Shown here: piece after piece, positions 1 to 64,000 of the stretch
Layout of the letters: the number at the start of each line of letters is the position of its first letter
How positions within the stretch are numbered: position 1 is the first letter of the stretch
Notes under the pieces: generated by a model
What the model was told of the DNA's origin: nothing
The model's database searches: none
The model's input: only the letters and a program-made list of their open reading frames with translations
Source: Planctomycetota bacterium
Lineage (GTDB): Bacteria > Planctomycetota > Phycisphaerae > Phycisphaerales > Phycisphaeraceae
Direction of reading: 5' to 3'
Assembly (NCBI GenBank): GCA_039025855.1
Contig: JBCCNL010000001.1
Span: 106,988 to 170,987 of the forward strand
Length of the DNA stretch: 64,000 bases
Made by a program: the position numbers and the translations under genes

Positions 1-572
1 GAGCCGGACTGCCCGAAGGAAGGCAGGGCCGAGGGTGCAGAGGGCGTCGCGGCATCGACGCCCGGGGCCGCCTCGATGAGGCTGGTAAAGGCTTGACCCG
101 CTGTCGTCTCATTAGGCTGATCGAAACGTGCCAAGCGGTCGTTGTAGTTGGCAAAGTAGGCGCGGAGCACGGCGTTGAGGATTAGCGCGGCCTCGTCCGG
201 ATCGGGGGCCTTGAAGCTGAGGATGACCGTCTCGTCTTCGTCATCGCCGCGGATATCCAGGCCTTCGCGGAGGAAGGTCAAGCGATCGTCGACATCGGCA
301 AACGTGACCGCGGAGGCGAGAGCGGGTTCGGCCAACGCACGGGTGAGCACGGCGGTCGACTTGAGCACGGAGGCCTGCGTTACGGGGTTCGCGGCGGCGA
401 CGCCGTCGTTCTTCAACCGGCCCGGGTCGTTGGTCGTGGACGGCCGGTCGATGTACACCACAGCCGAGCTTTCGTAGACACGCGGTGCCAGGAAGAAGTG
501 CATCAATCCCAATAGCAGTCCGACGCATGTCGCGAGGATCAGGAGCCTTCGGCCCCGCCAAGCGATCTCCAC
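1..572 (-). CDS. Polysaccharide chain-length determinant (Wzz/GumC-like) protein, N-terminal part; the gene runs off the window start.
   Basis: A minus-strand frame absent from the ORF track because it runs off the edge. My translation gives a short cytoplasmic segment, a TM helix (RLLILATCVGLLLGLMHFFL) and then 'APRVYESSAVVYIDRPSTT...ILNAVLRAYF', typical of the start of a Wzz periplasmic domain. A possible GTG start lies at 572..570. Confidence 0.6.
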   Translation of the reverse strand, partial: MEIAWRGRRLLILATCVGLLLGLMHFFLAPRVYESSAVVYIDRPSTTNDPGRLKNDGVAAANPVTQASVLKSTAVLTRALAEPALASAVTFADVDDRLTFLREGLDIRGDDEDETVILSFKAPDPDEAALILNAVLRAYFANYNDRLARFDQPNETTAGQAFTSLIEAAPGVDAATPSAPSALPSFGQSG

Positions 573-960
573 CGCCGATCGTTCCCACGACCCGGAGGCC
601 GTCGCGGCGTCTGCTTCTGTAACGCAGATATCCCGCAGCGCGTCGGCGGCCGACGGGAGGGTCGAAGCGGACTGTTCCTGGTTCTCAATGGTGATGATTT
701 TCTCCCTGCGGCGCGACTCCAAGGACGAACTCGCTCCGATCTTTCCAGCGGCCTATCTCTTGCCCCTCGGGCGACGCTACTTCACATTCTGTCGCCCTTG
801 CCCGAGTCTATGCCACGCGTGCTGTGCTCGGATCATGCGCAGTGCAAATGGCGATAAGCAGGCCCATACCAAAAGTAACCGCTAGCCAAGCACTGTCAAG
901 GGATTAAATCGTTCGTTTTCGTGGCTGGACCGACACGCCGTTGTTTGGGAGAGGTTTGGA

Positions 961-2268
961 TCAGGCGGTGGGTTGCGCTCCGTTTGGGCCGACCGCTTGG
1001 GGTCGAGCCACGGGAGCGCGGTCCAGGCCCACGACGGCGAGGATGACGCCGGCCGCGAGGGCCTGTGTGGCGTGAGCGATCAAGACGGCCAGAGCCATAC
1101 CCGGCAAGCCCAGCCAAGCGGTCAGGGGCAGGCCGACGGCGATCAGCACAAGCGCCCCCATAACGGCACAGGGCAGGACCCGATCGGGGCGTTCAGCGGC
1201 CTTGAAGGCGGCGTGCAGCGTGCTGTGGGCCGCCACCGCCACGGGCACCCCCGCGAGAAGCCAGAGCAGCCCCGCATCCTCCACGTATTTATCCCCGTAC
1301 AGCAACCCGGTCAGGGCACCCCCGGTGAGCCCGAGCAGCGGCCAGGCCAGCAGCGGCATCGCCGTGAGCAGGCCACCCACCATCACCAGCAACCGATAGA
1401 AGCCCGGCTCGCGCAGCCGGCGGACCAGCACGGGCTGGGCCAACGCCGAGACGGAATATGTCGCCATGATGAAGGGCATGGTCAGGTTGTTCAGAGCTTT
1501 GTAGGCGCCACCGTCGGCATAGCTCAGCATCAAGGGCAGCACCAGAAACGGGAACTGCTCCGGCACGAAACGGATCAGGTTGGTCGGGCCCGCCCAGAGC
1601 CCGTAGCGGACGTGACGGCTCTGCACGGCCCGGCGCTGGATCGCGGTGTGACCAGTCCGGCGCGGGATCGCCAACCGGACGGTCAGAAACGAGCCGGCCG
1701 TCAGGGCAGCACACCCCATGACACCGATCGCAGCCGGGATCGTCGCCGCCCCGGTACCCCACAGCACAGCAAGCCCCACCCCGATCACCGCGGCGTAAAG
1801 CATGCCCGACATGGCCGCCGTCTTCGGGTCCGCCCGTACGTAGCACGCATCCCGCAGCAACCAGGGCAGAAGCATGACCGGCTGTGCAAGGGCAAACGCG
1901 AGCAGGGCCGTGGCAAAGGTGTACTGCCCGAGCGCCCAGAAGACCGCAGCGGTGACCGCAAGACCAAGCGCCGCTATGCCCGTCAGCCGAAGGTGCGACC
2001 CCATCAGCACACGGAGGTACCGGGCAAACCGGCCTTGGTATCGCCCCGAACCAAAGACCACCATCGGCTCGGTCAGGAACGCGGTATGGGCCGCACCAAC
2101 GATCAGAAACACCGCAAAGCCCGCCGCAAACGCCCCGTAGTCGGACTCGGGCAGCAGCCGGGCCAGCACGAGGTGCACCGCGAAGTTCGCGCCGGCAAAG
2201 AAGACCTGGTCCAACATCGCCCACGCCCCCCGGCCCAGCCAACGACGCTTTGCTGTTCCACTGCTCAT
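961..2268 (-). CDS. MOP-superfamily polysaccharide flippase (Wzx-like), multi-TM.
   Basis: ORF 961..2310 trimmed to the ATG at 2268 (MSSGTAKRRWLGRGAWAMLDQ...). About 12 predicted TM helices. The N-terminal 'LVLARLLPESDYGAF' resembles the Wzx consensus. Confidence 0.7.
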   Translation of the reverse strand: MSSGTAKRRWLGRGAWAMLDQVFFAGANFAVHLVLARLLPESDYGAFAAGFAVFLIVGAAHTAFLTEPMVVFGSGRYQGRFARYLRVLMGSHLRLTGIAALGLAVTAAVFWALGQYTFATALLAFALAQPVMLLPWLLRDACYVRADPKTAAMSGMLYAAVIGVGLAVLWGTGAATIPAAIGVMGCAALTAGSFLTVRLAIPRRTGHTAIQRRAVQSRHVRYGLWAGPTNLIRFVPEQFPFLVLPLMLSYADGGAYKALNNLTMPFIMATYSVSALAQPVLVRRLREPGFYRLLVMVGGLLTAMPLLAWPLLGLTGGALTGLLYGDKYVEDAGLLWLLAGVPVAVAAHSTLHAAFKAAERPDRVLPCAVMGALVLIAVGLPLTAWLGLPGMALAVLIAHATQALAAGVILAVVGLDRAPVARPQAVGPNGAQPTA

Positions 2269-2543
2269 CAGACCGCCAGACTCCTCAACCACCGAACCAC
2301 ACCACCGCATCGGCCCCGATGTACCGCCTTAATCGCGTGTGCCGACCCTCCAACCGCACAAAAGCCGCCCCACCCAGAAGCTGACACACTCACAGACATC
2401 CGACTCTCTCCGCCTCTCTTCGAGGGCCACCGTTCAAGCCCAATGGGGCTGATCCCACTGGGACGCGATGTCCCTCCCGCGGTGCGAGTATCGCACACCG
2501 ATGCGCCACCATCAACAAATGGTCGTCCGCCCACCGCATCGCA

Positions 2544-2573
2544 GGAAGCATGCTTCCCGCTCCATGGCCATGG
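2544..2573. other. Two adjacent perfect palindromes, GGAAGCATGCTTCC (2544..2557) and CCATGGCCATGG (2562..2573), just downstream of the PEP-CTERM gene stop.
   Basis: Seen directly. Could be a hairpin terminator or a protein-binding site. Confidence 0.3.
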
Positions 2574-2589
2574 CCCCCCGCCTACCCGA

Positions 2590-4269
2590 TCAGGCGCGAT
2601 GCATTGATCGCCGACGCCCCCGCCCAACGACAGCCCATGCCAGCAAGCCGCCCACACCGACCAGGCCCAGCGCCCCCGGCTCCGGGATGACGGTGATCGT
2701 CCGCGTGTCGTACGCCACCCCGGCATCGCCATAAGCCAGCACGGTCACCGTGTACTCATCCGCCTTCGGGAACACCACCTCCACGCTCGACCCGAGCACC
2801 GGCACCCCATAACCCAGGTCCCACAAGACCGTCTGCGGCGCGAAGCCTGCCCCAGCAGTGACGCTCAAACGGATCGGCTGCCCCGCCACCACGTCTCCGA
2901 TCGCATCCAGACTCAGCTCGGGCACCCCGCTCGCAAACCCCTGAGACACGGGCTGGGCATCCGACCCGTTGTCCGCCACATCGTTCCCCAGCCACTGCAG
3001 GTCCGCCGGCAGACCGGAGACCTGCACCGGGTCGAACGCGTCCTTCTGGTTCTCGTGCACCGTGTTGCCCACAAACCGCAGCCGCTCGTTGTCCCCGGTC
3101 AGCGTGATCCCTCGGCCGGCATGGCCCGTCAGCTTGTTGCCAACCGCCAGCAGGTCCTGCACGTTGTCGTTCACCCGCAGCCCGTCCCCGAACCCCGACC
3201 CGACAAAACCATCCCCGCCGACCGCGTCGCTCAACGTGTTCTGCAACAACAACACCCCACGCAAGGCCCCGTCGCCATCGTCGCCGTCGTCACCCTGCAG
3301 CTGCGCCGAGAACGAGTTCGCCCCCCCAACCTGATTACGCGCAACGATCACCGACTCCGTCACGCCCTGCCCCGATAGCGACAGCCCCACATCCGCGTTG
3401 CCGTCCACGCGGTTGTCCGCCAGCACCACCCGATTCACGTCCACCAACTCCAGGCCCGCAAACTTGAACCCGGCACCCGGCACGCCGCCAATCACATTCC
3501 GCCTCACCGCCACCCGGTCCGAACCATCCACGCTCAGCCAGCTGTCCACCCGGTTGTCTTCCACCACCGACCCGTCCACCCCGGTGTGCAGCTCGATGCC
3601 CAAGCCTTGCGACCTCAGCCCCGACCCCGTCACCGTGTTGCCTCGGACCACCGCCTGACCCGAGTCATCATTGAAAAAAATCCCGCCGCGCCCCGTGTTC
3701 TTCACCTTGTTCCCCACCACCGTGTTCCGCACCGAGCCGTGAGCGATCCGTATCCCGCCGCCAAAGGTCGAGTCGACCCCGATCTCCGAGAACCGGCTCC
3801 CGGTAATCACCGAATCGGTCACCCCGCTCGAGAAGTACACCCCCAGCGGCCCAAACGCCGTCCCGCTCAGCCGGGTCACCTCGACCCGCTCCAGCCGATG
3901 CCCGCCCCCGTTCGACGCGACCACGCCATACGACAGCCCCGAACCCACCCCATCCATCGTGAACCCCCGCAGCGTCACATCACGCGTCCCCGCCAGATCA
4001 AAAAACCGGTCATGCCCCCCCGCCGCCCGCAGCACCGTCTGACCCATCCCCGCCCCCTCGATCGCCACCCCCGACTTCGCCCGCAACGGCCCATCCAGCA
4101 CGTAGTCCAGGTGCCCCGGCAGCTCCACCGTATCCCCCGCCGACGACGCATCGATCGCCGTCTGGATCGCCGCCCGCGTCCCCACCGCCACCGTCCGCGT
4201 CGTCCCCCCAGCCGCCGGCCAAGCCAGCAGCAACACGACCCACCCCGCGAACCAACCACGCTTGGTCAT
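2590..4269 (-). CDS. Secreted right-handed beta-helix (pectate-lyase-fold) repeat protein with a C-terminal PEP-CTERM sorting signal.
   Basis: ATG at 4269 gives a signal peptide (MTKRGWFAGWVVLLLAWPAAGG). Repeated 'NxVxxNxxxGxxxxG' beta-helix turns are present. The C-terminus reads VIPEPGALGLVGVGGLLAWAVVGRGRRR, i.e. PEP + TM + Arg-rich. Confidence 0.8.
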   Translation of the reverse strand: MTKRGWFAGWVVLLLAWPAAGGTTRTVAVGTRAAIQTAIDASSAGDTVELPGHLDYVLDGPLRAKSGVAIEGAGMGQTVLRAAGGHDRFFDLAGTRDVTLRGFTMDGVGSGLSYGVVASNGGGHRLERVEVTRLSGTAFGPLGVYFSSGVTDSVITGSRFSEIGVDSTFGGGIRIAHGSVRNTVVGNKVKNTGRGGIFFNDDSGQAVVRGNTVTGSGLRSQGLGIELHTGVDGSVVEDNRVDSWLSVDGSDRVAVRRNVIGGVPGAGFKFAGLELVDVNRVVLADNRVDGNADVGLSLSGQGVTESVIVARNQVGGANSFSAQLQGDDGDDGDGALRGVLLLQNTLSDAVGGDGFVGSGFGDGLRVNDNVQDLLAVGNKLTGHAGRGITLTGDNERLRFVGNTVHENQKDAFDPVQVSGLPADLQWLGNDVADNGSDAQPVSQGFASGVPELSLDAIGDVVAGQPIRLSVTAGAGFAPQTVLWDLGYGVPVLGSSVEVVFPKADEYTVTVLAYGDAGVAYDTRTITVIPEPGALGLVGVGGLLAWAVVGRGRRRSMHRA

Positions 4270-4400
4270 AGGGCTCACACATCCCATCGTCACCAGACTC
4301 CGCTCTGTTCCGTCAGGCCGCCGACCGTCTCACTCTATCAAGTCTCACCCCAGCCCCCCTACCCGTCCCCGTGATCGCCCCACCCCTTAGCCCCTAAAGC

Positions 4401-5744
4401 CTACCCCGCCCGCACCACCAGCCGCCGGTAGGCGTACGCCCGCACCGCCGTCCCCACGATCGACCCCGCCAGGACGATGTAGGCCGCCGACTCCACACCC
4501 AGACCCGCGCCCTGCCAACCCATGAACAGCCCCATCAAACCAGCCACCACCGCCAACTCCGCCACCCCCGCCGTAAACCCCCACGCCGGCCGACCCACCG
4601 CCACGATCCCGCTGTTCCAACCCATCCGCACCGCACGCACCGCCAACGCCACACCCAACACCGCCACCGCATGCCCCAGCCCCGCGTACGCCGAATCCCC
4701 CAACACCCACAGCAGCACCGGACCACCCACCAGACCCGCCACCGCCGCATACCCCACCATCACCAACGCCACCCCCCACGTCACCCGCCCCACCATCTGC
4801 CGCAGCGCCAACCCGCCGCCCTGCTTCCACGCCGCCGCCGTCCGCGGCGCCACCACCCCCCCCAGACCCAGCAACAACGGGTTCGCCGCCACCACCACCA
4901 GCCCCGCCGCCGCGAAACGCCCCGCCTCCCCAGAACCCGCCGCCGCCGCCAGGCCCCACGTCACCACCATCAACGTCACCGCCCGAGCCTGCTGACTCCC
5001 CAGCAACCAACGCCCGAACCGCCACGACCGCACCAGCCAAGTCCCCACCGCACGCCGGTCCCCGCCCACCCAATGCCGGTGAAACCAACACCACACCACA
5101 CCCCCCACCAGACCGGCCCCCCCCAACACCCCGATCGCCGCTTCCGCCGTCAGCCACCCCATCACACCCAGCCACACCACCAGCCCAACCTGCATCCCGC
5201 TCACCACCACATCCAACGCCAACGCCGACCCCGGCTCATCGTGAGCGTACGCCACACGCCGCGCCACCCCATGCACCATCACCCCCGGCCACGCCAACGC
5301 CAACACCAGCAACAACCGCCCCTCAGGCCCGCTCCCCACCATCCCCCAGGCTCCGCCCACCACCCCCAGCCCCGCGACCGCCACGCCCACCAGCACCCCC
5401 CAAACCACCAGCATGCTCCCCAACGCACGCCGCCGACGAAACGCCGACACCTGATTCCCCAGCACCGTGTAAGGCGTCAGCAACAACGACTCCTGCACCA
5501 CCATCCCGATCACCACCACCGCAAAACCCATCGCATACAGCCCCAACTCGTCCGCACCCGCCAGCCGACCGATCAACACCGTCAACGCAAACCGCCCCGC
5601 ACTCACCACCGCCTGGTCCAACACCGCCGCCCCCCCCCACCGCGCCGCCGACACCATCACCCCCGCACCACCACGCCACCACGTCCGCAGCCCCCCTTCC
5701 AAACGCCCAGCCCCCGCGACCACCCGCGCCGAACCCTTACTCAT
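4401..5744 (-). CDS. MOP-superfamily polysaccharide biosynthesis/flippase protein (second Wzx-like).
   Basis: ORF 4401..6044 trimmed to the ATG at 5744 (MSKGSARVVAG...), which overlaps the stop of the upstream gene as ATGA. Multi-TM with the MATE-like/MOP pattern. Confidence 0.65.
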   Translation of the reverse strand: MSKGSARVVAGAGRLEGGLRTWWRGGAGVMVSAARWGGAAVLDQAVVSAGRFALTVLIGRLAGADELGLYAMGFAVVVIGMVVQESLLLTPYTVLGNQVSAFRRRRALGSMLVVWGVLVGVAVAGLGVVGGAWGMVGSGPEGRLLLVLALAWPGVMVHGVARRVAYAHDEPGSALALDVVVSGMQVGLVVWLGVMGWLTAEAAIGVLGGAGLVGGVVWCWFHRHWVGGDRRAVGTWLVRSWRFGRWLLGSQQARAVTLMVVTWGLAAAAGSGEAGRFAAAGLVVVAANPLLLGLGGVVAPRTAAAWKQGGGLALRQMVGRVTWGVALVMVGYAAVAGLVGGPVLLWVLGDSAYAGLGHAVAVLGVALAVRAVRMGWNSGIVAVGRPAWGFTAGVAELAVVAGLMGLFMGWQGAGLGVESAAYIVLAGSIVGTAVRAYAYRRLVVRAG

Positions 5745-7072
5745 CGTGCCCCCCCCACTGCCGCCCCGGAGGCCTCCGATGGACTCAACCGCCCCGCCGC
5801 CGTCGGCTTCGGGTCCACCGCCGCCGCCCGCGTCGCTCGCCGCCGAAGCGGCCGTGACATCTCCAGCAACGACGGCAGCGGGTCCCGCCAAGACCACGTG
5901 ATGTGCACCCCGCCCCGCAGCCCCGGCCACGCCGCACGCACACCCGCCCACCCCGCACGCCCCATCAACCGCGCTGCCCGACCCCAACCAATCACCCCCT
6001 GACGCCGCTCGAACCGGCACCCCGCCCACGCCCCGAACGTCCACGCAAACCGCAGCCCCCGCCGATACGCCAACGCATCCGCCGGCACCTCCAACCGCTC
6101 ACCCCCCGCCAGCCGCACCGCCAGCTCCGGCAGCCGAAGCCCCGCCCGATACACCACCGCGAAGTTCGCCCCCAGCCGCGGATTCAGCTCCAGAAAACAC
6201 CGCGACGACTCCTCCCCCTCGTACAGAAACTGCGCACACCCCACCCCGCGATAACCCAACGCCCCGACCAACGCCTCCGTGTCCGCGATCAACGCCGGCG
6301 TCGGCTCCACCGTCCGCCCCGACACCGCCAGACCCGTCCCGTCCACCCGGTCAGTCCGATCGATCCGCACCTCCACCGCCCCCACCAGCCGCCCCCCGTC
6401 CGCCGCGAAATACACGTTATGCCTCGGCCCCGCCGCATACCCCTGCACCATCAGCCGCCGCCCCGCCATCGCCCCGTCCCCCGCCAACGCCTCCGCCTCG
6501 CCCGCCTCCCGCACAATCTCCGCCTTCACCCCAAACCGCAGCGTCTCGTGGTCCATCGGCTTCACCACGCACGGCAGACCGACCCGCTCCATCGCGCCAC
6601 CCAGTTCATCTCCACCCACCACCTCGTAACCCGCGTGCGGCACCCCCGCCGACCGACACGCCTCCAGCATCCGCCCCTTGTCCAGACACGTCTCGACCGC
6701 TCCGGGATTCGCCACCGCCAACCCCACCCGCTCCCCGAACCTCGCCCCCATCTCCCCCCGCAGCCCATCCACCCGCCGCACCGCCGATTCATCCACCGGG
6801 AACACCACCCGTACCCAAGGCCGCGCCTCCAGAAACCGCATCAACTGCCCATCAAACGCCGACGGGTCGCCCTTCCACGACGCATGCCGCCACACCTCCG
6901 CCACACCCCGCGACCGGTACGCGTGGTAGTCCCGATCGTCTGCCTCATCCCGCCCAACCACGACCGCCCAGCCGTCCGACCGCAGCGCCCGGATCACCGT
7001 CAGGCTCTGCCGCCGGTTGCCCAGCAGGAGCACCCCACTCCGCCCGTCGGTACCCGCGCCGCTGCCGCTCAA
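5741..7072 (-). CDS. ATP-grasp domain enzyme (carboxylate-amine ligase type).
   Basis: N-terminal 'VLLLGNRRQSLTVIRALRSDGWAVVVGRD' Rossmann-like pre-ATP-grasp segment. 'CVVKP' and 'FLELNPR' resemble ATP-grasp motifs. Start is TTG at 7072 (TTGA overlap with the upstream stop) or GTG 13 codons downstream. Confidence 0.65.
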   Translation of the reverse strand: MSGSGAGTDGRSGVLLLGNRRQSLTVIRALRSDGWAVVVGRDEADDRDYHAYRSRGVAEVWRHASWKGDPSAFDGQLMRFLEARPWVRVVFPVDESAVRRVDGLRGEMGARFGERVGLAVANPGAVETCLDKGRMLEACRSAGVPHAGYEVVGGDELGGAMERVGLPCVVKPMDHETLRFGVKAEIVREAGEAEALAGDGAMAGRRLMVQGYAAGPRHNVYFAADGGRLVGAVEVRIDRTDRVDGTGLAVSGRTVEPTPALIADTEALVGALGYRGVGCAQFLYEGEESSRCFLELNPRLGANFAVVYRAGLRLPELAVRLAGGERLEVPADALAYRRGLRFAWTFGAWAGCRFERRQGVIGWGRAARLMGRAGWAGVRAAWPGLRGGVHITWSWRDPLPSLLEMSRPLRRRATRAAAVDPKPTAAGRLSPSEASGAAVGGAR

Positions 7073-8433
7073 GACCCCACCCCTTCAAGCACGTTCGCCT
7101 CCGCCGGTGTCGCCACCGCCCGACGCCCCAGAGCCGACACCACCGTCCGGTGCTTGCCCCCCGGCCGCGCCGGCAGCACATCCACCTCCCGAACCACCAA
7201 GCCAAAGCCCGGCACCAACGCCGCCAGCCTCCGCTCAATCGCGACCCGCAACCCCTCACCTAGCGTTTCGTGACACTCCAGCCAAACCGTCACCGCCCCC
7301 GACTCGTCCTGCTCCGCCCGCCAACGCCGCACCCCGTCGTACTTGTCCACCACGTCCTCAAACGCCTGGCCGTGCACCGCATCCCCCGCCGCATCCATCA
7401 CCAGATCGAAGTCACGCCCCCGCACCGCCGGCAACACCGCAAACCCCACCGCCGACCGATCAATCGGGCCGTCGCACACATCACCCAACCGATACCGCAG
7501 CAGCGGGAAATCGCCGTTGCCCAGCACCGACACCACCACGTCGTACGCCCCGTCCTCCCGCGGCAGCGTTTCGACAAACACCAAATCGTCCCGCACCCGA
7601 AGCCGACGGTCCCCGTCGTGCCCCGCCAGGAACTCGCACTCCGTGCAGCCATACTCCGCCACCGCCGGCACCCCGAGCGCCCGCTCCACCACCGCCACCG
7701 TCGCCGGACGCACCGGCTCGGCCGTCAACACCACCAGCCGCAGCGACGGGCACTGCCACCCCATCCGCTCCGCCTCTTCCGCCAACAGGTGAGCCGCCAT
7801 GCTGTGAGAATAAATCGCCCTCGGCTTGAACCGTGCGATCCGCTCCAGATACCCCCGCAGCGTCGACGCCCGCAGGTCATACGGCGACAGCCGCAACCGA
7901 CCCCGTGCCCAATCCATCACCGGCCCCCGGACCCGCTCCTTCAACCCCTGAATCCCCGGCGCCAACGCCCCCGCATTCCCCCACACAAACACCCACCGAT
8001 CGTAGAAGTCCACCCCCCAGGACTGATAGAACCGGTACTTCGCCCGCAGCGTCTCCCGATGCGCCGTCGCACCGTAATAAATCGACGTCCGCGACCCGCT
8101 CGACCCGCTGGTCCGGTGCCACTCCCCGCCCCCGTCCCGCCCCGCCCGGATCGAGCAGAACCGCTCCGGCGCATCCCGAACAGCACCCTTCTCCAACACG
8201 GGCATCAGGCGCGTAAACGCCTCCAACGACTCAAACCGCACCGGCAAGCCCAGCCGATCCCGCAACGCCCGGTAGTGCGTGGTCTCTTCAAAAGCCCGCT
8301 CCCAGACCGCGTTGAGACGCTCCAACTGGTACGCCTCCATCCGCTCGCGATGCCAGCCCTCACGCGCCGCCAGCTCCCGCATCGCCAGACGCGCGGCACG
8401 AAACCGCGGCAGATGTTTAAAGAGCCTTCTCAT
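7069..8433 (-). CDS. Adenylate-forming enzyme of the phenylacetate-CoA ligase / coenzyme F390 synthetase (CapK-like) family.
   Basis: The 'TSGSSGSRTSIYY' AMP-binding P-loop-like motif. ATG at 8433 (the ORF track starts at a TTG at 8439). Sits inside the EPS operon. Confidence 0.7.
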   Translation of the reverse strand: MRRLFKHLPRFRAARLAMRELAAREGWHRERMEAYQLERLNAVWERAFEETTHYRALRDRLGLPVRFESLEAFTRLMPVLEKGAVRDAPERFCSIRAGRDGGGEWHRTSGSSGSRTSIYYGATAHRETLRAKYRFYQSWGVDFYDRWVFVWGNAGALAPGIQGLKERVRGPVMDWARGRLRLSPYDLRASTLRGYLERIARFKPRAIYSHSMAAHLLAEEAERMGWQCPSLRLVVLTAEPVRPATVAVVERALGVPAVAEYGCTECEFLAGHDGDRRLRVRDDLVFVETLPREDGAYDVVVSVLGNGDFPLLRYRLGDVCDGPIDRSAVGFAVLPAVRGRDFDLVMDAAGDAVHGQAFEDVVDKYDGVRRWRAEQDESGAVTVWLECHETLGEGLRVAIERRLAALVPGFGLVVREVDVLPARPGGKHRTVVSALGRRAVATPAEANVLEGVGS

Positions 8434-8514
8434 CGTCAACCTTCTCCCGACGCCTGTTCAGGATGTCACATCAACCCCTCCCAAGCAACCCGTAATCCCA
8501 AACAAACCGTCACG

Positions 8515-9702
8515 TCAGCCGCTGCCCCCGTCCTGCCCTCGCCTCACCCGGATCGCACGCTCGTAGAGCTCGATCAGCATCTGGTAGTTCCGCTCCGGCG
8601 TAAACGCCTCGGCATACCGCCGCCGCGCCGCCTCCCCCAGCCGGCGAGCCCGCGTGGGATCCGCAAACAGCCCCGCCGCGTGCGCCGCCAAACCCGCCGC
8701 GTCGTGCGGCTCATACAGCAGCCCCGTCCGGCCGTGGTCCACCAGCTCCGGCAGCGCCCCAATCCGCGCCGCAATCACCGGCGTGCCCCCCGCAAACGCC
8801 TCCACCACCGTCCGACCAAACACCTCGTACCACACCGACGGCACCACCACGAACGCTGCCCCCGCCATCAACTCCAACGCCCGCTCACGCTCGCACCGCC
8901 CCCACCACTCCACCCGCGCATCGCCCGTCTCCGCCTCCAGCCGCTCCCGCGCTGGACCATCACCCACAATCAGAAGCCGACCCAGCGACGGATCACGCGC
9001 CCACGCCTTGCACAGCACCTCCACACCCTTCTCTTCCGACACCCGCCCCACATACAACGCGTAATCCCGCGACGCCTCACGCGGCATAGGCGGCGCCTGC
9101 GTGAAGTTCGGCTTCACCACAATCCGCCGCGGATCAAAGCCCCCGTCCGCATACGCGTCACGCGTGAACTGCGACGGCGTCACGAACAGGTCCACCCCAC
9201 CACGCTTAACCGCCTGCCGCCGAACCGACAGCTGCGACAACGCCACCACCGCGCTCGACGCCCGGCTCCCCCGGTAGCAGGCGTGACGGACACCCGCGTG
9301 CGCAACCGCCGAACCCTGACACTTCGTGCAGACCCGGCCCTCCCGCAGGAACAACCCATTCACACACAAACCGCGGTAATTCCGCAGCGCCTGCACCACC
9401 GCCACGCCCCGTGAGCCGGCCTCCCGGTAAATCGATGGCGAGATCAGCGGGAAGATGTTGTTCGCGTGCAGCACGTCCGGGCGGTGCCGATCCAGCAGCG
9501 CCCCGACCGCCCGCGCCGAGCCCCGACTCCAGATCGTCTCCGCCGCGATGCCCAGCCGCGAGCGGTCCGCGATCTCATCGTTATGCCGGGTGTACCGGAT
9601 GACCGTGTGCCCCTGAGACTCAAGCACCGCCGCCTCAGCCTCGAAAGACTCATCCTCACCCCCACGCTGCCGGTAATAGGTATGGCACAGCAGAACCTTC
9701 AT
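8515..9702 (-). CDS. Glycosyltransferase family 4 (GT-B fold, group 1).
   Basis: C-terminal 'EVFGRTVVEAFAGGTPVIAARIGALPELV' GT4 signature. ATG at 9702. A Cys cluster (CTKCQGS...C) is inserted in the N-domain. Confidence 0.85.
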   Translation of the reverse strand: MKVLLCHTYYRQRGGEDESFEAEAAVLESQGHTVIRYTRHNDEIADRSRLGIAAETIWSRGSARAVGALLDRHRPDVLHANNIFPLISPSIYREAGSRGVAVVQALRNYRGLCVNGLFLREGRVCTKCQGSAVAHAGVRHACYRGSRASSAVVALSQLSVRRQAVKRGGVDLFVTPSQFTRDAYADGGFDPRRIVVKPNFTQAPPMPREASRDYALYVGRVSEEKGVEVLCKAWARDPSLGRLLIVGDGPARERLEAETGDARVEWWGRCERERALELMAGAAFVVVPSVWYEVFGRTVVEAFAGGTPVIAARIGALPELVDHGRTGLLYEPHDAAGLAAHAAGLFADPTRARRLGEAARRRYAEAFTPERNYQMLIELYERAIRVRRGQDGGSG

Positions 9703-9914
9703 CGCTCAGTCTTACGCTCAACTCCCCAAGGTCCGCCGAAGTCTACCCGCGCCCACCGCTAAACCAAGCCGCACCCCTCAGGCCCGCCACCCAGCTGCCC
9801 CAAGCTCACCCGCAAAGTCAAGTCGCCTCTATTGCCTAATCTTCCCAATCGACTATGTTGCGGGCTAGACATCCCACGAAGCGGTTCAACGCTCAGCCGA
9901 GGAGAGAAGGCCCC

Positions 9915-12900
9915 ATGTCGTCGCCCCCCAAACGCCACGCCCTCACGCCACCCGTAAACGCGCCGCTCATCGAATCCCTGGAGCCCAGGGTCCTCCTCTC
10001 GGCGACCCCGTCGGGAGCCACCCCCGCCTTCACCGACAACCTCCCCTGGGCCGAGACCTTCGAGTCGCTGCCCAACGGCACCGACGTCGACACCGGCGAC
10101 ACCGCCTGGTCCATCGATCGTTCCAACGCCCGACCGACCGCGCTCATCGCCGTCAGCAACGGCGCCTTCCGCGCCCAAGGCACCGGCGGCGAAGCCGTCT
10201 GGTGTTCGGATACCCTCGACATCTCGCAGCGCACCGGCGTCGACCTCTCACTCGATCTCGACGGCGCCGGCACCCTCGAAAACGCCGGTGATTTCCTCGA
10301 CTACCTCCGCGTCTACGCCGTCATCGACGGCGGCCCCGAACAGCTACTCGCCGAACGCGTCGGTAACATCAACAACGGCCAACCCGAAACCCTCACCGTT
10401 AACGGCCTCGCAGGCTCCACCCTCCAGATCGTCATCCGCACCCTTACCACAGGCGCCACCGAAGCGTACCTCTGGGACAACCTCACCCTCACACCCAACC
10501 CAGACGACCCGCCACCGCCGCCGCCACCCCCGACCGGCGACGAACTGCCGTGGACCGAGACCTTTGGCGGGCTGCCCAACGGCACCACCACAGACACCGG
10601 TACCACGGCATGGACCACCGACGGGTCGAACCTCGGCGGATCAGCACAAGTCGGCGTCAGCAACGGCACCTTCCGTGCCCAAGGCACCGGCGGCGAAGCC
10701 GTCTGGCTTTCTGAAACCCTCGACATCTCGCAGCGCACCGGCGTCGATCTCTCCCTCGACCTCGACGGTGCCGGCACCCTCGAAAACGCAGGCGATTTCC
10801 TCGACTACCTCCGCGTCTACGCCATTATCGACGGCGGCCCCGAACAGCTCCTCGCCGAACGCCTCGGCAACGTCAACAACGGCCAACCCGAAACCCTCAC
10901 CGTCAACGACCTCGCGGGCTCCACCCTCCAGATCGTCATCCGCACCCTCACCACAGGCTCCACTGAAGCCTACCTCTGGGACAACCTCACCCTCACACCC
11001 AACCCGGACGACCCGCCGCCGCCACCACCCAACAACGACCCGATCGCCAACAACGACTCGGCCACCGTCAACGAAAACGGCTCCATCCTCATCCCCGTCC
11101 TCAGCAACGACACCGACCCCGACAACGACACCCTCGCCATCACCGGCGTCACCGTCGACCCCACCCAGGGCCAGGCCACCGTCGAGGGCAATGCGATCCG
11201 CTACACCCCAGACACCGACACCAACGGCAGCGACACCTTCACCTACGCCATCAGCGACGGTAATGGCGGCAACGCCTCCGCCACGGTCGCCCTCACCATC
11301 ACACCTGCACCGCCACCGCCGCCGCCACCGCCACCCAGCGGCCTGCCGTGGAGCGAAACCTTCGCCGGGCTCCCCAACGGCACCACTACCGACACCGGCG
11401 ACACCGCCTGGTCCGTCGACGATTCGCAGGCCGGCGGCGGCGCCACCATCGGCGTCGATGGCGGCTGGTTCGCCGTCCGCAACACCGATGGCTTGGTGAC
11501 CTGGAGCAGCGAGGTCATCGACTTCGGCGGCGCCGCCACCGTCGACCTCACCTTGGACATCCAAGGCCTCGGCGGCCTCGATAGCTCCGGCCGATTCGCC
11601 GACGCGCTCCGCGTCTACACCCGCGTCGACGGCGGCCCCGAAACGCTCATCGCCGAACGCCTCGGCCGATTCAACAGCAGCAACCCGCAGACCCTCACCG
11701 TCGACGGCATCACCGGCTCCAGCCTGCAGGTCATCGTCCGCGCTTCCAACACCGCCAACAACGAGACCTACCGCTGGGACAACCTCACCGTCACCACCGT
11801 CGTCCCGCCGCCCCCGCCCGACCCACAGCCGGGCACCCTCGCCCTGGCCAGCAGCCAGTTCGCGGTCAATGAAGACGCCGGCGTCGTCACCATCGGCGTG
11901 ACCCGCACCGGCGGCAGCGACGGCGTGGTCTCCATCGACTACCTCACCGCCGAGGGCTCCGCCACCGCCGGCGACGACTTCACCCCTGTCAGCGGCACCC
12001 TCGTCTTCGCCGACGGCCAGACCTTCGCCAGCTTCGACGTGCCCATCCTGCAGGACACCGACTTCGAGACCGAAGAGACCTTCGCCGTCTCGCTCAACCG
12101 CGTCGGCGGCGAGGCCAACCTCGCCCAGCCCCGCACCGCCACCGTCACCCTCGCCGACGACGACACCGACACACCCACCCCCGGCACCGGCGACGGGCTC
12201 GCCGCCGTCTACTTCGATCAGCTCGGGTTCGCCGGCCCGTCCGTCACCCGTATCGATCCCGACGTCAACTTCGACTGGGCCTCCGGCTCACCCGACCCCG
12301 CGATCGGCAACAACACCTTCTCCGCCCGCTGGACCGGCCAGATCGAAGCCCTCTACTCCGAACGCTACACCTTCACCACCACGGCCGACGACGGCATCCG
12401 CCTCTGGGTCGACGACCAGCTCATCATCGACCGCTGGAACGACCAGACGGCCACCAGCTTCACCGGCACCATCGACCTCACCGCAGGCCAACGCGTCAAC
12501 CTCCGCCTCGAGTACTACGAGAACGGCGGCGCCGCCGTCGCCCAACTCGCCTGGCAGAGCGCCTCCCAAGCCTTCGAAATCGTCCCCACAAGCCAGCTCT
12601 ACAGCACCGGCTACACCGGCGATGTCGATCCGCCCACCAGCCTCAACCTCTCCGCCGAAACCATCATCACCGGGCTCAACCAGCCCACCGCCCTCTCCTT
12701 CCTCCCCAACGGCACCGCCCTCGTCGCCCAGAAGAACGGCGTCGTCCGGGCCTACCAGAACGGCCAACTCCTCAGCACCCCCTTCATCGACCTCAGCGAA
12801 GAGGTCAACGGCGTCCGTGACCGCGGCCTGCTCGGGCTCGCCGTCCACCCCGACTTCGACAACAACCCCTACGTCTACCTCCTCTACACCTACGACCCGC

Positions 12901-13886
12901 CCGAAACCCAAGGCCAGGCCGGCTTCGCCGGGCCCGACGGCCGCGGCTCCCGTGTCTCCCGGCTCCTCCGCGTCACCGCCGACCCCGCCACCGACTTCGC
13001 CACCGCCATCGCCAACTCCGGCGTCGTCATCCTCGGCACCAACAGCACCTACGAGAACATCGGCGCGCCCGACCGCGGCCAGTCCATCAACAACCCCTAC
13101 GGTGGCCTCGACGAAAACGGCAACTACATCCAGGACGTCCTGCCCATCGACTCGGAGTCCCACACCATCGGCGGACTCGCCTTCCTCCCCGACGGCTCGC
13201 TCATCGTCTCCAGCGGCGACGGCACCTCCTACGGCGCGGTCGACCCTCAGTCCTCACGCGTCCAGGACCTCGACTCGCTCAACGGCAAGATCCTCCGCAT
13301 CGACCCCATCACCGGCGACGGGCTGGCCGACAACCCCTTCTACACCGGCGACCCCGACGCCAACGCCTCCAAGGTCTGGGCCCTGGGCTTCCGCAACCCC
13401 TTCCGCATCGCCGTCAACCCCACCAACGGCAAGCTCTACGTCGGCGACGTCGGCTGGACCCGATGGGAAGAGGTCAACGAGGTCGTCCGCGGCGGCAACT
13501 ACGGCTGGCCCTGGTTCGAGGGCGGCAACGGTGCCCCGATCCAGACCAACGGCTACCGCGACCTCCAGGACGCCCAGGACTTCTACGCCGCCGGCACCCC
13601 CGTCGAGCCCTCGCTCTTCGCCCGCTCTCATTCCGACGGCGGCGTGGCCGTCGTCGTCGGCGATGTCTACACCGGCACCGTCTACGACAGCAGCTACGAC
13701 AACGCCCTGTTCTTCACCGACTACGGCACAGGTGCGATCGAAGCCCTGGTCTTCGACGATGCCGGCGGACTCGTCGGCGTCAACACCGTCACCGACCGCA
13801 TCGGCGTCGTCGTCGAAATGACCATGGGCCCCGACGGCACCATGTGGTACGTCGACATCACCGGCAGCGTCGGTCGGCTCGTGTAA
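9915..13886 (+). CDS. Giant secreted/surface multidomain protein. Domains: N-terminal 'ESLEPRVLLSA' motif, 3 x ~165-aa modules, cadherin-like, Calx-beta, PA14, and a PQQ-type soluble sugar dehydrogenase-like beta-propeller.
   Basis: The ORF track starts at 9855. The ATG at 9915 is preceded by the SD-like GGAGAGAAGG. The Calx-beta segment reads 'FAVNEDAGVVTIGVTRTGGSDG...DDF'. The PA14 segment reads 'AAVYFDQLGFAGP...FSARWTGQI...YTF...DDGIRLWVDD'. The GSDH-like propeller reads 'LNQPTALSFLPNGTALVAQKNGVVR...'. Confidence 0.85.
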   Translation: MSSPPKRHALTPPVNAPLIESLEPRVLLSATPSGATPAFTDNLPWAETFESLPNGTDVDTGDTAWSIDRSNARPTALIAVSNGAFRAQGTGGEAVWCSDTLDISQRTGVDLSLDLDGAGTLENAGDFLDYLRVYAVIDGGPEQLLAERVGNINNGQPETLTVNGLAGSTLQIVIRTLTTGATEAYLWDNLTLTPNPDDPPPPPPPPTGDELPWTETFGGLPNGTTTDTGTTAWTTDGSNLGGSAQVGVSNGTFRAQGTGGEAVWLSETLDISQRTGVDLSLDLDGAGTLENAGDFLDYLRVYAIIDGGPEQLLAERLGNVNNGQPETLTVNDLAGSTLQIVIRTLTTGSTEAYLWDNLTLTPNPDDPPPPPPNNDPIANNDSATVNENGSILIPVLSNDTDPDNDTLAITGVTVDPTQGQATVEGNAIRYTPDTDTNGSDTFTYAISDGNGGNASATVALTITPAPPPPPPPPPSGLPWSETFAGLPNGTTTDTGDTAWSVDDSQAGGGATIGVDGGWFAVRNTDGLVTWSSEVIDFGGAATVDLTLDIQGLGGLDSSGRFADALRVYTRVDGGPETLIAERLGRFNSSNPQTLTVDGITGSSLQVIVRASNTANNETYRWDNLTVTTVVPPPPPDPQPGTLALASSQFAVNEDAGVVTIGVTRTGGSDGVVSIDYLTAEGSATAGDDFTPVSGTLVFADGQTFASFDVPILQDTDFETEETFAVSLNRVGGEANLAQPRTATVTLADDDTDTPTPGTGDGLAAVYFDQLGFAGPSVTRIDPDVNFDWASGSPDPAIGNNTFSARWTGQIEALYSERYTFTTTADDGIRLWVDDQLIIDRWNDQTATSFTGTIDLTAGQRVNLRLEYYENGGAAVAQLAWQSASQAFEIVPTSQLYSTGYTGDVDPPTSLNLSAETIITGLNQPTALSFLPNGTALVAQKNGVVRAYQNGQLLSTPFIDLSEEVNGVRDRGLLGLAVHPDFDNNPYVYLLYTYDPPETQGQAGFAGPDGRGSRVSRLLRVTADPATDFATAIANSGVVILGTNSTYENIGAPDRGQSINNPYGGLDENGNYIQDVLPIDSESHTIGGLAFLPDGSLIVSSGDGTSYGAVDPQSSRVQDLDSLNGKILRIDPITGDGLADNPFYTGDPDANASKVWALGFRNPFRIAVNPTNGKLYVGDVGWTRWEEVNEVVRGGNYGWPWFEGGNGAPIQTNGYRDLQDAQDFYAAGTPVEPSLFARSHSDGGVAVVVGDVYTGTVYDSSYDNALFFTDYGTGAIEALVFDDAGGLVGVNTVTDRIGVVVEMTMGPDGTMWYVDITGSVGRLV
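10040..11840 (+). repeat. Intragenic tandem repeat. Two ~500-bp copies (about 10040..10540 and 10540..11040) with long near-identical stretches, plus a diverged third copy (about 11335..11830).
   Basis: Seen directly: 10215..10535 against 10719..11035 are about 90 % or more identical at the DNA level. The minus-strand ORF-track peptides 9893..10273 and 10313..10777 are near-duplicates, reflecting the same repeat. Confidence 0.85.
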
Positions 13887-14197
13887 GACCCGGTGGGTCC
13901 AAAGCCCACTGCGGAGCGCGTTGGCGGACAACCGCTGGCCCAACCCGCCGCCGAAGTCACACGCGCTAGCGTCCCTGCTCTTATGTTTGGCCACTATCGC
14001 CATAGCATCACATCACATCAACCCGCTGAACACCCGCCAGACCCAACGGCTCTGATCCAGCACCGCGTCGGCCCTACAGGGACCCCATAAAAACACACCA
14101 CCGCTTCTGCACTTGCGCATTAATCCTGCTTGCCTCACTCGGTGCGGCAGCCGACGACCGATGAAGCAATGGTCGACACCACGCCGGTTAAGTCGGG

Positions 14198-15544
14198 TCA
14201 GTTGTGAAGGGGGTAGCGGTGACCGATCGCGTGCAGGTAGGCACAGGCCGCGTCGCGTGTGGTCTGCTGGTTCTCGAGGATGCTCCAGCCGTCTCGGCCC
14301 GGGATCATGTTGCCCTTGGACTTCTGCCGCGCATGGAAGAAGTCGAGCAGCTTGAGCCGCCAACGCATGCTCAGCGGGATGTCGTCGAAGCGTCCGGACA
14401 AGACGGCGATGAGTGCCCGGTGGACGCCGAGCGGCCCTTTGCCCTGAAGCAGCAGTTCGCGGAACGGGTGGCTGTAGAAGAGATTGATGTAGTGCAACAT
14501 CAATCCTCGGCGTGCGGCGCCGCGCTCGAGGAAGTGCTGCTTTGCCCGTTGCGGGTTGTCGTTGCTCAGGACCTGGTCGGCGGCGTGGGCGGCGTCCAGC
14601 GCGCTGGCGATCGCGAGGCGCACGCCGGAGGAAAACACGGGGTCCAGGAAGGCCTCGGCATCGCCGACCATCAGGTAGCCGTCGCCGGCACCGGGTGAAC
14701 AGGTGTAGGAGAAGTCGGCCACCGACCACGTGGTCTCGGGGAAGGTCGCGTTGGCGGTGCGCTTGGCGAGCAGCGGGGTGCGTGCGATGGACCAGGCGAG
14801 TTCTTCGCCGGGCTTGACCCCCTGCTTGCGCATCGCGGTGCTGGCGGACTTATCGACGACCAGGCCGATGGAGGTGCGCTGGTCGTCGATGGGGATCACC
14901 CAGTACCAGGCCTCGTTGGCCATGACGACCGAGATGAAGCCCTCGGCGTCGCCGGCGAGGCGCTCGACGCCGGTGAAGTGCCCGACGAACGCGACCTTGC
15001 GGTGGTTCTCGAGAACCTTCTTCGTGCCGAGGTGTTTGCCGAGCACGGTGGCCTGTCCGGAACAGTCGATCACCATCCGGGCGTGCATCGGGCCAGCGGA
15101 CGTCTGCAGAGCGCAGTCGCCCTGGCTGAGCCTCTCGATGGACTGAACGCCGACACCTTGATGCAGCGTCACGCCCGGTTGCTCGGCCGCGAAGTCGAGC
15201 ACGGCCTTGTCGAAGACGCAGCGCTCGATGTTGAACGTCTCGGTCTGCCCCCACCGCTTGCCCGATTCGAAGTAGAGCATCGCGCCCTGGTCTTCTTGAC
15301 CGGCCGAGACGATCTCGGCGCCGCGCTTCGTGATCCTGGGCAGCTTCTGCAGCGTCTCGGTCAGGCCCAGGCTGTCGAGCATCGGGTTAACGCTCGGCAG
15401 CAAAGACTCGCCGACGTGGAAACGAGGGAAGTGCTCCCGCTCGATGATGTCGACGGTGTAGCCGCGGCGCGACAACGCGATCGCGGTGCACGCCCCCGCG
15501 GGCCCACCTCCAATGATCAATGCGTCGGCTGGCTTCTGTTTCAC
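14198..15544 (-). CDS. Flavin-dependent halogenase.
   Basis: GxGxxG FAD fold (IIGGGPAGACTA), 'WYWVIP' (WxWxIP) and 'FLDPVFSSG' (FxxPxSxG) signatures are all present. GTG start at 15544 in a GTGA overlap with the upstream stop. Confidence 0.8.
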   Translation of the reverse strand: MKQKPADALIIGGGPAGACTAIALSRRGYTVDIIEREHFPRFHVGESLLPSVNPMLDSLGLTETLQKLPRITKRGAEIVSAGQEDQGAMLYFESGKRWGQTETFNIERCVFDKAVLDFAAEQPGVTLHQGVGVQSIERLSQGDCALQTSAGPMHARMVIDCSGQATVLGKHLGTKKVLENHRKVAFVGHFTGVERLAGDAEGFISVVMANEAWYWVIPIDDQRTSIGLVVDKSASTAMRKQGVKPGEELAWSIARTPLLAKRTANATFPETTWSVADFSYTCSPGAGDGYLMVGDAEAFLDPVFSSGVRLAIASALDAAHAADQVLSNDNPQRAKQHFLERGAARRGLMLHYINLFYSHPFRELLLQGKGPLGVHRALIAVLSGRFDDIPLSMRWRLKLLDFFHARQKSKGNMIPGRDGWSILENQQTTRDAACAYLHAIGHRYPLHN

Positions 15545-16455
15545 GAGGCGGCCTCGATCTCAAGACAGAGGTTGTTGCGGCAGATGTCCGATCGCATCAG
15601 TTCGATCGACACCCGCGAAGGGTAGGCCGATTCAATCCCCCGGGCTAACGCGGGCAGGTCTTCGGCATCGGTCGCGTAGATCCGGAAGTGACGCAGCCGA
15701 TCGTCCGGCTCACCGATGCCGGCCATCACCGCCCGCAGGTTGGCGAGGGTTTCGTCGAACTGGGCCTGCAGCTGGTTGGGGTGTTGGCTCTCTTCACCGA
15801 CGATGCTCGCGGTGCCGGAGACAAAGAGGTGCTGCCCGAAGCGCATGGCCCGGACGAAGACGGGCGGGCTCGGCCCGAAGCGCGGCGAGTAGCGGTAGGC
15901 CGGGGTTTGACGCGGGTTCTCCAGGGCCTCGCCGGGCTGCTCGCTGGCCAGGAGGTGGACCTGCAGGTGCTCGCCGAGGTGCCCAACGGCGGTCGCGGCC
16001 GGCGTGCGATGGGGCAGTTGGTCCTCGCCGAAGCGTTGGACGAACGCGGCGGTGCGCCCGGCGTTGAAGGCCATGTAGCGATCGAACGGCTCGTGTTCGG
16101 GGGCTTGAGATTCCCAGTCCGCGAGCTGGTCGGCGGGGGCGGTGATGGGCTGGACGATGCCGGGCAGCCCGTTCCAGAGGCGGAGCAGGTGGGGGTGCCC
16201 GGTCTGGTCGAGCAGGTCGAAGAGCCGGGTGTAGAGGTCCTCGACGGTGTCTTCGAGCTGACGGGCGTCCATGGTGCTGGCGTGGGGGAGCGCGGCGTGG
16301 ACCCGGAGCATGCCGTTCTGTGCGGCGTGGTTCAGGGTGGCATCGCCCGACGGCGCAGCGGGCGGCGGGCAGAGCGCGTCGAGCCAGGACGGGGCGAGCA
16401 GCTCGTCGTCGGGCAGCTGTCGGATGCGGGGCGTGTCAGTCGTCGGTGGGTGCAT
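15541..16455 (-). CDS. Chorismatase-like protein (FkbO/Hyg5/XanB2 family) with a C-terminal YjgF/RidA-like domain.
   Basis: C-terminal 'LFVSGTASIVGEESQHPNQLQAQFDETLANLRAV' matches the RidA-fold core. The ~150-aa N-terminal extension matches the chorismatase family arrangement. Context is an aryl-polyene cluster. Confidence 0.55.
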   Translation of the reverse strand: MHPPTTDTPRIRQLPDDELLAPSWLDALCPPPAAPSGDATLNHAAQNGMLRVHAALPHASTMDARQLEDTVEDLYTRLFDLLDQTGHPHLLRLWNGLPGIVQPITAPADQLADWESQAPEHEPFDRYMAFNAGRTAAFVQRFGEDQLPHRTPAATAVGHLGEHLQVHLLASEQPGEALENPRQTPAYRYSPRFGPSPPVFVRAMRFGQHLFVSGTASIVGEESQHPNQLQAQFDETLANLRAVMAGIGEPDDRLRHFRIYATDAEDLPALARGIESAYPSRVSIELMRSDICRNNLCLEIEAAS

Positions 16456-18640
16456 CGGGTCTGGATACGATAATGCTGCTGCGGAGTCCGGAGGGGCAGG
16501 CGGACGCGAGATTTGTAGACGGCGGACCTAGCTGGGCCAGGGTGTGGAGCAGCGCGAGGCCGGTGCCGAGGGCGAACCAGGGCCCGTGGGGGAAGGGCTG
16601 GTGCCCGGCGGTGCGGAGCGGTTGCTCTTGCCGCAGATCGGTCGGGCAGAACGCGGGGCTCGGGCGGCCCTGCGTGAAGAGCTCGGCCAAGGCTTCGGTC
16701 GGGTCGTGGTATGAAACGAGGCTCGGGTCGCTCAGGACGGCCACAGGCTTGCTGCTCGCGTCCAAACGCTGGAGCACCAGCGCGATCGCGCCTTCGTGTG
16801 GGGCCGCATCGGGTGCGATGTGGCCAAAGTCCGCGACGATCTGCCGCACCAACGGGTGATCCTCCTCGGCGATACAGACGATCGCGGTGGTCCACCGCCC
16901 CGAAGCGATCCGGGCGGTCGCTAAGGCGAGGGCGTCGAGGCCGCTGGTGTGCGTGCCGATGATGCTCTGGCTTGGGCCGTGCAGCTTGTAGACCATCGAG
17001 AGGTGCGCCGCCGGTGCGTTGGGCACACCCTCGGCGAAGAGCAGCGGGTTGGCGGCCTGATAGCCCTCTTCGATCAGCGGCTTGTAGTAGTCGAGCGCGT
17101 AGCTCGCGGACCCGTTGGCGGAGGCGACCAGGCAGGCGGGCCGGGCTTCGGCGGGCGCATCGAGCCCGGGCAGGTCGGCCGGGTCGATCCCCGCGCGGTG
17201 CAGGGCGAGGTCGGTGGCCTTGAGGGCCAGACGGGTCAGCGGGCTGAGCCTCCGGGTCTTGGCCCGGGGCATGCCGGTGTTGAGGTCTGCCGGTGCGATG
17301 GTGCCGGTCGCCCACAGCAAGTCTTGATCCGGTACGCCTTCGCAGACGATGCCCGGCAGCACCACGCCAACGCCCGTGATCGCGACGCCTTGTTGGTCTT
17401 GGCTGCCTTGGTGATCCGAATGGTGAACGGACTGGGGATCCGAGCCGGGCGCGGACTGGATCATGCCGACGTTGGCCCCGCCGAAGCCAAGCGAGCTGGA
17501 GAGGAAGTGCGGGATCGGCGTGGCCAGCTCGGGCGGCGTCCCGGTGGCGAGTTGGACGGGCTCGCCGACCTGCTCGGGCGTGACGCTGGCGGTGGTGGGG
17601 AGTCGCCCGGCATCGAGGCAGGCACGGGCGATACCCGCTTCGAGTGCGCCGCAAGCGCCGAGGGTGTGACCGATCCGGCTCTTGAGGGCCGCGACCCGCG
17701 GGCCTTGGTCGCCGAAGACCTGGTGCAGGGCTTTGGCTTCCGCGGCGTCGTTGTCGCGGGTTCCGGTCGCGTGTGCCATCGCCAGGCCGATCGATGCTGT
17801 GTTGAGCTGAGCGTCACGCACAGCGTCGGCCATCGCGGCCGCAGCCCCCCTGCCGTCGGGGTGGGGCTGGGTGAGGTGGTGAGCGTCGGAGGACTCGCCG
17901 ATCCCGCGGATCAAGGCCTGCACGCCTTGGCCACGCTGCTCAGCATGCCCAGCGCGTTCGAGCACGAACACGGCGTAACCCTCGGAGACCTGCATGCCCT
18001 GGCGGTCGGCGGCGAACGGGCGCAGCCGGTCCATCGTGACCACGCGGAGCGAGTGGAACCCCGCGACGGCGTACTCGCTCACCGGGTCGTACCCGCCACA
18101 CAGGACGATGTCTGCGTCGCCGGACTCGAGGAGTGCGCGGGCGTGGCCGACCGACGAGAACGCCGATGCACACGCTGATGAGCAGGTCACGCGTGCTCCG
18201 CCGACGGGCAGGCCCTCGAGTGCGTGCTGCATGACGTGACCGGCCTGGAACCACGCGAAGACCGCGGTCGGCGATCCGCGCAGCCACGCCCCCGCGGCGT
18301 TCATGCCGTGGAGGCTGGTCCCGAGCACGGCACTGATCCGCTCCGGCGGACAGGGTGGGGCGTCGGCGTCGATGCCCGCCGCTTCGATCGCTTCGCGGGC
18401 CGCGATCGCCAGCCCGCGCGCGGCGCGTTCGTGGATCGGCAGGCCGGCGAGGCTGGCGCACTCGCCCCCGCGGATGCCCTCGTCGGCGACCTGCTCCGCC
18501 AGCTCCATGTCGCGGTAGGGGCCGAGCCCGACGCCGTCCCGGCACAGTGCCTCGACCTGCGCAGCGACGCCCGCGCCCAGCGGGCTGATGCAGCCGAACC
18601 CGGTGATCACGGGCGTGTTGCTTGGGTCTGCCTGACTCAT
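16436..18640 (-). CDS. Fused beta-ketoacyl-ACP synthase / chain-length-factor (KS-CLF) polypeptide.
   Basis: The N-half carries the KS active site 'VTCSSACASAF' and His motifs. The C-half is a second thiolase-fold repeat lacking the active Cys (CLF-like). ATG at 18640 overlaps the upstream stop as ATGA. Confidence 0.8.
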   Translation of the reverse strand: MSQADPSNTPVITGFGCISPLGAGVAAQVEALCRDGVGLGPYRDMELAEQVADEGIRGGECASLAGLPIHERAARGLAIAAREAIEAAGIDADAPPCPPERISAVLGTSLHGMNAAGAWLRGSPTAVFAWFQAGHVMQHALEGLPVGGARVTCSSACASAFSSVGHARALLESGDADIVLCGGYDPVSEYAVAGFHSLRVVTMDRLRPFAADRQGMQVSEGYAVFVLERAGHAEQRGQGVQALIRGIGESSDAHHLTQPHPDGRGAAAAMADAVRDAQLNTASIGLAMAHATGTRDNDAAEAKALHQVFGDQGPRVAALKSRIGHTLGACGALEAGIARACLDAGRLPTTASVTPEQVGEPVQLATGTPPELATPIPHFLSSSLGFGGANVGMIQSAPGSDPQSVHHSDHQGSQDQQGVAITGVGVVLPGIVCEGVPDQDLLWATGTIAPADLNTGMPRAKTRRLSPLTRLALKATDLALHRAGIDPADLPGLDAPAEARPACLVASANGSASYALDYYKPLIEEGYQAANPLLFAEGVPNAPAAHLSMVYKLHGPSQSIIGTHTSGLDALALATARIASGRWTTAIVCIAEEDHPLVRQIVADFGHIAPDAAPHEGAIALVLQRLDASSKPVAVLSDPSLVSYHDPTEALAELFTQGRPSPAFCPTDLRQEQPLRTAGHQPFPHGPWFALGTGLALLHTLAQLGPPSTNLASACPSGLRSSIIVSRPDAPTDD

Positions 18641-19539
18641 GAAGGCGCGGGGTCTTTCAGTTCGTGCTGGTTCTCGATAAAGGCCCGTTGGAGCGTGTGC
18701 CATTGGCCGGGTTGACGGGCGATGATCCCGGAGAAGAACGCGGCGAGCCGGTGTCGGATCGAGTCCTTGTCGGGGTGTGGGTCGGCCTCGCTTGGACCGA
18801 TGGGCCGGTCGATATGGAGCAGGACGCGGCCGTCGGGCTGAACGCTACAGGCAATCGGGAGGATGGGGGCACCGGTGATCTGTGCGAGCTTGGCGGGGCC
18901 GTCGGGCATCTGCATGTGGCCGTGCAGGAAGGGGGTGGGCGTACCGGGCTGGCCGGGCATGCAGCGGTCGGCCTGGATCAGGACGGCGGCGCCACGGCAC
19001 AGCGCGTCGCGGAGCTGCATCCATGTCTCCAATCCGCCCTCGACCCGCGCTTCGGTCAGACGCAGCCGCCGGTGCAGCTCGCTACGCATCCGGTCAAACC
19101 CGCTGTCCTCGTCGCTCTGGAACAGGATGTGTGTCTCCGGCACCCGCTCGGCGACGGCCACGGCACCCACCTCGAAGTTGCCCACGTGGCAGGTCGCGAT
19201 GATCAGGCCACGCTCCATCTGGAGCGCCGCCTCGAAGTGGTCTCGGCCCTCGATGTCCGCGACGCGGCCGAGCATCTGAGCGGGGTCCATGACCCGGGCC
19301 TGTGCGAGATCGCCAACGAACCGCAGAAACTCGCAGACCACGGACCGCCCGTAGCGCGCGAGTGCCGCGTCGTCGGCGTCCGGCCCGAGCACCCAGCGCC
19401 CGTTGCTCTTGCAGACACGCCTGAGGTAGCCGGAGCCGAACCAGGCGATCGCCGCTAAGGCGTCGCGGTGCCGGACCAGCCAGCCCGGCCGAAGCGCGAC
19501 GGCACTGAACAGGAGCTTGAGAGTAAGGCGGTGAAGCAT
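18637..19539 (-). CDS. LpxL/HtrB-type lipid A biosynthesis acyltransferase-like protein (lysophospholipid acyltransferase superfamily).
   Basis: Family-level similarity ('IIATCHVGNFE' region). ATG at 19539. Its position matches the lauroyl-acyltransferase-like gene of aryl-polyene clusters. Confidence 0.6.
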   Translation of the reverse strand: MLHRLTLKLLFSAVALRPGWLVRHRDALAAIAWFGSGYLRRVCKSNGRWVLGPDADDAALARYGRSVVCEFLRFVGDLAQARVMDPAQMLGRVADIEGRDHFEAALQMERGLIIATCHVGNFEVGAVAVAERVPETHILFQSDEDSGFDRMRSELHRRLRLTEARVEGGLETWMQLRDALCRGAAVLIQADRCMPGQPGTPTPFLHGHMQMPDGPAKLAQITGAPILPIACSVQPDGRVLLHIDRPIGPSEADPHPDKDSIRHRLAAFFSGIIARQPGQWHTLQRAFIENQHELKDPAPS

Positions 19540-19554
19540 GGTGCGGTCTGTCGT

Positions 19555-20295
19555 TCAGCGGCGGTTGTCCTGCTCGGAGTTCCCCTCCGGGTACTCGACG
19601 CGTGCATCGTCCGGCACGTCCAACGCGATCTCAGTGTCCGCCACCGTCTGGTTGATACGCACCTGCGAGAACTCCATATCGGTCCGGTCACCCGCCGCAT
19701 CGGTGGACGAGGCGCTGACGATCAGTCCCAGCATCGGGTCGAATCCCAGCGTGAGCGACTGCATGTGTTCGCGGACCGACTCACGGGGCTCGAGCGCGAG
19801 CGTGACCCGGCCGCTGCGTGGATCGGTCGACAGATCGGCAAGCCGGAAGTCCCTGGCGAGCGCTTCGGGGTCGGGTCGGCCCGTGGTCATCGCCATGCCG
19901 TTGGGGGGGATGCGGTAGACCTCGAGCACGTTGTCATCGGGGTAGTAGATGTGCATCTGCGTGGCGTTGAAATGCATCTCGACGGGCGACGGCGTGGTGA
20001 GCGACAAGCGTGCGGCCTCGCCCTTGGCGACGAAGCGGCCTCGCGAGACGACCGGCTCATCGAGCAGCAGGCTGGTGCGCTTCTGCGTGAACACGGCGCG
20101 GACCGACTCGGGCTTCGGCGACTGATCCAGCAACTGGCCGAGCTGCTTCCAACGCTCGGCCTCGGATGTTTCGTCGGGCTGGCTGGCGGACTCGGCGACG
20201 GCCGGCGCGGGGCAAGCGAGGATGACCGCCAGCATCAGGCAGCACCGGGCGGCCAGCGAGGTGACATATGTCCAGACTGAGACGGAGCAACGCAC
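19555..20295 (-). CDS. LolA-like outer-membrane lipoprotein carrier family protein.
   Basis: Signal peptide followed by a beta-rich, LolA-sized (246 aa) protein. Context matches aryl-polyene clusters. GTG at 20295; an alternative ATG lies at 20235. Confidence 0.55.
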   Translation of the reverse strand: MRCSVSVWTYVTSLAARCCLMLAVILACPAPAVAESASQPDETSEAERWKQLGQLLDQSPKPESVRAVFTQKRTSLLLDEPVVSRGRFVAKGEAARLSLTTPSPVEMHFNATQMHIYYPDDNVLEVYRIPPNGMAMTTGRPDPEALARDFRLADLSTDPRSGRVTLALEPRESVREHMQSLTLGFDPMLGLIVSASSTDAAGDRTDMEFSQVRINQTVADTEIALDVPDDARVEYPEGNSEQDNRR

Positions 20296-20302
20296 GGCCG
20301 AT

Positions 20303-20764
20303 TCAACCCTTGAGCACGTTGGTGAGGAGGATCTCGCCGCGGGCGATCAGCCGACCATCGACGTGTGCGGCGACGAGAAACGTGGTGATGCCGGCCGTGT
20401 CGCCTTGGGTCTCGGAGGACAAGTCGATCCGGGCGGGCGGGACGACCGGTCGCTTGAGGACGACGTCCGCCTTGACGATCCCGGCCTGCACCGGCTCGGC
20501 ACCCGGCTCGGCGTCAAAGTGGATCAGCCCGCTGAACTGCGCGAGTGCTTCGATCAGCAGCACGCCGGGCACGATCGGTCGGCCCGGGAAGTGGTCCTTA
20601 AAGAACGGCTCGTCGCCGCGGACCCGCCAGTGGCCCTTACCGTGGGTCGTCCCGTCCGGCGTCGATCCGCACTCATCGACGGCGGTTACAAAGCGGAAGC
20701 CGTCGCCGTGCGGCAGCGACGTCGGCGTGGGCAAATCCTGAGTGTTTCGCGTCTCTCCGGGCAC
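20303..20764 (-). CDS. FabA/FabZ-like 3-hydroxyacyl-ACP dehydratase (hotdog fold).
   Basis: '[10 protein letters not shown]...[23 protein letters not shown]' matches the FabZ catalytic His region. GTG at 20764. Confidence 0.8.
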
Positions 20765-20876
20765 GATTTAGACTATAGCAGCAGGCGTTGTTAGACTGCC
20801 TCTGATGTCGTTTGGCCGCGGCGGTACCACCGCCGGCCGCTTTCACCTCGCACAACTTTCGCCTTGGGGATTACCT
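20765..20876. promoter_or_regulatory. Divergent promoter region between the aryl-polyene operon (minus) and a lipoprotein gene (plus). Contains a TTAGACT direct repeat (20768..20774 and 20791..20797).
   Basis: Seen directly in the sequence. The region has lower GC than its surroundings. Confidence 0.3.
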
Positions 20877-21296
20877 ATGACTCGCGTCCTTCCGCTGCTT
20901 CTGGTTGCCACGCTCTGCCTGTCTGTCGCCGCCTGCCAATCCAGCGGTGTCAAGGGCACGCCGATGATTGAGCCCGCACCCGTGGACATCACGGGCCTGG
21001 ATAAAGACAAGGTCTCGAAGGCGGTCTTCGCCGCCGTCGAATCACGCGGCTTTATCTTCGAAAGCGGCACATCGACTTCCATGCAGGTCGGCTGGGCCCG
21101 CGGCAAGTACACCGCAACCTGGGAGATCGATTTTGCGGGCGACGAGGTCATCCTCAGCTACGTCGATAGCCAGGAGCTGTCGTACAACGAAGACGCCGAG
21201 GGCAACCCGTTCATCCACCGGACCTACAACACCTGGACCACCAACCTGCGGAGCGACATCGCCCGTGAGGTCGGCAAGCTGCGGTTCAGCAGCTGA
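20877..21296 (+). CDS. Small lipoprotein (signal peptide + lipobox LSVAAC), function unknown.
   Basis: ORF 20805..21296 trimmed to the ATG at 20877 (MTRVLPLLLVATLCLSVAAC). The only plus-strand gene inside the aryl-polyene cluster. Confidence 0.55.
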   Translation: MTRVLPLLLVATLCLSVAACQSSGVKGTPMIEPAPVDITGLDKDKVSKAVFAAVESRGFIFESGTSTSMQVGWARGKYTATWEIDFAGDEVILSYVDSQELSYNEDAEGNPFIHRTYNTWTTNLRSDIAREVGKLRFSS

Positions 21297-21326
21297 GGCA
21301 ATCACCGAGCCGTCCGGGGTTGACGG

Positions 21327-21351
21327 GCCCAAACCGTCTTAGGGTTTGGGC
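21327..21351. terminator. Hairpin GCCCAAACC-(gtcttag)-GGTTTGGGC between convergent genes. It overlaps the methyltransferase stop codon.
   Basis: Perfect 9-bp inverted repeat seen in the sequence. No U-tract follows, so an intrinsic terminator is unproven. Confidence 0.3.
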
Positions 21352-22136
21352 TTGGTGCCCAGGTACTCCTTGAAGACGCTGAGCGTACTGTTGCAGCGCA
21401 CGTCCTCGAAGCCGGCCTCACGCATCGCGTTCATGATGGCCTCGGAGTCGATGCAGGTCTGGATCGTGTCCCAGTAGTAGCGCCAGAGCGTGCCGACCTC
21501 TTTGCGCTCGCCGGTGAGCCGGGCCAGGAGCGGAACGACCCGCCGGATGTAGAGCCCACCGAGCCAGCCGGTCAGTCGGCCGCGCGGCTTGGTGATCTCC
21601 ATCAGGCAGACCTGGCCGCCGGGCTTGAGCACCCGCAGGTATTCGCCGAACGCCTGCTCCAGGCTGCTGAGGTGCCGCAGCGCGTACCCCATCGTGACCA
21701 GGTCGAACCGGTCGTCGTCTAGCGGGATCGACTCGGCGTAGCCCTCGATGACCTCGACGTCGAGCTTCTGCTTCGCCTCGGCGAGCATGCCCGGTGAGGG
21801 GTCGAGCCCGACAAGGACGCCGCCGGGCAGGTTCAGCTTCTGGATCTCGACCGCCACCAGCCCCGTCCCCATCGCGACATCCAGCACGTCGTCGCCGGGC
21901 TTGAGCCCCATGCGTCTGAGCACCCGCCTGCGGTACCACGGCCCGACGCCCAGCCCTGTCAACGCCTCGGCCTTGTCGTAGCCCGCCGCCCCGGCGTCGA
22001 ACATCTCACGCGTCCGGTCACGGCGCTGCGCTTCACTCTCGTAGTAGCGCTCCAGGCCCGCACCCTCCACCAGCGGGGTGTCGGCACCACCGATGGTGGA
22101 CTCGCTCGGCAGGCTCGGTGCGGTGCTCGGCATCAC
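21339..22136 (-). CDS. Class I SAM-dependent methyltransferase (UbiE/COQ5 family).
   Basis: Motif I 'VLDVAMGTGLVAVEI'. Start is GTG at 22136 (GTGA overlap) or ATG at 22133. Confidence 0.85.
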   Translation of the reverse strand: MMPSTAPSLPSESTIGGADTPLVEGAGLERYYESEAQRRDRTREMFDAGAAGYDKAEALTGLGVGPWYRRRVLRRMGLKPGDDVLDVAMGTGLVAVEIQKLNLPGGVLVGLDPSPGMLAEAKQKLDVEVIEGYAESIPLDDDRFDLVTMGYALRHLSSLEQAFGEYLRVLKPGGQVCLMEITKPRGRLTGWLGGLYIRRVVPLLARLTGERKEVGTLWRYYWDTIQTCIDSEAIMNAMREAGFEDVRCNSTLSVFKEYLGTKPKP

Positions 22137-23458
22137 GCCACCCCCGCGGGGCTCGTGGCTGGTCGGTGATCGACACGCGTCAGGGCCAACGCCCGGTGGT
22201 GCAGCGTGGTCTGAGCGAACAGCACCGTGACGAACGGGACCATGCCCGTCAGCGCCGCACCCGTCGGCCGCAGCAGGATGCCCATGAAGACAGCCAGAAC
22301 CGAGACGCCGGCGATCACCCAGGCGTCGCCCCGGTTCGAGGCTTCCGGCACCCGGTCGACCCCCAACAGCCAGCCCGGCCGAAACACCGCGAGCATCACA
22401 CAGACCGCAGCGACCCAGAGGTGCAGCGCGAGCTCCTGCAGCTGGCCGTAGCTGTTATGGATCAGCGGATAGAACGCGGTGCCCTGCGATAGAACGCCCA
22501 GCGAGCCCAGCAAGAGGAACATGAACGACGCGGCGGGCAGCGGCTGGTAGCCGAGTCGCAGGCGTCGCCACAGCGCGATCACGATGAGGCTGAGCGTGCC
22601 ACCGACGAGGAAGGCCGGGTGCCAGCGCGGCTCGGGCTCAAGCCCCATCCGGACCAGCCCGACGATCAGGAACACCGACAGCGGCAGGTAGAGCAGTTGG
22701 TGCCGCAGCCACTTGTTCAGGAAGACCGCGGGCCGCGGATGGTCCTTGAGAACTGCAGCGTGCATCGCCAGGCTGTGCAGCGAGTCGCGGAGCGGTTTGA
22801 AGTGGCTGATCCGCTGGGCTCTGGGCGAGTAGTGCGAGTCGATCGGCACCGTGGTCACGCCGACGCCAGCCCTCCCGGCACGGATGAGCACCTCGGTCTC
22901 GAAAGCGAACCGAGAGAACACGCAGTCCAGCTTCTCGACGACGGCGAGCGGGTAGACACGGAAGCCGGTCTGCGAATCGCTGACCCGGACGCCGGACTGC
23001 AAGGAGATCAGACGGTTCGACACACGCCGGCCCACGGTCGATCGCCACGGCGTGCCGCCCTCCGCCTTGGCAGGGCGCTCGCCCAGGATTAGGTCCCCGG
23101 GGTACCGGACCGCGGCGTCCCACAGCAGGCCGATCTGCTGTGGGTCGTGCTGGCCGTCGGCATCGAGCGTGATGGCGTGGGAGTAGCCCAGCGCCCGGGC
23201 CCGGTCGAACCCGGTCATCAACGCCGCGGCCTTGCCCCGGTTGGCCGGGTGCTTCTCCAGGTGGAGCGAGGCGTCCGGATCGTCGGCTCGCAATTGGGCC
23301 AGCGTCTGATCCGTGCCGTCGGTGCTCCCGTCGTCCACCACGATGCAGGCCCAGCCCGCGTCGAGCACCGCCCGGGCGATCGTGCAGACGGTCGAGCCGT
23401 TCTGGTAGGTCGGCACAACGATGACCGGTCGGATCGCGGTGTCAGTGGCGGGTGGCAT
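22133..23458 (-). CDS. Glycosyltransferase family 2 with a C-terminal multi-TM domain.
   Basis: 'VIVVPTYQNGSTV...VVDDGSTDGTDQ' GT-A DxD region. ATG at 23458. The C-terminal half is hydrophobic. Confidence 0.8.
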   Translation of the reverse strand: MPPATDTAIRPVIVVPTYQNGSTVCTIARAVLDAGWACIVVDDGSTDGTDQTLAQLRADDPDASLHLEKHPANRGKAAALMTGFDRARALGYSHAITLDADGQHDPQQIGLLWDAAVRYPGDLILGERPAKAEGGTPWRSTVGRRVSNRLISLQSGVRVSDSQTGFRVYPLAVVEKLDCVFSRFAFETEVLIRAGRAGVGVTTVPIDSHYSPRAQRISHFKPLRDSLHSLAMHAAVLKDHPRPAVFLNKWLRHQLLYLPLSVFLIVGLVRMGLEPEPRWHPAFLVGGTLSLIVIALWRRLRLGYQPLPAASFMFLLLGSLGVLSQGTAFYPLIHNSYGQLQELALHLWVAAVCVMLAVFRPGWLLGVDRVPEASNRGDAWVIAGVSVLAVFMGILLRPTGAALTGMVPFVTVLFAQTTLHHRALALTRVDHRPATSPAGVA

Positions 23459-23490
23459 GGGGTGGAGTTGAGGGTGGGGCGGGGTTGTAG

Positions 23491-23751
23491 TTAGGCCATC
23501 CGGGTCTGGAGATAGGTCGCCAGCGTTCGGAGGTCACGCATCGTCTCAGGCCCCATCTCGTCGGGACTGAGCTTGATGCCGTACTTCTTTTCAATGCTGG
23601 TGATAAGCATGAGGTAGTCCAGCGAGTCGAACCCGATGTCCTCGGAAGCGAACGAAGTGGTTGGGGTCAGCTCGACGTCGCCGAGCTTCAGGTCCCGCCG
23701 GATGATCTCGATCAGAGCCCCCTCCAGTTCCTCAACATTCACCACTTTCAT
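23491..23751 (-). CDS. Acyl carrier protein, dedicated to the polyene pathway.
   Basis: 86 aa with the 'GFDSLD' phosphopantetheine-attachment motif. The ATG at 23751 is preceded by GGAGG. Confidence 0.85.
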   Translation of the reverse strand: MKVVNVEELEGALIEIIRRDLKLGDVELTPTTSFASEDIGFDSLDYLMLITSIEKKYGIKLSPDEMGPETMRDLRTLATYLQTRMA

Positions 23752-23778
23752 GGCCTCCGACTATACCAGTGCAAGGGC

Positions 23779-24465
23779 CTACTCGCGATAGGCGTGGCGG
23801 CGTCGCGTCGCGCACTGATCCTCGGGAATCCCCATCTCCTCGAGCAGGTCCCGGTGCAGGCCGCGGATGCGGTCGGCCAGCTCGGCTTCGTACCGCCGGA
23901 GGCCCTCGGGGCCGGACCGTTTGTCCGGCGGCGGCATCGGTTCGCCAAAAGCAATCCCGTAGCGGGCCTGGTTCGGAAACCATGCGCTCCAACGTGCAAA
24001 GGTCAGCGAGTCCTCGATCGCACAGGGGATCATCGGGGCCTTGCCCAGCCGGGCGATCCCGCCGATCCCTGGCACGAGGCTCCCGCCGTGCAGCACCGAC
24101 TTGTCCTGAAAACTCAGCGCCCCCTCAGGGAAGACACCCACGCTCCGGCCCTGCTTCAGCCGCGCCACAATGTCACGCACCGTCTTCGGGTCCGGCTTCG
24201 ACTGATCCAACGGCATCGCATTACACATCCGATACAGCCAGCCCGCACGGGAGTTGATGATCTCCGTCGTCGAAACGAAGTCGATCTTGACCGGCATGTA
24301 GTACATCAGGATCGCGATGTCGTAAGGGCTCGTGTGGTTCGAGGCCACCATCAGCGGTCCCTCGAGACCCTTGAGGTGATCGAGACCCAACGCCGTCGGC
24401 TTGTGGCAGATCACGAAACCGGGCCAACAGATTCCGTAAACGACGTTGTAAAAAAGATCGGACAT
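23779..24465 (-). CDS. PlsC-type 1-acylglycerol-3-phosphate acyltransferase-like (LPLAT).
   Basis: HxxxxD motif 'NHTSPYD' and 'FPEGA' motif. ATG at 24465. Confidence 0.75.
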   Translation of the reverse strand: MSDLFYNVVYGICWPGFVICHKPTALGLDHLKGLEGPLMVASNHTSPYDIAILMYYMPVKIDFVSTTEIINSRAGWLYRMCNAMPLDQSKPDPKTVRDIVARLKQGRSVGVFPEGALSFQDKSVLHGGSLVPGIGGIARLGKAPMIPCAIEDSLTFARWSAWFPNQARYGIAFGEPMPPPDKRSGPEGLRRYEAELADRIRGLHRDLLEEMGIPEDQCATRRRHAYRE

Positions 24466-24469
24466 CGGT

Positions 24470-25237
24470 CTAGGTCTGAGCCGTGGCGTGGGGTGGGTGG
24501 AGAGCGCTACCCGCTGCGGCGTGGGGATCGACTTTAACGAGACTGGGGTCGTCCGGCTCGCCGGGGCTCAGGTCGTGGCGGTCGTCCACGCCGTCGAACT
24601 GGAGCAGCCGCTTGTACATCGCCGGGTAGGACGCGCGGAGCCGATCGCCGAGGGCTCGGCGTTGTTCACGACGCCCGCGGTGGTCGTTGTGCAGCGGTTC
24701 GGGGTGGATCGGCTCACCGACCGCGACATGGACCGCCGCGTGCCGGAACGGCCGCCAGGTCGTAGCCCGGTTCATGGCGTGTGTCCCGATGAGCGCGATC
24801 GGGATGATCGGCACCTGGCCGTGCATCGCGAGGAAGCACGCCCCCTGCTTGATCGGGCCGCCGCGCATGGCCGAGTACTGGCGACGCGACACCCCGGCCT
24901 CGGGGAACACGCCAACGCGTTCACCCTCCGCCAACAGCTCAAGCCCGCGGCGCAGCGCCGGCCGTGGGTAGCCCTGCCGATGGACCGGGAACGCCCGAAC
25001 CGCACGAAGCGCCCAGGCCAGCAGGCGGGACTTGTAGAACTCAGTCCGCGCCATCCACCGCACCTCGTCGCGTAGCAGGATGCCGAGGACCAGCGGGTCC
25101 AGGTGCGAGATGTGCGTCGGCGCGATGATGCAAGGCCCGTCGACCCCGAGGTGCTCCGGGTTCAGGATGGTCGTGGGCATCGTGCACCACGTGATCGGCT
25201 TCACCAGCCAGCGTGCGGTTTGATAAGCCAGGGTCAT
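24470..25237 (-). CDS. Second PlsC-type acyltransferase-like protein.
   Basis: ORF 24470..25681 trimmed to the ATG at 25237 (MTLAYQTARWL...). Carries 'HISHLD' and 'FPEAG' motifs. ATGA overlap with the MMPL stop. Confidence 0.7.
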   Translation of the reverse strand: MTLAYQTARWLVKPITWCTMPTTILNPEHLGVDGPCIIAPTHISHLDPLVLGILLRDEVRWMARTEFYKSRLLAWALRAVRAFPVHRQGYPRPALRRGLELLAEGERVGVFPEAGVSRRQYSAMRGGPIKQGACFLAMHGQVPIIPIALIGTHAMNRATTWRPFRHAAVHVAVGEPIHPEPLHNDHRGRREQRRALGDRLRASYPAMYKRLLQFDGVDDRHDLSPGEPDDPSLVKVDPHAAAGSALHPPHATAQT

Positions 25238-27702
25238 CGGTCTTGCCCTTCGACCAGTAGAGAGCCCGCGTTGCGTCGCCCGACCGAGAGCCCGAGCAGC
25301 CAGGTCGTCACGAGGACCGCGACGAGCCCGGCGGTGACCATCCACCCCAACTCGCGCACCGCCGGGATCGACGTCCACATGAGCGAGCCAAACCCGATAA
25401 AGGTCGTCACGAACGTCAGGTGGATGCCCGTCAATCGGCTTCGGATTGTAACCACACACCCCCGCGCGACGGCATCGCCCAGCAGCAGGCTCGCATCGAC
25501 CCCGATCCCCAGCAGCAGCGGCACCGCCGCCAGCGTGACCACGTTCCATTGACCCGACCCCAGCCGCTGCACGAGCAGCGCCGCGAGCAGACCCATCGCC
25601 GGCGGCAGCACCGTCACCACCACACGCCCAACCCGCCGGAGGCTCACCAGCAGCACCAGCCCGATCGGGATCACCGACCACGCGAACGCCCGCAGCAGGT
25701 CACGACGCAGCTGCTTCCGCATCTGCTCGCTGATCAGGTCGAGCCCGGTGGCTTGGAACCCGTCAAGCCCCGACAGCGCTTCACGCAGCCCGTCGAGGTC
25801 TTCACGCCGGTCCGACTCCCGCGCCCACGAACGCGTCGGTACCAGCAGCGCCACCGTGGCCGGCGCGTCGGCATCGAACGGGCTCGGGAAGAACAGCCCC
25901 CCCGCACCGGACCGGGCCAACGCCTCAAGCCCCGGCGACGGCGTCGCCAAAAACCCCGCCAAAAAATCCCCGGCCGGCTCGAACACCGCAGGCCGAAACC
26001 CGGCCTGTCCAGCCGCCTCCAGCAACAAACGCTTGACCTCGACCGGATCGATGTCAGCGAGCAACGCGCTGTTGCGCACGTCGGCCCCAGCCTCGGGCAG
26101 CAGGCTCAGCGCGCTGGCCTTCTCAAACGGGGTATCGAGCCCATGCAGCCGATCCAACCGCTCGTACAGCTGCCCCGCGTCTTCAGCCTCGATCAGCACC
26201 AGCACAGAACCCTGGCGTTGGCCGAACGACCGCTCCATCCGCTGCTGAGCCTCGAGCGTCGGGTTGGGCTGCGGGTGCAGGTTGTACAAGGTCAGTGCGC
26301 TGTCATCCCCGCGGATCAGCACGGCACTCAAGATCATCACCAGGACAAAGGCGATGCCCGCGACGCGTAGCCACGTCGAGTGCGCGAGCGCCCAAACGAG
26401 CAGACGATGAGGCGTTGCGCTGGTCCGGGGAGTCACCGTCTTGCACAGCCCAGTCAACGTGGGCAGAAGGGTCAGCGAGGCGATCGCCGCGCAGGCCAGC
26501 GCCAGACCGCCGAGCACCGCGAGCTGCTTCAGTGCGGTCGGCTCGGTGGCAAGCAGCGCCAGGAAGCCGCACGTCGTGGTGATGCACGCCGTCGCGATCG
26601 GCCGGGCCAGCGTCCGCGCCGCCGACCACGCCCGCTGCACCGGGGTCGTGCCGTCGGGCGCGGCACGCCGCACCTCCGTGAGCAGATGGATCCCGTAGTC
26701 CACGCCCAGCCCCGCGAGCATGCCGCCAGACAATGCCGCGAGCGGCGACAGCCTCATCCCGGTCAGGCCAAAAAGCCCGAACGCGGTGAACATCGCCACT
26801 AGGGTCGTCGTCAACAGCAACACGATCGGCGTCAGCCGCCGCCACACGATCAGGAACACCCCGACCAGCCCGACCGACGCGAACAGCACCGACCCCTTGA
26901 TGTCGTCCCGCACCCGGCCCGCCGCCTCGGCCGCCATCATGTGCCCCCCCACCGCCTCGAACCGCAGCGTCGGATAGTCCCGGCCCAGCGGTGCCAACAC
27001 CCCGTTCAAGGCTTCGGACAATTCAACCGAACGCGCGTGGTCACTCGGAGCAAACGGCACCGCGAGCGTGAGGGACCACGCCGTGCCGGACGCGCTAAAC
27101 CGCCCAGCCAGCGGATTGGTCGGTGCGCTCCATTCCGTCTCATCAATACCCGGCGCGGACGGCGTGTCTGCACCCAGCCGTTCCGCAAAGTCGCGCGGCA
27201 CGAGCTCGCGGAGCCCCAGCGGGTCGCGCAGCATCTGCCGTGTGACCTCCGCCGGCTGCGGCGTAGCGAGGCGTTGCTTGTGGCGCTGCAGCCTCGCCCG
27301 GATCGACTCGGGCTCCAGCCGGGCGCGCAGTTCCACCACCGCCTCTTCGCTGAGCCAGGCCCGGCCACGCGGGACCTGCTGAATCACCCAATCACGGGCC
27401 TGCAACTCGGCCACGGCCTGCGCCTCGACACCAAGCTCCTCAAGCCCCTGCGAATCACGGATCGCATCACGCAGCTGATCGATCGCTTCGATCGGGAGCG
27501 GCGTGGCATCATCACGCGAGCTGACCAAGACGTGCGCCGTACCACCGATGCGAAACCGCTCGTTGATCTGCACCATCGCATCGACCGCGGGGAAGCCCTG
27601 GCCAAGCGTGTTCTCGACCGACGGGTCGAGCTCGAGCCGCGTCCAGCCGATGCACGCCAGCACGAACAGCGCCGGCCACAGGTAGAGGGAAAGGCGTCGC
27701 AT
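25234..27702 (-). CDS. MMPL/RND-superfamily exporter.
   Basis: 822 aa with two 6-TM bundles separated by periplasmic loops. This is the canonical exporter slot of aryl-polyene clusters. ATG at 27702. Confidence 0.8.
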   Translation of the reverse strand: MRRLSLYLWPALFVLACIGWTRLELDPSVENTLGQGFPAVDAMVQINERFRIGGTAHVLVSSRDDATPLPIEAIDQLRDAIRDSQGLEELGVEAQAVAELQARDWVIQQVPRGRAWLSEEAVVELRARLEPESIRARLQRHKQRLATPQPAEVTRQMLRDPLGLRELVPRDFAERLGADTPSAPGIDETEWSAPTNPLAGRFSASGTAWSLTLAVPFAPSDHARSVELSEALNGVLAPLGRDYPTLRFEAVGGHMMAAEAAGRVRDDIKGSVLFASVGLVGVFLIVWRRLTPIVLLLTTTLVAMFTAFGLFGLTGMRLSPLAALSGGMLAGLGVDYGIHLLTEVRRAAPDGTTPVQRAWSAARTLARPIATACITTTCGFLALLATEPTALKQLAVLGGLALACAAIASLTLLPTLTGLCKTVTPRTSATPHRLLVWALAHSTWLRVAGIAFVLVMILSAVLIRGDDSALTLYNLHPQPNPTLEAQQRMERSFGQRQGSVLVLIEAEDAGQLYERLDRLHGLDTPFEKASALSLLPEAGADVRNSALLADIDPVEVKRLLLEAAGQAGFRPAVFEPAGDFLAGFLATPSPGLEALARSGAGGLFFPSPFDADAPATVALLVPTRSWARESDRREDLDGLREALSGLDGFQATGLDLISEQMRKQLRRDLLRAFAWSVIPIGLVLLVSLRRVGRVVVTVLPPAMGLLAALLVQRLGSGQWNVVTLAAVPLLLGIGVDASLLLGDAVARGCVVTIRSRLTGIHLTFVTTFIGFGSLMWTSIPAVRELGWMVTAGLVAVLVTTWLLGLSVGRRNAGSLLVEGQDR

Positions 27703-27705
27703 GGG

Positions 27706-28497
27706 TCAATCGGGGCCGAACGCGAGGCTGAGCCGAGTCGCAAGACCGAGCCGGCGGCTTCCGGGCACCGGCTTGAAGTGGGCCGGCGTCAGTGATGGAT
27801 TGGGCTGGAACGCGTCAACAAGGAACTCCACAACCGGCTCCCCGCCCAGGCTCAGCCGCAGCGCGTCCACATGCGGCGCCGGCTCACCACTTCGATAACG
27901 CAGCTCGGTCGTCACCGGGCCATCGGGGCTCTGAACCAAGACCCGGTGAGTCGTCCGAGTGCTGCGGTGGACCCAGACCTCAGCGGGATGCTCGCCGATG
28001 AGGTCAGTCGTGTTGAACACTAGGTGATCGTCGGCCGACCGATCGAAGACCAGCGACTCGCTGCGGATCAATGCGAGCGGCAGTTCGATCGGTGCAGCGT
28101 CCGTCGCATCACCACCCGCGTCGTCGGCACGGCTCCGGGTCCAGACCCACGCCTCCCCGTCGGCATACACCAGGTCAATCGCGTTGCGACCGAGCTTGCT
28201 CGCGCGCAGCCGCAGGCGGGGTGATTCAGTCTCGAGCGCATCGATCAGCATGATCCCGTCCAGCCTTGTGGTTCGGCCTTCCCGCGACAGCAACACCGTG
28301 CCGACCGCCCGCCACGACGTGAGCCCCGCATCACGCTCCTGCATCGCCGCAAGCACCGCCTCGGGCGCCGCGTCTTCGTACACCGGCAGATCAACACCGG
28401 GGTGGTCGTACACACCGCCGCGCTGGAGACACCCCTGCCCGAGCACCGCGAACGCGGGCATCAACCACGCCCACGCCGAAAACACCCGGCCCGTCAC
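27706..28497 (-). CDS. LolA/LolB-like outer-membrane lipoprotein-sorting family protein (putative lipoprotein).
   Basis: The ORF track gives 27706..28602, but that overlaps the upstream gene by 109 nt. A GTG at 28497 forms a GTGA overlap with the upstream stop and yields the signal peptide MTGRVFSAWAWLMPAFAVLGQGC. Confidence 0.5.
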   Translation of the reverse strand: MTGRVFSAWAWLMPAFAVLGQGCLQRGGVYDHPGVDLPVYEDAAPEAVLAAMQERDAGLTSWRAVGTVLLSREGRTTRLDGIMLIDALETESPRLRLRASKLGRNAIDLVYADGEAWVWTRSRADDAGGDATDAAPIELPLALIRSESLVFDRSADDHLVFNTTDLIGEHPAEVWVHRSTRTTHRVLVQSPDGPVTTELRYRSGEPAPHVDALRLSLGGEPVVEFLVDAFQPNPSLTPAHFKPVPGSRRLGLATRLSLAFGPD

Positions 28498-29960
28498 GAG
28501 GGCACCGCCGACAACGCCTCGTCTGGCTGGGCGTGCCGGATCACTTTGCCCAACGCCGTGCGCGGCAGGTGTTCGCAGGCGAAGGTGCGCGGCACCTTCC
28601 ACGGCGCAAGGTGGTGCCGGCAGTGGCGTCGCAGTTCGGCCGCCGTCGGCGGGGCGTCGTCGTCGGTCGGCTCGATCACCGCGTTGAGCCGACTGATCGT
28701 GTGGTTCAGCCGCTCCTCACCGACGAGCGCTTCGCGGACGCCGGGGTGCAGCCGAAGGATGGCCTCGACCTCCATCGGGTTGACCTTGTTCGCACCGACA
28801 TCGATCAGCAGCTTCCGCCGTGCGACAAACCGGAAGTGCCCGTCGCGCCCGCGCACCCCCAGGTCGCCCGTCAGGAAACATCGCCGCCCCGCGATCTCAG
28901 TAAATGGAGGCTCGTGCTCGGCCTCGCCCAACGCGTCGATGTAGCCCGTCATCAGCGACGGGGCATCGACCGCGATCTCGCCCGTCATGCCGTCCGAGAC
29001 CGGCACCCGGCTGTCCGGATCCACGATGTGCATCGCCACCCCCGGCATCGGCCGCCCCAACCACCCGGCATCGTGCCCCGGCTCATGTGGGTCCGCCAAA
29101 CAGACCGAGCCCATCTCCGTCGCCCCGTAGTAGTTCGCCGCTTCAAGCCCGAGCTTGTCCCGGCAGGCATACCACAGCGGCTCGGGCAGCGTCGCACCCG
29201 CACAAAGCAGGCGACGCAGCGTCGGGAACGCCGGCTCACCCGGTTCGCCGCGGTGCATCTGCACGAGCATGTCGACCATGGCCGGGACCGCCGGCAGGAT
29301 CGTCGCACCGGTCTCATGGATCCGCTGCGCCAACCGGTCCGGCGTGAACGCGTTCTCCAGCTCGACACGCGACCCCGCCAACAGCGGCGCAAGCAGCCCC
29401 GCCTCCAGCCCATACGCATGGGTCAACGGCACCGCCGCAAACACGGTGTCGCCAGCCAGGTACCCCACCGACGTGCAGACCTGACACGCCACCGCGTCCA
29501 CCGCCGCCGCCTCCCGCCGCACCACCTTCGAACCGCCAGTCGTGCCCGATGACGGCAGCGCCAGCCAGCCGCGTAGTTCGACCGGTCCATCCGTCCGCTG
29601 CGTGTCCAACGAGGCCCCCTCCGCCACCGACTCCTCCACACGCACCGTCACCCCAACACCCGCCTGCTGCGCCACGCGCCGACGCTCCGCGTCCGGCAAG
29701 CGATCCGACATCGGCAACACCCCATACCCCAGATGCCACAACGCAAACAGGTGCACCACCATCCCCGGCGTCGAGCCGCCCACCAGCCCGACGGGCCGCG
29801 CCGCGTCCGGCCCGGGCAGCTCCGACGCCAACCGCTCCGCGCAGCCCAGCACCAGGCCCGGCAGCTCCCCGTAGCTCACCTCCACCTCACCCAGCCGCAG
29901 CAGAACCCCGGACGGCGACCGCTGCGCGTGCTGTTGAATCGCCTGACTGATCCCTTGCAT
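28494..29960 (-). CDS. AMP-dependent synthetase/ligase (aryl/acyl-AMP ligase; starter-unit activation).
   Basis: 'LPSSGTTGGSKVV' AMP-binding motif plus the A8-A10 core. ATG at 29960 (MQGISQAIQQ...). Confidence 0.8.
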   Translation of the reverse strand: MQGISQAIQQHAQRSPSGVLLRLGEVEVSYGELPGLVLGCAERLASELPGPDAARPVGLVGGSTPGMVVHLFALWHLGYGVLPMSDRLPDAERRRVAQQAGVGVTVRVEESVAEGASLDTQRTDGPVELRGWLALPSSGTTGGSKVVRREAAAVDAVACQVCTSVGYLAGDTVFAAVPLTHAYGLEAGLLAPLLAGSRVELENAFTPDRLAQRIHETGATILPAVPAMVDMLVQMHRGEPGEPAFPTLRRLLCAGATLPEPLWYACRDKLGLEAANYYGATEMGSVCLADPHEPGHDAGWLGRPMPGVAMHIVDPDSRVPVSDGMTGEIAVDAPSLMTGYIDALGEAEHEPPFTEIAGRRCFLTGDLGVRGRDGHFRFVARRKLLIDVGANKVNPMEVEAILRLHPGVREALVGEERLNHTISRLNAVIEPTDDDAPPTAAELRRHCRHHLAPWKVPRTFACEHLPRTALGKVIRHAQPDEALSAVPS

Positions 29961-30266
29961 AGCTCTACTGTTGAAGCGAACCGGAGGCCGCCCCCAGAAT
30001 ATGGCAGAGCAGCGTTTTCCGCCAAATCGCCATGGCCCACCCAGTACAGCACGCAAACGCCCCGCAACCCCCAGCAGGCCCCGCAAAGCCCCAGAAACGC
30101 CTGAATGACCCCTGTTCGTGTCAGACGTGCAACAGAGGGGTCTGCTAGATTGATCCGCGGCAGAGGGGGGGCCTCCCCCCAGCCGATTGACGGATGTTCA
30201 ACCCGTTCCGCGGGTTCTCAGGTCGATCACCGCGTCCCTGCCGCGCCCGCTCCGGAGAGGTGTCCC
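29961..30266. promoter_or_regulatory. Divergent intergenic region between the aryl-polyene operon and the NfeD-flotillin operon. Contains a G7/C6 near-palindrome at about 30163..30181.
   Basis: Non-coding gap of 306 bp. The GGAGAGG SD-like sequence sits just before the ATG at 30267. Confidence 0.3.
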
Positions 30267-30917
30267 ATGGCCGACTTCATCACAGCCTGCACGCAGAGCC
30301 CCACCAACCTCGTGTTGTCCGTGCTCCTGGTGCTCATCATGCTGTACTGGATCGTCGTCATCATCGGGGCCGTCGGCATGGACAGCCTCGACTTCGATTT
30401 CGACTTCGACGGCGATGTCGACCTCGCCCTCGACGGCCACACCAGCCTCTTCGGCGCAGGCATCGGCCTCTCGTTCCTCCGGTTCTTCCACGTCGGCACC
30501 GTGCCGCTGCTCATCCTGGTCTCCGTCTTCGTCCTCATGATGTGGGCCATCGGCGTGATCAGCTACCCGCTCATTGGCAACTGGGGCATCCTCCTCCAAC
30601 TGCTCATGCTGGTCCCCTTCGCGATCGGCGCAATCCTCCTGACCAAAGTCCTCACGCTGCCGCTTCGTGTCTTCTTCGACAAGCTCAAAGCCCAGGAAGC
30701 CGCCGAGCAAAGCGTCAACCTCATCGGCCAACGCTGCGAAGTCGTCTCCCTCACCGCCACCCACCGGCACGGGCAGGTCAAGGTCGCCACCGACGGCTCC
30801 CCCCTGCTGCTTAACGTCGTAACCCCCGACGAATCGATCACCCTGAACAAGGGCGACGAAGCCGTATTGATCTCCCAGGACGCCGACTCAAGCGTCTTCA
30901 CCATCCAGGGGTTTTAA
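30267..30917 (+). CDS. NfeD/YqiJ-like membrane protein (TM helices + C-terminal OB-fold beta-barrel), partner of flotillin.
   Basis: ORF 30105..30917 trimmed to the ATG at 30267 (MADFITACT...), with GGAGAGG upstream. Several TM helices, a 'DFDFDFDGD' acidic loop and a C-terminal 'VKVATDGSPLLLNVV...' OB-like segment. Confidence 0.65.
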   Translation: MADFITACTQSPTNLVLSVLLVLIMLYWIVVIIGAVGMDSLDFDFDFDGDVDLALDGHTSLFGAGIGLSFLRFFHVGTVPLLILVSVFVLMMWAIGVISYPLIGNWGILLQLLMLVPFAIGAILLTKVLTLPLRVFFDKLKAQEAAEQSVNLIGQRCEVVSLTATHRHGQVKVATDGSPLLLNVVTPDESITLNKGDEAVLISQDADSSVFTIQGF

Positions 30918-30941
30918 ACCCCCGCTCCGGAGCACACTGCC

Positions 30942-33059
30942 ATGCTGCAACTCCTACCAACCCTCGGCCTCGCCACGCAGACGATGTTCGTCCTCGTTGT
31001 GGCCGGCATCGTCGGCTTCATCCTCGTCGTCGCGATCGTCGCCACCGTCGCCAAGTTCTACGTCAAGGTCGAGCCCGGGACCGCACTGGTCCGCCGCGGC
31101 CAGGGCGGCGGCCAGGTGTCCTTCAACGGCAAGCTGGTCATCCCCATCGCCCACCGCGCCGACATCATGGACATCTCCGTCCGGCGTATCGAGATCTACC
31201 GGCACGGCTCAGAGGGCCTGATCTGTAAAGACAACGTCCGCGCCGACATCAAGGTCGCCTTCTTCGTCCGCGTCAACAACGTCGACAAAGACGTCCTCCA
31301 GGTCGCCGACTCCATCGGCGTCAAGCGTGCGTCCCAGCTCGACGCCCTCGTCGAGCTCTTCGACGCCAAGTTCTCCGAAGCCCTGAAAACCGTCGGTAAG
31401 AAGTTCGACTTCACCGAGCTCTACACCGAACGCGAACGCTTCAAAGACGCCATCCTCGAACACCTCGGCACCGACCTCAACGGCTACGTCCTAGACGACG
31501 CCGCGATCGACTACCTCGAACAGACCGAACTCGGCAAGCTCGACCCCAAGAACATCCTCGACGCCGAGGGCATCAAGAAGATCACCGACCTCACGGCACG
31601 CGAAGCGATCCTTGCCAACGACATCTCCCGCGAGAAAGAAAAGACGATCACCAAGCAGGACGTCGAGGCCCGCGAGGCGATCCTCGAGCTCGAGCGCCAG
31701 CAGGCCGAGGCCGAGGCCAAGCAGGCCCGCGAGATCGCCACCGTCCAGGCCCGCGAGCAGGCCGAGTCCCAGAAAGTCGAAGAGGAGGAGCGGTACAAGT
31801 CGGAGAAGGCCCGCATCGCAACCGAAGAAGAGCTCGGTATCGCCGAAGAAAACAAGCTGCGGCAGATCCTCGTCGCCCAGCGGGCCAAGGAACGCACCGA
31901 CGCGGTCGAGACCGAGCGTGTCCAGCGTGAGCAGGGCCTCGAGATGACCGAACGCGAGCGCGTCGTGGAACTGGCCCGGATCGAGAAGGAGACCGCCCTT
32001 GAGGTCGAACGCAAGAAGATCCAGGACGTCATCCGCGAACGCGTGGTGGTCGAGCGGGCGGTGGTCGAGGAAGAGCAGAAGATCAAGGACACCGAAGAGA
32101 TCATGACTGCCGAGCGGGCCAAGAGCGTGCAGGTCACCACGGCCACGGCACAGGCGGAAGAAGAGAAGATCAAGGAAGTGAAGAAGGCCGAGGCCGCGAA
32201 GCTGGCGAGCCAGTTCGAGGCCGACGAGATCCTGATCGAGGCCGAGGCCAAGCGGGCCGCGGCTGAGAAGGAAGCGCTGGCCAAGATGAAGCTGGCCGAG
32301 GCCCGTCAGGCCGAAGCCGCCGCGGACGGCCTCGCCGAGGCCGAGGTCATGGACGCCAAGGCCGGGGCCGTTGAGAAGTACGGCACCGCCGAGGCCGAGG
32401 TCGTCCAACGCAAGCTCGAAGCCGAGGCCAAGGGCGACTTCGCCAAGGCCGAGGCCATCAAGGCCAAGGGCAGCGCCGAGGCCGACGTCATGCAGGCCAA
32501 GTACGCCGCCGAGGCCGACGGTGTCGCCGGCAAGGCCGAGGCCATGAAGAAGCTCGACGGTGTCGGCAAAGAACACGAAGAGTTCAAGCTCAACCTCGAC
32601 AAACAGCTCCAGGTCGAGCTCAAGCAGATCGACATCCACAAGGACATCGCGGCCGAACAGGCCAAGGTGCTCGGCGAAGCGCTCAAGTCCGCCAACATCG
32701 ACATCGTCGGCGGCGAGTCCGAGTTCTTCGACACCATCATCCACGCGATCACCAAGGGCAAACAGGTCGACCGGCTCGTCGACAACTCCGACCACCTCGC
32801 CCGGCTGTCCGACTCGCTCCTGTCCAGCAACGGCGACGGCACCACCCTCGCCGACCGTATCGGCGACTTCGTCTCCCGCTCCGGTATCGACAGCGACGAC
32901 GTCAAGAACCTCTCGATCGCCGCGCTCATCGGCAAGATGATCGCCGACTCCAGCGACCAGGGCGTCGTCAACGAGCTCAAGAACCTGCTGAGCCTGTCCA
33001 AAGCCGCCGGGTATGCCGACCAGAAACTCGCCAGCCTCGGCGTCAAGGCCCGCGCCTGA
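30942..33059 (+). CDS. Flotillin-like SPFH/band-7 protein with a long EA-rich coiled coil (YqiK-like).
   Basis: N-terminal TM hairpin, then an SPFH domain ('ALVRRGQGGGQVSFNGKLVIPIAHRADIMDISVRRIEI'), then about 400 aa of E/A/K/R coiled-coil repeats. Confidence 0.85.
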   Translation: MLQLLPTLGLATQTMFVLVVAGIVGFILVVAIVATVAKFYVKVEPGTALVRRGQGGGQVSFNGKLVIPIAHRADIMDISVRRIEIYRHGSEGLICKDNVRADIKVAFFVRVNNVDKDVLQVADSIGVKRASQLDALVELFDAKFSEALKTVGKKFDFTELYTERERFKDAILEHLGTDLNGYVLDDAAIDYLEQTELGKLDPKNILDAEGIKKITDLTAREAILANDISREKEKTITKQDVEAREAILELERQQAEAEAKQAREIATVQAREQAESQKVEEEERYKSEKARIATEEELGIAEENKLRQILVAQRAKERTDAVETERVQREQGLEMTERERVVELARIEKETALEVERKKIQDVIRERVVVERAVVEEEQKIKDTEEIMTAERAKSVQVTTATAQAEEEKIKEVKKAEAAKLASQFEADEILIEAEAKRAAAEKEALAKMKLAEARQAEAAADGLAEAEVMDAKAGAVEKYGTAEAEVVQRKLEAEAKGDFAKAEAIKAKGSAEADVMQAKYAAEADGVAGKAEAMKKLDGVGKEHEEFKLNLDKQLQVELKQIDIHKDIAAEQAKVLGEALKSANIDIVGGESEFFDTIIHAITKGKQVDRLVDNSDHLARLSDSLLSSNGDGTTLADRIGDFVSRSGIDSDDVKNLSIAALIGKMIADSSDQGVVNELKNLLSLSKAAGYADQKLASLGVKARA

Positions 33060-33114
33060 CCCGGCCGTTCTTCACGCATCCGCTGAGCTGCACCCGCCGT
33101 GCCCAGAGTAATCG

Positions 33115-36100
33115 ATGGCTGAAACTCCAGAAGCCACATCCGAGGCCCTGCCGGAGGACCCCACCCCGTCCCAGGGTCCGAGCCACGACCAGATCGACCA
33201 GGGCGCCTACGAGGTCATCCGACGCCGGCTCGACACGCACGGCCGGGACCTCCGCACCCGCCTCGATCAGCTCAACGCCCGCCGCAAAGAAGTCTTCGGG
33301 TCCATCGACTTCAAGCTGATCGACAACGAGCGGATCACCACGGGCAACAACTGCGTCCCCCGCGACATCGCCGCCGTCGGCGACCGCTTCCTGATGGGCT
33401 TCAACGTCCACTTCGGGCTCAAATCCCACGTCGAGCTCGACGACGTCTTCGCGATCTACCGGTTCGACGGCAGCACCTTCCACGCCGACGACCTTTCGCT
33501 CCTCGATAACGAAGACTTCGCCAAGGACTTCACCGACCTGTTCCGTTTTTACAAGAACGCCAAGTTCGCCAAGTTCTTCCGCGAAGGCCCGCACGTCTAT
33601 ATGAAGTTCCACGTCGGGCGCGACGTCGATGACTTCAAGGCCTTCAAGTGGGCCATCGAGGGCGAGTCCCTCCGCTACATGGGCAACCGCTCCGACCACG
33701 AGGTCCGCTACCCCGAGCAACACGACTTCACCTGGACCCGCGCGACCCGCGAGATGCAGACCCAGGGCGCGTTCCCGCACTACTCGATCGAAGACATCGT
33801 CTTCGTCGAAGCGACAGGTGGCGACTTCACCATCAAGGTCGAAGACAACAGCAACACCGGCGAGGGCATCTACGTCGAGCCGGTCGAGAACGCCGACCAG
33901 TCCCTCGACGACGCCGAGATCCACTACTGCGTCGTCGGGCACATCGTCCTGCTCAAGGTTCGGCCCTATCAGGAACGCAACTTCCGGTACTACATCTTCA
34001 ACGCCAAGCTCCAGCAGGTGCACCGCGAAGACAGCCTCGGCGAGGCCTGCGTCCTCCTCCCCGAGAGCCACGGCCTAGTCTTCTCCCGCGGCTACTACCT
34101 CGCCTCCGGCAAATACCAACGCTTCCCCGGCATCCCCGACGACCTCATCTTCGAACGCAAGATCTCCGCGCCCAACGGCGAAGACTTCGCCTTCCTCTTC
34201 TATCACCGCCGGCAGGGCATCTACGTCATCCTCGCCTACAACCTGATCGACCAGTCGATCGACACCCCGCTGGTCACCAACGGCTACGCATTCTTCGGCG
34301 ACGGCCGCGTCGTGTTCTTCAAGACCCCCGAAGACGCCGAACCCCAGAAACACCACGCGATCCAGGTCTGGCAGACCCCCTTCGTCGGGCCCAACTACGT
34401 CGCGCCGCCCGGCGAGGAGTCCTACCTCTCGAAGATCGGCAACCGCGACATTGTGCGTGGCATGGCCGAGTGCGTTGAGGTCCTCGAACTGCTCTCCCGC
34501 GAAGACCTCTACTCCGACCTCTACGTCGATCTGGTCAAGACCACCTCCGACCTGCTCGACGCCTACTTCTGGCTCGACCACGACGAGTCAGCCAACCTCG
34601 CCGAGCCCCTGGGCGAGATCAAGACCGCCGCCGAAGCCGCGATCGGCGAGTACGAAAAGGTCACCCGGATCCGCCGAAACACCGAGCGGCAGATCGCTGC
34701 CGTGACCCGCGAGGCCGAAGACCTGGTCAACACCAACGCGACCCGGATCTACGACAACATCCTCGTCTACGTCGAAGCCCTCGCGTCGCTCCGAGAAGTC
34801 CGGGGCAAGACCATCGCGCTCAAGGAGCTGCGTTACGCCGACCTCAAGCACATCGACGAACTCGAAGAGCGGGTCAAGGACCAGACCGCGTCACTGTCGC
34901 AGCGCTGCGTGGACTTCCTGCTCGACGAGAAGTCGCTCACGCCCTACCAGGCCGCCGCCGAGGAGCACGACGCAAAGATCGACAGCCTGACCAAGGCGAC
35001 CGACGCGAAGGAGCTCGCCGAGCTGGTCCAGAAGAGCGCCGACGAGCTCGAGATGCTGATCGAGATCGTCGGCAACCTCCGCATCGAAGACACGACCCAC
35101 CGCACCGAGATCGTCGACAACATCTCAGCGATCTTCGGCCAGCTCAACGCCACCCGCACCCGCCTCCGCAACAAGCAGCAGGAGCTCGGCCGGGCCGAGG
35201 GCGTCTCCGAGTTCAACTCCCAGCTCAAGCTGCTGAACCAGTCTGTCGTCAACTACCTCGACCTGTCCGACGACCCGGAGAAGACCGAGCAGTACCTCAC
35301 GAAGGTGATGGTGCAGATCGAAGAGCTCGAGGGCCGGTTCGCCGAGTTCGACGAATTCGTGATCCAGCTCACCGAGAAGCGGGACGAGGTGTACACCGCG
35401 TTCGAGAACCGCAAGCTCCAGCTGGTCGAGAAGCGGAACAAGCGGGCCGACGCACTCGGCCAAGCGGCGGGCCGCATCCTCAGCAGCATCAAGTCCCGGG
35501 TCGACGGGATGGAGCAGATCAACGCGATCAACAGCTACTTCGCCAGCGACCTGATGATCGACAAGGTCCGCGACATCTGCGAACAGCTGGCCGAGCTCGA
35601 CGACACGGTCCGGGTCGACGACATCCAGTCCCGGCTCAAGGCGATCCGCGAGGACGCTGTCCGCCAGCTCAAGGACCGCCAGGACCTCCAGGCCGACGGC
35701 CGAAACACCATCCGCTTCGGGCGACACGTCTTCTCGGTCAACAACCAGGCCGTCGACCTCACCACGATCACCCGCGGCGGCGAGATGAAGCTGCACCTAA
35801 CCGGCACGCAGTTCTTCGAAGCCATCGAAGACCAGCAGCTGCTGGAAACACAAGACGTCTGGTCGCAGGAGGTCGTCTCGGAAGACACCACGGTCTACCG
35901 CGCCGAGTACCTCGCCTACCTCATGCACGAGCAGCTCACACGCGGCGAACCCGCCGAGCTGCAGGCCTTGCTAAAGGAGACCGACGACGACAGCGACCCG
36001 ATCCTCGACGCGGTGCGGTCCTTCATGGGGCCACGTTACAGCGAGGGCTACACCAAGGGCGTCCACGACGCCGACGCCGCCGTCCTCCTGCGGGCCCTGC

Positions 36101-38661
36101 TCGAGATGCACGGCTCTGTCGGCCTGCTCCGCTACCGCAGCGCCGCCCGGGCCATGGCCGGCTACTGGTGGGCCACGCTCGAAGACCGCCGGCTCCGCGA
36201 ACGCCTCACCCATCAGCTCGCCGGCTTCGGCACCGTCGGCGACGTCTTCGCCTCCGCCACCCAGCAACGCGCCTACATCGACGAGCTGTCCCAACACCTC
36301 CACCGCTTCGCCGAAGGCCTCGACCTTTTCGACGCATCGCTCTCATCAGAAGCGGGCGAGTACCTCTTCTATGAGCTGACCGAACCCAAAGACGGGCTCG
36401 TGGTCAGCCCCGAAGCGGCCGAGCTGTTCGACGCCTTCAACAACCACCTCCGCGGCAACCGCTCGCTGAAAAAGTTCCGCGACTCGATCGAAGCCCTCAA
36501 CGACGCCTGGCTCGCCCGCTTCGGCCTCATCCGCGACTGGGCCCACGCCTTCCTCAGCGAGAGCGACGACTTCCCGTCCGACATCTACCGCCACTACGCC
36601 GACGAGTTGGCCCTGCTCCTGCTGCACGGCAAGCCCCCGACCGACCGCATCCACACCGCGAGCGTCCGCCGTGAGCTCGACGGGCTCATCGGCTCACACG
36701 CCGTGATCGATCAGGGCCAATACAGCCTGGACTACAACGAGTTCCTCGCCCGCCTCCGCCACTTTGCCGGCCACACCGTCCCCCGCTTCGAGGCCTACAC
36801 CCACCTGAAACAACAGCTGCTTGATGCTGCCCGCGACGAGATGCGGCTGGACGAGTTCAAGCCCAAGGTCCTCACGTCCTTCGTCCGCAACCAGCTCATC
36901 GACAAGGTCTTCCTCCCACTGATCGGCGACAACCTCGCCAAGCAGATGGGCACCGCCGGGACGGACACCCGCACCGACCGCATGGGCCTGCTCCTGCTCA
37001 TCTCCCCGCCCGGCTACGGCAAGACCACCCTCATGGAGTACATCGCCAACCGCCTCGGCGTCATCTTCATGAAGATCAACGGCCCCGCGATCGGCCACTC
37101 CGTCACCTCCATCGACCCCGCCGAGGCCACCAACGCCGCCGCCCGCGAAGAGCTCGAAAAACTCAACCTCGCCTTCGAGATGGGCGACAACGTCGTGATC
37201 TACGTCGACGACATCCAGCACACCCACCCCGAGTTCCTGCAGAAGTTCATCAGCCTGTGTGACGCCCAGCGGCGCATCGAGGGCGTGTACAAGGGCAAGA
37301 CGCGGACCTACGACTTCCGCGGGCGGAAGGTCGCCGTGGTCATGGCGGGCAACCCGTACACCGAGTCGGGCGAGCGGTTCGCGATCCCCGACATGCTCGC
37401 CAACCGGGCCGACACCTACAACCTCGGCGACATCATCGGCGACCACGCCGAGGCCTTCAAGATGTCGTACCTCGAGAACTGCCTCACCTCAAACCCCGCG
37501 CTCAACGCCCTCGCGTCCCGCAGCCAGAAAGACGTCTATGGCGTGATCAAGATCGCGGAGACCGACAGCCGCGACGGCGTCGAGTTCGAGGGCAACTACG
37601 GCCGGGACGAGCTCGACGAAATGGTCAACGTGATGAAGAAGCTCATCACCGTCCGCGACGTCATCCTGAAGGTCAACCTGCAGTACATCGCCTCGGCCGG
37701 GCAGGAAGACGCCTACCGCACCGAACCCCCCTTCCAACTCCAGGGCTCGTACCGGAACATGAACCGCATCGCCGAGCGGGTGGTCCCCGTGATGAACGAC
37801 GCGGAACTGCAAACGCTCATCTCCTCGAGCTACGAGCAGGACGCGCAGACCCTGACAACCGGTGCCGAGGCCAACCTGCTCAAGCTCCGCGAGATGTTGG
37901 GCTGGATCACCGATGAGGAGGCCGAGCGTTGGGACGACATCAAGCGGACATTTGTCCGCAACAACTCGGTCAACGCGCTAGGCGGTGACGACAAGACGGC
38001 CGCGGTGCTGACGCAGATGGCCGGCCTCAATCAGGGCCTCGGCGACATCGGCAGCGCACTGTCGACCGGCCTCGATGCTTTGAAAGATGCGGATGCATCA
38101 ACGGATGAGGCGGAACCGATCGCGATCGATCTCGCCCCGCTCGCCGAGCAGATGGCGTCGTTCGCCCAGGGGCTCACGGGTATCCGCGAAGCCATGGCGA
38201 CTGTCGCCGAACGCGCCGCGGCGCCAGTCCCACAAGCACCCAAGCCCGTACCGCAGAACGGCCCCGTCGAAGCACGTTTCGACCAGGGCACGCTCGACGC
38301 GATCCAGGCCCTCACCCAGCAGATGGCCGAGCAGGCCCGGGCCGCGCCGCACTCGCCCGCTATCAACGGCGAAGTACCCGTCTCGAACCGCCCCACCGAC
38401 GAACCGGACGACCCCCCGCACGAGATCCGCGTGATCAACAAGATCCCCGCGACGTTCCTCTACGTGATGAAGGAGCAGTTCAAGCTGATGCAGGCCTGGA
38501 TGGAGCCGCTGACCCGGATCACCGCCGACCAGGACGACCAACTCAAGCAGATGCGGGGCTCCATCCAGCAGATCGTCTCGCGGTACGACGACATGATCCA
38601 ACGGCTCGAGAAGAAGCGGGCGTCCGCCGGAGACGAGATCGATGACGACGCCGATGCTTAG
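33115..38661 (+). CDS. 1848-aa protein of unknown function. An AAA_5/MoxR-like ATPase core lies at about residues 1270-1450, preceded by a beta-rich N-terminal region and a long coiled coil.
   Basis: Walker A 'LLLLISPPGYGKTTL', Walker B 'VVIYVDDIQHTHPEFLQKFISL' and sensor-1 'VAVVMAGNPYTE' match the MoxR/AAA_5 pattern. The rest matched no family I recognise. Confidence 0.75.
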   Translation: MAETPEATSEALPEDPTPSQGPSHDQIDQGAYEVIRRRLDTHGRDLRTRLDQLNARRKEVFGSIDFKLIDNERITTGNNCVPRDIAAVGDRFLMGFNVHFGLKSHVELDDVFAIYRFDGSTFHADDLSLLDNEDFAKDFTDLFRFYKNAKFAKFFREGPHVYMKFHVGRDVDDFKAFKWAIEGESLRYMGNRSDHEVRYPEQHDFTWTRATREMQTQGAFPHYSIEDIVFVEATGGDFTIKVEDNSNTGEGIYVEPVENADQSLDDAEIHYCVVGHIVLLKVRPYQERNFRYYIFNAKLQQVHREDSLGEACVLLPESHGLVFSRGYYLASGKYQRFPGIPDDLIFERKISAPNGEDFAFLFYHRRQGIYVILAYNLIDQSIDTPLVTNGYAFFGDGRVVFFKTPEDAEPQKHHAIQVWQTPFVGPNYVAPPGEESYLSKIGNRDIVRGMAECVEVLELLSREDLYSDLYVDLVKTTSDLLDAYFWLDHDESANLAEPLGEIKTAAEAAIGEYEKVTRIRRNTERQIAAVTREAEDLVNTNATRIYDNILVYVEALASLREVRGKTIALKELRYADLKHIDELEERVKDQTASLSQRCVDFLLDEKSLTPYQAAAEEHDAKIDSLTKATDAKELAELVQKSADELEMLIEIVGNLRIEDTTHRTEIVDNISAIFGQLNATRTRLRNKQQELGRAEGVSEFNSQLKLLNQSVVNYLDLSDDPEKTEQYLTKVMVQIEELEGRFAEFDEFVIQLTEKRDEVYTAFENRKLQLVEKRNKRADALGQAAGRILSSIKSRVDGMEQINAINSYFASDLMIDKVRDICEQLAELDDTVRVDDIQSRLKAIREDAVRQLKDRQDLQADGRNTIRFGRHVFSVNNQAVDLTTITRGGEMKLHLTGTQFFEAIEDQQLLETQDVWSQEVVSEDTTVYRAEYLAYLMHEQLTRGEPAELQALLKETDDDSDPILDAVRSFMGPRYSEGYTKGVHDADAAVLLRALLEMHGSVGLLRYRSAARAMAGYWWATLEDRRLRERLTHQLAGFGTVGDVFASATQQRAYIDELSQHLHRFAEGLDLFDASLSSEAGEYLFYELTEPKDGLVVSPEAAELFDAFNNHLRGNRSLKKFRDSIEALNDAWLARFGLIRDWAHAFLSESDDFPSDIYRHYADELALLLLHGKPPTDRIHTASVRRELDGLIGSHAVIDQGQYSLDYNEFLARLRHFAGHTVPRFEAYTHLKQQLLDAARDEMRLDEFKPKVLTSFVRNQLIDKVFLPLIGDNLAKQMGTAGTDTRTDRMGLLLLISPPGYGKTTLMEYIANRLGVIFMKINGPAIGHSVTSIDPAEATNAAAREELEKLNLAFEMGDNVVIYVDDIQHTHPEFLQKFISLCDAQRRIEGVYKGKTRTYDFRGRKVAVVMAGNPYTESGERFAIPDMLANRADTYNLGDIIGDHAEAFKMSYLENCLTSNPALNALASRSQKDVYGVIKIAETDSRDGVEFEGNYGRDELDEMVNVMKKLITVRDVILKVNLQYIASAGQEDAYRTEPPFQLQGSYRNMNRIAERVVPVMNDAELQTLISSSYEQDAQTLTTGAEANLLKLREMLGWITDEEAERWDDIKRTFVRNNSVNALGGDDKTAAVLTQMAGLNQGLGDIGSALSTGLDALKDADASTDEAEPIAIDLAPLAEQMASFAQGLTGIREAMATVAERAAAPVPQAPKPVPQNGPVEARFDQGTLDAIQALTQQMAEQARAAPHSPAINGEVPVSNRPTDEPDDPPHEIRVINKIPATFLYVMKEQFKLMQAWMEPLTRITADQDDQLKQMRGSIQQIVSRYDDMIQRLEKKRASAGDEIDDDADA

Positions 38662-38771
38662 GCCCACCGCTGCCCGCGGGGCTGTCGGCCTCGTGCGTCC
38701 GTGCCCTGCGAGCCGATATAGAATGCGTCCGCAAAACACCCTGCGGTTGCCTTGTTGATAGGAGCTCGAAC

Positions 38772-39593
38772 ATGTTCAAAGCCATCGGCCGATACTTCCG
38801 TGCACTGGGTTACCTCGTCACCGGCCGTATCGACGCCGCCCGCAGCGCCCTGTCCACCAGCCCCCACGTGGTCAACGCGACCTACGACCAGATCATCGAC
38901 GACAAGAAGAAGTCGATCCAGCAATACAAAGACGCCATCGCCCGGCTGATCGTGCAGCACGAGGGCAAGATGTCCAAGATCAAGGACGAGAGCGACTCGC
39001 TCAACCGCCTCGAACAGATGAAGGAAGGCGCCGCCGCCAAGGCCCGCTCCGTGGTGGCCGAGATGAAGGCCACCGGCGCGACGCTCGAGCAGATCAAGGC
39101 CGGCGAGGACTACCAGAAGTGCATGCTCGCCTACCAGGACTTCTCCTCGAAGATCGAAGAGAAGACCCCGCGGATCGCTGAGCTCGAATCCGATGTGAAG
39201 GAGATGGACGCGACGATCTCGGGGCACAAGCTGCAGCTCACCGAGATGCTGCGGGAGATCGAAAACCTCCGCGGCGAGCAGGCCGAGGCGGTCGCCGAGA
39301 TCATCACCGCCAAGGAGACCGCCGAGCTGAACGACATGCTCTCGGGCATCAGCAAGGACCGCACGTCGCGTGAGCTGGCCGACATGCGTCAGCTCCGCGA
39401 GGAGATGAAGGCCAAGGCCAAGGTCTCCAAGGAGCTGGCCGGCACCGACACGAAGGTGCAGGAGGACGAGTTCGTCCGGTATGCCCAGGAGAGCAAGACC
39501 TCCGATGAGTTCGACGCGTTGATCGGGCTGGCTGAAGAAGCGGACAACGCGACCCCCGACAACCCAGAGCGCGAGCCCCGGCTGCCGGAGTAG
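38772..39593 (+). CDS. PspA/IM30 (Vipp1, ESCRT-III-like) family coiled-coil protein, putative.
   Basis: 273-aa all-helical protein. N-terminal amphipathic 'MFKAIGRYFRAL'. 'KAGEDYQKCMLAYQD' resembles the conserved PspA 'kaGrEDLAReAL' motif. GGAG lies before the ATG. Confidence 0.5.
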   Translation: MFKAIGRYFRALGYLVTGRIDAARSALSTSPHVVNATYDQIIDDKKKSIQQYKDAIARLIVQHEGKMSKIKDESDSLNRLEQMKEGAAAKARSVVAEMKATGATLEQIKAGEDYQKCMLAYQDFSSKIEEKTPRIAELESDVKEMDATISGHKLQLTEMLREIENLRGEQAEAVAEIITAKETAELNDMLSGISKDRTSRELADMRQLREEMKAKAKVSKELAGTDTKVQEDEFVRYAQESKTSDEFDALIGLAEEADNATPDNPEREPRLPE

Positions 39594-39618
39594 ACCACCA
39601 CTGGTCCAACTCCAGCGG

Positions 39619-41436
39619 GTGACGCGTGGTGCCTTTGTCCGGTCGTCGATGAATACTCCCCCGCCACAACACGCCTTCTTCAGCGACCTCGCCCGCATGC
39701 TCAACGCCGGGCAGTCGCGCAGTGTCATGCTGACCGGCGAGGTCCACGACCTGTTCTACCTTGAGGCCGCCGACCGCTACGTCCCGCTGGTCCCCTACCT
39801 CTGCCGGCGATGCTCGGTCGAGGGCGTCGTCCCCCTGGTCTACGAGCTCAACGGCCCGATCCGCTGCACCAACGCCGGCGACCGCAGAACCCTCAAAGAA
39901 GCATGGGTCCGCTGGAAGACCGGCCAATCCCTCGACCAGCTCATCCTCCAATCGCTCAACGACGAGTCGGCCCGCCAGCGCCGCGAGTCCCTCGAAGAAC
40001 AGTTCGACCGACTCACCGCCGAGGCCGCCGGCCGACCCACCGCCGCCCTCGAGATGCTTCGGCAACTCACGCTCTGCTCCCGCGCACAAGCGGCACTCGG
40101 CGGCAAGCGGTTCCGGCTGCTCATCCTGGTCGAGGCCGCCGATATGCTCCTCCCCGCGGCCGACGGCGACATCACTCGGCTCAGCGCCAGCGACCGCCAG
40201 CGCGTCGCCATCTGCCAAGACTGGTTCAGCGATCCCGCCTTCATGGAGGGCGACGACAGCGTGGTACTCCTCGCCGAGTCCCGCAGCGCCATCCACCCCC
40301 GCGTCACCCGCCTGCCCCAGATGCTCACCGTCGAGGTCCCTGCCCCCGACGAGGCCCGGCGTGCCTTCTACATCGAACGCTTCACCCGCGACCGCCCGGT
40401 CAAAATCGACATGGGCACCGACGGCCTCGCCCGCCTCTCCGCCGGGCTTTCGCTGCACGCGTTGCGTCAGCTCCTGGTCGCCTCCGCCCACACCGGCACA
40501 TCCATCACCCACCACGCGGTCATCGACCTCGTCGAGCACCACATCACCAGCGCCCTCGGCGAGGGCGTCGTCGAGTTCAGCAAACCCTCGCACACCCTCG
40601 ACGATGTCGTGGGTCACCGCCGGCTGCGCGCGTTCCTCAACGACGAGCTGATCCCCCGCATCAAGTCGACCGGCGAAGACGCCCTGCCCGGCGCCGCGAT
40701 CGCCGGCCCAATCGGCTCGGGCAAGACCTTCGTCTTCGAGGCCGTCGCGGGCGGGCTCGGCCTCCCCGTCCTCGTGCTCAAGAACATCCGCAGCCAATAC
40801 TTCGGGCAGACCGACGTCATCTTCGAGAAGCTCCGACGCGTCCTCGAAGCGCTCGGCAAGGTCATCCTGTTTGTCGACGAGGCCGACACCCAGTTCGGCG
40901 GCGTCGGCGGCGACGCCCACCCCACCGAACGCCGGCTCACCGGCAAAATCCAGGCTTTGATGAGCGACCCCAAGCTCCGCGGCCGAGTCGTCTGGCTGCT
41001 CATGACCGCACGCATCGAACGCCTCAGCCCCGACATCCGACGCCCCGGCCGAGTGGGCGACCTCATCATCCCCGTGCTCGACCCCGCCCCGGGCAGCGAC
41101 GATCGCCGCGACTTCCTCCGCTGGGTCCTCAAGGGCGTCTTCGACCACCCCGACGACGCACTCCTCAATGAACTCGACCAGCTCACCCCCGGCTACTCCG
41201 CCGCCGCCTTCGCCGCCCTCCGCTCACTGCTCAAAGCCAAGGCCGCCGCGCAAGGCCAGCTCGACGCCGCCACCATCCGTGAGGTCGTCGCCGACGTCAT
41301 CCCCGCCGACATCGGCGACCAACGCGAACGCCAGACCCTCCAGGCCCTGCTCAACTGCACCCGCCGATCACTCCTGCCCGACCCGGACATCGACGAGTCC
41401 ACCCGCGAGGCGTGGCGGCGAGCCCTCGGCCAGTGA
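39619..41436 (+). CDS. Classic-clade AAA ATPase with a ~330-aa N-terminal (degenerate ATPase-like/substrate) domain.
   Basis: Walker A 'GPIGSGKTFV', Walker B 'VILFVDEAD', second region of homology 'RPGRVGDLIIPVLDP'. GTG at 39619; an alternative ATG lies at 39649. Confidence 0.8.
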   Translation: MTRGAFVRSSMNTPPPQHAFFSDLARMLNAGQSRSVMLTGEVHDLFYLEAADRYVPLVPYLCRRCSVEGVVPLVYELNGPIRCTNAGDRRTLKEAWVRWKTGQSLDQLILQSLNDESARQRRESLEEQFDRLTAEAAGRPTAALEMLRQLTLCSRAQAALGGKRFRLLILVEAADMLLPAADGDITRLSASDRQRVAICQDWFSDPAFMEGDDSVVLLAESRSAIHPRVTRLPQMLTVEVPAPDEARRAFYIERFTRDRPVKIDMGTDGLARLSAGLSLHALRQLLVASAHTGTSITHHAVIDLVEHHITSALGEGVVEFSKPSHTLDDVVGHRRLRAFLNDELIPRIKSTGEDALPGAAIAGPIGSGKTFVFEAVAGGLGLPVLVLKNIRSQYFGQTDVIFEKLRRVLEALGKVILFVDEADTQFGGVGGDAHPTERRLTGKIQALMSDPKLRGRVVWLLMTARIERLSPDIRRPGRVGDLIIPVLDPAPGSDDRRDFLRWVLKGVFDHPDDALLNELDQLTPGYSAAAFAALRSLLKAKAAAQGQLDAATIREVVADVIPADIGDQRERQTLQALLNCTRRSLLPDPDIDESTREAWRRALGQ

Positions 41437-41545
41437 TCACGACCGGTTCAATCCCTCAACCGCACTTCCGCAGCGCACCGGCCACCACCCCACCGCCGGC
41501 GACAAGTCTGCCATGATGTAGCGTCCTCTCCTCAGGACTCTTCCC

Positions 41546-42712
41546 ATGAAAATCACCGATGTCAAAGTCTGGCTCGTCCGCGGCGTCAAATACAACTGGA
41601 CCCTCCTCAAGGTCTACACCGACACCGGACACACCGGCGTCGGCGAAGCCACCAACTGGCCCGGCTCACCCATCATCGAGGCCGCCGCTAAGCACGTCGG
41701 GCAGCGCGTCATCGGGCTCGACCCCATGCGCACCGACTTCATCTGGACCAAGCTCTACCGCGACCTCAACTGGATCGGGCCCTACGGCGCCAGCCTCTGC
41801 GCCATCTCCGGCCTCGACATGGCCCTGCTCGACCTCAAGGGCAAAGTCCTCGGCACCCCCTGCTACCAACTCCTCGGCGGTGCCTACCGCACCGAGCTCC
41901 TGCTCTACGCCAACTACTGGTTCGATCGCGGCGAACACACCCCCGAGGACTACGCCAAGCAGGCCCAGGCCGTGGTCGACGCCGGCTTCACCGGGCTCAA
42001 GTTCGACCCCTTCGCCCACACCAACTACCTCTACGGCGACCACCTCTCCGACAACCTCACCCTCACCCCCGCACAACAAGACCTCGCCTACAACCTCACC
42101 GCCGCCGTCCGCGAAACCGTCGGCCCCGACTTCGAGATGATGATCGAGACCCACGCCATGCTCAACGGTGACATCGCCGTCAAGATGGCCGAACGCCTCG
42201 GGCCCCTCGGCGTCACCTGGTACGAAGAACCCGCCGGCCCCGAGAGCGCCGAGACCCTCGCCGCCCTCCGAAGGCGCCTGCCCAGCAATATCCCCATCAC
42301 CGTCGGCGAACGCCACTACACCCGCCACGCCTTCCGACCCATCTTCGAGAAGCACGTCTGCGATGTCGTCATGCCCGACGTCACCCGCTGCGGCGGTCCC
42401 TCCGAACTCAAGCGCATCGCCACCATGGCTGAGGCCTACAACGTCCTCATCGCTCCGCACAACCCCAACGGCCCGCTCTGCACCCTCGCCAGCGCCCACG
42501 TCTGCGCGTCGATCCCCAACTTCTTCCGCTGCGAGTTCATGTTCATGGACGTCCCGTGGCGCGACACCGTCATCGACCACCCCCTCGACGTCCGCGACGG
42601 CAAGCTCCACCTCTCCGATCGCCCGGGCCTCGGCGTCGACCTCGTCGAAGACGAGATGGAAAAACACCCCGGCGTCCGCGACGTCAGCGAGATCCACAAC
42701 TTCTACGTCTGA
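41546..42712 (+). CDS. Mandelate racemase/muconate lactonizing enzyme family protein (enolase superfamily; acid-sugar dehydratase or cycloisomerase type).
   Basis: Capping domain plus TIM barrel with conserved metal ligands ('KFDPF', 'ETHAM..D', 'WYEEP'). ATG at 41546. Confidence 0.8.
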   Translation: MKITDVKVWLVRGVKYNWTLLKVYTDTGHTGVGEATNWPGSPIIEAAAKHVGQRVIGLDPMRTDFIWTKLYRDLNWIGPYGASLCAISGLDMALLDLKGKVLGTPCYQLLGGAYRTELLLYANYWFDRGEHTPEDYAKQAQAVVDAGFTGLKFDPFAHTNYLYGDHLSDNLTLTPAQQDLAYNLTAAVRETVGPDFEMMIETHAMLNGDIAVKMAERLGPLGVTWYEEPAGPESAETLAALRRRLPSNIPITVGERHYTRHAFRPIFEKHVCDVVMPDVTRCGGPSELKRIATMAEAYNVLIAPHNPNGPLCTLASAHVCASIPNFFRCEFMFMDVPWRDTVIDHPLDVRDGKLHLSDRPGLGVDLVEDEMEKHPGVRDVSEIHNFYV

Positions 42713-42715
42713 CCC

Positions 42716-44794
42716 TCAGAAACTCAACCGCTCCGCGTGCTCTTCATCGCGCACCAACACCTGCCGCCGCTGGTGCGTCGCCATGCGTCCCGCCCGACGC
42801 TGCGCCGCCCGGAACAGCCACCCCAACACCCACCCCGGTAGACGCACCGGCACCGACTTCAACAGCCGCCGACGCACCGGCGTGAACTTCACCAGCAGCG
42901 GATCGTCCAGGCTCGTGATCACCGTCGCCGTCCCCGGCTCGCCCTGCCGTGCGCTGCGACCTTCAAGCTGCCGATCTACCCGGCGTGACTCGTGACGATC
43001 CGTCGCAATCACCGCCAGCCCGCCCCGCTCGACCACGCCCTCAGGCAGCTTGATGTCCGTCCCCCGACCCGCCATGTTCGTCGCCACCGTCACCCGCCCC
43101 AGCTGCCCCGCCTCCGCGACAATCGCCGCCTCCTGCTCGTGCAGGTGCGCGTTTAGCACCGCATGCGGAACGCCCGCGCCCGTCAGCCGAACGCTCAGGC
43201 TCTGGCTGTCATCCACACTCCGCGTGCCCACCAGCACGGGCCGACCCGCAGCGTGCATTTCCCTCGTCAGCTCTGTCACCGCGTCCCACTTGGCATCCAA
43301 CGTCGGCAGCGGCCGAACAGTCTGGGTCTCGCGGCGGCATACCCGGTGCGTCGGGATCCGCACCGTCTGCATCCGATAGGTCCGCCAAAGCTCCGCCCGT
43401 TCTCCCCACGCGGTCCCGGTCATCCCGCTCAGCCGGCGGTACAGCCGGAAGAACCGCTGGAAGCTGATCGCCGCCAGCGTGTGGTTCAGGTCGCTGACCT
43501 CCAGGCCCTCCTTCGACTCGACCGCCTGGTGCAGCCCCGCCTGCCACGTGCGGTCGGGCATCAGCCGGCCCGTGCTCTCGTCCACAATCACCACCTTGCC
43601 ATCCTGCACCACGTACTGGTCGTCGCGCAGATACAGGTACTGCGCCACCAACGCCTGATACACCCGCTCTTCCAGGCGACGCACCGGGCTACGGTCCGCA
43701 TCGCCTCTCGAACCCACCAACCGCTTGATGTGTTGCCGACCCGCCTGCGTCAGGCGCAGGTCCCGGTGCCGCCGATCCAGCCGGAAGTCGCGGTCGGGCT
43801 GCAGCCGCGCCGCCAACGCCGTGGCGTCCCGATACGTGAACTCCCGGGCGTCGCCGCCCGGTGCCGTATCCGCCTTCGGCCCCGAAATAATCAACGGCGT
43901 CGTCGACTCATCAAGCAAGATCGAGTCGGCCTCGTCAATGATCGCCGCCTCACCGCGGAAGAACCGGCCCTGCGACCGCGTCGACTCACCCGTCAGGTTC
44001 CGGGCCAGAACCGAAGCGAGCGGCATCGACGCACGATCGGTCTGCGCCTGTTCCTGCAGCAGGTCACGCAGGTAGTCCGCGGCCGCCTCCTTGTGCGTCG
44101 TGTACGTGATGTCGGCCGCATACGCGCTGCCCCGATCGTGAGGCGGCGTGCCACCCGTGATGTAAGCCACGCGCAGCCCCGCGCCGCCAAACAACGGCTT
44201 GGCCCACTGGGCGTCCCGTTTAGCCAGGTAGTCGTTCACGGTGAAGACGTGACAACCCCGGCCGTGCCACCCGACCAGGCAGGCGGCCAGCGCCGCCACC
44301 AGCGTCTTGCCCTCGCCCGTCGCCATCTCCGTCATCCGGCCATCCAGCAACGCCGCGGCCGCCGCGACCTGCACGCGGTACGCATTGAGCCCCAGGGTCC
44401 GCCGCGCCGCCTCCCGGATCAGCGCGAGCGCTTCAACCCGCTGCTCGACCGTGACCGACCCTCGCCGAAACACCGCACGCTGCTCCGCCAGCCGCCCGCT
44501 CAACGCATCGATGTGCAACTCCCTGCACACCGCCTCCTGCGCGAGCACGCGGTCCGCCAAACGCAGATAACGACGCACCGAACACCGCCCCGCAACCAGG
44601 TGCGACGCGACCCACTCGTACACCGCATCGGCATGCCGACGCGGCTTCGCCGGCTGCCGGTTATGCGATCGGCTCCGCCACGCCTCCCCATCACGCCACA
44701 GCTTCGCCAGCGCCGGCGTCTGCAACTCACCCGGCCGCGCTACGCCCACGGGCTGGTTCGGGTCAGACGGGAACAGCGTGGTCAGGCTCGACAT
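42716..44794 (-). CDS. SecA-like ATPase paralogue (NBD1-PPXD-NBD2-partial HSD; the C-terminal ~200 aa of canonical SecA is absent).
   Basis: 'TEMATGEGKTLVAALA...VNDYLAKRDAQW', 'IIDEADSILLDESTTPLIISG' and 'GMTGTA...ATNMAGRGTDI' align to SecA motor motifs. The ATG at 44794 overlaps the upstream stop by 1 nt (TGATG). Confidence 0.75.
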   Translation of the reverse strand: MSSLTTLFPSDPNQPVGVARPGELQTPALAKLWRDGEAWRSRSHNRQPAKPRRHADAVYEWVASHLVAGRCSVRRYLRLADRVLAQEAVCRELHIDALSGRLAEQRAVFRRGSVTVEQRVEALALIREAARRTLGLNAYRVQVAAAAALLDGRMTEMATGEGKTLVAALAACLVGWHGRGCHVFTVNDYLAKRDAQWAKPLFGGAGLRVAYITGGTPPHDRGSAYAADITYTTHKEAAADYLRDLLQEQAQTDRASMPLASVLARNLTGESTRSQGRFFRGEAAIIDEADSILLDESTTPLIISGPKADTAPGGDAREFTYRDATALAARLQPDRDFRLDRRHRDLRLTQAGRQHIKRLVGSRGDADRSPVRRLEERVYQALVAQYLYLRDDQYVVQDGKVVIVDESTGRLMPDRTWQAGLHQAVESKEGLEVSDLNHTLAAISFQRFFRLYRRLSGMTGTAWGERAELWRTYRMQTVRIPTHRVCRRETQTVRPLPTLDAKWDAVTELTREMHAAGRPVLVGTRSVDDSQSLSVRLTGAGVPHAVLNAHLHEQEAAIVAEAGQLGRVTVATNMAGRGTDIKLPEGVVERGGLAVIATDRHESRRVDRQLEGRSARQGEPGTATVITSLDDPLLVKFTPVRRRLLKSVPVRLPGWVLGWLFRAAQRRAGRMATHQRRQVLVRDEEHAERLSF

Positions 44795-47031
44795 CAGAGA
44801 CTCAGCCCCAGCGGGGACGCGTTCGGATCGCCCGGCACCTGGAACCGCCGCTGCAACACCTGCCGCGCCGAGCGGTACCACTGCTGCAGCAGCGGCTTGT
44901 CCGGCAGGCTGAAACGCACCACCACCGTCTGCCCGTGCTGCATCGCCCAGGCGACCTGCTCCGCATCCGCCGCCTCACCCAGCTCGGGTTCGATCACGAT
45001 CTCGAAGTACGGCTCGGCCGCGGTCGTCCCCTGCGGGTCCGTCGGGTCGGTCGCGATCTGCCCCCCCGCCGCCTCCGACAACGCCGCCGAAGGCAGCCGA
45101 CGCTGACCCGCGGGCATCGCCTGCACCACCCGGCCCGAAAAACCACGGTCGGGCTGATCGGTCGGACGCACCTCCACCCGGTGATCCGCCTGCAACAAAC
45201 GCGGCCCCTCAAACTGATCCGCCGCCACCCGCACCGTCAGCCGACCCGTCTCCGCCAACACGCCAACCGGTTCACCCCGCCGCACATAGTGCCCCTGCAC
45301 ATCGTCATCCAGTGCCGGCGTCCACGTCCCCGCGAATCCCGCCGTCATCACCAGCGACGCCCGCCGCTCCCGCGCCTTCGCCAGAAGGTCCCGTGTCGCC
45401 GCCAGCTGCTCCGCAATCACCTGCCGCTGGATCGGCTCCTCCACCACCGCCCGGCGATACCGCGCTTCCAGCAACGCCTGCCGCGCCTCCAGCTCCAACA
45501 CCTCCGCGTCCAGCCGGGGGTTCGCCGCCGACACCAGCACCCCCCCCGCCGACACCTCCGCATCCGACCCCGCGATCGATTCCACAAACCCCTCCGCCTC
45601 GGCATGCACCGTCACCAGCCGTGCCGGCTCCAACACCCCCAGCGCCCTCGGCCGGTCCGGCACCGGCACCCACCCCAACACCAGCAACGGCCCGCCGATC
45701 ATCAACACCGTCGCCAGCACCGCCCGCCCACGCACCCGCGCCGGCTCCGGCGACGCGCTCAGGTAATGCACCAGCTTGATCGACGGGATCACCAGATACC
45801 CCACCAACGCCAAGATCACAAAGATCGCCCCAATGAAGAACAGCTTGTCCGCCACAAACATGATGATCACCACGCCAAGGAACAGCCGGTACGCCAACGA
45901 CGCCAGCCCGAACACCACAAACCAGAAGCGCTCCTTGAGGTTCCCACCCGCCGCCGGATTGATCAGCTGCCGCACCCCGTAGACATACCGCCGGATTAGG
46001 TACGTCATGTACTGCTGCGCACGCTGATACAGGTTCGGCGTCTCGATGACATCGGACAGGATGTAGTAACCATCAAACTTGATCAGTGGGTTCGCGTTGA
46101 ACAGGATCGTCGACACACCAGCGATGAAGATCAGGTTGTAAGCCAACGCGTGGGCCAGCGTCCCGTCCGCCGTCTGCGACCAGACCACCGCCGCCACCGC
46201 CGCCACCGCGAGCTCGGCATACATCCCCGCCGCCCCCACAAACGCCCGCTGCCATTTGCTCGGAAGCGTCCACGCACTCGTCGCATCGACATACGGCACC
46301 GGCGTCAACACCATCAGCATGATCCCCACCGTGTGCACCTCGCCCTGCCCGTGACGCCGACGCCCGAACCGCTTGCACGCAAACGCATGCCCCAACTCGT
46401 GCAGCAGCTTGATCCCCACCAGACACACGTAAAGCCAAATCAAGTTCTGCGGCGCAAGCACATTCCCCGTCTGCGCCCACAGCTCATCAAACCGCCCCAG
46501 CAACGACCACCCACCCAGCACCAGCAGCCCGGCCCACAGCACCCAGCCCACCGGCCCAAACAACCAGGCCACCGCCGGCAGCCAACGATTCAAAAACCGG
46601 TCCGGGTCCCAGATCGGCACCCGCGCAAACAACAGGTTCTTGAGATACCCACCCACCTCCTTGCGGATCCGCTTCTGCCGCCGTTCAAACATCCGCCCCG
46701 CGTCCGGTGACAGCTCGTGGTCCAACAAGTTGCTCGTGTGCAGCTGCCCGATCAGCCGCAGCGCCTCGCCCTGTGTTGGCGCCTCGTCCTCGAGCTGTTC
46801 CTGTACCGCTTCCCACGCGTCCTGGATGCTCCGACGCCCGTCGAGCAGCCCGACAAACCGATACCCCGCTGCGCTCAGCCGGAAGTGCTGGTTGTTCGAC
46901 GGGTCCATCACCACGTACCACTGCCTACCGCGATATTGCTGACGACCGCACTGCACCGTCGAGCGCAGCCTCGGCTTCGTCTCCGCAATGCGGTGCCAGG
47001 AGTCGTCGTAGGTCGGCCGTTCAAACGCCAA
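44794..47031 (-). CDS. Fusion of a site-2-protease (peptidase M50) transmembrane domain with a HlyD-type periplasmic adaptor (membrane-fusion protein).
   Basis: 'LLHELGHAFACKRFG' (HExxH) and 'NANPLIKFDGYYIL' (the S2P LDG motif) lie in TM segments. The C-terminal half has biotinyl/lipoyl-like and beta-barrel MFP segments. Start is TTG at 47031 or downstream. Confidence 0.7.
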   Translation of the reverse strand: MAFERPTYDDSWHRIAETKPRLRSTVQCGRQQYRGRQWYVVMDPSNNQHFRLSAAGYRFVGLLDGRRSIQDAWEAVQEQLEDEAPTQGEALRLIGQLHTSNLLDHELSPDAGRMFERRQKRIRKEVGGYLKNLLFARVPIWDPDRFLNRWLPAVAWLFGPVGWVLWAGLLVLGGWSLLGRFDELWAQTGNVLAPQNLIWLYVCLVGIKLLHELGHAFACKRFGRRRHGQGEVHTVGIMLMVLTPVPYVDATSAWTLPSKWQRAFVGAAGMYAELAVAAVAAVVWSQTADGTLAHALAYNLIFIAGVSTILFNANPLIKFDGYYILSDVIETPNLYQRAQQYMTYLIRRYVYGVRQLINPAAGGNLKERFWFVVFGLASLAYRLFLGVVIIMFVADKLFFIGAIFVILALVGYLVIPSIKLVHYLSASPEPARVRGRAVLATVLMIGGPLLVLGWVPVPDRPRALGVLEPARLVTVHAEAEGFVESIAGSDAEVSAGGVLVSAANPRLDAEVLELEARQALLEARYRRAVVEEPIQRQVIAEQLAATRDLLAKARERRASLVMTAGFAGTWTPALDDDVQGHYVRRGEPVGVLAETGRLTVRVAADQFEGPRLLQADHRVEVRPTDQPDRGFSGRVVQAMPAGQRRLPSAALSEAAGGQIATDPTDPQGTTAAEPYFEIVIEPELGEAADAEQVAWAMQHGQTVVVRFSLPDKPLLQQWYRSARQVLQRRFQVPGDPNASPLGLSL

Positions 47032-47057
47032 TGCAGAACCTCAATCGTCAATCGGCG

Positions 47058-49073
47058 TCAGAGCCAGAGCTGCATCCGCACCCAGTTCACCGCGTCCCGC
47101 GTCCACAACCAGAGGTGGCTCGACTCGCCCGCATCCAGCCGGGCCGCGCCCGTCATCCCCGGCCGAAGCCAGACCGGCTGACGGTCCAGCTCCACCTCCG
47201 CCGCGAACACGTTCCGCCCCTCGTGCACCTTCGCCTGAGGCTCGATCGACCGCACCGTGAAGCCCACCCGCTGATCCGGGTAACTCGTCGTCGCCAGCTC
47301 GCCCCGCATCCCCAGCGTCACCTCTCCCGCCCGGTCCTCCGGGATATAAAGCTCCGCCCGCAGCGCCTCCACGGGCGCGACCTCAAAGAGCGTGTCGCCC
47401 TCCGTCACCGCCTTCCCGATCTCACGCTTCAGGTCGCCCGCCATCACCATCCCGCCCAGCGACGACCGCAGTGCCGCCATCTCGATCTGCCGTTCAATCA
47501 AGCGGCGCTTCGCCGCCGTCGCCTCCGCCTCCGCCATCGACACCTGAACGCCCGACATGTCCGACTCCCGCCGCGCCGCCTCCGCCTGCTTCCGCTGCGC
47601 CGTCTCCTGCGCCCAGAGCTCCGCCGCCTGCAACCGGAGCTCCGCCGTATCCAGCTCCGCCAACACCGTCGCCCCCGCCTGCACCGCATCGCCCGGCCCA
47701 ACATGCACCGACTTCAGATACCCCGCGAACGGCGCCGTCACCAGCTGCCGCTGCGTCGCCTCAATCACAAAGCTCGACTCCACATGGTCCGTCCCCTTGC
47801 CCAGCGTCAACCACAGCACCAACGCCAAGAGCCCGACCGCTGCGACCTTCGCCCAGGTGTACTGCGTGCCCAGCGCTTTGCCGAGCACCCGTGTGCTCCC
47901 GTCCTTGAGCCGACCCCCCACCCAACGGTCACGCTGCCGCAGCGGCACCAGCAACGGCGTCGCCAACTCACCAATCAACCGCAACCGCGTCAACCGCTGC
48001 GCCGTCTCCGCGGCGTCCTTCGGCAGCTCGTTCCACTCCAGCGTCAGCACCGCCACCACCCCGCCCTCCCGTCCCTGCTCCGACTCGCCGCTCACCTCGC
48101 CCTTCGCCCCGCCCACGTGACGCAGCGGAAGCGACACCGCACACGCCGAGCCGTGCTGCTTCGTCAACGCCTGATGGTCTCGGCTCACCACCGGCACCTC
48201 GGGCGGCGCGGGCCACACCACCTCGATGTCCTGATCCAGACACTCGTGCATCGCCGACTCCAGGTCCTGCACCAGCTTCATCCGCCGGTTCAGCCGCTCG
48301 GTCCGGCTCATCGCGATCAGCTTGAGCGCCTCCCGCTGCGGCTCCACCCAACCCAGGCTCACCCGCTCCGCCCCGTGCCGCGACGCCAGCTCGTTGCACA
48401 ACCCCATGGCCGCCTCACGGAACCGCCGACAACGCCCCAGCGCCGCCAAGACATCCACCGATTCCGTCAGCCGATCGATCCCGCCCTGCTTCTGGTGCAG
48501 CTGCGCCCGCGCGTCATACGCCCCGAGCAACCCAAGCGTCAGCTCCACCTGCTGCGCCGCCCGATCCACCTCGCCCCGCGACACGCCCTGAAGCCCCAGC
48601 GCCACCATGAACCGTCCTTCCCCGCCATCCAACCCGACCGACTGCGGCAGGCCCAACAACACCAAGAACTGCTCACTCGCCGACTCCGGCGGCGCAGTCG
48701 TTGCGGTCGCATTCTCAGCCGGGACGGACTGACGGATCCCCATCACCACCGGCGTCGACCGCGCAAACACCCGCTCCGCCTGCTCCGCCGCGAACCGCAC
48801 CCAGGGCGGTGGCAACCGATCCGGGTGCGGGTTGTAGTCCGCCACCACCGCCGGCCCGGACTGCGGCATAAACCGGATCACCACCCCGTGGTCCGCGCCC
48901 GTCAGCCGGCCCTGAAGCGTCACCAACCGCTGCAGGAACTCCGGAGCCGGGCCATCGAACCGCGCCAGCATCTCCACGACCGTCGGCCGCTTCGCGTCGG
49001 CCGCCGGCTGCTGCCCCAAGCCCCCACCCGACAGCCCCGCACCACCCGAAGAAGATCGACCTGATTCATCCAT
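47058..49073 (-). CDS. HlyD-family membrane-fusion protein with an N-terminal cytoplasmic GAF-like sensory region.
   Basis: ATG at 49073. The N-terminal ~330 aa are soluble and alpha/beta GAF-like. A TM segment ('VAAVGLLALVLWL') is followed by an MFP lipoyl hairpin and barrel ('VTAPFAGYLKSVHVGPGDAV'). Confidence 0.6.
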   Translation of the reverse strand: MDESGRSSSGGAGLSGGGLGQQPAADAKRPTVVEMLARFDGPAPEFLQRLVTLQGRLTGADHGVVIRFMPQSGPAVVADYNPHPDRLPPPWVRFAAEQAERVFARSTPVVMGIRQSVPAENATATTAPPESASEQFLVLLGLPQSVGLDGGEGRFMVALGLQGVSRGEVDRAAQQVELTLGLLGAYDARAQLHQKQGGIDRLTESVDVLAALGRCRRFREAAMGLCNELASRHGAERVSLGWVEPQREALKLIAMSRTERLNRRMKLVQDLESAMHECLDQDIEVVWPAPPEVPVVSRDHQALTKQHGSACAVSLPLRHVGGAKGEVSGESEQGREGGVVAVLTLEWNELPKDAAETAQRLTRLRLIGELATPLLVPLRQRDRWVGGRLKDGSTRVLGKALGTQYTWAKVAAVGLLALVLWLTLGKGTDHVESSFVIEATQRQLVTAPFAGYLKSVHVGPGDAVQAGATVLAELDTAELRLQAAELWAQETAQRKQAEAARRESDMSGVQVSMAEAEATAAKRRLIERQIEMAALRSSLGGMVMAGDLKREIGKAVTEGDTLFEVAPVEALRAELYIPEDRAGEVTLGMRGELATTSYPDQRVGFTVRSIEPQAKVHEGRNVFAAEVELDRQPVWLRPGMTGAARLDAGESSHLWLWTRDAVNWVRMQLWL

Positions 49074-49085
49074 CGCCGATCCTTT

Positions 49086-49952
49086 TCAATTCGCCACCGC
49101 CGTCGGCTCCGCGTCCGCTTCCTGAACCAAAGCCTCCGCCTCCCGCGGCAGCCACACCAGGAACCCAGCCGGCAGCGACAGGTCGCTGTTGTCAATCGCA
49201 AACACACACCGGAACGTCTGACTCGCCGGGTCGATCATCGGGTCCACCCACTTCAGCTCCGCCCGCAAGCCCCGCCCCACCGGTGCCCCCGCCTGCAGCT
49301 CGTACCGCTGACCCACCTCCATCTGCCCGTACCGCGCGACCGGCAAAAACAGCTCGGCCTTGAGTTCCGTCAACGACGCAAACACCGCCACCGGATCGCC
49401 CTGGTCCACCGTCGCACCCGGCTGCGCCTCCAGCTTCATCACCCGCCCATCGAACGGCGCCTTCAGTGCAAACCGTTCCAGACGCGCCTGCTCCAGATCA
49501 AACTGCAGCGCCGCCGCATCACGATCCTGCTTCGCGATCGCCAGGTCGATCTTCGAGAGCTCCAGCTGCACCCGAGCCTGACGGACCTCCCAGTCCGTCC
49601 CCGCGTCCTGCTTCACCATGTCCTTCGCCTGCTCCAGCCGGAGCTGCAACTCGTTGACCGCCTCGACCGCACGACGCACCGACAGGTCGCTCTCCGACCG
49701 CATCTGCGCCAACGCCACCGCCTCCGCCTGACCCCGATCCGCCAGCCTTGCGATCAACTCACCCGCCGACCGGGCCTCGCCCTCCGCCGCCAACTCACCC
49801 GGGATCACCTGGCCCACCGCCTCGGCCCGCAGCACCACGTACCGCGTCGGCTTCACGATGCCTTGATCCAGCATCGCGTCCTGCGCCGCCACAACACCCG
49901 CAGCACCAACGCTCACAAACGCAAAAATTGACCGTTTCAGGAGTTCTTTCAC
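49086..49952 (-). CDS. Short HlyD/RND-type periplasmic adaptor (membrane-fusion protein) with a signal peptide.
   Basis: GTG at 49952. Signal peptide 'SIFAFVSVGAAGVVAAQ'. Coiled-coil hairpin plus the 'LKAPFDGRVMKLEAQPGATV' lipoyl motif. Confidence 0.65.
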   Translation of the reverse strand: MKELLKRSIFAFVSVGAAGVVAAQDAMLDQGIVKPTRYVVLRAEAVGQVIPGELAAEGEARSAGELIARLADRGQAEAVALAQMRSESDLSVRRAVEAVNELQLRLEQAKDMVKQDAGTDWEVRQARVQLELSKIDLAIAKQDRDAAALQFDLEQARLERFALKAPFDGRVMKLEAQPGATVDQGDPVAVFASLTELKAELFLPVARYGQMEVGQRYELQAGAPVGRGLRAELKWVDPMIDPASQTFRCVFAIDNSDLSLPAGFLVWLPREAEALVQEADAEPTAVAN

Positions 49953-50376
49953 CCACTGAGACTACCGCCCGCCATCGACGTACACAAGAGATACTTCGCG
50001 CCGATTCAGGCCCGACCACGACGCCTTGTCAAGAGCACACTAAGTAATTCCGTAGAAACCGTTAACGAGTCTTCGAAAACCCGCCGCAGGGGCGATAAAC
50101 CACGCCCGGATCAAGGCCAGTCCCGCCCCGCTCCGACGCCCCATCAAATGGGCCGCTCGTGGTTGTTTCCGTCCCAACGGCCGATTATTGTTAACGGTTG
50201 ACAATCATCGCGACGATCCAGTCCCCCAAGCACGCGGCCCCTCGTTGTTTTCACCTCGTCGTGACACGGACCGCCAGGACGCACCGCTCACCCAGCGCGC
50301 CGCTCAGCCCGGCGACCAACCCCGCCATCTCCCCGCCGACTCCCCCCGCTCCTCCCGTCTCCAGAAAGCCCACGCC
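49953..50376. promoter_or_regulatory. Divergent intergenic region with an inverted repeat AACCGTTAAC (50057..50066) / GTTAACGGTT (50190..50199). The second copy abuts a TTGACA -35-like hexamer.
   Basis: Seen directly. Lower GC than the flanking sequence. Confidence 0.3.
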
Positions 50377-52053
50377 ATGAAGACCCCCACGCCGCTGCTT
50401 CTGATCCTGCTCCTGGCAATGACCAGCCTCGCCTGCACCGGCCCCAGCCCCACCGCCAAGGCCGACGGCCACAACCCGCCCGCACCCCCCAACATCATCT
50501 TCATCATCACCGATGACCAGGAGCGCCGAGAGCTCGGCTTCCTCGAAAACCAATCCCACACCCCCCACCTCGACGCCCTCGCCGCAGGCGGCACCTACTT
50601 CAGCAACTGCTACGTCAACTCCAGCGTCTGCACCCCCAGCCGCTACGGCGTCATGACCGGCCAATACGCCAGCCGAAGCGAAACCGACTTCTTCAAGCGG
50701 CACACCAGCGCAGAGGGCGTCACCCAGGTCGTCTGGAACCCCGGCCTCATGCCCGACCAGCCCACCCTCCCCTCGGTCCTCAAAGAAGCCGGCTACGCCA
50801 CCGGCTTCGTCGGCAAGTGGCACATCGGCAGCCTCAAACGCGCCCCGGGCCCCAAGCTCGAGCAAGGCGCCGACCCCGCCGACCAGGCCACCATCGCCCG
50901 CCTCAAAGCCAACCAAGCCTCCTTCGCCGAAGACCTCCGCACCAAAGGCTTCGACTTCGCCGACGCCATCTACTCCGGCAACCCCGACGACGACCAGGAA
51001 CTCAAACGCGTCGGCCTCAACGTCCACCACCAGGAGTGGGTCACCCGCGGCGGCCTCAATTTCATCGATCAGTCCGTCGCCCAGGACAAGCCCTTTTTCC
51101 TCTACTTCTCGACCACGCTCACCCACGTCCCCAAGCCGCTCGAATCCCTCAAGCTCGACCCCCGCGTCTCACCCATCGGCATGCTCGACGCACCCATCGA
51201 AGGCGTCCAACCCTCCCGCGCCGACGTCATCGCCCGCGGCCAACAACTCGGCATCCCCGAAGAACTCTGGGGCTCGATGTGGCTTGACGACGGTATCGGC
51301 GCCCTCACCGCCAAGCTCCGCGAACATGGCATCGAAGACAACACCCTCATCGTCTACTTCGTCGATCACGGCATGGAGTTCCGCAGCAAAGGCACCTCCT
51401 ATCAAGGCGGCCTCATCTCCCCAACCCTCTTCTTCTGGCCCGGCCAAGTCCCCGCGGGCAAGACCCAGGACGCCCTGATCCAGAACATCGACTTCGCCCC
51501 CACCTTCCTCGAACTCGCCGGTGCCACCCCGCCCGCAAGCATGGTGATCGACGGTAAGTCGCTCGTCGAACTCATCCGCGGCAGCGACGCCCCCGTCCGC
51601 AAGTCCGTCTTCAGCGAGCTCGGCCTCACCCGCACCGTCGTCACCGCCGACGGCTGGAAGTACCTCGCCTTCCACGTCCCGCCCAGCCTCCAACGCACGA
51701 CCGAAGAGCGTCTGGCCGACCACAAAAAGCGCCTCAGTGAGATCCACACCAAACACCCGTGGACCCGCAACAACCCGCACTACGCGCTCGACCCCGAAGC
51801 CAAGTACTTCCAGCTCGGCATGGCCGCCGGCGGCAACGTCTTCGAGCGCAACCAGCTCGCCGGCAATGTGCCTTTCCGAGCCCACTACTTCGACGCGCAT
51901 CAGCTCTTCAACCTCAACGCCGACCCGGACGAGACGACCAACCTCGCGGACGACCCGAAATACGCCGACAAGCTCGCCGAGATGCAGGCCGAGCTCACGG
52001 TCTACCTCGACAGCCTCCCCGGCACGTACGGCGACCTCAAGCCCAGCGAGTAA
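50377..52053 (+). CDS. Sulfatase (formylglycine-dependent, S1 family), lipoprotein.
   Basis: ORF 50188..52053 trimmed to the ATG at 50377 (MKTPTPLLLILLLAMTSLAC). 'IIFIITDDQ' and 'CTPSRYGVMTGQY' (CxPxR) signatures. Confidence 0.9.
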   Translation: MKTPTPLLLILLLAMTSLACTGPSPTAKADGHNPPAPPNIIFIITDDQERRELGFLENQSHTPHLDALAAGGTYFSNCYVNSSVCTPSRYGVMTGQYASRSETDFFKRHTSAEGVTQVVWNPGLMPDQPTLPSVLKEAGYATGFVGKWHIGSLKRAPGPKLEQGADPADQATIARLKANQASFAEDLRTKGFDFADAIYSGNPDDDQELKRVGLNVHHQEWVTRGGLNFIDQSVAQDKPFFLYFSTTLTHVPKPLESLKLDPRVSPIGMLDAPIEGVQPSRADVIARGQQLGIPEELWGSMWLDDGIGALTAKLREHGIEDNTLIVYFVDHGMEFRSKGTSYQGGLISPTLFFWPGQVPAGKTQDALIQNIDFAPTFLELAGATPPASMVIDGKSLVELIRGSDAPVRKSVFSELGLTRTVVTADGWKYLAFHVPPSLQRTTEERLADHKKRLSEIHTKHPWTRNNPHYALDPEAKYFQLGMAAGGNVFERNQLAGNVPFRAHYFDAHQLFNLNADPDETTNLADDPKYADKLAEMQAELTVYLDSLPGTYGDLKPSE

Positions 52054-52068
52054 TCACCGAGACCTCTC

Positions 52069-52986
52069 ATGCCCATCGCCTCACGCCCTGTCACCCAAGC
52101 GGTCTGCATTTTCATTATGGCTCTAACCTCTTCCTTCACGTCCGGCTGCGCCGGCGACGGCTCGCCCACCACGGGCCCGTTCCTCTTGCCCGGAACCGAC
52201 ACCGACGCCGAGGCCCTGCGCTGGTCCCCGGTTGACAACATGTCCGACGAGTTCGACGGCAACACCGTCGACGCCACCAAGTGGCAGACCGAGCCCTTCG
52301 AGAACGGCTGGGTCTGGATCGGCCGACCTCCCGGGCTGTTCAAATCCGAAAACATCAGCGTCGCCGACGGCTCACTCAACGTCACCGTCAGCGGCCTGCC
52401 GGAAACGTTCGAGAAGAACGGCCGGACCTACGACTACCAGGGCGGCATCGTCCGCTCCCTCCACGCCGGACAGCCCGGCTGGTACTACGAGACCCGCATG
52501 AAGGCCAACGCGACCGTCATGTCCTCCACCTTCTGGCTCATGACCTCGAACCGATCGGCCAGCAAGAAGAAGCTCGAGCTCGACATCCAGGAGTGCGTCG
52601 GGCTCACCACCGACCTCACCTTCGACTGGGCCCGCACCTGGGACCAGATCTACCACTCCAACATGATCCACCGCGTCAACCAGTACAACCCAGAGCCGGT
52701 GCAGCACCAGAAATCCGTCCCCACGGAGACCAAGAACCACGAGCGCTACTACGTCTACGCCGCCTGGTGGAAGTCACCCGAAGAAGTCCGGTTCTACCTC
52801 GACGGGGCCTACGTCTACTCCATCACCCCACCGATCACCTGGGACGTCCCCGCCTTCCTCCAGATGGCCATCGAGACCTACGACTGGAACCCCGTCCCCG
52901 AGGACGGCGGGCTGATCACCACCGGCACGCTCGACCAACGCACCACCCGCTACGACTGGGTTCGCGTCTGGAAACCCGAACAGTAG
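52069..52986 (+). CDS. Glycoside hydrolase family 16 (beta-jelly-roll glycanase).
   Basis: Catalytic motif 'ELDIQE'. Lipoprotein signal (FTSGCAG). Confidence 0.8.
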   Translation: MPIASRPVTQAVCIFIMALTSSFTSGCAGDGSPTTGPFLLPGTDTDAEALRWSPVDNMSDEFDGNTVDATKWQTEPFENGWVWIGRPPGLFKSENISVADGSLNVTVSGLPETFEKNGRTYDYQGGIVRSLHAGQPGWYYETRMKANATVMSSTFWLMTSNRSASKKKLELDIQECVGLTTDLTFDWARTWDQIYHSNMIHRVNQYNPEPVQHQKSVPTETKNHERYYVYAAWWKSPEEVRFYLDGAYVYSITPPITWDVPAFLQMAIETYDWNPVPEDGGLITTGTLDQRTTRYDWVRVWKPEQ

Positions 52987-53108
52987 ACACAGCCCGATCA
53001 CCCGCCCGACGCCGGCGGTCAACAGCGAGCCGGGGCGTGTCGCCCCGGTCCAACCAACCCGCCGCTCCCGCCCCCCACCACCCCCCACCGCCCCCACCGA
53101 GCCACCCG

Positions 53109-54500
53109 ATGCCTCAATCGACCGCCGACCGACCGGCGTCCGCCGCTACCGCCCCATTCAAAGAACACTGGACCTCGCTCCGCCAACACCGCACCCCCGA
53201 CTGGCTCGCCGACGCCAAGTTCGGCATCTACTGCCACTGGGGCATCAATACCATCTGGTACCAGCCCGAATACGCCGACCTCTCCGCCGAAGAGGCCGTT
53301 GACAAGTGGACCGCCGACGCGTTCGACCCCGACGGCTGGGCCGAACTCTTCCAACGAGCCGGCGCCCGCTTCGGCGGCCCGATCGCCCTGCACTCCGAAC
53401 CCTTCCCCTACTGGGACAGCGCCCTCACCGACTTTAACTGCGTCAAGCGCAACCCCCACACCGACATCCTCGGCCGGGTCAGCGACGCCCTCAAACGCCG
53501 TGGCCTCAAGGTCATGACCAGCTTCCACCAGTGCAACGACACCACCTGCTTCGCCCGTGCCCGGGAAGTCATCGACAAATACCTGCCCGACCTGCTCTGG
53601 TTCGACGCGAGCTTCGGCGGCACCAAGGCCGCCCACCATCAGAAGATCCTCAAGCACTCCCGCTTCCTCGGCACAACCGACCAAACGCAAGACGAACCCG
53701 ACCTCGGCGGCGGCGACCCTCAAGCCCACATCGAGCAGGTCTCCGACCGTGAACAACGCAAGCTCCTCGCCTACTACTACAACCGCGCCGCAGAGGCCGG
53801 CCGCGACGTCGAGGTCGTCTACAAGTCCCACGACCTCCCGCCCGGCGTCGCCATGCGCGACCTCGAAAACGGGCTCATGCCCGATACCGCTTACGACGTC
53901 TGGATGAGCGACATCGACATCACCGTCGTCCCCGACTGGAAGACGCACGGCTGGTTCTACCGCGAAGGCATCCCCTTCCGCTCGGCCGGCAACATCGTCC
54001 ACCTCCTCGCCGACATCACCAGCAAGAACGGCATCCTCCTGCTCAACGTCCCCCCCAAAGCCGACGGCTCCTTCACCGACGAGACCCACCGCACCCTCGG
54101 CCAAGTCGGCGACTGGCTCCAGACCCACGGCGAAGCCATCTACAGCACCGCCCCGTGGTGCTACAGCGGCGAAGGCCCCACCGAGATCGGCACCTGGACC
54201 GACGTCCTCCACCACAACGACCACTTCGGCAAGATCCGGTTCACCCCCGAAGACATCCGCTTCACTACCCGCGACGACAAGCTCTATGCCATCTGCCTCG
54301 GGCCCATCGCCAACCAAGTCCACATCCGCGCCTTCTCAACGGACCACCGCCTCATGGCCGGCCAGGCCAAGCACGTCGAACTGGTCGGCTCCGACGCCCC
54401 CCTCGACTGGCAGCACACACCCCACGGCATGACCATCACCCTCCCCGACAGCGTCACCCCCGACCCGCTCGCCAGCGTCTTCCGCGTCACCGTCGACTAA
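53109..54500 (+). CDS. Alpha-L-fucosidase (GH29).
   Basis: ORF 52281..54500 trimmed to the ATG at 53109 because upstream it overlaps the GH16 gene in another frame. 'DAKFGIYCHWGINT' resembles the GH29 N-terminus. No signal peptide is seen. Confidence 0.7.
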   Translation: MPQSTADRPASAATAPFKEHWTSLRQHRTPDWLADAKFGIYCHWGINTIWYQPEYADLSAEEAVDKWTADAFDPDGWAELFQRAGARFGGPIALHSEPFPYWDSALTDFNCVKRNPHTDILGRVSDALKRRGLKVMTSFHQCNDTTCFARAREVIDKYLPDLLWFDASFGGTKAAHHQKILKHSRFLGTTDQTQDEPDLGGGDPQAHIEQVSDREQRKLLAYYYNRAAEAGRDVEVVYKSHDLPPGVAMRDLENGLMPDTAYDVWMSDIDITVVPDWKTHGWFYREGIPFRSAGNIVHLLADITSKNGILLLNVPPKADGSFTDETHRTLGQVGDWLQTHGEAIYSTAPWCYSGEGPTEIGTWTDVLHHNDHFGKIRFTPEDIRFTTRDDKLYAICLGPIANQVHIRAFSTDHRLMAGQAKHVELVGSDAPLDWQHTPHGMTITLPDSVTPDPLASVFRVTVD

Positions 54501-54535
54501 ACCACCCCACCCAGCACCGAACCAGGAACCGCGCC

Positions 54536-54904
54536 ATGAGCCAGCACGTCGTCATGTACAACGAACCCCACGGTGCAACCCTCGCCACGCAGCCCGCACC
54601 CATCGCCGAGGGCGTCGACTACGCCGGCTGGTCCATCATGACCACCGAGTCAGCGGGCGTCTCCGTGATCGTGCTCAAGGGCGAACCCGATGCCGTCGAG
54701 TTCCCGATGCACGCGGTCCCCGACGCCTACTTCGGCTACGTCGTTGCCGGGCAGGTCATCATCCACGCCGGCAACGCCGACGGCGAAAAGCTCGACGAAA
54801 CCACCCTCACCGCCGGCGACCTGCTCACCCTCGAACCCGACACGCAGCACGCCTGGGTTAACACCGGCGGCCCCGCCGAGATCATCTTCACCAAACCGGC
54901 CTAA
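54536..54904 (+). CDS. Small cupin-fold protein.
   Basis: ATG at 54536 within ORF 54155..54904. 122 aa with a beta-rich 'GYVVAGQVIIHAGNADG...LEPDTQHAWVN' cupin motif-like region. Confidence 0.5.
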   Translation: MSQHVVMYNEPHGATLATQPAPIAEGVDYAGWSIMTTESAGVSVIVLKGEPDAVEFPMHAVPDAYFGYVVAGQVIIHAGNADGEKLDETTLTAGDLLTLEPDTQHAWVNTGGPAEIIFTKPA

Positions 54905-54919
54905 GCCAATCGGCCACCG

Positions 54920-57418
54920 TCACAGCGCGTTGTCGATCTCGGTCTCGACCTTCTCTTGCTCCGTCGCCTCGTCCAGCGACGCGATCCACGGCAACGGCTC
55001 GCACGCCGCCGCCCGCAGACTCAGCGTCGCGTCACGCATCCCCTCCGCACGCGCCCGCAGCACGACCTCGCCCGGCTCACGCGTCGCCTGCACCAACACC
55101 TGCGCCAGCCCGTTGAACAACCGCCGGTGGTCCGCCTTGTCCGGCTCATGGCTCGCCGGGTCGCCATTACCCACGCCCAACAACACCGCCGGCCCCGTGA
55201 CCTCGAAGTGGATCATGTCGTCCGCGACCGGCACCGGGTTGCCGTCCGCGTCCTCCGCCGACACCGTCACGACCGCCACGTCTCGGCCGTCTGCATCGAT
55301 GTGCGTTCGCTCACAACTCAGCGTCACTGCCGCAGGCGCACCCGCTGTCACATGCCGCTGCCGCAACACCTCTTTGCCGTCCGCGCTGTACCCCACCGCC
55401 TCGATCACCCCCGGCTCGAACGGCACCGCCCACTCCACATGCCGATACGTCGGCATCGCCTGACGCCCCAGCGATCTCCCGTTCAACGACAACTCCACCT
55501 CGGCACAGGCCGCATAGCACCACACATCGATCACCTCGCCATCGTGCCCGCTCCACGACCAGTGCGGGAACAGGTGCATGCCCGGCTCCTCGTTCCAGTG
55601 CACACGGTAGTAGTGATACGCGTCCTTCCCAAACCCGCACAGGTCCGTCAACCCGTAACACGTCACCACGTTCGGCCAATCCGCCGGATAGATCTCACCC
55701 CGGTAGTCCATCCCCGTCCACAAGAACGTCCCGCACATAAACGGCCGCTCCAAACAATCAATCCAAGTCTGCTCGACCGAGTAGCCCCACGGCGTACACG
55801 TCTCCCCATACGCACTCACAAACGTCTCACGCTTCGGCTCACGCATCCACGGCTTCAGATGCGTCTCGCCCGGGCTCAACGGCGCCGAGTCCTGATGCGG
55901 CAGATACAAGCCACGCGTCGACGCACTCCCCCCCGTCTCGCTCCCGAGCATCGGCCAGTCCGGGAACCGCTCGTGGAAGGCGTCGTACATCCGCCCGTCC
56001 ACCTCGTAGCCCTTGTAACAAACATAATTCCCGCCGAACACATCGAAGCGGAAGCCCTGCTCGTCATGGAACACGCTGACCCGGTCCCACCCCGCGTTCA
56101 TCGCGTACGTCACCTTCCGCGTCGGGTCGAGCTGGTGACAGCGGTGCTGCATCCGACGGAACACCCGGATGCCCACCGCGAACGGCTGCAGCTTCGCCTC
56201 CTCGTTCCCCACCGACCAAAGAAACACACACGCATGATTCCGGTCCCGAAGGATCAGGTCTTCCAACTGCCCCAGCGCCTCTTCCGACGTCCCCGGCATC
56301 CGCACCTCGTCCATCACCAGCACGCCCAGCTCGTCACACAACTCCAGCAGCTGCGGCGACGGCGGGTTGTGGCTCGTCCGGATCGCGTTGACCCCCATCG
56401 CCTTCATCACGTCCACGCGGTAACGCTCCACCGCCTCGGGGATCGCGACCCCCACCCCCGCGTGGTCCTGATGCTGGCACACACCCTTGAGCTTCACCGA
56501 TTCGCCGTTGAGATAGAACCCCGTGTCCGCATCGAAACGGAAGCTCCGCACGCCAAACGGCGTCTCCGTCTGATCGACCACCTCGCCGGCCCGGAGCACC
56601 GTCGTCCGCAGCGTGTACCGGTGCGGGTCATCGCACGACCACAGCCGCGGCTTGTCAAGCCGGCCCGTCAGCGTGCTCACCGCTTCGCCAAACGCGTCAA
56701 CCTCAAGCCCGCCTTCCAACGACAACACCACCGCGTCGCCGTTCAGCACCTCAGCCCGCACGGTGCAACGCACCGCGTCGAACGCGTCGTTCTTCACCGT
56801 CGTATCCACCACCACCCCGGCCGACGTGTGATCGTCCGAAAGCTCGGCCCGCACGAACGTGCCCCAGTGCCCGACGTGCACCGGGTCGGTCTTCACCAGC
56901 CGGACATCGCGGTAGATGCCGCCGCCCTCATAGCTCCAGAGCTCGAACAGCGTCGCGTCGGCCCGCACCGCGATCGAGTTCGCCTCGCCGTAGTTCAGCA
57001 GGTCGGTGATGTCGTAGGCGAACCCGGTGTAGCCCGAGAGATGACGACCCGCGAAGTGGCCGTTGACCCAGACCTGGCTGTCGCGGAACACGCCATCGAA
57101 CTCGAGCGACAGCCGCTTGCCCTCGTCCTCGGCCGGCACATGGAACGTCTTGCGGTACCAGCCCACACCGGTCGGCAGCGACCCATGGATGCGGTTGTGT
57201 TCCTCCCGGTAGTCGCCGGTCTCGTGGATGAAGTCGTGCGGCAGGTCGACGCGACGCCAGTCTTCATCCGGATACCCCACCATCGCAGCGCCGTTGTTCC
57301 CCGCCTTGATCCATTCGGTGACGTCGAACCGGCCGCCGTGCACCGCGTTGAAGTTCCGCTCGGCCAGGTCGCCGAAGTGGAACCGCCAGCCGTCGTTCAT
57401 CAAAAAAGTCTCACGCAT
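54920..57418 (-). CDS. Glycoside hydrolase family 2 (beta-galactosidase-like).
   Basis: Sugar-binding jelly roll and TIM barrel with 'WSVGNEE' (acid/base) and 'ETGG' (nucleophile) GH2 motifs. ATG at 57418. Confidence 0.85.
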   Translation of the reverse strand: MRETFLMNDGWRFHFGDLAERNFNAVHGGRFDVTEWIKAGNNGAAMVGYPDEDWRRVDLPHDFIHETGDYREEHNRIHGSLPTGVGWYRKTFHVPAEDEGKRLSLEFDGVFRDSQVWVNGHFAGRHLSGYTGFAYDITDLLNYGEANSIAVRADATLFELWSYEGGGIYRDVRLVKTDPVHVGHWGTFVRAELSDDHTSAGVVVDTTVKNDAFDAVRCTVRAEVLNGDAVVLSLEGGLEVDAFGEAVSTLTGRLDKPRLWSCDDPHRYTLRTTVLRAGEVVDQTETPFGVRSFRFDADTGFYLNGESVKLKGVCQHQDHAGVGVAIPEAVERYRVDVMKAMGVNAIRTSHNPPSPQLLELCDELGVLVMDEVRMPGTSEEALGQLEDLILRDRNHACVFLWSVGNEEAKLQPFAVGIRVFRRMQHRCHQLDPTRKVTYAMNAGWDRVSVFHDEQGFRFDVFGGNYVCYKGYEVDGRMYDAFHERFPDWPMLGSETGGSASTRGLYLPHQDSAPLSPGETHLKPWMREPKRETFVSAYGETCTPWGYSVEQTWIDCLERPFMCGTFLWTGMDYRGEIYPADWPNVVTCYGLTDLCGFGKDAYHYYRVHWNEEPGMHLFPHWSWSGHDGEVIDVWCYAACAEVELSLNGRSLGRQAMPTYRHVEWAVPFEPGVIEAVGYSADGKEVLRQRHVTAGAPAAVTLSCERTHIDADGRDVAVVTVSAEDADGNPVPVADDMIHFEVTGPAVLLGVGNGDPASHEPDKADHRRLFNGLAQVLVQATREPGEVVLRARAEGMRDATLSLRAAACEPLPWIASLDEATEQEKVETEIDNAL

Positions 57419-57560
57419 CGTTTCTCTCGCAGGCTCGGTCGCTCGGGCACGACATCTCGAAGACGGGCATTGTAAATTGTTGGCTTTTCGGCGGCGTCAA
57501 CCCCCACACGTCTCCCACTACCCCTTACCAACCCCCACCACCTCCCCGAGACTTGCAACC

Positions 57561-59096
57561 ATGCGGATCATCTACCTCGACCTCGACGCCCTCAACCCCG
57601 ACCACCTGTCCTGCTACGGCTACGCCCGCCAAACCTCGCCCATGATCGACCAGATCGCCGCTGAGGGCCTCCGCTGCACCAACACCTACTGCTCCGACGC
57701 CCCCTGCCTCCCCTCACGCACCGCCTTCTACCAAGGCCGGTTCGGCATCCAGACCGGCGTCGTCGGGCACGGGGGCACCGCCGCCGACCCCAAACGCGAG
57801 GGCTACCGCCGCGGCTTCCGCTCCTGCTATGAAGAACAGTCACTGGCCCGCAAGCTCCAGCTCGCCGGCTACCACACCGCGATGATCTCGCCCTTCGGCC
57901 AACGCCACGCCGCCCACCACTTCTACGCCGGCTTCAACGAGATGTACAACACCGGCGACGGCGGCATGGAGTCCGCCGAGGTCGTCACGCCGGTCATCGA
58001 CAAGTGGCTCGGCGACAACGCCGAGCGCGACGACTGGTACCTCCACATCAATTTCTGGGACATCCACACGCCCTACCGCGTCCCCGCCTCATTCGGCGAC
58101 CCGTTCGCCGACACCGAGCTGCCCCTGCAGATGTCTGACGAACAGCTCGCCGACGACGTCGCCCGCTGCGGCCCGCACTCCGCCCAGGAGCTCGTCACCT
58201 ACAGCGTCAACAACACCGACCGGTTCCCCCGCCTCCCCGAGAGCATCACCGACCGCGCCTCCCTCAAGAAGTGGTTCGACGCCTACGACACCACCATCCT
58301 CTACACCGACCAAGCGATCGCCCGCATCGTCGATCAGCTCAAAGCCGCCGGCGTCTACGACGACACCGCGATCATCATCTCGGCCGACCACGGCGAAAAC
58401 CAAGCCCACCTCGGGATCTACGGCGAGCACGGCACCGCCGATCACGGCACCTGCCACATCCCCTTCATCGTCAAGTGGCCTGGCACCCCCGCCGGCCAGG
58501 TCGACGACGGCCTCCACTACAACGTCGACTGGGCGCCCACCCTCATGGACATGATCGGCAAGCCCGAGCTCACCCCCGACCTCTGGGACGGCAAGAGCTT
58601 CGCCGAAACTCTCACCTCCGGTACCCCCGCCGGGCAGGACGAGCTCATCGTCAGCCAGTGCGCCCACATCTGCCAACGCTCGGTCCGCTTCGACGAGGGC
58701 GACCACCGCTGGATCTACATCCGCACCTACCACGACGGGTTCCAGCCGTTCCCCGACCACATGCTCTTCGACCTCGCAACCGACCCGTACGAACGCCACA
58801 ACCTCGCCGAAGCCCACCCCGACGTCGTGCTCCGCGCCGCGTTCAAGCTAACCGAGTGGCACAACAACCAGATGTACAAGATGGCCAAGTACTGCAGCGA
58901 CGTGGTCGACCCGCTGTGGACCGTGATGTCCGAGGGGGGGCCGCAGCACGCCGGGCTGATGCCGTACCGGCAGCCGGGTGAGGCCGGTTTCCAGCAGTAC
59001 CTGAAACAGCTCGAAGACAGCGGCCGCAGCGAAGGCGCCGCCGCCCTGCGGGAGCAGTACGCCGACGGGCACCTCACCCGCAACCGCCGGGCGTGA
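57561..59096 (+). CDS. Sulfatase (S1 family); no signal peptide detected.
   Basis: ATG at 57561 inside ORF 57228..59096. 'CSDAPCLPSRTAFYQG' contains CxPxR. Alkaline-phosphatase-superfamily metal ligands are present. Confidence 0.8.
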   Translation: MRIIYLDLDALNPDHLSCYGYARQTSPMIDQIAAEGLRCTNTYCSDAPCLPSRTAFYQGRFGIQTGVVGHGGTAADPKREGYRRGFRSCYEEQSLARKLQLAGYHTAMISPFGQRHAAHHFYAGFNEMYNTGDGGMESAEVVTPVIDKWLGDNAERDDWYLHINFWDIHTPYRVPASFGDPFADTELPLQMSDEQLADDVARCGPHSAQELVTYSVNNTDRFPRLPESITDRASLKKWFDAYDTTILYTDQAIARIVDQLKAAGVYDDTAIIISADHGENQAHLGIYGEHGTADHGTCHIPFIVKWPGTPAGQVDDGLHYNVDWAPTLMDMIGKPELTPDLWDGKSFAETLTSGTPAGQDELIVSQCAHICQRSVRFDEGDHRWIYIRTYHDGFQPFPDHMLFDLATDPYERHNLAEAHPDVVLRAAFKLTEWHNNQMYKMAKYCSDVVDPLWTVMSEGGPQHAGLMPYRQPGEAGFQQYLKQLEDSGRSEGAAALREQYADGHLTRNRRA

Positions 59097-59112
59097 GACC
59101 GATACGTTTCCC

Positions 59113-60585
59113 TCAGCCGTGGCTGAGATAAACCGTGCGTTTCTGCAGGTAGCCCTCGATGCCGTGCACGCCGTCCTCGCCGCCGAGGCCGCTGTGCTTG
59201 TGCCCGGTGTGGTAGCCCTGGATGTAGCCGCAGATGCCCTTGTTGACAAAGACGGTGCCGGTCTGCAGGTGCTTGGTCGCGTGCATGATCGTCTTGAAGT
59301 TCTGCGTCCACAGGTAGGCCGAGAGGCCCTCGCTGCGGGAGTTGACCATGTCGAGGGCTTCTTCGTAGCCGGAGATCTTCACGATCGGCAGCACGGGGCC
59401 GAACAGCTCCTGCTCGACCGCGGCCATGTCACGCGTGACGTTGGTCAGCACCGTCGGCTCGTACCAGTTGCCGCCGGCAAACGCGTCGCCATCCGGCCGC
59501 TTGCCGCCCAGCGCCAACTCCGCACCCTGCCCGATCGTGTCCTTCACGATGCTGTCGAACCGCTCCAGTCCAACGGCTGTCGTGTACGGCCCCATCGTCG
59601 TGCCCGCCGCCCCCGGGTCGCCCACGGTGATCTGCTTCGTCCGGGCGATGAACTTCTCGGTGAACTCGTCGACGATGCCCTCGTGCACCAACGCCATCTC
59701 GTTGCAGATGCACACTTGCCCGCAGTTGGCGTAACGCGCGATCACCGCCGCCTCGACAACCTCGTCGACGTCCACATCATCGAGCACAATGAACGGGGCC
59801 TTGCCGCCCAGCTCCAGCGACATCTGCGTGATGTTCTTCGCCCCCGCCGCGTAGATCGCTCGGCCCGCGGGGATGCTCCCCGTCACCGTCACCAGCTGCG
59901 TGACCGGGCTCTCCACCAGCGTGCTCCCGACCTCGGCCACCGACCCGGTCACCATGTTGCACACGCCCGGCGGCAGCCCCGCCTCATCCACCAACCGGCA
60001 GAACTCGCTCGCCGTCACCGGCGTCACGTCGTGCGGCTTGAGGATCATCGTGTTGCCCGTCACCAGCGCCGGTCCGAGCTTGCGCCCGATCAGCGCCAAC
60101 GGGTAGTTGAACGCGCACAGCCCGATCGTCACGCCATACGGCACCTTCGTGATCCACAGCGACTCGTTGGCCATGTCCGACGGGAAGATCTGCCCCTCCA
60201 GCCGACGCGCCGCCTCGGCCGCGTAGCTCATGTACCGCATCGTGTCCGTCACCTCGCCCCGGGCCTCGGCGATCGGCTTGCCCTGCTCCTTCACCAACAG
60301 CTCGGCGAAGAACTCCTGCTCCGCCTCCAGCCGCTTGACAATCTTCATGATGTGGTCGGCCCGCTCCTGCGCCGGCAGCGCGGCCCACCCCGGCTGCGCC
60401 CGGCTCGAAGATTCGAGCGCCTGCTCCGCCTGGCTCTTGGAACAGGCCGGCACCGTGGCCCACACCTCGCCCGTCGCCGGGTTCTCGACCTCGATGTGCT
60501 GGCCGGAATCCGAATCGATCCATTGGCCATCGATGTAACAGCGGTAGGTACTCACAGCGGGCGAGATGGTGGTCGTTGTGGTCAT
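59113..60585 (-). CDS. NAD(P)-dependent aldehyde dehydrogenase.
   Basis: ATG at 60585 ([11 protein letters not shown]...). '[10 protein letters not shown]' and catalytic 'CGQVCICNE' motifs. Confidence 0.9.
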
Positions 60586-60602
60586 AGCGAACCTTCTAGG
60601 GT

Positions 60603-61424
60603 CTAAGGGTTTTGGGGAGCGGTCGTCAGGTCGAGGGGGCGTTGGCCGGTGAACACCGGCGGTCGTTTTTCGGCAAACGCCTGCAGCCCCTCGGCGGCGT
60701 CCGCTGAATCGTAAAGCGCATCCACACACTCGGACTCGAGCGCGAGCGCATCATCGACAGAAAGGTCGGCCCCCCGATACAAACAACGCTTGATCGCCGC
60801 GATCGCCTCGGCCGGGCCGTGCACAAGAGCTTGGGCGTAATCGGTAGCCGATTGTTCCAGCTCACTCGGTGGCAGCAGCCGATCAAGCAGGCCAATGCGG
60901 TGAGCCTCAGCCGGACCGATCGACGCACCGGTGACCAACAGATCGAGCGCCCGGCTCATCCCCACCAGACGCGGCAACCGGACCGCCCCGCCGTTGCCGG
61001 GCATCAGGCCCAGACGCACCTCGGGCAGCCCGAGCTGGTACTCGCCCTTGGCCGCGAACCGCAGGTCGCAGCCCATCGCCAGTTCCAACCCACCGCCGAG
61101 CGCATGCCCGGCGATCACCGCGATGAAGACCTTGCCGGAGTCTTCTATCGCGGCCAGCACCGCCCGTGCATCCAAAACCAACGCACGGTTCGCATCGGTC
61201 GAGTTGCGGGCGAACGCCTTGACGTCCGCACCGCCGCTGAAGAACCGCGGCAGCGCACTGCGGATGAGCACTACGCGCACCGCCGGGTCGGCGTCGGCGG
61301 CCCTCACGGTTTCCAGCAACCGGGCCATGAACGCCGGGTCGTAGGCGTTGGCCTTCGGCCGATTCAGCGTGATCGTGCCGACGCCTTCCTTGGCTTCAAA
61401 ATGGACCTCCAAGCCGTCGCTCAT
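60603..61424 (-). CDS. Enoyl-CoA hydratase/isomerase (crotonase) family protein.
   Basis: '[11 protein letters not shown]' and '[23 protein letters not shown]' crotonase signatures. Confidence 0.85.
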
Positions 61425-61432
61425 CTCACTCC

Positions 61433-63334
61433 TTATTCAGCGTCTGCCTGTGCGACGCCGCCGGGGGTTACGCGGTCCACGCGGAGTACGACCGCGGCGA
61501 CCTTGCCGCCGGTGTCGGGGAAGGTCATCTCGACCTCGACGGTGTCGGTGAGCAGTTCGCCGGGGACATGCACTTCGATCATGCCGAAGAACGTGGGCCG
61601 GCCTACCTGCTTACTGCCGGACCAGTCGGTCGGGACTTCCAGTTCATGGCCGGCGATCTTGACGACCGGCTGAAGCGACAGGCCGGGCACACGCCCGATC
61701 GACATCCGCAGCACGCCGTCGCCCTCGCCACCGGGCACGTCTTCAAACTTGAACGTGATCGGCTTGTCGGCCTCAATGTCCTTCAGATACTCCGTGGCGT
61801 AAACGCGCGTCTCAAGGATCGTCTGCTCTGCGGGGTATTCGTGACGCAGGTCCATCATGACCAGCGCGGTCTGGCCGGGCTCGAGCGTGAGCTCTTCGGG
61901 CACGCCGAACAGCGTCTGTTCGGACAGGATCGGGACCTCGCCGTGCGTCGTGAGCGAGCGCAGGGTGACCTTGGTGATGTCCAGGTCATTGACGCCGCTG
62001 AGCTTCACCACGCGTGCCACGTCGTCCATGTTGTGCATCACCGCGGTGTGCCGGAGCCCGTCCGCAAAATAGTGGCAACGCACATCGGGATCCGTCGCGG
62101 TCATGATGCGGCGTTCGCCGTTGACACCCTTCCACAAGCGATAAAACTTGTCGAGCTCGGTCGTCACGTAGTTGTCGCCAGCCCGCCGGAACAGCAGGAA
62201 CGAGGACGGAATGTCTTCAGTGCTGCGCATGCCACCCTGCGTGTTGTAGGTCCAACTCGCCACGCCCAGGATGTACGGGACCGTCTTGATCAGCCGGTCG
62301 GGGTGGTCTATGTACATCATCAGCATACCGTTGAAAGAGCTCAGGAGACCGCCCATCCGCCGCATCCGATCGGGGACCACGCGGTTATCCGGGGACCTGT
62401 CGATCCGGCCATACTCCGTGATGGACTGCGGCTTGGCGACGCCGAACTTGATGAAGCTGTAGGCATCGATCAGATCGATGTTGGCCACGACGTTGCTGCC
62501 CGTGCGCTCGGCGTGCGTACCCTTGACGTTGATGCCGTCGTAGAGGTGGATTGAGAAGAAGTCCATCTCGTGGCCGGCCACATCCATGAACATCTTCTGC
62601 CAGCCATTCCAGTGGGAGAAGTTGCGGGCCTCGACCTCGGCCCAAGCCGCAGAGTAGCCACCGATCATGATGTCGTCGTCGGGCAGCAGCTCGCGGATCC
62701 GGCGGGCGGTGATCACGTGTTGTTCGGCCATCGCCCGGGCAGTCGTGCCCAGGTCTCTGGCTTTGATGAAGGGCTCGTTGAAGACTTCGTAATACTGCGG
62801 CCGGGATTCGTCGGTGTAGTAGTGCTTGAGGAATTGAGCGGCGAACTCGGCGGCAGCCTCGGGCGTCTTCGGCCCGAACGGGGCGAAGTCGTTGCCTTCC
62901 AGCCCCATCATCCACTCGGGGTGGGTGCACAGCACGACTTCGCGGAGCACCTCGGGGCGGAATCGCTCCGGACGCTCCGCACGCGCAGCCTGAAACGCAG
63001 CGCCCGCTCGACGCATGTGCTCCACGTCGGGCATCCCCGGGTTATCCGGGTCGGCGGGGGTCGATCGGAGCTGACCCGACTGAATCCCGCCGTCACGCCC
63101 GAAGTAGGCTTCGAGCTCTTCTTCGATGTAGCGAAACTTCGCATCATCGGTATCGCCATCGTCGGGCGACGCGTGGATCACGATGTATTTCTCACGCTCG
63201 AACGTGCTGATCCCGCCGATCGAACGGACCGTCGCGGGGTCCATGCTCACCTCGACGTGGTCGTCGGCAAGCGCCCCCGGGACGGTCAAACCAGACGCTA
63301 GACACAGGGCCAGGGTAGATAAGCGGTTTTTCAT
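61433..63334 (-). CDS. Secreted glycoside hydrolase, clan GH-A-like (catalytic 'EVFNEP').
   Basis: Signal peptide (MKNRLSTLALCLASGLTVPGALA). A TIM-barrel acid/base NEP motif is present. Family assignment (GH50, GH86, GH39 or GH30-like) cannot be resolved by eye. Confidence 0.5.
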   Translation of the reverse strand: MKNRLSTLALCLASGLTVPGALADDHVEVSMDPATVRSIGGISTFEREKYIVIHASPDDGDTDDAKFRYIEEELEAYFGRDGGIQSGQLRSTPADPDNPGMPDVEHMRRAGAAFQAARAERPERFRPEVLREVVLCTHPEWMMGLEGNDFAPFGPKTPEAAAEFAAQFLKHYYTDESRPQYYEVFNEPFIKARDLGTTARAMAEQHVITARRIRELLPDDDIMIGGYSAAWAEVEARNFSHWNGWQKMFMDVAGHEMDFFSIHLYDGINVKGTHAERTGSNVVANIDLIDAYSFIKFGVAKPQSITEYGRIDRSPDNRVVPDRMRRMGGLLSSFNGMLMMYIDHPDRLIKTVPYILGVASWTYNTQGGMRSTEDIPSSFLLFRRAGDNYVTTELDKFYRLWKGVNGERRIMTATDPDVRCHYFADGLRHTAVMHNMDDVARVVKLSGVNDLDITKVTLRSLTTHGEVPILSEQTLFGVPEELTLEPGQTALVMMDLRHEYPAEQTILETRVYATEYLKDIEADKPITFKFEDVPGGEGDGVLRMSIGRVPGLSLQPVVKIAGHELEVPTDWSGSKQVGRPTFFGMIEVHVPGELLTDTVEVEMTFPDTGGKVAAVVLRVDRVTPGGVAQADAE

Positions 63335-63356
63335 TGGATTACTCCAGGTTTACAAA

Positions 63357-64000
63357 TCAGACAGAGACTTCGAGGACCGCGTCAGACGACGCGGGGATAC
63401 AGGACAACGCAACACACGCATCGGCCAGCCCTTCTGCTCGACAGAGCACGGTGGTTTCAATCTCACTAACACCCGCCTGCACGATCAGCAATGCCCGGCC
63501 CTGGTGTGTGACCAAGCGGTTGGACTGGAAGGGCTGCACGTTGTCCGCCGCGCCGTTGTCGACACCCAGAACCCGCAGGCCTTCGCCAACGTCGAAGACG
63601 ACCTCGTTTTCTTGAGCCTGTACCGGCCGGCCCTCGGCATCCACAACCTGTGCCGTGATATGCGCGACATCACCGGGGCCCAGTTCCAGTTCGGTTTCGT
63701 CCACCGACAACGCGATCGCTGCGGCCTTCCCCGGCGTGACCACGCGGTGCTTGGTGTCGCTGCCGTCGATCCGCACGCACAGCTCGCCGGGCTCGAACGG
63801 CACCAGCCACTTACAAACATGGTCGTCCTGCTCGGCGAGCACTCGGGAACCCAGGTCCTTGCCATTGAGCGTCAGCGTCGCCGAGGCGCCGTTGATGTAT
63901 GCCTCGACCACAACGGGCGTCCCCGCCTCGTAATCCCAGTGCGGGTAGAGATCGTGCCAGAACCACAGGCGGTGTTCGTGTGATCCGGGCTTCTTCTCTA
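63357..64000 (-). CDS. C-terminal part of a second GH2-family glycoside hydrolase; the gene continues past the window end.
   Basis: ORF 63357..63911 plus the in-frame continuation to 64000 ('HEHRLWFWHDLYPHWDYEAGTPVVVEAYINGASATLTLNGKDLG') match the typical GH2 C-terminal Ig-like region. Confidence 0.6.
   Translation of the reverse strand, partial: EKKPGSHEHRLWFWHDLYPHWDYEAGTPVVVEAYINGASATLTLNGKDLGSRVLAEQDDHVCKWLVPFEPGELCVRIDGSDTKHRVVTPGKAAAIALSVDETELELGPGDVAHITAQVVDAEGRPVQAQENEVVFDVGEGLRVLGVDNGAADNVQPFQSNRLVTHQGRALLIVQAGVSEIETTVLCRAEGLADACVALSCIPASSDAVLEVSV

Follow-up and report, generated by a model that had tools for sequence, protein, structure and literature searches.

The 1848-residue ATPase encoded in the window (the whole 64,000-nucleotide stretch of a Planctomycetota contig analyzed here) is, judging from its sequence, a member of the DUF3686 or 'DNA repair ATPase' family, which combines a β-propeller, a coiled-coil region and an AAA+ module, and this family emerges as a strong candidate for a flotillin-dedicated ATPase. 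The link between the ATPase and flotillin is well supported. As the best explanation we propose that the protein is a soluble cytoplasmic AAA+ machine of the MoxR class serving the flotillin/NfeD platform encoded upstream, as a remodeller or chaperone under membrane stress, a proposal to which we accord roughly an even chance of being right. The protein and its operon are an ordinary example of a kind for which an in silico description exists: Ravi et al. (mSystems 2024; PMC11237479) reported an operon type comprising a YqiJ/YuaF gene, a Band-7/flotillin gene and a gene for a β-propeller, coiled-coil and AAA+ ATPase, often with PspA, and proposed from comparative genomics that it uses ATP to assemble or remodel complexes close to the membrane.

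An initial sequence-only reading of this DNA had concluded that the size and architecture of the protein fit no family, a view overturned both by this published operon type and by profile searches. The Pfam DUF3686 profile (PF12458) was matched over its entire length (positions 1-448 of 448) by residues 45-485 with an E-value of 3.2e-179, DUF7902 was recovered in the helical stalk (E 1.3e-24) and the C-terminal part matched the Pfam AAA domain, so that the architecture can be assigned after all. Its recognition of an 1848-residue reading frame with ATPase motifs was sound: the frame opens with ATG, has a GC3 of 0.91 in line with the other genes of the window, and contains each motif once. More than 1,489 full-length, collinear homologues were recovered, which NCBI labels 'DNA repair ATPase'. 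The best 120 show 52-82% identity over 89-100% of the query and carry an identical set of Pfam domains, while in an alignment of 68 distant representatives occupancy stays at about 1.0 through residue 1650, distant members being about 1600-1650 residues long; over the N-terminal 700 residues identity to the query falls to 25% among these 68 representative clusters. Searches of PDB sequences, both with the ATPase and with a 73-sequence family profile, reached p97, RuvB and Cdc48 at the level of the P-loop only and nothing more specific than 'AAA+'. In the literature searched, DUF3686 or PF12458 is mentioned nowhere, flotillin combined with 'DNA repair ATPase' returned nothing, flotillin combined with MoxR gave irrelevant co-mentions only, and a paper on SPFH proteins of P. 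aeruginosa does not mention such an ATPase. The coordinates of all features are collected in Table 1.

Table 1. Features of the flotillin-ATPase region, in window coordinates
Feature	Nucleotides	Strand	Residues	Basis or remark
NfeD/YqiJ-YuaF-like small membrane protein, first gene of the triad	30105..30917	+		Pfam YqiJ_N, weak (E 0.001)
Flotillin-type SPFH protein	30942..33059	+	705 aa	Band_7 match
DUF3686-DUF7902-AAA+ ATPase	33115..38661	+	1848 aa	cytoplasmic; NCBI name 'DNA repair ATPase'
N-terminal helix of the ATPase			aa 24-61	precedes the beta-rich domain
Beta-rich domain, a divergent, approximately seven-bladed β-propeller	33298..34404	+	aa 62-430	AF2, Foldseek, Pfam DUF3686
Helical stalk of spectrin-like three-helix bundles	34405..35694	+	aa 431-860
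DUF7902 within the stalk	34933-35184	+	aa 607-690	Pfam
Small beta unit, then second all-helical domain	35695..36849	+	aa 861-905, then aa 929-1245	AF2
AAA+ module, MoxR class by modelled fold	36850..37554	+	aa 1246-1480
Walker A, PPGYGKTT	37006-37029	+	aa 1298-1305	single occurrence
Walker B (DD), VVIYVDDIQHTHPEF	37192-37236	+	aa 1360-1374	single occurrence
Pre-sensor-1 beta-hairpin	37273-37314	+		AF2 model
Sensor-1, AGNP	37345-37356	+	aa 1411-1414	single occurrence
Candidate arginine finger, MLANRAD	37393-37413	+
Conserved post-AAA helical domain	37555..38034	+	aa 1481-1640	AF2, conservation
Lineage-specific tail	38035..38661	+	aa 1641-1778, then aa 1779-1836	disordered or low-confidence, then a long terminal helix
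Divergent PspA/IM30-like coiled-coil protein	38772..39593	+	273 aa	weak profile matches
Second ATPase	39619..41436	+	605 aa	degenerate N-terminal AAA-like half, active classical C-terminal AAA (Cdc48/VAT-like)

The domain architecture was derived from AF2 models with a pTM of 0.55-0.57, in which the geometry between domains is uncertain. The beta-rich domain is modelled with about 28 strands grouped in fours, mostly at a pLDDT of 85-94, and its Foldseek matches in the PDB are generic propellers, namely Elp1, the kelch protein KLHDC3, prolyl oligopeptidase and Ski8 (E 2e-6 to 1e-4, with TM no higher than 0.34). Both propeller and stalk are conserved along their full length across the family, the stalk segment at residues 700-850 ranking among the best-conserved parts of the protein. 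The region spanning residues 861-1245 has the lowest conservation of the structured parts and gave no credible match in Pfam or the PDB; a match of residues 1114-1217 to AP_endonuc_2 (20.8 bits against a cutoff of 31.1) was rejected because the model is all-helical there. The post-AAA helical domain is modelled at a pLDDT of 85-97, with an identity of 0.5-0.75 among close homologues and an occupancy of about 1.0 among distant ones, and the tail that follows has long stretches with a pLDDT below 50 and an occupancy of 0.12-0.40 among distant family members. This picture revises two elements of the sequence-only reading. Its single coiled coil of about 600 residues resolves in the models into about 430 residues of bundles, a small beta unit and a second helical domain. 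Its acidic tail of about 400 residues is conserved and structured over the first 180 or so (the AAA lid and the helical domain, to about residue 1640), and the remaining 200 or so are variable or disordered with a terminal helix and no more acidic than the protein as a whole. The absence of a transmembrane helix was correctly noted, the highest mean Kyte-Doolittle value over 19 residues being just 1.17.

The AAA+ module is the conservation maximum of the whole ATPase, and the Walker A motif, the DD Walker B, the sensor-1 asparagine and the arginine of LANRAD are near-invariant across the 68 representative clusters, such that the enzyme appears to be catalytically competent. Its nearest structures are the chaperone-like MoxR remodellers CbbQ and NorQ, at an identity of just 12-16%, and among AAA+ folds its own resembles those of MoxR members most, the model also containing a pre-sensor-1 beta-hairpin; on this modelled fold we place it in the MoxR (AAA_5) clade. 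When the helix-2 insert and the rearranged pre-sensor-2 lid that typify the clade were considered, the β2-α2 stretch at residues 1323-1340 was seen to be modelled as a loop with no clear hairpin. MoxR ATPases normally require a VWA/MIDAS adaptor. As had been remarked from the sequence, this one is without such a partner: the scanned reading frames of the window (23.8-49 kb), where the frame at 27706-28602 gave no match in the Pfam scan, did not include a VWA gene, and neither did the conserved neighbors in 80 homologous loci. Nor does the protein have the compact MoxR format of about 270-500 residues, given that its 1848 residues place about 1,250 on the N-terminal side and about 370 on the C-terminal side of the AAA core.

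The state of this catalytic site bears on a reading of the protein as a static structural scaffold, a cytoskeleton-like submembrane spacer in which nucleotide would regulate oligomerisation only and no mechanical work would be done. More than 1,000 of its residues form helical stalk or bundle, Walker B has DD rather than DE, and the putative pore loop 1 (NGPAIGH, after the second β-strand) is without an aromatic residue, all of which would suit such a spacer. Yet a near-invariant catalytic set that includes the sensor-1 asparagine and the putative arginine finger is unexpected for a nucleotide switch. The AAA region is also conserved above all other parts of the protein, and we regard the scaffold as improbable.

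Analysis of gene neighborhoods uncovered a conserved order on one strand, in which an NfeD/YqiJ-like gene is followed by a flotillin gene and then by the ATPase. The upstream gene of the window had been called a flotillin from its sequence, and this is borne out: its first 253 residues scanned alone match Band_7 with an E-value of 2.3e-11 (44.5 bits, the cutoff being 23.6), and in the protein a hydrophobic N-terminal anchor and the Band_7 domain are followed by a long coiled coil rich in Ala and Glu and by a C-terminal region that is conserved, the Pfam 'Flot' model (PF15975) being absent from its scans. It is 50-79% identical to the product of the gene immediately 5' of the ATPase in 68 of the 80 loci, for which PGAP uses the names 'flotillin family protein' or 'SPFH domain-containing protein'. 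Because upstream sequence is missing in nine of the twelve loci without flotillin, the count is more properly read as 68 of 71 informative loci, spread over about ten phyla; the 80 loci include Planctomycetota, Verrucomicrobiota, Bacteroidota, Desulfobacterota, Kiritimatiellota, Omnitrophota and Clostridia. An NfeD/YqiJ-like homologue lies immediately 5' of flotillin in 57-59 of the 80, and the same triad order is found in annotated plasmid records of Pseudomonas, Streptomyces and Hymenobacter. In the window the NfeD-like gene probably starts at the ATG at 30267 (MADFIT...), the position equivalent to the beginning of the homologue in the closest relative, L001. Three loci (L014, L055 and L057) have ample upstream sequence and no adjoining flotillin, implying that the ATPase can occur apart from it.

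Downstream of the ATPase no gene is conserved among the 80 loci, and scans for promoters, terminators, Rfam families and tRNAs were of no help in setting the operon boundaries. The conservation profile of the flotillin C-terminus gave no evident short docking motif. An adjoining aryl-polyene-like lipid cluster was considered as a functional partner and rejected because it is not adjacent in L001.

Given that the ATPase gene lies nearly always directly 3' of flotillin, the protein most likely uses ATP to act on the membrane scaffolds that flotillin forms and not on DNA, and the earlier assignment of the gene to a membrane-scaffold cluster is upheld by the same adjacency; the mechanochemical scaffold suggested with it is a hypothesis. 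Were the database name right, the protein would be an SMC- or RecN-like coiled-coil ATPase acting on DNA. Beyond the Pfam and NCBI names themselves ('ATPase involved in DNA repair', 'DNA repair ATPase'), weak RuvB_N matches at the P-loop, the LexA-family regulator upstream of the Bacteroidota operons and an SMC_N gene adjoining the module in one locus might be cited in its favor. The similarity to RuvB and Cdc48, however, covers about 45 residues around Walker A and lies far under the curated cutoffs, the fold is that of a MoxR-like AAA+ protein and not of the ABC/SMC type, and neither Pfam nor structure comparisons revealed a nuclease, helicase or DNA-binding domain in the ATPase. The conserved neighbors are the membrane proteins NfeD and flotillin and include no repair genes, and the name finds no support in the literature searched. 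The sequence-only reading had itself allowed that the protein might prove to belong to a characterised family with a non-membrane genomic context; the 'DNA repair ATPase' family is uncharacterised and its neighbors are membrane-related. We consider action in DNA repair scarcely credible.

The distribution of the module could also point to a mobile stress or defence island, concerned with abortive infection or plasmid-borne membrane protection, with the ATPase as a sensor or effector against phages and other invaders. Megaplasmids of Pseudomonas, Streptomyces, Hymenobacter and Deinococcus carry copies of the ATPase, the flat cross-phylum identity of its homologues (46-56%) suggests horizontal spread, and the HTH or LexA-family regulators resemble phage repressors. 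PspA, too, has a historical link to phage stress. Against this, PADLOC run on five proteins gave generic AAA and coiled-coil matches only (the best, E 1e-7, to the AAA core of IetA), the match of the ATPase being to mad8 at the P-loop region with an E-value of 0.003. Moreover, the surroundings of the triad consist of ordinary housekeeping genes or of variable ones and are not defence islands, and several of the 'plasmid' records are 1.7-11.9 Mb in length and thus chromosomes or chromids. A defence role is accordingly very improbable in our estimation.

Closer to our proposal is the idea of a client chaperone, in which flotillin would merely recruit the ATPase to microdomains where other membrane-associated complexes are folded, assembled or extracted. 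MoxR ATPases do this for Rubisco, NO reductase and similar targets, the relatives CbbQ and NorQ maturing or remodelling specific client enzymes, and β-propellers are generic protein-binding platforms. [quoted passage not shown] But no conserved gene for a candidate client lies nearby, only NfeD and flotillin, and a link to flotillin genes so tight across phyla is what one would sooner expect of direct partners; we see a pure recruitment role as rather unlikely.

The gene downstream of the ATPase had been described as PspA-like, an identification that persists in weakened form. The 273-residue protein scores below the Pfam cutoff for PspA_IM30 (PF04012; E 0.0077, 16.3 bits against 33.9), its profile matches Vipp1 and PspA structures in the PDB colinearly and weakly (E 0.07-0.09), and hhalign against a genuine PspA gives a weak match in the α4-α5 region (E 0.025); in a minority of its homologues PF04012 is present or PGAP has assigned the name 'PspA/IM30 family protein'. 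It occurs 3' of the ATPase in the window, L001, L081 and L082 only, all of them Phycisphaeraceae-type relatives; in a Pirellulales MAG (L083) and a metagenome contig (L084) it has another location. Searches with tblastn and phmmer over the 80 loci found it in L001 only and a homologue of the 605-residue ATPase in none, which places the PspA-like gene outside the universal core of the module. Thus, of the gene context suggested from the sequence, the adjacency to flotillin holds generally, whereas that to this PspA-like gene does not, other lineages having a different PspA upstream or no PspA.

The second ATPase matches the Pfam AAA domain at residues 361-480 (E 1.3e-14), its best PDB matches are VAT, AFG2 and Cdc48 (E 6e-23), and inspection of its N-terminal half reveals no Walker A. 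In L081 and L082 an AAA gene of 614-667 codons likewise follows the PspA-like gene, and the 605-residue and PspA-like proteins are probably partners. It fits the PspA partner with two AAA+ domains, the N-terminal copy inactive, described in PMC11237479. Overall, PspA-type genes accompany the module in three differing arrangements. In Phycisphaeraceae-type genomes the divergent PspA-like and double-AAA genes lie downstream; in Bacteroidota a CesT_Tir_1 gene and a classical PspA lie upstream, with a LexA-family or HTH regulator; and upstream of the module on pQBR103 are genes for PspA, a rhomboid protein, DUF2491, DUF350, DUF1190 and a glutathionylspermidine-synthase-like protein.

We infer, along the following lines, how the flotillin-directed machine would form a ring and dock physically onto flotillin, what its substrate would be and which way it would remodel it. 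The AAA+ modules would form a ring in the manner of MoxR proteins, and each subunit would bring a fused adaptor, the N-terminal β-propeller on its spectrin-like stalk, in place of a separate VWA adaptor; that propeller and stalk stand in for the latter is our conjecture. This adaptor could dock on the cytoplasmic coiled-coil assembly of flotillin, or on proteins held by it, and ATP hydrolysis would then remodel the assembly, driving its assembly, its disassembly or the release of clients during membrane stress. Vps4, which works on polymers of ESCRT-III, and FtsH inside HflK/C cages would follow a similar logic. In the present lineage the module would gain a PspA-like protein of the ESCRT-III superfamily and its own Cdc48-like double-AAA ATPase, with the consequence that the operon would provide two scaffolds at the membrane and an ATPase for each. 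A bolder version, which we offer as possible though on balance doubtful, holds that bacterial flotillin assemblies are not passive but pass through an energy-consuming cycle of their own, that the ATPase is a flotillin-specific motor for assembly or disassembly whose propeller-tipped stalk reaches the coiled-coil dome, and that in Phycisphaeraceae-type genomes the operon specifies a two-scaffold, two-motor unit for membrane repair.

The role of bacterial and eukaryotic flotillins, and how their domes are built, opened and recycled, is a long-standing question, and to our knowledge no flotillin-dedicated ATPase is known experimentally. The candidacy of the present family rests on its adjacency to flotillin in about ten phyla, the repeated recruitment of PspA-type genes, an intact catalytic site and the availability of tractable carriers, homologues being encoded by the Pseudomonas fluorescens plasmid pQBR103 and in Proteus, Vibrio and Streptomyces. 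If demonstrated, this function would correct a misleading 'DNA repair ATPase' label across many database entries and extend the MoxR class to a fused-adaptor form that needs no VWA partner.

Comparison with known systems further clarifies the position of the module. The published operon type shares with the window its three core genes, their order and the architecture of the ATPase, and the Bacteroidota loci reproduce that arrangement exactly, with an HTH or LexA-like regulator, CesT_Tir_1, PspA, NfeD, flotillin and the ATPase, and PLD in five loci. The window differs in lacking CesT/Tir and the upstream classical PspA and in having the PspA-like and double-AAA genes downstream instead; PMC11237479 treats the pairing of PspA with a double-AAA protein as a separate theme.

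With the MoxR proteins CbbQ, NorQ and RavA the ATPase shares the pre-sensor-1 hairpin in the interval between Walker B and sensor-1 and the patterns 'NP...G' and 'L.NRA'; the MoxR proteins act as chaperone-like remodellers and not as proteases. They have, however, about 270-500 residues and a separate VWA/MIDAS partner (CbbO, NorD, ViaA), whereas here about 1,250 residues are fused on the N-terminal side and a VWA gene is lacking. Dynein and midasin likewise join an extended helical lever to an AAA fold of the MoxR type, but they concatenate six AAA modules per chain where the ATPase has one, and homology is confined to the AAA fold.

The AAA+ protease FtsH sits inside cages formed by HflK/C. 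In that system, as we propose for flotillin, a membrane-anchored SPFH and coiled-coil assembly is coupled genetically and functionally to an AAA+ ATPase. Nevertheless, FtsH is a membrane-anchored protease of the classical clade, whereas the ATPase is soluble, of the MoxR clade and without a protease domain; unlike FtsH, a hexamer of it, estimated at about 1.2 MDa, would be too large for the interior of a cage, and homology is again limited to the AAA+ fold.

Vps4/ESCRT-III and bacterial PspA systems offer the same operon logic, a polymer-forming membrane scaffold with a dedicated AAA+ ATPase, and the window additionally has a PspA-like gene followed by a Cdc48/Vps4-class AAA gene, with membership of the 273-residue protein in the PspA family weakly supported. 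An SPFH protein and PspA have been coupled experimentally in B. subtilis, where YdjI connects PspA to the membrane (PMC8581546), and flotillins build large closed membrane domes (PMC13000311). The ATPase differs from Vps4 in not being of the classical clade and in lacking a MIT domain; if it is indeed a motor that acts on flotillin, it would be to SPFH scaffolds what Vps4 is to ESCRT-III.

The large ATPase of the window, a protein of 1848 residues, belongs to a known, experimentally uncharacterised kind of protein, and is not new as a finding. The sequence-only reading had held that its architecture matches no family, which proved wrong: it shows a complete match to Pfam DUF3686, along with DUF7902 and AAA domains (table), and displays every tested feature of the DUF3686 family. 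A search of 5.8 billion proteins recovered more than 1,489 homologues. The 120 best matches, with lengths of 1690-1960 aa, share its Pfam domain set and align to 89-100% of the query at 52-82% identity; those that bear a name are called "DNA repair ATPase" or "MoxR-like ATPase". An exhaustive search with residues 1-700 yielded 283 clusters (50% identity) at E < 1e-30. In an alignment of 68 full-length representatives, reaching down to 25% identity with the query over the N-terminal residues 1-700, collinearity extends to about residue 1650, the motifs SPPGYGKTTL, DDIQH, MAGNPYTE and PDMLANRAD are near-invariant, and lineage-specific sequence is confined to the last ~200 residues. The literature searched contained no mention of DUF3686 or PF12458 and no experimental work on this ATPase. 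A role in DNA repair, as implied by the database name, is unlikely, having failed every test that could be run here. A defence function is likewise unlikely, as PADLOC gave no defence-system assignment.

The gene itself is sound: the ORF begins with ATG and has a third-position GC of 0.91, in line with the real genes of the 66% GC window. Walker A, Walker B and sensor-1 each occur once, as had been noted from the sequence, and their conservation points to an intact MoxR-type active site; that the protein is a static scaffold is unlikely. Membership of the MoxR group in the strict sense is partial: fold and motifs match, the compact size does not, and no VWA partner gene, usual for MoxR ATPases, was found among the ORFs scanned between 23.8 and 49 kb. 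The protein is soluble, with a conserved propeller and stalk, and the reported absence of a TM helix holds (maximum Kyte-Doolittle mean 1.17 over any 19-residue window). AlphaFold2 models built with a 73-sequence alignment have a mean pLDDT of 83 for residues 1-1000 and 80 for residues 951-1848, with moderate inter-domain confidence (pTM 0.55-0.57). They replace the proposed 600-aa coiled coil with helical bundles and a second helical domain; of the supposed 400-aa acidic tail, about half is conserved and structured, and its acidity is no higher than that of the rest of the protein.

Features of the window and of the 1848-aa ATPase (nt, window positions; aa, ATPase residues)
Feature	Position	Strand	Details
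Surface-type protein	nt 9855-13886	+	1343 aa
Aryl-polyene-like cluster	nt 14198-30086	-	
NfeD/YqiJ-like membrane protein	nt 30105-30917	+	first of same-strand run
Flotillin	nt 30942-33059	+	705 aa
Large ATPase	nt 33115-38661	+	1848 aa
Coiled-coil protein	nt 38772-39593	+	273 aa
AAA protein	nt 39619-41436	+	605 aa
SecA-like/PqqD cluster	nt 42716-49952	-	
Polysaccharide-degradation set	nt 50188-63334		
DUF3686	aa 45-485		Pfam, complete, E 3e-179; "ATPase involved in DNA repair"
DUF7902	aa 607-690		Pfam, E 1e-24
AAA, AAA_5, AAA_22	aa 1290-1416		Pfam, weak matches
Walker A	aa 1298-1305		PPGYGKTT
Walker B	aa 1360-1374		VVIYVDDIQHTHPEF
Sensor-1	aa 1411-1414		AGNP
Disordered acidic tip	aa 1-27		AlphaFold2
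Helix	aa 24-61		AlphaFold2
Beta domain	aa 62-430		AlphaFold2; ~28 strands in four-strand groups
Long helices	aa 431-860		AlphaFold2; three-helix bundles
Small beta unit	aa 861-905		AlphaFold2
Second helical domain	aa 929-1245		AlphaFold2
AAA+ core and lid	aa 1246-1480		AlphaFold2
Conserved helical domain	aa 1481-1640		AlphaFold2
Variable stretch	aa 1641-1778		AlphaFold2, low confidence
Terminal helix	aa 1779-1836		AlphaFold2

The ATPase gene is the third of five in a compact same-strand run with intergenic gaps of 24-110 nt. The first, NfeD/YqiJ-like ORF is listed with 54 codons too many at its 5' end; its likely true start, at 30267 (MADFIT...), is indicated by the start of the orthologue in the closest relative (L001) and by the non-membrane, Arg/Pro-rich character of the extension (30105-30266). 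A Pfam scan of the whole flotillin gave no match; its first 253 residues scanned alone matched Band_7 (E 2e-11). Of the claim that the ATPase lies between flotillin and PspA-like genes, the flotillin part stands, while the PspA identity is weakly supported.

Several other gene sets surround this run. Divergent from the flotillin operon lies a lipid pigment cluster of xanthomonadin/aryl-polyene-like type, with genes for a Trp-halogenase-like FAD enzyme, FkbO/Hyg5 chorismatase, ketosynthase, lipid-A-type acyltransferase, LolA-like protein, FabA-like dehydratase, UbiE methyltransferase, GT2, two acyltransferases, MMPL exporter and AMP-binding ligase; its adjacency to the operon is not kept in L001. 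An unusual cluster with a truncated 721-aa SecA-like ATPase (SecA_DEAD, PP_bind and P-loop domains), a 745-aa fusion of PqqD and peptidase M50 and two membrane-fusion proteins of the HlyD family may serve to process and export peptides. The surface-type protein combines cadherin-like/Big_9, Calx-beta, PA14 and glucose/sorbosone dehydrogenase domains, and the polysaccharide-degradation set comprises two sulfatases, GH2, a porphyranase-like protein and an aldehyde dehydrogenase; the two would fit a marine member of the Planctomycetota (Phycisphaerae) as source.

A scan of one genome per GTDB species yielded 495 relatives; the closest is a Phycisphaeraceae MAG at 72% identity, which makes that lineage the probable source of the window. 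We kept 80 loci from Planctomycetota, Verrucomicrobiota, Bacteroidota, Desulfobacterota, Kiritimatiellota, Omnitrophota and Clostridia. The expected adjacency to flotillin is borne out elsewhere: a flotillin 45-79% identical to that of the window immediately precedes the ATPase in 68 of the 80 loci, and itself follows an NfeD/YqiJ-like gene in 57-59. In nine of the 12 remaining loci the available sequence hardly extends upstream of the ATPase; flotillin is truly missing only in L014, L055 and L057. The ATPase is therefore tightly linked to flotillin and NfeD across phyla; clustering all neighbours of the 80 loci revealed no conserved downstream gene. In about ten loci of Bacteroidota, CesT_Tir_1 (E 3e-58) and a genuine PspA (E 6e-41) lie upstream, and five loci include a PLD gene. 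Annotated records agree: a Streptomyces plasmid has a hypothetical gene, "flotillin family protein" and "DNA repair ATPase", and a Hymenobacter plasmid has an opposite-strand "LexA family transcriptional regulator", then "molecular chaperone Tir", "PspA/IM30", DUF1449, a hypothetical protein (the flotillin) and the ATPase. On the Pseudomonas fluorescens megaplasmid pQBR103 (NC_009444.1, 85112-97641), a YjfJKLMC-like block (PspA/IM30, rhomboid, DUF2491, DUF350, DUF1190 and a glutathionylspermidine-synthase-like gene) is joined, through a hypothetical protein, to an SPFH (flotillin) gene and the ATPase, with MvaT/MvaU adjoining; this plasmid offers a genetically tractable setting for testing the family.

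The expectation of PspA neighbours elsewhere holds in that PspA recurs in three different arrangements, and fails in that the window's downstream PspA-like gene follows the ATPase only in close relatives, namely L001 and two Phycisphaeraceae-type contigs (L081, L082). Both contigs repeat the whole five-gene module, L081 with one or two small genes inserted: a 319-aa gene without Pfam match between the ATPase and PspA-like genes (15615-16574) and an 87-aa DUF7710 gene ahead of the double-AAA gene (17717-17980). Several weak but mutually consistent signals link the 273-aa protein to PspA: PspA_IM30 scores below the Pfam cutoff (E 0.008), a 50-sequence profile matches Vipp1 and PspA chains colinearly (E 0.07-0.09), hhalign pairs the alpha4-alpha5 region with Bacteroidota PspAs at E 0.025, and among its 978 homologues a few bear PF04012 or are named PspA/IM30 by PGAP. 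The gene also occurs in a Pirellulales MAG (L083, 9169-10840) and a metagenome contig (L084, 8865-10843), with no flotillin or AAA gene nearby; in both it is preceded by an unannotated ~250-aa gene without Pfam match, which may encode a separate conserved partner. Immediately 3' of the PspA-like gene in the window, a pairing kept in L081 and L082, lies the 605-aa AAA gene. The classical AAA domain of its product (Pfam E 1e-14) is C-terminal, Cdc48/VAT-like and predicted to be active; the best PDB matches are VAT, AFG2 and Cdc48 (E 6e-23), and the N-terminal half resembles a degenerate AAA domain without Walker A. The product may act on the PspA/ESCRT-III-like protein as a bacterial counterpart of Vps4.

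What was seen from the sequence is real, with corrections, and its interpretation as a mechanochemical scaffold within a membrane-remodelling cluster is partly supported. We give an even chance to a reading in which the large ATPase would form a ring of AAA+ modules, with the fused propeller and stalk standing in for the VWA adaptor that other MoxR ATPases use and targeting the flotillin assembly in the cytoplasm, or proteins that this assembly retains, such that ATP hydrolysis would remodel the assembly when the membrane is under stress. This reading has three precedents. HflK/C cages enclose FtsH. YdjI of B. subtilis is described as linking PspA to the membrane (PMC8581546), and flotillins as forming closed 44-mer domes (PMC13000311). 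A variant in which the role of flotillin is only to recruit the ATPase to other clients is less likely. The presence of the module in tractable hosts makes the ATPase an attractive subject for experiments.

This type of operon has been described before, on purely computational grounds, by Ravi et al. (mSystems 2024, PMC11237479), who found CesT/Tir-PspA operons with three further genes, one encoding a YqiJ/YuaF protein, some containing PLD, as well as widespread abbreviated flotillin-YqiJ(-ATPase) operons. As a separate theme they reported PspA paired with a protein of two AAA+ domains, the N-terminal copy being inactive. In the window, these two published themes are united.

Follow-up and report, generated by a model that had tools for sequence, protein, structure and literature searches.

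The PspA-like protein that we name PspAL and the AAA ATPase encoded downstream of it form a gene module that is conserved within the PVC superphylum and in a handful of further lineages, and we give about even chances to the overall explanation that the ATPase extracts PspAL subunits by their C-terminal tail. The two genes lie in the window, the 64-kb stretch of a Phycisphaeraceae genome (Planctomycetota) that was analysed here, where the 273-aa PspAL (38772..39593, forward strand) is followed on the same strand by the ATPase (39619..41436), just as the original prediction had it. The pair is not a discovery but a further case of an arrangement predicted by Ravi et al., 2024 (PMC11237479).

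By sequence comparison, PspAL is a divergent member of the PspA/IM30 family (ESCRT-III superfamily), because a profile of 67 diverse relatives ranks Vipp1/PspA chains first among PDB structures (E=4.8e-8), which upholds the PspA relationship proposed for the 273-aa protein. The alignment of this profile to Vipp1/PspA is colinear and runs in two segments, 39-96 to 30-87 and 133-247 to 99-210. The diversity of the profile mattered: the close-relative profile (A1) matches Vipp1 weakly in the PDB (E=0.037), and a more diverse one was therefore needed. Likewise, phmmer of PspAL against the PDB gives no match and hhalign of A1 or of A3 against E. coli PspA is not significant, a single-sequence template being a weak test. 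In Pfam, PspAL itself scores 16.3 bits with PF04012, under the cutoff of 33.9, and PF04012 matches 8 of the 22 close and 11 of the 67 diverse relatives (best E=3.4e-7). The AlphaFold2 (AF2) model appears to contain a helical hairpin, Vipp1 is among the top full-length Foldseek matches to it, and the all-helical composition read from the sequence agrees with the structure prediction. The ATG start is preceded by AGGAG 8-12 nt upstream and the resulting N-terminus agrees with the homologues. As for other coiled-coil families, TelA, XpaC and SMC identities were considered and set aside: matches to SMC-model coiled coils are all sub-threshold and PspA is the sole recurrent Pfam family. The AGEDxxxxxLA string that had been put forward as a PspA feature does exist at residues 110-120, yet it is no evidence for PspA membership: it lies at the predicted tip of the hairpin, where Y114 and A120 are the only invariant positions, and it is not the 'AEDP' junction of PspA.

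Both ends of PspAL carry conserved features. At the N-terminus, helix alpha-0 (residues 1-27, MFKAIGRYFRALGYLVTGRIDAARSAL, 38772..38852, forward strand) is amphipathic, basic and aromatic and presumably anchors the protein to the membrane. Helices are predicted at residues 3-16 and 19-27, the 18-residue hydrophobic moment of the protein peaks at residues 1-18 (0.59 vs a mean of 0.26), as expected from the amphipathic helix originally noticed there, and positions R7, R10, Y14, T17 and G18 are conserved over the 67 diverse relatives. The C-terminal tail (39507..39590, forward strand) opens with an EFDxLIGLA helix (residues 246-254) and ends in (K/R)LPE, the two being joined by an acidic linker. 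This motif is invariant in the 22 close relatives, and its key positions persist in the diverse set: E246 in 53/67, F247 in 57/67, L250 and G252 each in 48/67, P272 in 54/67 and E273 in 45/66. The linker varies in sequence, and together with the terminus it has low pLDDT in the AF2 model. We consider the tail a candidate recognition element for the ATPase, a role that we infer. The MIM1 consensus is (D/E)xxLxxRLxxL(K/R), which neither EFDxLIGLA nor the terminal KLPE fits, and the tail does not match MIM2 either.

The downstream gene encodes 605 aa from a GTG at 39619, but the likely start is the ATG at 39649, because a 100% identical NCBI homologue (P0121) has 595 aa and the N-termini of the homologues align from residue ~11. 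With this start the spacer to PspAL measures 55 bp and not the 25 bp given in the original prediction. From its sequence and modelled structure, the product is a type II classical AAA protein in which D1 is catalytically dead and the D2 motor is intact. It lacks an N-terminal adaptor domain: Pfam finds neither CDC48_N nor CDC48_2, and the chain begins ~18 residues before D1. D1 (residues ~18-330, 39670..40608, forward strand) is a degenerate AAA-fold ring domain with no P-loop and EAAD in place of Walker B; GxxxxGK[ST] occurs nowhere in this domain in the alignment of the homologues (A2), where E172 and D175 of its 'VEAAD' are invariant. D2 (40609..41433, forward strand) is an active AAA module by its motifs, each located by translation on the forward strand: Walker A GPIGSGKT (40705-40728), pore loop 1 SQ[Y/W]FG (SQYFG in the window, 40792-40806) and Walker B VDEAD (40873-40887). 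The second region of homology (SRH), RRPGRVGDLIIPVLDP, follows on the same strand at 41038-41085, with its arginines in RRPGR (41038-41052). GPIGSGKT, SQ[Y/W]FG, VDEAD and RRPGR are invariant in the 26 homologues of alignment A2, PF00004 matches residues 361-480 (E=1.3e-14), and the protein is highly conserved, at 55-85% identity across Planctomycetota. In the AF2 model (pLDDT 86), residues 18-330 adopt an alpha/beta AAA-like fold, and Foldseek aligns ~600-650 columns to D1 plus D2 of Rix7/NVL, p97 and Drg1 (E ~1e-17). Invariant D2 motifs and the predicted fold of substrate-threading type II ATPases thus give the protein the look of a working unfoldase.

A classical AAA ATPase with an SRH had been recognized correctly, but the SRH defines the whole classical clade and does not single out a Vps4/katanin/FtsH branch, and a Vps4-like identity does not stand. 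The Vps4/katanin/spastin form of the SRH is RRRFE/KR; here it reads RPGR, the Cdc48/FtsH/proteasomal form. Pfam finds no MIT or Vps4_C (PF09336) domain, and the N-terminal 330 aa, where a search for an MIT-like or substrate-binding domain had been proposed, are the degenerate D1 described above. NCBIfam scores are 61.9 bits for CDC48, ~25 for PAN, 18.9 for CdvC and 17.9 for FtsH; the top 60 sequence matches in the PDB comprise VAT, AFG2/SPATA5, Cdc48/p97, NSF and NVL/Rix7, the best being VAT, AFG2/SPATA5 and Cdc48/p97, and none of these 60 is Vps4, spastin or katanin. The same scores and matches speak against FtsH, ClpX or Lon, the housekeeping clades that had been named as alternative placements. 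Cdc48/p97/VAT, Rix7/NVL and Drg1/AFG2 are therefore the closest known systems by sequence and structure over both rings, with agreeing pore-loop and SRH motifs, although the N-terminal double-psi-barrel domain of the Cdc48/p97/VAT type is missing and D1 has lost every nucleotide-binding motif. As in the CdvB/CdvC pair, an ESCRT-III-superfamily gene sits directly upstream of a classical AAA gene with an aromatic pore loop, and where a MIM would be expected PspAL carries a conserved C-terminal helix preceded by a flexible linker; Vps4 and CdvC, in contrast, have MIT, the Vps4 beta-domain and Vps4_C, are single-ring rather than tandem and differ in the SRH. The relation to ESCRT-III/Vps4 is thus an analogy, not an orthology.

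The association of the two genes extends well beyond the source genome. Of the 61 species-level genome loci that offer at least 6 kb of downstream sequence, 43 have the ATPase gene 3' of PspAL and in the same orientation, either next to it (gap of 7-1061 bp, 22 loci) or behind an ABC-transporter cassette of ~3 kb (21 loci); they come from Planctomycetota, Verrucomicrobiota, Hydrogenedentota and single MAGs labelled Nitrospiraceae and Acidobacteriota. The bare dyad, free of the ABC cassette, occurs in Hydrogenedentota, Nitrospiraceae, Acidobacteriota, Thermoguttaceae and the loci that carry a DUF3686 gene (see below). With the ATPase as the starting point, 19 metagenome loci extend 5 kb or more to either side; PspAL is its commonest neighbour there (13 loci), and ABC-transporter genes are almost as common (11 loci). 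Since dozens of species share the order and strand, the pairing is not a chance one. It could nevertheless reflect mere co-regulation of envelope-stress or solute-transport genes, PspAL stabilising the membrane alone and the ATPase serving as a general quality-control unfoldase of the PVC group, with no physical coupling between them. The partner is indeed absent within 5-10 kb in ~30% of cases (18/61 PspAL loci and 6/19 ATPase loci; the ATPase of L087 is one that stands alone), the ATPase is very conserved in its own right, and according to reviews (PMC7619361) membrane remodelling by PspA and Vipp1 proceeds with no dedicated ATPase. We nevertheless find this explanation unlikely: the synteny keeps strand and order over five or more phyla in which every other flanking gene is exchanged, intergenic gaps shrink to 7-25 bp in several species, and in Phycisphaeraceae the pair was relocated jointly into an unrelated flotillin operon (17/19 loci).

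This relocation is what the window displays, the module being appended to an NfeD/YqiJ-flotillin (SPFH)-DUF3686-AAA+ operon. The original prediction had overlooked that the two genes close an operon of five. All five genes are on the forward strand: (i), a multi-TM NfeD/YqiJ-like membrane protein (30105..30917), with a sub-threshold match to YqiJ_N (PF21001, 19.7 bits, gathering score 23) and a probable true start at ATG 30267, which was checked in the sequence, its homologues aligning from residue ~55; (ii), a flotillin-like protein of 705 aa (30942..33059) with a TM segment, an SPFH/Band-7 domain and a long coiled coil; (iii), a giant AAA+ protein of 1848 aa (33115..38661) with a DUF3686 N-terminal domain (PF12458, E=3e-179), a DUF7902 coiled coil (PF25472, E=1e-24) and one AAA module at residues ~1290-1416 (PF00004, E=2e-7); then (iv), PspAL and (v), the ATPase. 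The flotillin-like protein has no match in a whole-length Pfam scan; with its N-terminal 286 aa scanned alone, Band_7 (PF01145) scores 34.3 bits (gathering 23.6). It is 66-82% identical across Phycisphaeraceae loci, and the NfeD/YqiJ-like gene is kept upstream of it in L001 and L005-L022. A literature search for DUF3686 by that name returned nothing. An Rfam scan of 28-43 kb found no RNA family, sigma-70-like promoters were not detected in a promoter and terminator scan, in which terminator-like sites stayed at background level, and PADLOC defence-system models gave no membership, with weak generic matches to a P-loop (IetA, 29 bits) and to coiled coils as the sole signals.

With such neighbours, the partner of PspAL in the window could instead be the 1848-aa DUF3686 AAA+ protein acting with flotillin and NfeD, the tandem-AAA gene being a passenger from the ancestral operon. 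A DUF3686 gene is directly 5' of PspAL in all 19 Phycisphaeraceae-type loci (L004-L022) whereas the tandem ATPase gene is downstream in 17 of them, the exceptions (L016 and L017) retaining DUF3686-PspAL and having lost the ATPase at that locus; moreover, PspA is listed in flotillin + beta-propeller-AAA+ operons (Ravi et al., 2024; PMC11237479). Linkage to DUF3686 is however limited to a single clade of family rank (PspAL identity of 69% or more) while linkage to the tandem ATPase spans phyla, and the two exceptional genomes still encode a tandem ATPase beside a second PspAL paralogue (L041 and L031). We regard a DUF3686 partnership as quite improbable.

From these features we infer, as our preferred mechanism, that the ATPase would use ATP to extract PspAL subunits by their conserved C-terminal tail. 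By analogy with PspA and Vipp1, PspAL would bind the inner face of the cytoplasmic membrane via alpha-0 and polymerise. A hexamer of the ATPase would then recognise the exposed tail (the EFDxLIGLA helix and the terminal KLPE) and its aromatic D2 pore loops would thread it, pulling subunits from the polymer, such that turnover or remodelling of the PspAL coat would become ATP-dependent. The ATPase would thus do for PspAL what Vps4 does for ESCRT-III, as a functional counterpart with an independent origin in a Cdc48-like ancestor. In this organism, the flotillin, NfeD and DUF3686 genes suggest that the action may take place at SPFH membrane microdomains, in envelope maintenance or repair. A parallel comes from Bacillus, where PspA depends on an SPFH protein for its localisation according to a citation in PMC10936438.

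Alternatively, PspAL might not be the substrate but an adaptor or regulator of the ATPase, recruiting it to stressed membrane or inhibiting it in the manner of PspA and PspF, a tentative reading to which we grant a minor share of the probability. The real substrates might then be damaged membrane proteins, flotillin/NfeD assemblies, or the TM coiled-coil protein or ABC transporter of relatives. Cdc48-type AAA ATPases of type II usually act via adaptors, and it can be argued that this one needs an adaptor because it has no substrate-binding N domain of its own. Among the conserved neighbours in relatives, the 248-aa TM coiled-coil protein, a PBP-OmpA protein and the ABC cassette are possible substrates. 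There is also a precedent: in E. coli, PspA binds to PspF, an AAA+ protein, and inhibits it (PMC3128695; PMC7619361), so that genetic coupling between the PspA family and an AAA+ protein exists in Proteobacteria as well. However, PspF belongs to the sigma-54 enhancer-binding proteins, contains an HTH and is transcribed divergently, whereas the ATPase of the window belongs to the classical clade and is encoded downstream and co-directionally; since it has no DNA-binding or sigma-54 module, the regulatory logic of PspF is not directly transferable. Besides, many lineages have the bare dyad with no other candidate substrate nearby, and the free, conserved C-terminus of PspAL seems to resemble a threading handle more than an adaptor surface. 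Subunit extraction remains the reading that we favour.

The literature had anticipated much of this layout, and a bacterial PspA/AAA coupling is accordingly not as novel as the original prediction suggested, both gene contexts being already in Ravi et al., 2024 (mSystems; PMC11237479). Working from computational domain architectures and gene contexts, these authors reported bacterial PspA beside an 'inactive-classical-AAA + classical-AAA' (section 18 and Text S2.2), with AEY64321.1/AEY64320.1 and OGG56892.1 as examples of the dyad, and proposed the Snf7/VPS4 analogy. The window pair fits their description, with a dead N-terminal and a live C-terminal AAA beside a PspA-family gene. Their extended operon adds an ABC ATPase, a permease, a PBPB-OmpA protein and a TM-Snf7-like protein; relatives of the window pair (L025, L031, L035, L038 and others) carry corresponding genes for a PBP+OmpA protein, an NMT1-type binding protein, a permease and an ABC ATPase, with a TM coiled-coil protein as the candidate counterpart of the TM-Snf7-like one. 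The window itself has none of the ABC, PBP-OmpA and TM-coiled-coil genes, and its dyad follows NfeD-flotillin-DUF3686. Given that the extras are present in relatives of the same two families, the window holds a reduced and relocated version of the extended operon. The first three genes of the window operon also fit the flotillin operon described in 2024 (E. coli yqiJK), the 1848-aa protein corresponding to its 'beta-propeller + coiled-coil + AAA-ATPase' (PMC11237479). Two differences set them apart: the CesT/Tir gene of that operon was not found in the window, and PspAL belongs to a different, PVC-centred PspA subfamily that comes with a tandem AAA ATPase of its own.

The question of an equivalent ATPase for the ESCRT-III-like polymers of bacteria has been raised explicitly (Liu et al., 2021; PMC8281802); a 2025 review concludes that a Vps4-like ATPase is apparently absent in bacteria (PMC7619361), and ESCRT systems have been considered to be restricted to archaea and eukaryotes (Makarova et al., 2024; PMC10936438). 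PspAL and its ATPase offer a concrete pair on which to pose this energy question, given synteny across phyla, intact motor motifs and a conserved PspAL tail, and the tandem-AAA protein is, on its sequence, a candidate for the missing motor of bacterial ESCRT-III. To our knowledge Planctomycetota have no FtsZ, and their membrane invaginations are unusually elaborate. It is conceivable, as a long shot that we hold to be very improbable, that PspAL and the tandem AAA form a Vps4-independent, ATP-driven and ESCRT-III-like remodelling or scission machine in bacteria, with a role in planctomycetal division or endomembrane dynamics beyond stress repair, in which flotillin microdomains and the DUF3686 AAA+ protein would take part here. 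Should the ATPase not disassemble PspAL polymers, the locus would be an ordinary envelope-stress operon. If it does, ATP-driven ESCRT-III remodelling would have arisen twice out of Cdc48-like stock, and the link to flotillin and NfeD would also connect SPFH microdomains to an ATP-driven remodelling machinery.

PspAL, the 273-aa protein encoded at 38772-39593 (+), is in our conclusion a divergent PspA/IM30 (ESCRT-III superfamily) member. Taken alone, it scores 16.3 bits against Pfam PspA_IM30, under the 33.9 cutoff, and phmmer against the PDB returns no match. It belongs to a large and well-separated family, with 978 clusters when grouped at 90% identity and 591 representatives at the 50% level (E<=1e-3). 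The only Pfam family to recur among the relatives is PF04012, which matches 8 of the 22 close ones and 11 of the 67 diverse ones (best E=3.4e-7). A profile built on this diverse set of 67 (A3; 35% mean identity) has Vipp1/PspA chains as its top PDB matches (E=4.8e-8), colinear over two segments (profile 39-96 to Vipp1 30-87 and 133-247 to 99-210) that take in the ELAG(T/A)D stretch. The PspA-like, ESCRT-III-side identity held in the original prediction thus stands on the profile match, the recurrent PF04012 and the hairpin of the AF2 model (pLDDT 79). This model bears out the predicted all-helical composition: alpha-0 covers 3-27, 31-100 forms a long hairpin with 112-241, and the short C-terminal helix takes up 246-257; used in Foldseek, the model places Vipp1 at ranks 2, 3, 9, 10 and 11, with full-length alignments and weak E-values. 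The N-terminal amphipathic helix is also real, the protein's maximal hydrophobic moment falling on residues 1-18, and this amphipathic N-terminus is conserved. The AGED...LA string proposed as a PspA motif lacks conservation and maps to the tip of the hairpin, so it is no evidence for PspA membership. The C-terminal tail is conserved as well: an EFDxLIGLA helix is followed by a variable acidic linker and a terminal (K/R)LPE, a pattern that is not noted elsewhere.

The next gene (39619-41436, +) encodes a type II classical AAA ATPase with a dead D1 (the N-terminal AAA domain) and no N domain, as follows from motifs, fold alignment and sequence searches. Pfam finds a single AAA domain (residues 361-480) and the motor motifs all lie in the C-terminal half, where D2 is intact: 26 homologues carry, without variation, Walker A (GPIGSGKT), pore loop 1 (SQ[Y/W]FG), Walker B (VDEAD) and the arginines of the SRH (RRPGR). 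The N-terminal 330 residues, where an MIT-like or substrate-binding domain was to be sought, contain no MIT or other adaptor domain; they form instead a degenerate AAA-like alpha/beta domain (AF2 model, pLDDT 86), which lacks a P-loop and has VEAAD in the Walker B position. The full chain aligns over 600-650 columns to D1+D2 of Rix7/NVL, p97/Cdc48 and Drg1/AFG2 (E ~1e-17), and VAT, AFG2 and Cdc48/p97 head the list in a PDB sequence search. Its SRH is of the RPGR form, as in Cdc48, FtsH and proteasomal ATPases, while Vps4, katanin and spastin carry RRRFE/KR. With a CDC48 model scoring 61.9 bits, against 18.9 for CdvC, the evidence describes a Cdc48-like tandem ATPase and the "Vps4-like" label is not supported; by these scores, the missing MIT and the tandem D1+D2 fold, the enzyme is no strict Vps4 homologue. 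An FtsH, ClpX or Lon identity is likewise rejected, in line with the original prediction (the FtsH model, for example, reaches 17.9 bits). The Vps4 parallel is therefore a functional analogy at best, drawn from a Cdc48-like tandem ATPase.

Both ORFs are present where they had been placed, and an AGGAG lies 8-12 nt 5' of the PspAL ATG. The ATPase ORF measures 605 aa when counted from a GTG; because the identical NCBI protein has 595 aa and homologues begin aligning at residue ~11, translation more probably begins at the ATG at 39649, which makes the spacer 55 bp instead of the 25 bp first given. The two genes close a series of five arranged head to tail on the + strand (gaps of 24, 55, 110 and 25-55 bp), the first three being an NfeD/YqiJ-like membrane protein (30105/30267-30917; PF21001, weak), a 705-aa flotillin-like protein with a TM segment, an SPFH/Band-7 domain and a coiled coil (30942-33059), and an 1848-aa DUF3686 + DUF7902 + AAA protein (33115-38661; E=3e-179). 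A Pfam scan of the whole flotillin-like protein gave no match and its N-terminal 286 aa alone gave Band_7 above threshold (34 bits), an example of how a domain match may be hidden by a long coiled coil. No Rfam family, sigma-70-like promoter or terminator signal above background was found in the operon region. The genes on its two flanks either have no relation to it or run the other way: an AMP-binding enzyme (minus), an enolase-superfamily enzyme and a SecA paralogue (minus). The latter (42716-44881, 721 aa, short) is one of three consecutive minus-strand genes spanning 42716-49073, with a PqqD + Peptidase_M50-like membrane protein (44794-47031, 745 aa), which it overlaps by 88 bp, and an HlyD-family protein (47058-49073, 671 aa); this may be a dedicated cluster for peptide or protein processing and export. 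The window has a G+C content of ~66%, and its proteins are 99-100% identical to Planctomycetota/Phycisphaeraceae MAG proteins (P0001, P0121). Strand composition is extreme at 2001-14000 (GC skew to -0.49, AT skew to +0.41), where a beta-helix/NosD/PKD protein (2590-4293, minus) and a 1343-aa cadherin/Calx-beta/PA14/GSDH surface protein (9855-13886, plus) are encoded; long ORFs scanned at 4401-9414 have no Pfam match.

Pairing extends well beyond this genome. A single PspAL-anchored scan of species-representative genomes yielded 210 loci, and the best 80 of these, with gene content called by tblastn using the window proteins and the neighbours found in locus L031, show three architectures. In the first, which is the window's own (NfeD, flotillin, DUF3686, PspAL, ATPase), 19 of the best 80 loci (L004-L022) encode a PspAL at least 69% identical and are labelled Phycisphaeraceae, Phycisphaerae, Phycisphaerales or simply Planctomycetota. 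The second (PBP+OmpA, a 248-aa TM coiled-coil protein, PspAL, an NMT1-type binding protein, permease, ABC ATPase and tandem-AAA ATPase) occurs in Phycisphaerae, Tepidisphaeraceae, Gemmataceae, Planctomycetaceae and many Verrucomicrobiota (Limisphaerales, Pedosphaera). The third is a bare PspAL-ATPase dyad, in some cases preceded by the TM coiled-coil gene, in Hydrogenedentota, Thermoguttaceae, Planctomycetaceae and MAGs labelled Nitrospiraceae, Acidobacteriota and Verrucomicrobiota. In most loci that do not belong to the window's clade, the gene just before PspAL codes for this TM coiled-coil protein (~248 aa, N-terminal TM segments; L031 9207-9953, and the corresponding place in ~45 more loci). 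One contig labelled "Candidatus Bathyarchaeia archaeon" (L070, DATKVG010000055.1) carries the full bacterial PVC-type operon (PBP-OmpA, TM coiled-coil, PspAL, ABC cassette, ATPase) and is probably a mis-binned bacterial contig.

PspAL-ATPase synteny is conserved: in the 61 loci, from the best 80 of 210, whose downstream sequence extends for 6 kb or more, the ATPase lies downstream on the same strand in 43 (70%), at 7-1061 bp in 22 and at 2.8-6.0 kb in 21; the other 18 have no ATPase within 10 kb. Viewed from the ATPase side, in 19 metagenome loci flanked by 5 kb or more on each side, PspAL is present in 13, the ABC ATPase in 11, the TM coiled-coil gene in 10 and PBP-OmpA in 8; six have none of these, one of them (L087) with a leucine-rich-repeat protein upstream. 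Linkage is therefore strong and phylogenetically wide, yet not obligatory. Such a pattern, partners in most loci and singletons in the rest, could reflect co-regulation only, with no physical coupling of the two proteins, an explanation that we consider unlikely. Within the window's own architecture, the ATPase is present in 17 of 19 loci; L016 and L017 lack it there, and their genomes carry a second PspAL paralogue with an ATPase elsewhere (L041 and L031). Both are complete Phycisphaeraceae chromosomes (OY763327.1 and OY771506.1); in each, one PspAL follows DUF3686 without ATPase and the other lies in an ABC-cassette operon with ATPase. The arrangement in the window looks as if these two kinds of loci had merged. 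Since PspAL can follow DUF3686 without the ATPase, the DUF3686 protein could be its real partner in the window's clade; we regard this as very unlikely. The Pfam title of the DUF3686 family is "ATPase involved in DNA repair"; its setting in an NfeD-flotillin operon, in the window and the 19 related loci, points to a membrane role rather than to DNA repair, and a literature search found no paper mentioning DUF3686.

The original prediction held that a dedicated Vps4-like partner for a bacterial PspA paralogue would be notable, but the idea of such a bacterial pair has already been published. Both gene contexts were described from domain architectures (Ravi et al. 2024, PMC11237479; preprint 2020): a bacterial PspA whose neighbour has "two AAA+ domains, the N-terminal inactive", at times within longer operons that add an ABC ATPase, a permease, PBPB-OmpA and a membrane-anchored Snf7-like protein (the ~248-aa protein, named there a TM-anchored divergent Snf7), and a flotillin operon of YqiJ/YuaF, Band-7/flotillin and a beta-propeller/coiled-coil AAA+, with a proposed role "comparable to Snf7 and VPS4". 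Judged from sequence, the window pair is of this computationally predicted kind and not a new discovery, although here the dyad sits in a relocated operon context. Our literature search found no experimental paper on PspAL or the ATPase family, and PADLOC gave no defence-system model match.

How might the two proteins work together? PspAL would polymerise on the membrane, and the hexameric ATPase would engage its tail and thread it through the D2 pore, thereby extracting subunits. That PspAL is the ATPase substrate we hold to be an evenly balanced proposition, with the conserved tail and the intact D2 motor both consistent with it. Alternatively, PspAL could be an adaptor or regulator of the ATPase, following the PspA-PspF paradigm; we consider this possible but rather doubtful. 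Under the substrate reading, the module would work in the window organism with the SPFH, NfeD and DUF3686 proteins; a passage in PMC10936438 reports that an SPFH protein is needed for PspA localisation in Bacillus. Mainstream literature differs from the published PspA/AAA proposal: one review holds that bacteria appear to lack a Vps4-like ATPase (PMC7619361), Makarova et al. 2024 (PMC10936438) restrict ESCRT systems to archaea and eukaryotes, and the existence of an equivalent ATPase has been posed as a question (Liu et al. 2021, PMC8281802). The PspAL/ATPase pair provides a concrete handle on the acknowledged question of whether an ATPase serves bacterial ESCRT-III.

Follow-up and report, generated by a model that had tools for sequence, protein, structure and literature searches.

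Four consecutive minus-strand genes at 42716-49952 of the 64,000-nucleotide stretch of Planctomycetota bacterium DNA analyzed here (hereafter the window) probably encode an undescribed secretion machine for LEPR-XLL proteins. They specify, in a row, a small periplasmic adaptor protein (PAP), a GAF-PAP fusion, a PqqD/RRE-M50-PAP fusion and a short SecA. We favor, at a probability of about 0.6 judged from sequence, the reading that this module is dedicated to exporting LEPR-XLL proteins across the envelope and removing their leaders; many of these clients are giant surface proteins that resemble adhesins or RTX proteins. An earlier sequence-only reading of this DNA had called the combination of a SecA motor, membrane-fusion proteins and an intramembrane protease undescribed, and our literature search found no paper describing the module or an exporter/leader-peptidase system for LEPR-XLL proteins. 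Its suggestion that the module exports or processes a specific substrate is strengthened by the TolC-like gene found elsewhere and by the LEPR-XLL substrate class (below).

The spacing first described for these genes was borne out by ORF calls and sequence as follows: 12 bp (49074-49085) separate the small PAP and GAF-PAP genes, 26 bp (47032-47057) separate the GAF-PAP and M50-PAP genes, and the M50 gene's TGA at 44796-44794 shares one nucleotide with the SecA-like ATG (...CTC TGA TG TCG...), a true 1-nt overlap. Because this ATG starts at 44794, the SecA-like CDS has the extent given in Table 1; its product is 100% identical to database protein P0001. The GC3 values of the four ORFs are 0.83-0.89 (coding-type), and the stop codon of the SecA-like gene lies 4 bp from the end of a convergent gene. 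We looked for a sigma-70-type consensus in the presumed promoter region upstream of the operon and found none. The flank search of the window agreed with the earlier statement that no ABC pump, RND pump or TolC-like gene adjoins the four genes; the nearest transporter-family match is an MMPL-family ORF (25234-27702) about 15 kb away in an unrelated lipid cluster, and an HMM built from module-linked outer-membrane factors (OMFs) of other genomes matched nothing anywhere in the window.

Table 1. Features of the window that bear on the export module
Feature	Position	Strand	Basis
Short SecA-like ATPase, 692 aa	42716..44794	-	SecA_DEAD 2e-83, SecA_PP_bind 1.8e-28, P-loop_SecA 9.8e-52 (Pfam)
PqqD-like RRE + M50 (site-2-type) metalloprotease + PAP, 745 aa	44794..47031	-	Pfam, AlphaFold2
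GAF-PAP fusion, 671 aa	47058..49073	-	HlyD_3 4.2e-15, residues 535-639 (Pfam)
Small PAP/MFP, 288 aa	49086..49952	-	HlyD_3 1.1e-17, HlyD_D23 2.6e-13 (Pfam)
Intergenic region, presumed promoter	49953..50187	.	235 bp between operon and divergent sulfatase gene; position only
Candidate substrate, surface-type, LEPR-XLL motif, 1343 aa	9855..13886	+	NF012209 LEPR-8K 26.2 bits (cutoff 17)

Is the SecA-like protein naturally short? Pfam and alignment with B. subtilis SecA uphold the initial description of an ATPase that keeps NBD1, PPXD and NBD2 and lacks the C-terminal domains: it begins with about 70 aa of non-homologous sequence, continues with NBD1, PPXD and NBD2, breaks off halfway along the scaffold helix, and has no wing domain, two-helix finger (IRA1) or C-terminal Zn/SecB-binding tail. 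The alignment is limited to B. subtilis SecA residues 15-553, and the end point corresponds to about residue 658 of E. coli SecA. The protein keeps Walker A, DEAD-like and arginine-finger motifs; in the B. subtilis alignment it retains MATGEGKT, IDEADS, TNMAGRGTDI and GRSARQGEPG. It scores 557 bits against the NCBIfam SecA equivalog (cutoff 814) and falls below the cutoff of every SecA2 model. The possibility that a frameshift shortened it, which had been raised at the outset, is ruled out by its relatives and by the convergent gene 4 bp from its stop. The best 120 homologues are 608-715 aa long; 148 of the top 150 cluster representatives are <725 aa (145 of these 627-721 aa), and there are hundreds of relatives of 610-720 aa. 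When 30 syntenic copies from many phyla were aligned, 29 terminated at E. coli residue 656-665, the one exception being an ORF called with a C-terminal extension.

The 745-aa protein contains both of the domains originally assigned to it, an M50 protease and a HlyD-type adaptor (Pfam, AlphaFold/Foldseek), but that assignment overlooked an N-terminal PqqD-type leader-recognition domain. Pfam places PqqD at residues 39-103 (27.6 bits, cutoff 23.4), Peptidase_M50 at 28.6 bits (cutoff 27.2) and a weak HlyD_3 match, and the best NCBIfam match, daptide_HExxH at residues 20-417, scores 176.9 bits, under its cutoff of 300. NCBI's name for it is "PqqD family peptide modification chaperone". Across 40 homologues H211, E212, H215, N312, N314, P315 and D320 are invariant, as are the HExxH and NxxPxxxxDG motifs of the M50 domain. 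The AlphaFold2 model (pLDDT 85) has a three-strand/three-helix RRE fold at residues 27-99, 7 predicted transmembrane helices with the N-terminus in and the C-terminus out, and then lipoyl, alpha-hairpin (505-558) and beta-barrel domains. Foldseek matched this model to MacA, MexA and AcrA at E values of 7e-12 to 1e-9; as modeled, the C-terminal domain is a true MacA/MexA-like PAP fold with an alpha-hairpin. The model also predicts that the M50 active site lies close to the cytoplasmic face of the membrane, beside the cytoplasmic RRE.

The small PAP scores 88 bits against RND_mfp (cutoff 94.9) and its residues 4-27 are hydrophobic and form an N-terminal signal or anchor; at 56 of 83 loci an orthologue is present within 10 kb, and both its orientation and the side of the core on which it sits vary. 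GAF-PAP has a cytoplasmic N-terminal half of about 400 aa, a single transmembrane helix (407-425) and then a periplasmic adaptor domain. Pfam gives the N-terminal half of the window copy no match of its own (GAF is under threshold), and the proposed fusion of a GAF-like region to a HlyD domain is confirmed through its orthologues, 31 of 33 of which match GAF, GAF_2 or GAF_3 (best E value 3.9e-13).

The adjacency of the SecA-like and M50-HlyD genes, which had been put forward as a synteny check, is kept in other genomes: in 61 of the 69 loci that could be tested (62 including one split copy) the next gene after M50-PAP is the short SecA gene, in 65-66 of 68 the gene immediately before M50-PAP is GAF-PAP, and about 90% of the 69 testable loci have the order GAF-PAP, M50-PAP, short SecA. 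A Thalassospira plasmid variant and 7-8 genome loci are without an adjacent SecA. The order is identical in three complete Phycisphaerae genomes, and the module is not specific to Planctomycetes. It occurs in Planctomycetota (Phycisphaerae, Tepidisphaerales, Pirellulales), Verrucomicrobiota, Lentisphaerae, Nitrospirota (Nitrospira), Methylomirabilota (Methylomirabilia), Rokubacteria, Desulfobacterota, Myxococcota, Bacteroidota (Flavobacteriales) and Proteobacteria (Beta-/Gammaproteobacteria), and alphaproteobacterial plasmids, including those of Rhizobium, Mesorhizobium and Ensifer, carry it too. The secA gene is chromosomal and essential, so the plasmid-borne short SecA of the latter three genera implies a separate housekeeping copy there. 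A TolC-like OMF adjoins the module in 18 of 83 loci (Pfam OEP, E values 1e-24 to 6e-40), usually in the order OMF, PAP, GAF-PAP, M50-PAP, SecA, and on Methylosinus and Thalassospira plasmids; its absence is a local feature of the window and not of the system. A gene for a DUF3467 protein (~110 aa with a conserved domain of ~85 residues and a weak beta4-alpha fold prediction, pLDDT 61.6) adjoins the module in about a quarter of the loci (21-23 of 83). It is the sole small conserved neighbor; the 83 neighborhoods contain no conserved precursor-sized ORF or modifying enzyme. When the flanks were clustered all against all, no ABC, RND or MFS transporter and no SecY2 or Asp genes emerged as conserved.

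The LEPR-XLL leader is a basic stretch followed by F-x-F/L-E-x-L-E-P-R-x-L-L-S-A. The window has one LEPR-XLL gene (9855-13886), the nearest to the module but about 29 kb away and so not adjacent; its product matches NF012209 at residues 38-58 (N-terminus ...APLIESLEPRVLLSATPS...), has Calx-beta, PA14, cadherin-like, Big_9 and GSDH domains, and shows no hydrophobic Sec-type signal when the N-terminal translation is read. Elsewhere the linkage is closer. In 20 of 83 genome loci the ORF immediately next to the module carries a LEPR-type motif at its N-terminus, and none was found farther out in the 10-kb flanks. About 30 of the 83 have an open frame of 900 aa or more within 1.5 kb of the module, many of these frames running past the end of the locus, and roughly two thirds of loci have no large neighboring gene. 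One locus has the order 18,499-aa protein, DUF3467, GAF-PAP, M50-PAP, SecA, PAP, and in a second such locus a 4,468-aa protein and DUF3467 precede the rest of the module. Many LEPR-type proteins may be encoded by Planctomycetes, so adjacency within that group alone is weak evidence. In all six annotated plasmid loci a giant LEPR-XLL gene (4,033 to ~12,900 aa) is immediately upstream on the same strand, in one case with the motif just 5' of a mis-called start. Direct reading of the N-termini of the giant LEPR-XLL proteins found no hydrophobic Sec signal. Some giant neighbors bear RTX/HemolysinCabind repeats, which are typical of type I substrates with a C-terminal signal, and a separate ABC system could export these. 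A preprint on such proteins reports flanking SapC and TolC genes and co-expression with a horizontally acquired secA (bioRxiv 10.64898/2026.03.19.712371).

Gene order, domains, catalytic motifs, conservation, and OMF and LEPR-XLL linkage are observed; leader binding, leader cleavage, the way in which transport runs, which protein forms the inner-membrane channel, and whether SecYEG is dispensable are matters of inference. In the proposed mechanism the four genes would supply the inner-membrane and periplasmic core of an envelope-spanning export and leader-processing system. The cytoplasmic PqqD-type RRE of the 745-aa protein would bind the leader in the manner of RRE domains of RiPP pathways, the leader adding a beta-strand, and the short SecA would grip the unfolded chain through its PPXD and feed it N-terminus first using ATP. 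The overlap between the M50 stop codon and the short SecA start codon suggests that the two genes are translationally coupled and that their products form a 1:1 complex. The M50 active site would cut off the leader, and the adaptor domains of the small PAP, GAF-PAP and M50-PAP could form a tunnel through the periplasm and dock with a TolC-like channel of the outer membrane, presumably encoded elsewhere in the source genome and adjacent in other genomes. The cytoplasmic GAF domain may gate the system on a small-ligand signal.

An unlikely alternative is a two-step route in which the short SecA works as a SecA2-like motor and hands LEPR-XLL or other clients over to the ordinary SecYEG channel, the M50 domain is a dedicated signal peptidase, and the adaptors and TolC carry a periplasmic intermediate across the outer membrane, as MacAB-TolC does with enterotoxin STII. 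The short SecA, which has a PPXD clamp, is a genuine SecA motor; hydrophobic segments and the structure model reveal no obvious inner-membrane channel protein in the module; and accessory SecA paralogues of Gram-positive bacteria and mycobacteria (SecA2, or SecA2/SecY2 with Asp) are likewise dedicated to special clients, in the SecA2/SecY2 case very large surface adhesins with atypical N-terminal signals like the candidate clients here. But canonical SecA inserts its two-helix finger into the SecY channel, and the finger, wing and C-terminal tail are missing in 29 of the 30 aligned short SecAs. Known SecA2 proteins keep the scaffold domain (the SecA2/SecY2 type also the wing, which mycobacterial SecA2 lacks) and act with SecY or SecY2, whereas the short SecA stops in the first scaffold helix, is below every SecA2 family cutoff, and is coupled to adaptors, a protease and TolC in diderms. 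In addition, SecY2/Asp genes are not conserved in the flanks, LEPR leaders lack the hydrophobic core that SecYEG recognizes, and the overlapping codons and tight M50-PAP coupling point to that protein as the direct partner.

It is quite improbable that the module instead regulates anchoring and release in the manner of LapD/LapG/LapA, with a separate type I system exporting the giant protein, GAF sensing a signal, and M50 cutting the N-terminal LEPR region so that the adhesin is retained or released. The GAF sensor on a membrane protein, an apparently active conserved protease (its motifs are invariant), the calcium-binding RTX-type repeats of several giant neighbors, and the known regulated proteolysis of N-terminal retention modules of RTX adhesins all fit; the Lap system shares the giant adhesin, TolC-type channel, N-terminal proteolysis and cytoplasmic small-ligand sensor on a membrane protein. 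However, Lap uses an ABC exporter with a C-terminal signal, a periplasmic cysteine protease and a degenerate EAL that binds c-di-GMP, and it has no homologue of the SecA-like and M50 parts. This view leaves the ATP-driven polypeptide motor with its preprotein clamp, the three adaptors and the linked TolC-like channel unexplained, no ABC exporter is conserved beside the giant genes, and the M50 active site is predicted to be near the cytoplasmic face by the RRE rather than in the periplasm. An exporter and leader peptidase for a small RiPP-type peptide is very doubtful. The NCBI name, the PqqD domain above its Pfam cutoff, and the similarity to daptide (MpaP-like) and YydH/LiaK PqqD-M50 leader peptidases, whose architecture the N-terminal 420 residues share, suggest it, and leader peptides are known to be exported by systems with a coupled peptidase. 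Yet the best NCBIfam score is well below its equivalog cutoff, the protein has an extra C-terminal adaptor domain of ~290 aa, RiPP precursor and tailoring genes are lacking in the 83 neighborhoods, and the recurrent neighbors are proteins of thousands of residues. Finally, three RND/MacA-type adaptors and a linked TolC-like protein might indicate a small-molecule or lipid efflux pump with degenerate SecA-like and M50-like scaffolds, but this is extremely improbable: the catalytic motifs of ATPase and protease are strictly conserved, PPXD and RRE are polypeptide-binding modules, and no transporter permease is conserved in the flanks.

Functionally, the proposed exporter and leader peptidase resembles peptidase-containing type I systems (a PCAT ABC exporter, HlyD adaptor and TolC, for example CvaAB-TolC), in which an N-terminal leader is recognized and cut by the exporter's protease, an adaptor and TolC-like channel allow one-step export, and the operon often includes the gene for the substrate. 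Unlike them, it has no ABC transporter and would draw energy from a SecA-type DEAD motor; its protease is an M50 zinc enzyme with a PqqD-type domain and not a C39 cysteine protease, it has three distinct adaptors, two of them fused to other domains, and its candidate clients are giants rather than small bacteriocins. The short SecA recalls E. coli SecA N68 (the N-terminal DEAD motor, known from biochemistry), which spans nearly the same region, NBD1, PPXD and NBD2 (to about residue 610, against near 660 in the short SecA), and likewise has no inhibitory C-terminal IRA1. N68, however, is a laboratory truncation with deregulated ATPase and no translocation, whereas the short SecAs are a conserved family that occurs in nature, has an N-terminal extension of its own and is paired with dedicated membrane proteins. 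In Omnitrophota and Actinobacteriota, giant proteins embed SecA_DEAD and PPXD without scaffold or wing, and the authors proposed that this region serves the giant protein's own export (bioRxiv 10.1101/2023.11.21.568195); there SecA lies inside the giant polypeptide, whereas in the present module it stands alone as a protein of 650-700 aa whose operon also encodes adaptors, a protease and often TolC.

The interval 42716-49952 of the window (about 67% GC by base composition) is occupied by four minus-strand open reading frames with GC3 of the coding type, and the gene order, the intergenic gaps of 12 bp and 26 bp and the one-base overlap described by the sequence-only reading were borne out: the TGA of the M50 gene (44796-44794) shares base 44794 with the ATG that opens the SecA-like gene (44794-44792). 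Because of the position of this start/stop overlap, the SecA-like coding sequence was taken as 42716-44794; its 692 amino acid product (short SecA) is 100% identical to the AAF750_00555 product of a MAG labelled 'Planctomycetota bacterium'. The other three genes encode proteins with periplasmic adaptor (PAP) domains: a small PAP, a GAF-PAP and an M50-PAP. A scan of the operon for promoters and terminators gave nothing above shuffled background. An adjacent pump and TolC-like gene, which the same reading had noted as lacking, are indeed absent, as searches of the flanks found no ABC, RND or MFS inner-membrane transporter adjoining the module in the window and an HMM search found no TolC-like outer-membrane protein (OMF) anywhere in the window; no full-length secA lies within these 64 kb.

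Positions of the module genes and of the other features of the window
Feature	Position	Strand or orientation	Remarks
LEPR-XLL protein	9855-13886		not adjacent to module
Lipid/pigment gene run	14198-30086	minus	FAD-dependent halogenase, FkbO/Hyg5-like chorismatase, ketosynthase, lipid-A-type acyltransferase, LolA-like protein, UbiE-type methyltransferase, GT2 glycosyltransferase, acyltransferase, MMPL-family exporter, AMP-ligase
Five-gene cluster	30105-41436	plus	1848-aa DUF3686/DUF7902/AAA ATPase; 605-aa AAA protein; 270-, 705- and 273-aa proteins without Pfam match
MR/MLE-family enolase gene	4 bp from module end	convergent	unrelated flank
Short SecA	42716-44794	minus	692 aa
M50-PAP	44794-47031	minus	745 aa
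GAF-PAP	47058-49073	minus	671 aa
Small PAP	49086-49952	minus	288 aa
Sulfatase gene	upstream of module	divergent	unrelated flank
Polysaccharide-degradation genes	50188-63334		two sulfatases, GH2 glycosidase, porphyranase-like protein, aldehyde dehydrogenase

The short SecA matches the Pfam domains SecA_DEAD (2e-83), SecA_PP_bind (1.8e-28) and P-loop_SecA (9.8e-52), and its alignment to B. subtilis SecA shows that all ATPase motifs are kept in NBD1, PPXD and NBD2 (its residue numbers from Pfam and this alignment run one high, as the query carried one extra leading codon). It aligns with B. subtilis residues 15-553 and ends at about E. coli SecA residue 658 (E. coli numbers are approximate); the long scaffold helix is represented only by its first half, in the last ~50 residues. 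There is neither a wing domain nor a two-helix finger/IRA1 nor a Zn/SecB-binding C-terminal tail, so the C-terminal domains are gone as had been noticed. The protein falls below the NCBIfam cutoffs for housekeeping SecA (557 bits versus 814 for TIGR00963 and 533.9 versus 800 for NF009538) and for SecA2 (439.9 versus 930, 427.1 versus 725, 487.6 versus 1085 and 394.8 versus 1100 for TIGR03714, TIGR04221, TIGR04397 and NF012136, respectively). Nor is its context that of an accessory SecA2, which would be marked by linkage to SecY2/Asp genes or by a host that is Gram-positive or mycobacterial: the neighbours are PAPs, M50-PAP, OMF and DUF3467 proteins and the hosts belong to diderm phyla.

Could the truncation be the product of a downstream frameshift, as the sequence-only reading had allowed? 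All 120 best database matches are 608-715 aa long, 148 of the 150 best 50%-identity cluster representatives from an exhaustive search fall below 725 aa (145 lie within 627-721 aa), and a full-length SecA does not turn up among such representatives until ~411 bits (from the Bacillus cereus group, at 43% identity). Of 30 aligned syntenic short SecAs, drawn from many phyla, 29 stop at E. coli residue 656-665 and the exception is an open reading frame called with a C-terminal extension. The short length is therefore genuine and not an artefact. In a neighbour-joining tree, a rough phylogeny with only three canonical sequences, the canonical SecAs form one clan, and mean identity is 46% between short SecAs versus 40% between short and canonical SecAs; the tree is compatible with one origin of the short SecA family, of which it is not a rigorous test. 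Plasmid-borne copies in rhizobia argue indirectly that the short SecA is an extra paralogue.

The sequence-only description of a site-2-protease::HlyD fusion was right about the M50 and PAP parts but overlooked a PqqD-type leader-recognition domain (RRE) at residues 39-103 of M50-PAP (PF05402, 27.6 bits versus a cutoff of 23.4). The peptidase itself matches PF02163 (28.6 bits versus 27.2), and residues 20-417 resemble a PqqD-fused daptide intramembrane protease at 176.9 bits (cutoff 300); the YydH equivalog score is 29.6 versus 225. In 40 homologues the HExxH motif (H211, E212, H215), N312, N314, P315 and D320 are invariant. The AlphaFold2 model (pLDDT 85) has seven TM helices, and both HExxH and NxxPxxxxDG fall within these predicted helices; a membrane beta-hairpin is also modelled. 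It gives the RRE a fold of three strands and three helices (E27-33, E36-43, E48-52, H54-61, H69-83, H87-99) and the C-terminal ~290 aa lipoyl, alpha-hairpin (505-558) and beta-barrel domains; Foldseek finds this C-terminal part similar to MacA, MexA and AcrA (E 7e-12 to 1e-9). The topology prediction that had been called for could thus be made: because the RRE is cytoplasmic and there are seven TM helices, the model would place the adaptor domain in the periplasm and the zinc site toward the cytoplasmic face.

In GAF-PAP, a cytoplasmic half of ~400 aa is followed by a single TM helix (407-425) and then by a PAP domain. Its 'GAF-like' label is clear in the family, as 31 of 33 aligned orthologues match Pfam GAF, GAF_2 or GAF_3 (best E 3.9e-13), but is not detectable in the window copy alone, which matches none of the three at E <= 0.01. 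The small PAP consists of an N-terminal hydrophobic segment followed by an adaptor of RND/MacA type, so that the module carries three PAP domains, of which the M50-fused one has the MacA/MexA-like fold. None of the four proteins has a model of its own among the NCBI curated families. NCBI names several short SecAs 'prepilin peptidase' and others 'DEAD/DEAH box helicase', and M50-PAPs are called 'PqqD family peptide modification chaperone', 'site-2 protease family protein', 'biotin/lipoyl-binding protein' or 'hypothetical protein' (for example in records of the homologues P0002, P0055 and P0070, and at 12050-14074 of locus L085 and 14204-16120 of locus L091); these names look systematically misleading.

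Conservation of the module was assessed in 80 loci from a genome-collection scan with an M50-PAP alignment, with counts by tblastn and all-against-all clustering of open reading frames. The SecA-like/M50-HlyD adjacency on which the sequence-only reading hung proved to be conserved across related genomes: short SecA is directly downstream of M50-PAP in 61 of 69 testable loci (62 with one split copy), and GAF-PAP is directly upstream in 65 of 68 (66 by tblastn). A small PAP lies within 56 of 83 loci, a TolC-like OMF (Pfam OEP) adjoins the module in 18 of 83 and on two plasmids, and a DUF3467 protein does so in 21-23 of 83. Three operon forms recur: OMF, PAP, GAF-PAP, M50-PAP, SecA; DUF3467, GAF-PAP, M50-PAP, SecA, PAP; and PAP, (DUF3467), GAF-PAP, M50-PAP, SecA, which the window has without DUF3467. 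The same core is present in three complete Phycisphaerae genomes, and carriers include Phycisphaerae, Tepidisphaerales, Pirellulales, Verrucomicrobiota, Lentisphaerae, Nitrospira, Methylomirabilia, Rokubacteria, Desulfobacterota, Myxococcota, Flavobacteriales and Beta-/Gammaproteobacteria (the last with Accumulibacter, Limnohabitans, Motiliproteus and Thiogranum).

M50-PAP occurs without an adjacent short SecA on a Thalassospira marina plasmid (L095) and at loci L015, L019, L021, L026, L041, L053 and L058, most of which retain GAF-PAP, PAP or TolC; the motor may be encoded elsewhere or be dispensable in those lineages. Replacement of SecA by an ABC exporter was considered and rejected, as the downstream genes at 7-8 SecA-less loci are unrelated housekeeping genes (those found downstream encode an HrpA-like helicase, succinate dehydrogenase, trigger factor/ClpX, a PEP-CTERM protein and a VWA protein).

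The DUF3467 protein (~105-130 aa), which the window lacks, is encoded directly upstream of GAF-PAP at roughly one locus in four, as well as on five plasmids. It has a disordered N-terminus and then the conserved core ...SYANVCNV..EEV.L.FG.N...R..LSP.AAKRL...YE..FG; its fold prediction is weak (beta4-alpha), with no significant PDB match. On two roseobacter plasmids the module comes with a SapC-family gene (11236-12057 of L085 and 1758-2555 of L087), which lies between M50-PAP and SecA on one and beside a giant gene on the other; SapC may be a further accessory component.

A tblastn search of plasmids located the module on those of cultured Alphaproteobacteria, and in all six annotated plasmid loci a giant gene lies immediately upstream on the same strand and its product carries LEPR-XLL, the N-terminal motif of large or giant surface-type proteins. 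These genes are 24.4 kb in Alisedimentitalea scapharcae (NCBI: calcium-binding protein), 38.7 kb in Pseudosulfitobacter sp. DSM 107133 and 31.8 kb in Pontibrevibacter nitratireducens (both LEPR-XLL domain-containing protein), 31.6 kb in Mesorhizobium ciceri R30 (Ig-like domain-containing protein), 26.5 kb in Methylosinus sp. C49 (LamG-like jellyroll fold domain-containing protein) and 12.1 kb (4,033 aa) in Thalassospira marina (LEPR-XLL domain-containing protein). In Methylosinus the giant gene is followed by DUF3467, GAF-PAP, M50-PAP, SecA, PAP and TolC. Read directly, the plasmid giant N-termini have a basic stretch followed by F-x-F/L-E-x-L-E-P-R-x-L-L-S-A-D and no hydrophobic Sec-type core; the Pseudosulfitobacter protein scores 32.3 bits with the LEPR-XLL model NF012209. 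One example of a LEPR peptide is PLIESLEPRVLLSATPS. The annotated start of the 24-kb Alisedimentitalea scapharcae gene (plasmid NZ_CP123586.1, ~183224-183350; L084/L087) seems too far downstream, as the upstream open frame encodes ...VVEQLEPRLLLAADFTIS right before the annotated Met.

A regular-expression search found the LEPR motif at the start of long open reading frames in 20 of 83 genome loci. In every one of these 20 the motif-bearing frame directly adjoins module genes, whether it follows SecA, precedes the module on the same strand, diverges from the first gene or lies within the cluster, and none occurs elsewhere in the 10-kb flanks. Open frames of at least 900 aa lie within 1.5 kb of the module in ~30 of 83 loci, many of them running off the locus so that their N-termini are unseen, and two further contexts reached via DUF3467 have proteins of 18,499 aa and 4,468 aa directly upstream. 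The window module has no adjoining client gene; the window's own LEPR-XLL protein (motif IESLEPRVLLSA; 26.2 bits versus the NF012209 cutoff of 17) is encoded elsewhere in it.

These associations suggest, with a probability that we put at roughly 0.6, that the module serves LEPR-XLL proteins as their dedicated exporter and leader peptidase, a reading that supports and extends the earlier idea that it exports or processes a specific substrate. The RRE and M50 domains would bind and cleave the leader at the inner membrane, the SecA motor with its PPXD clamp would be the ATPase acting on the unfolded polypeptide, and the alpha-hairpin adaptors and a TolC-like channel would finish the export route. 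The logic is that of a peptidase-containing type I system, but the energising and recognising hardware differs. The inner-membrane conduit is the weakest step of the exporter reading; it might be formed by oligomeric transmembrane helices of M50-PAP and GAF-PAP, giving a one-step, SecY-independent route. A more ambitious version, to which we would give somewhat less than even odds, is a new secretion-system core, widespread in diderm phyla, in which truncated SecA, the RRE-site-2-protease-adaptor, GAF-adaptor, a third adaptor and a TolC-like channel carry out one-step, SecYEG-independent, N-terminus-first export of giant LEPR-XLL proteins with leader cleavage.

The short SecA might instead still feed SecYEG, but loss of the two-helix finger makes this less likely, and we regard it as unlikely. 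Three other readings fit the parts less well. A Lap-like release function, which might draw on the protease and a large surface-type neighbour, is quite improbable. That the module exports small RiPPs, as the RRE and the daptide-protease resemblance might suggest, seems very doubtful; no short precursor peptide of the kind that had been proposed as something to look for, and no tailoring enzyme, is conserved near it in 83 neighbourhoods. A small-molecule pump, to which three PAPs and an occasional OMF could belong, is scarcely credible, and the same 83 neighbourhoods hold no conserved ABC, RND or MFS transporter family. All the evidence is comparative, and it indicates that the module is real, ancient and widespread, that its known parts are combined unlike any described secretion or efflux system, and that it probably has a specific client class.

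In keeping with the sequence-only reading, which took such a module to be undescribed, searches of full texts that are open without subscription gave no description of it or of a LEPR-XLL secretion route. Giant Omnitrophota and actinobacterial proteins embed SecA_DEAD/PPXD regions without scaffold and wing, which the authors propose serve the giant protein's export (bioRxiv 10.1101/2023.11.21.568195). In Chlorobium chlorochromatii, SapC and TolC genes flank those of the LEPRxLL giants, and the giants are co-expressed with Cag_1676, a secA gained by horizontal transfer; a sap-like type I route was proposed for them (bioRxiv 10.64898/2026.03.19.712371). Many phyla have annotated LEPR-XLL proteins, with lengths from 4,000 to more than 30,000 residues, and the 'Chlorochromatium aggregatum' symbiosis giants are among them. 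If true, the exporter reading would account for the export of the largest bacterial proteins. It would also mean that a secretion system can be energised in a new way, by a SecA motor acting apart from SecYEG, that a natural 'N68-like' SecA has a physiological role, and that RRE/leader-peptide logic reaches from small RiPPs to giant proteins. Cultured rhizobia, methanotrophs and roseobacters carry the module on plasmids, which makes the hypothesis directly accessible to genetics.

Elsewhere in the window, a PADLOC scan of the five-gene cluster gave only weak IetA/LmuB-like AAA similarity, and it is not a recognised defence system. The lipid/pigment gene run resembles aryl-polyene or flexirubin-type clusters, and the polysaccharide-degradation genes form a set typical of marine Phycisphaerae.
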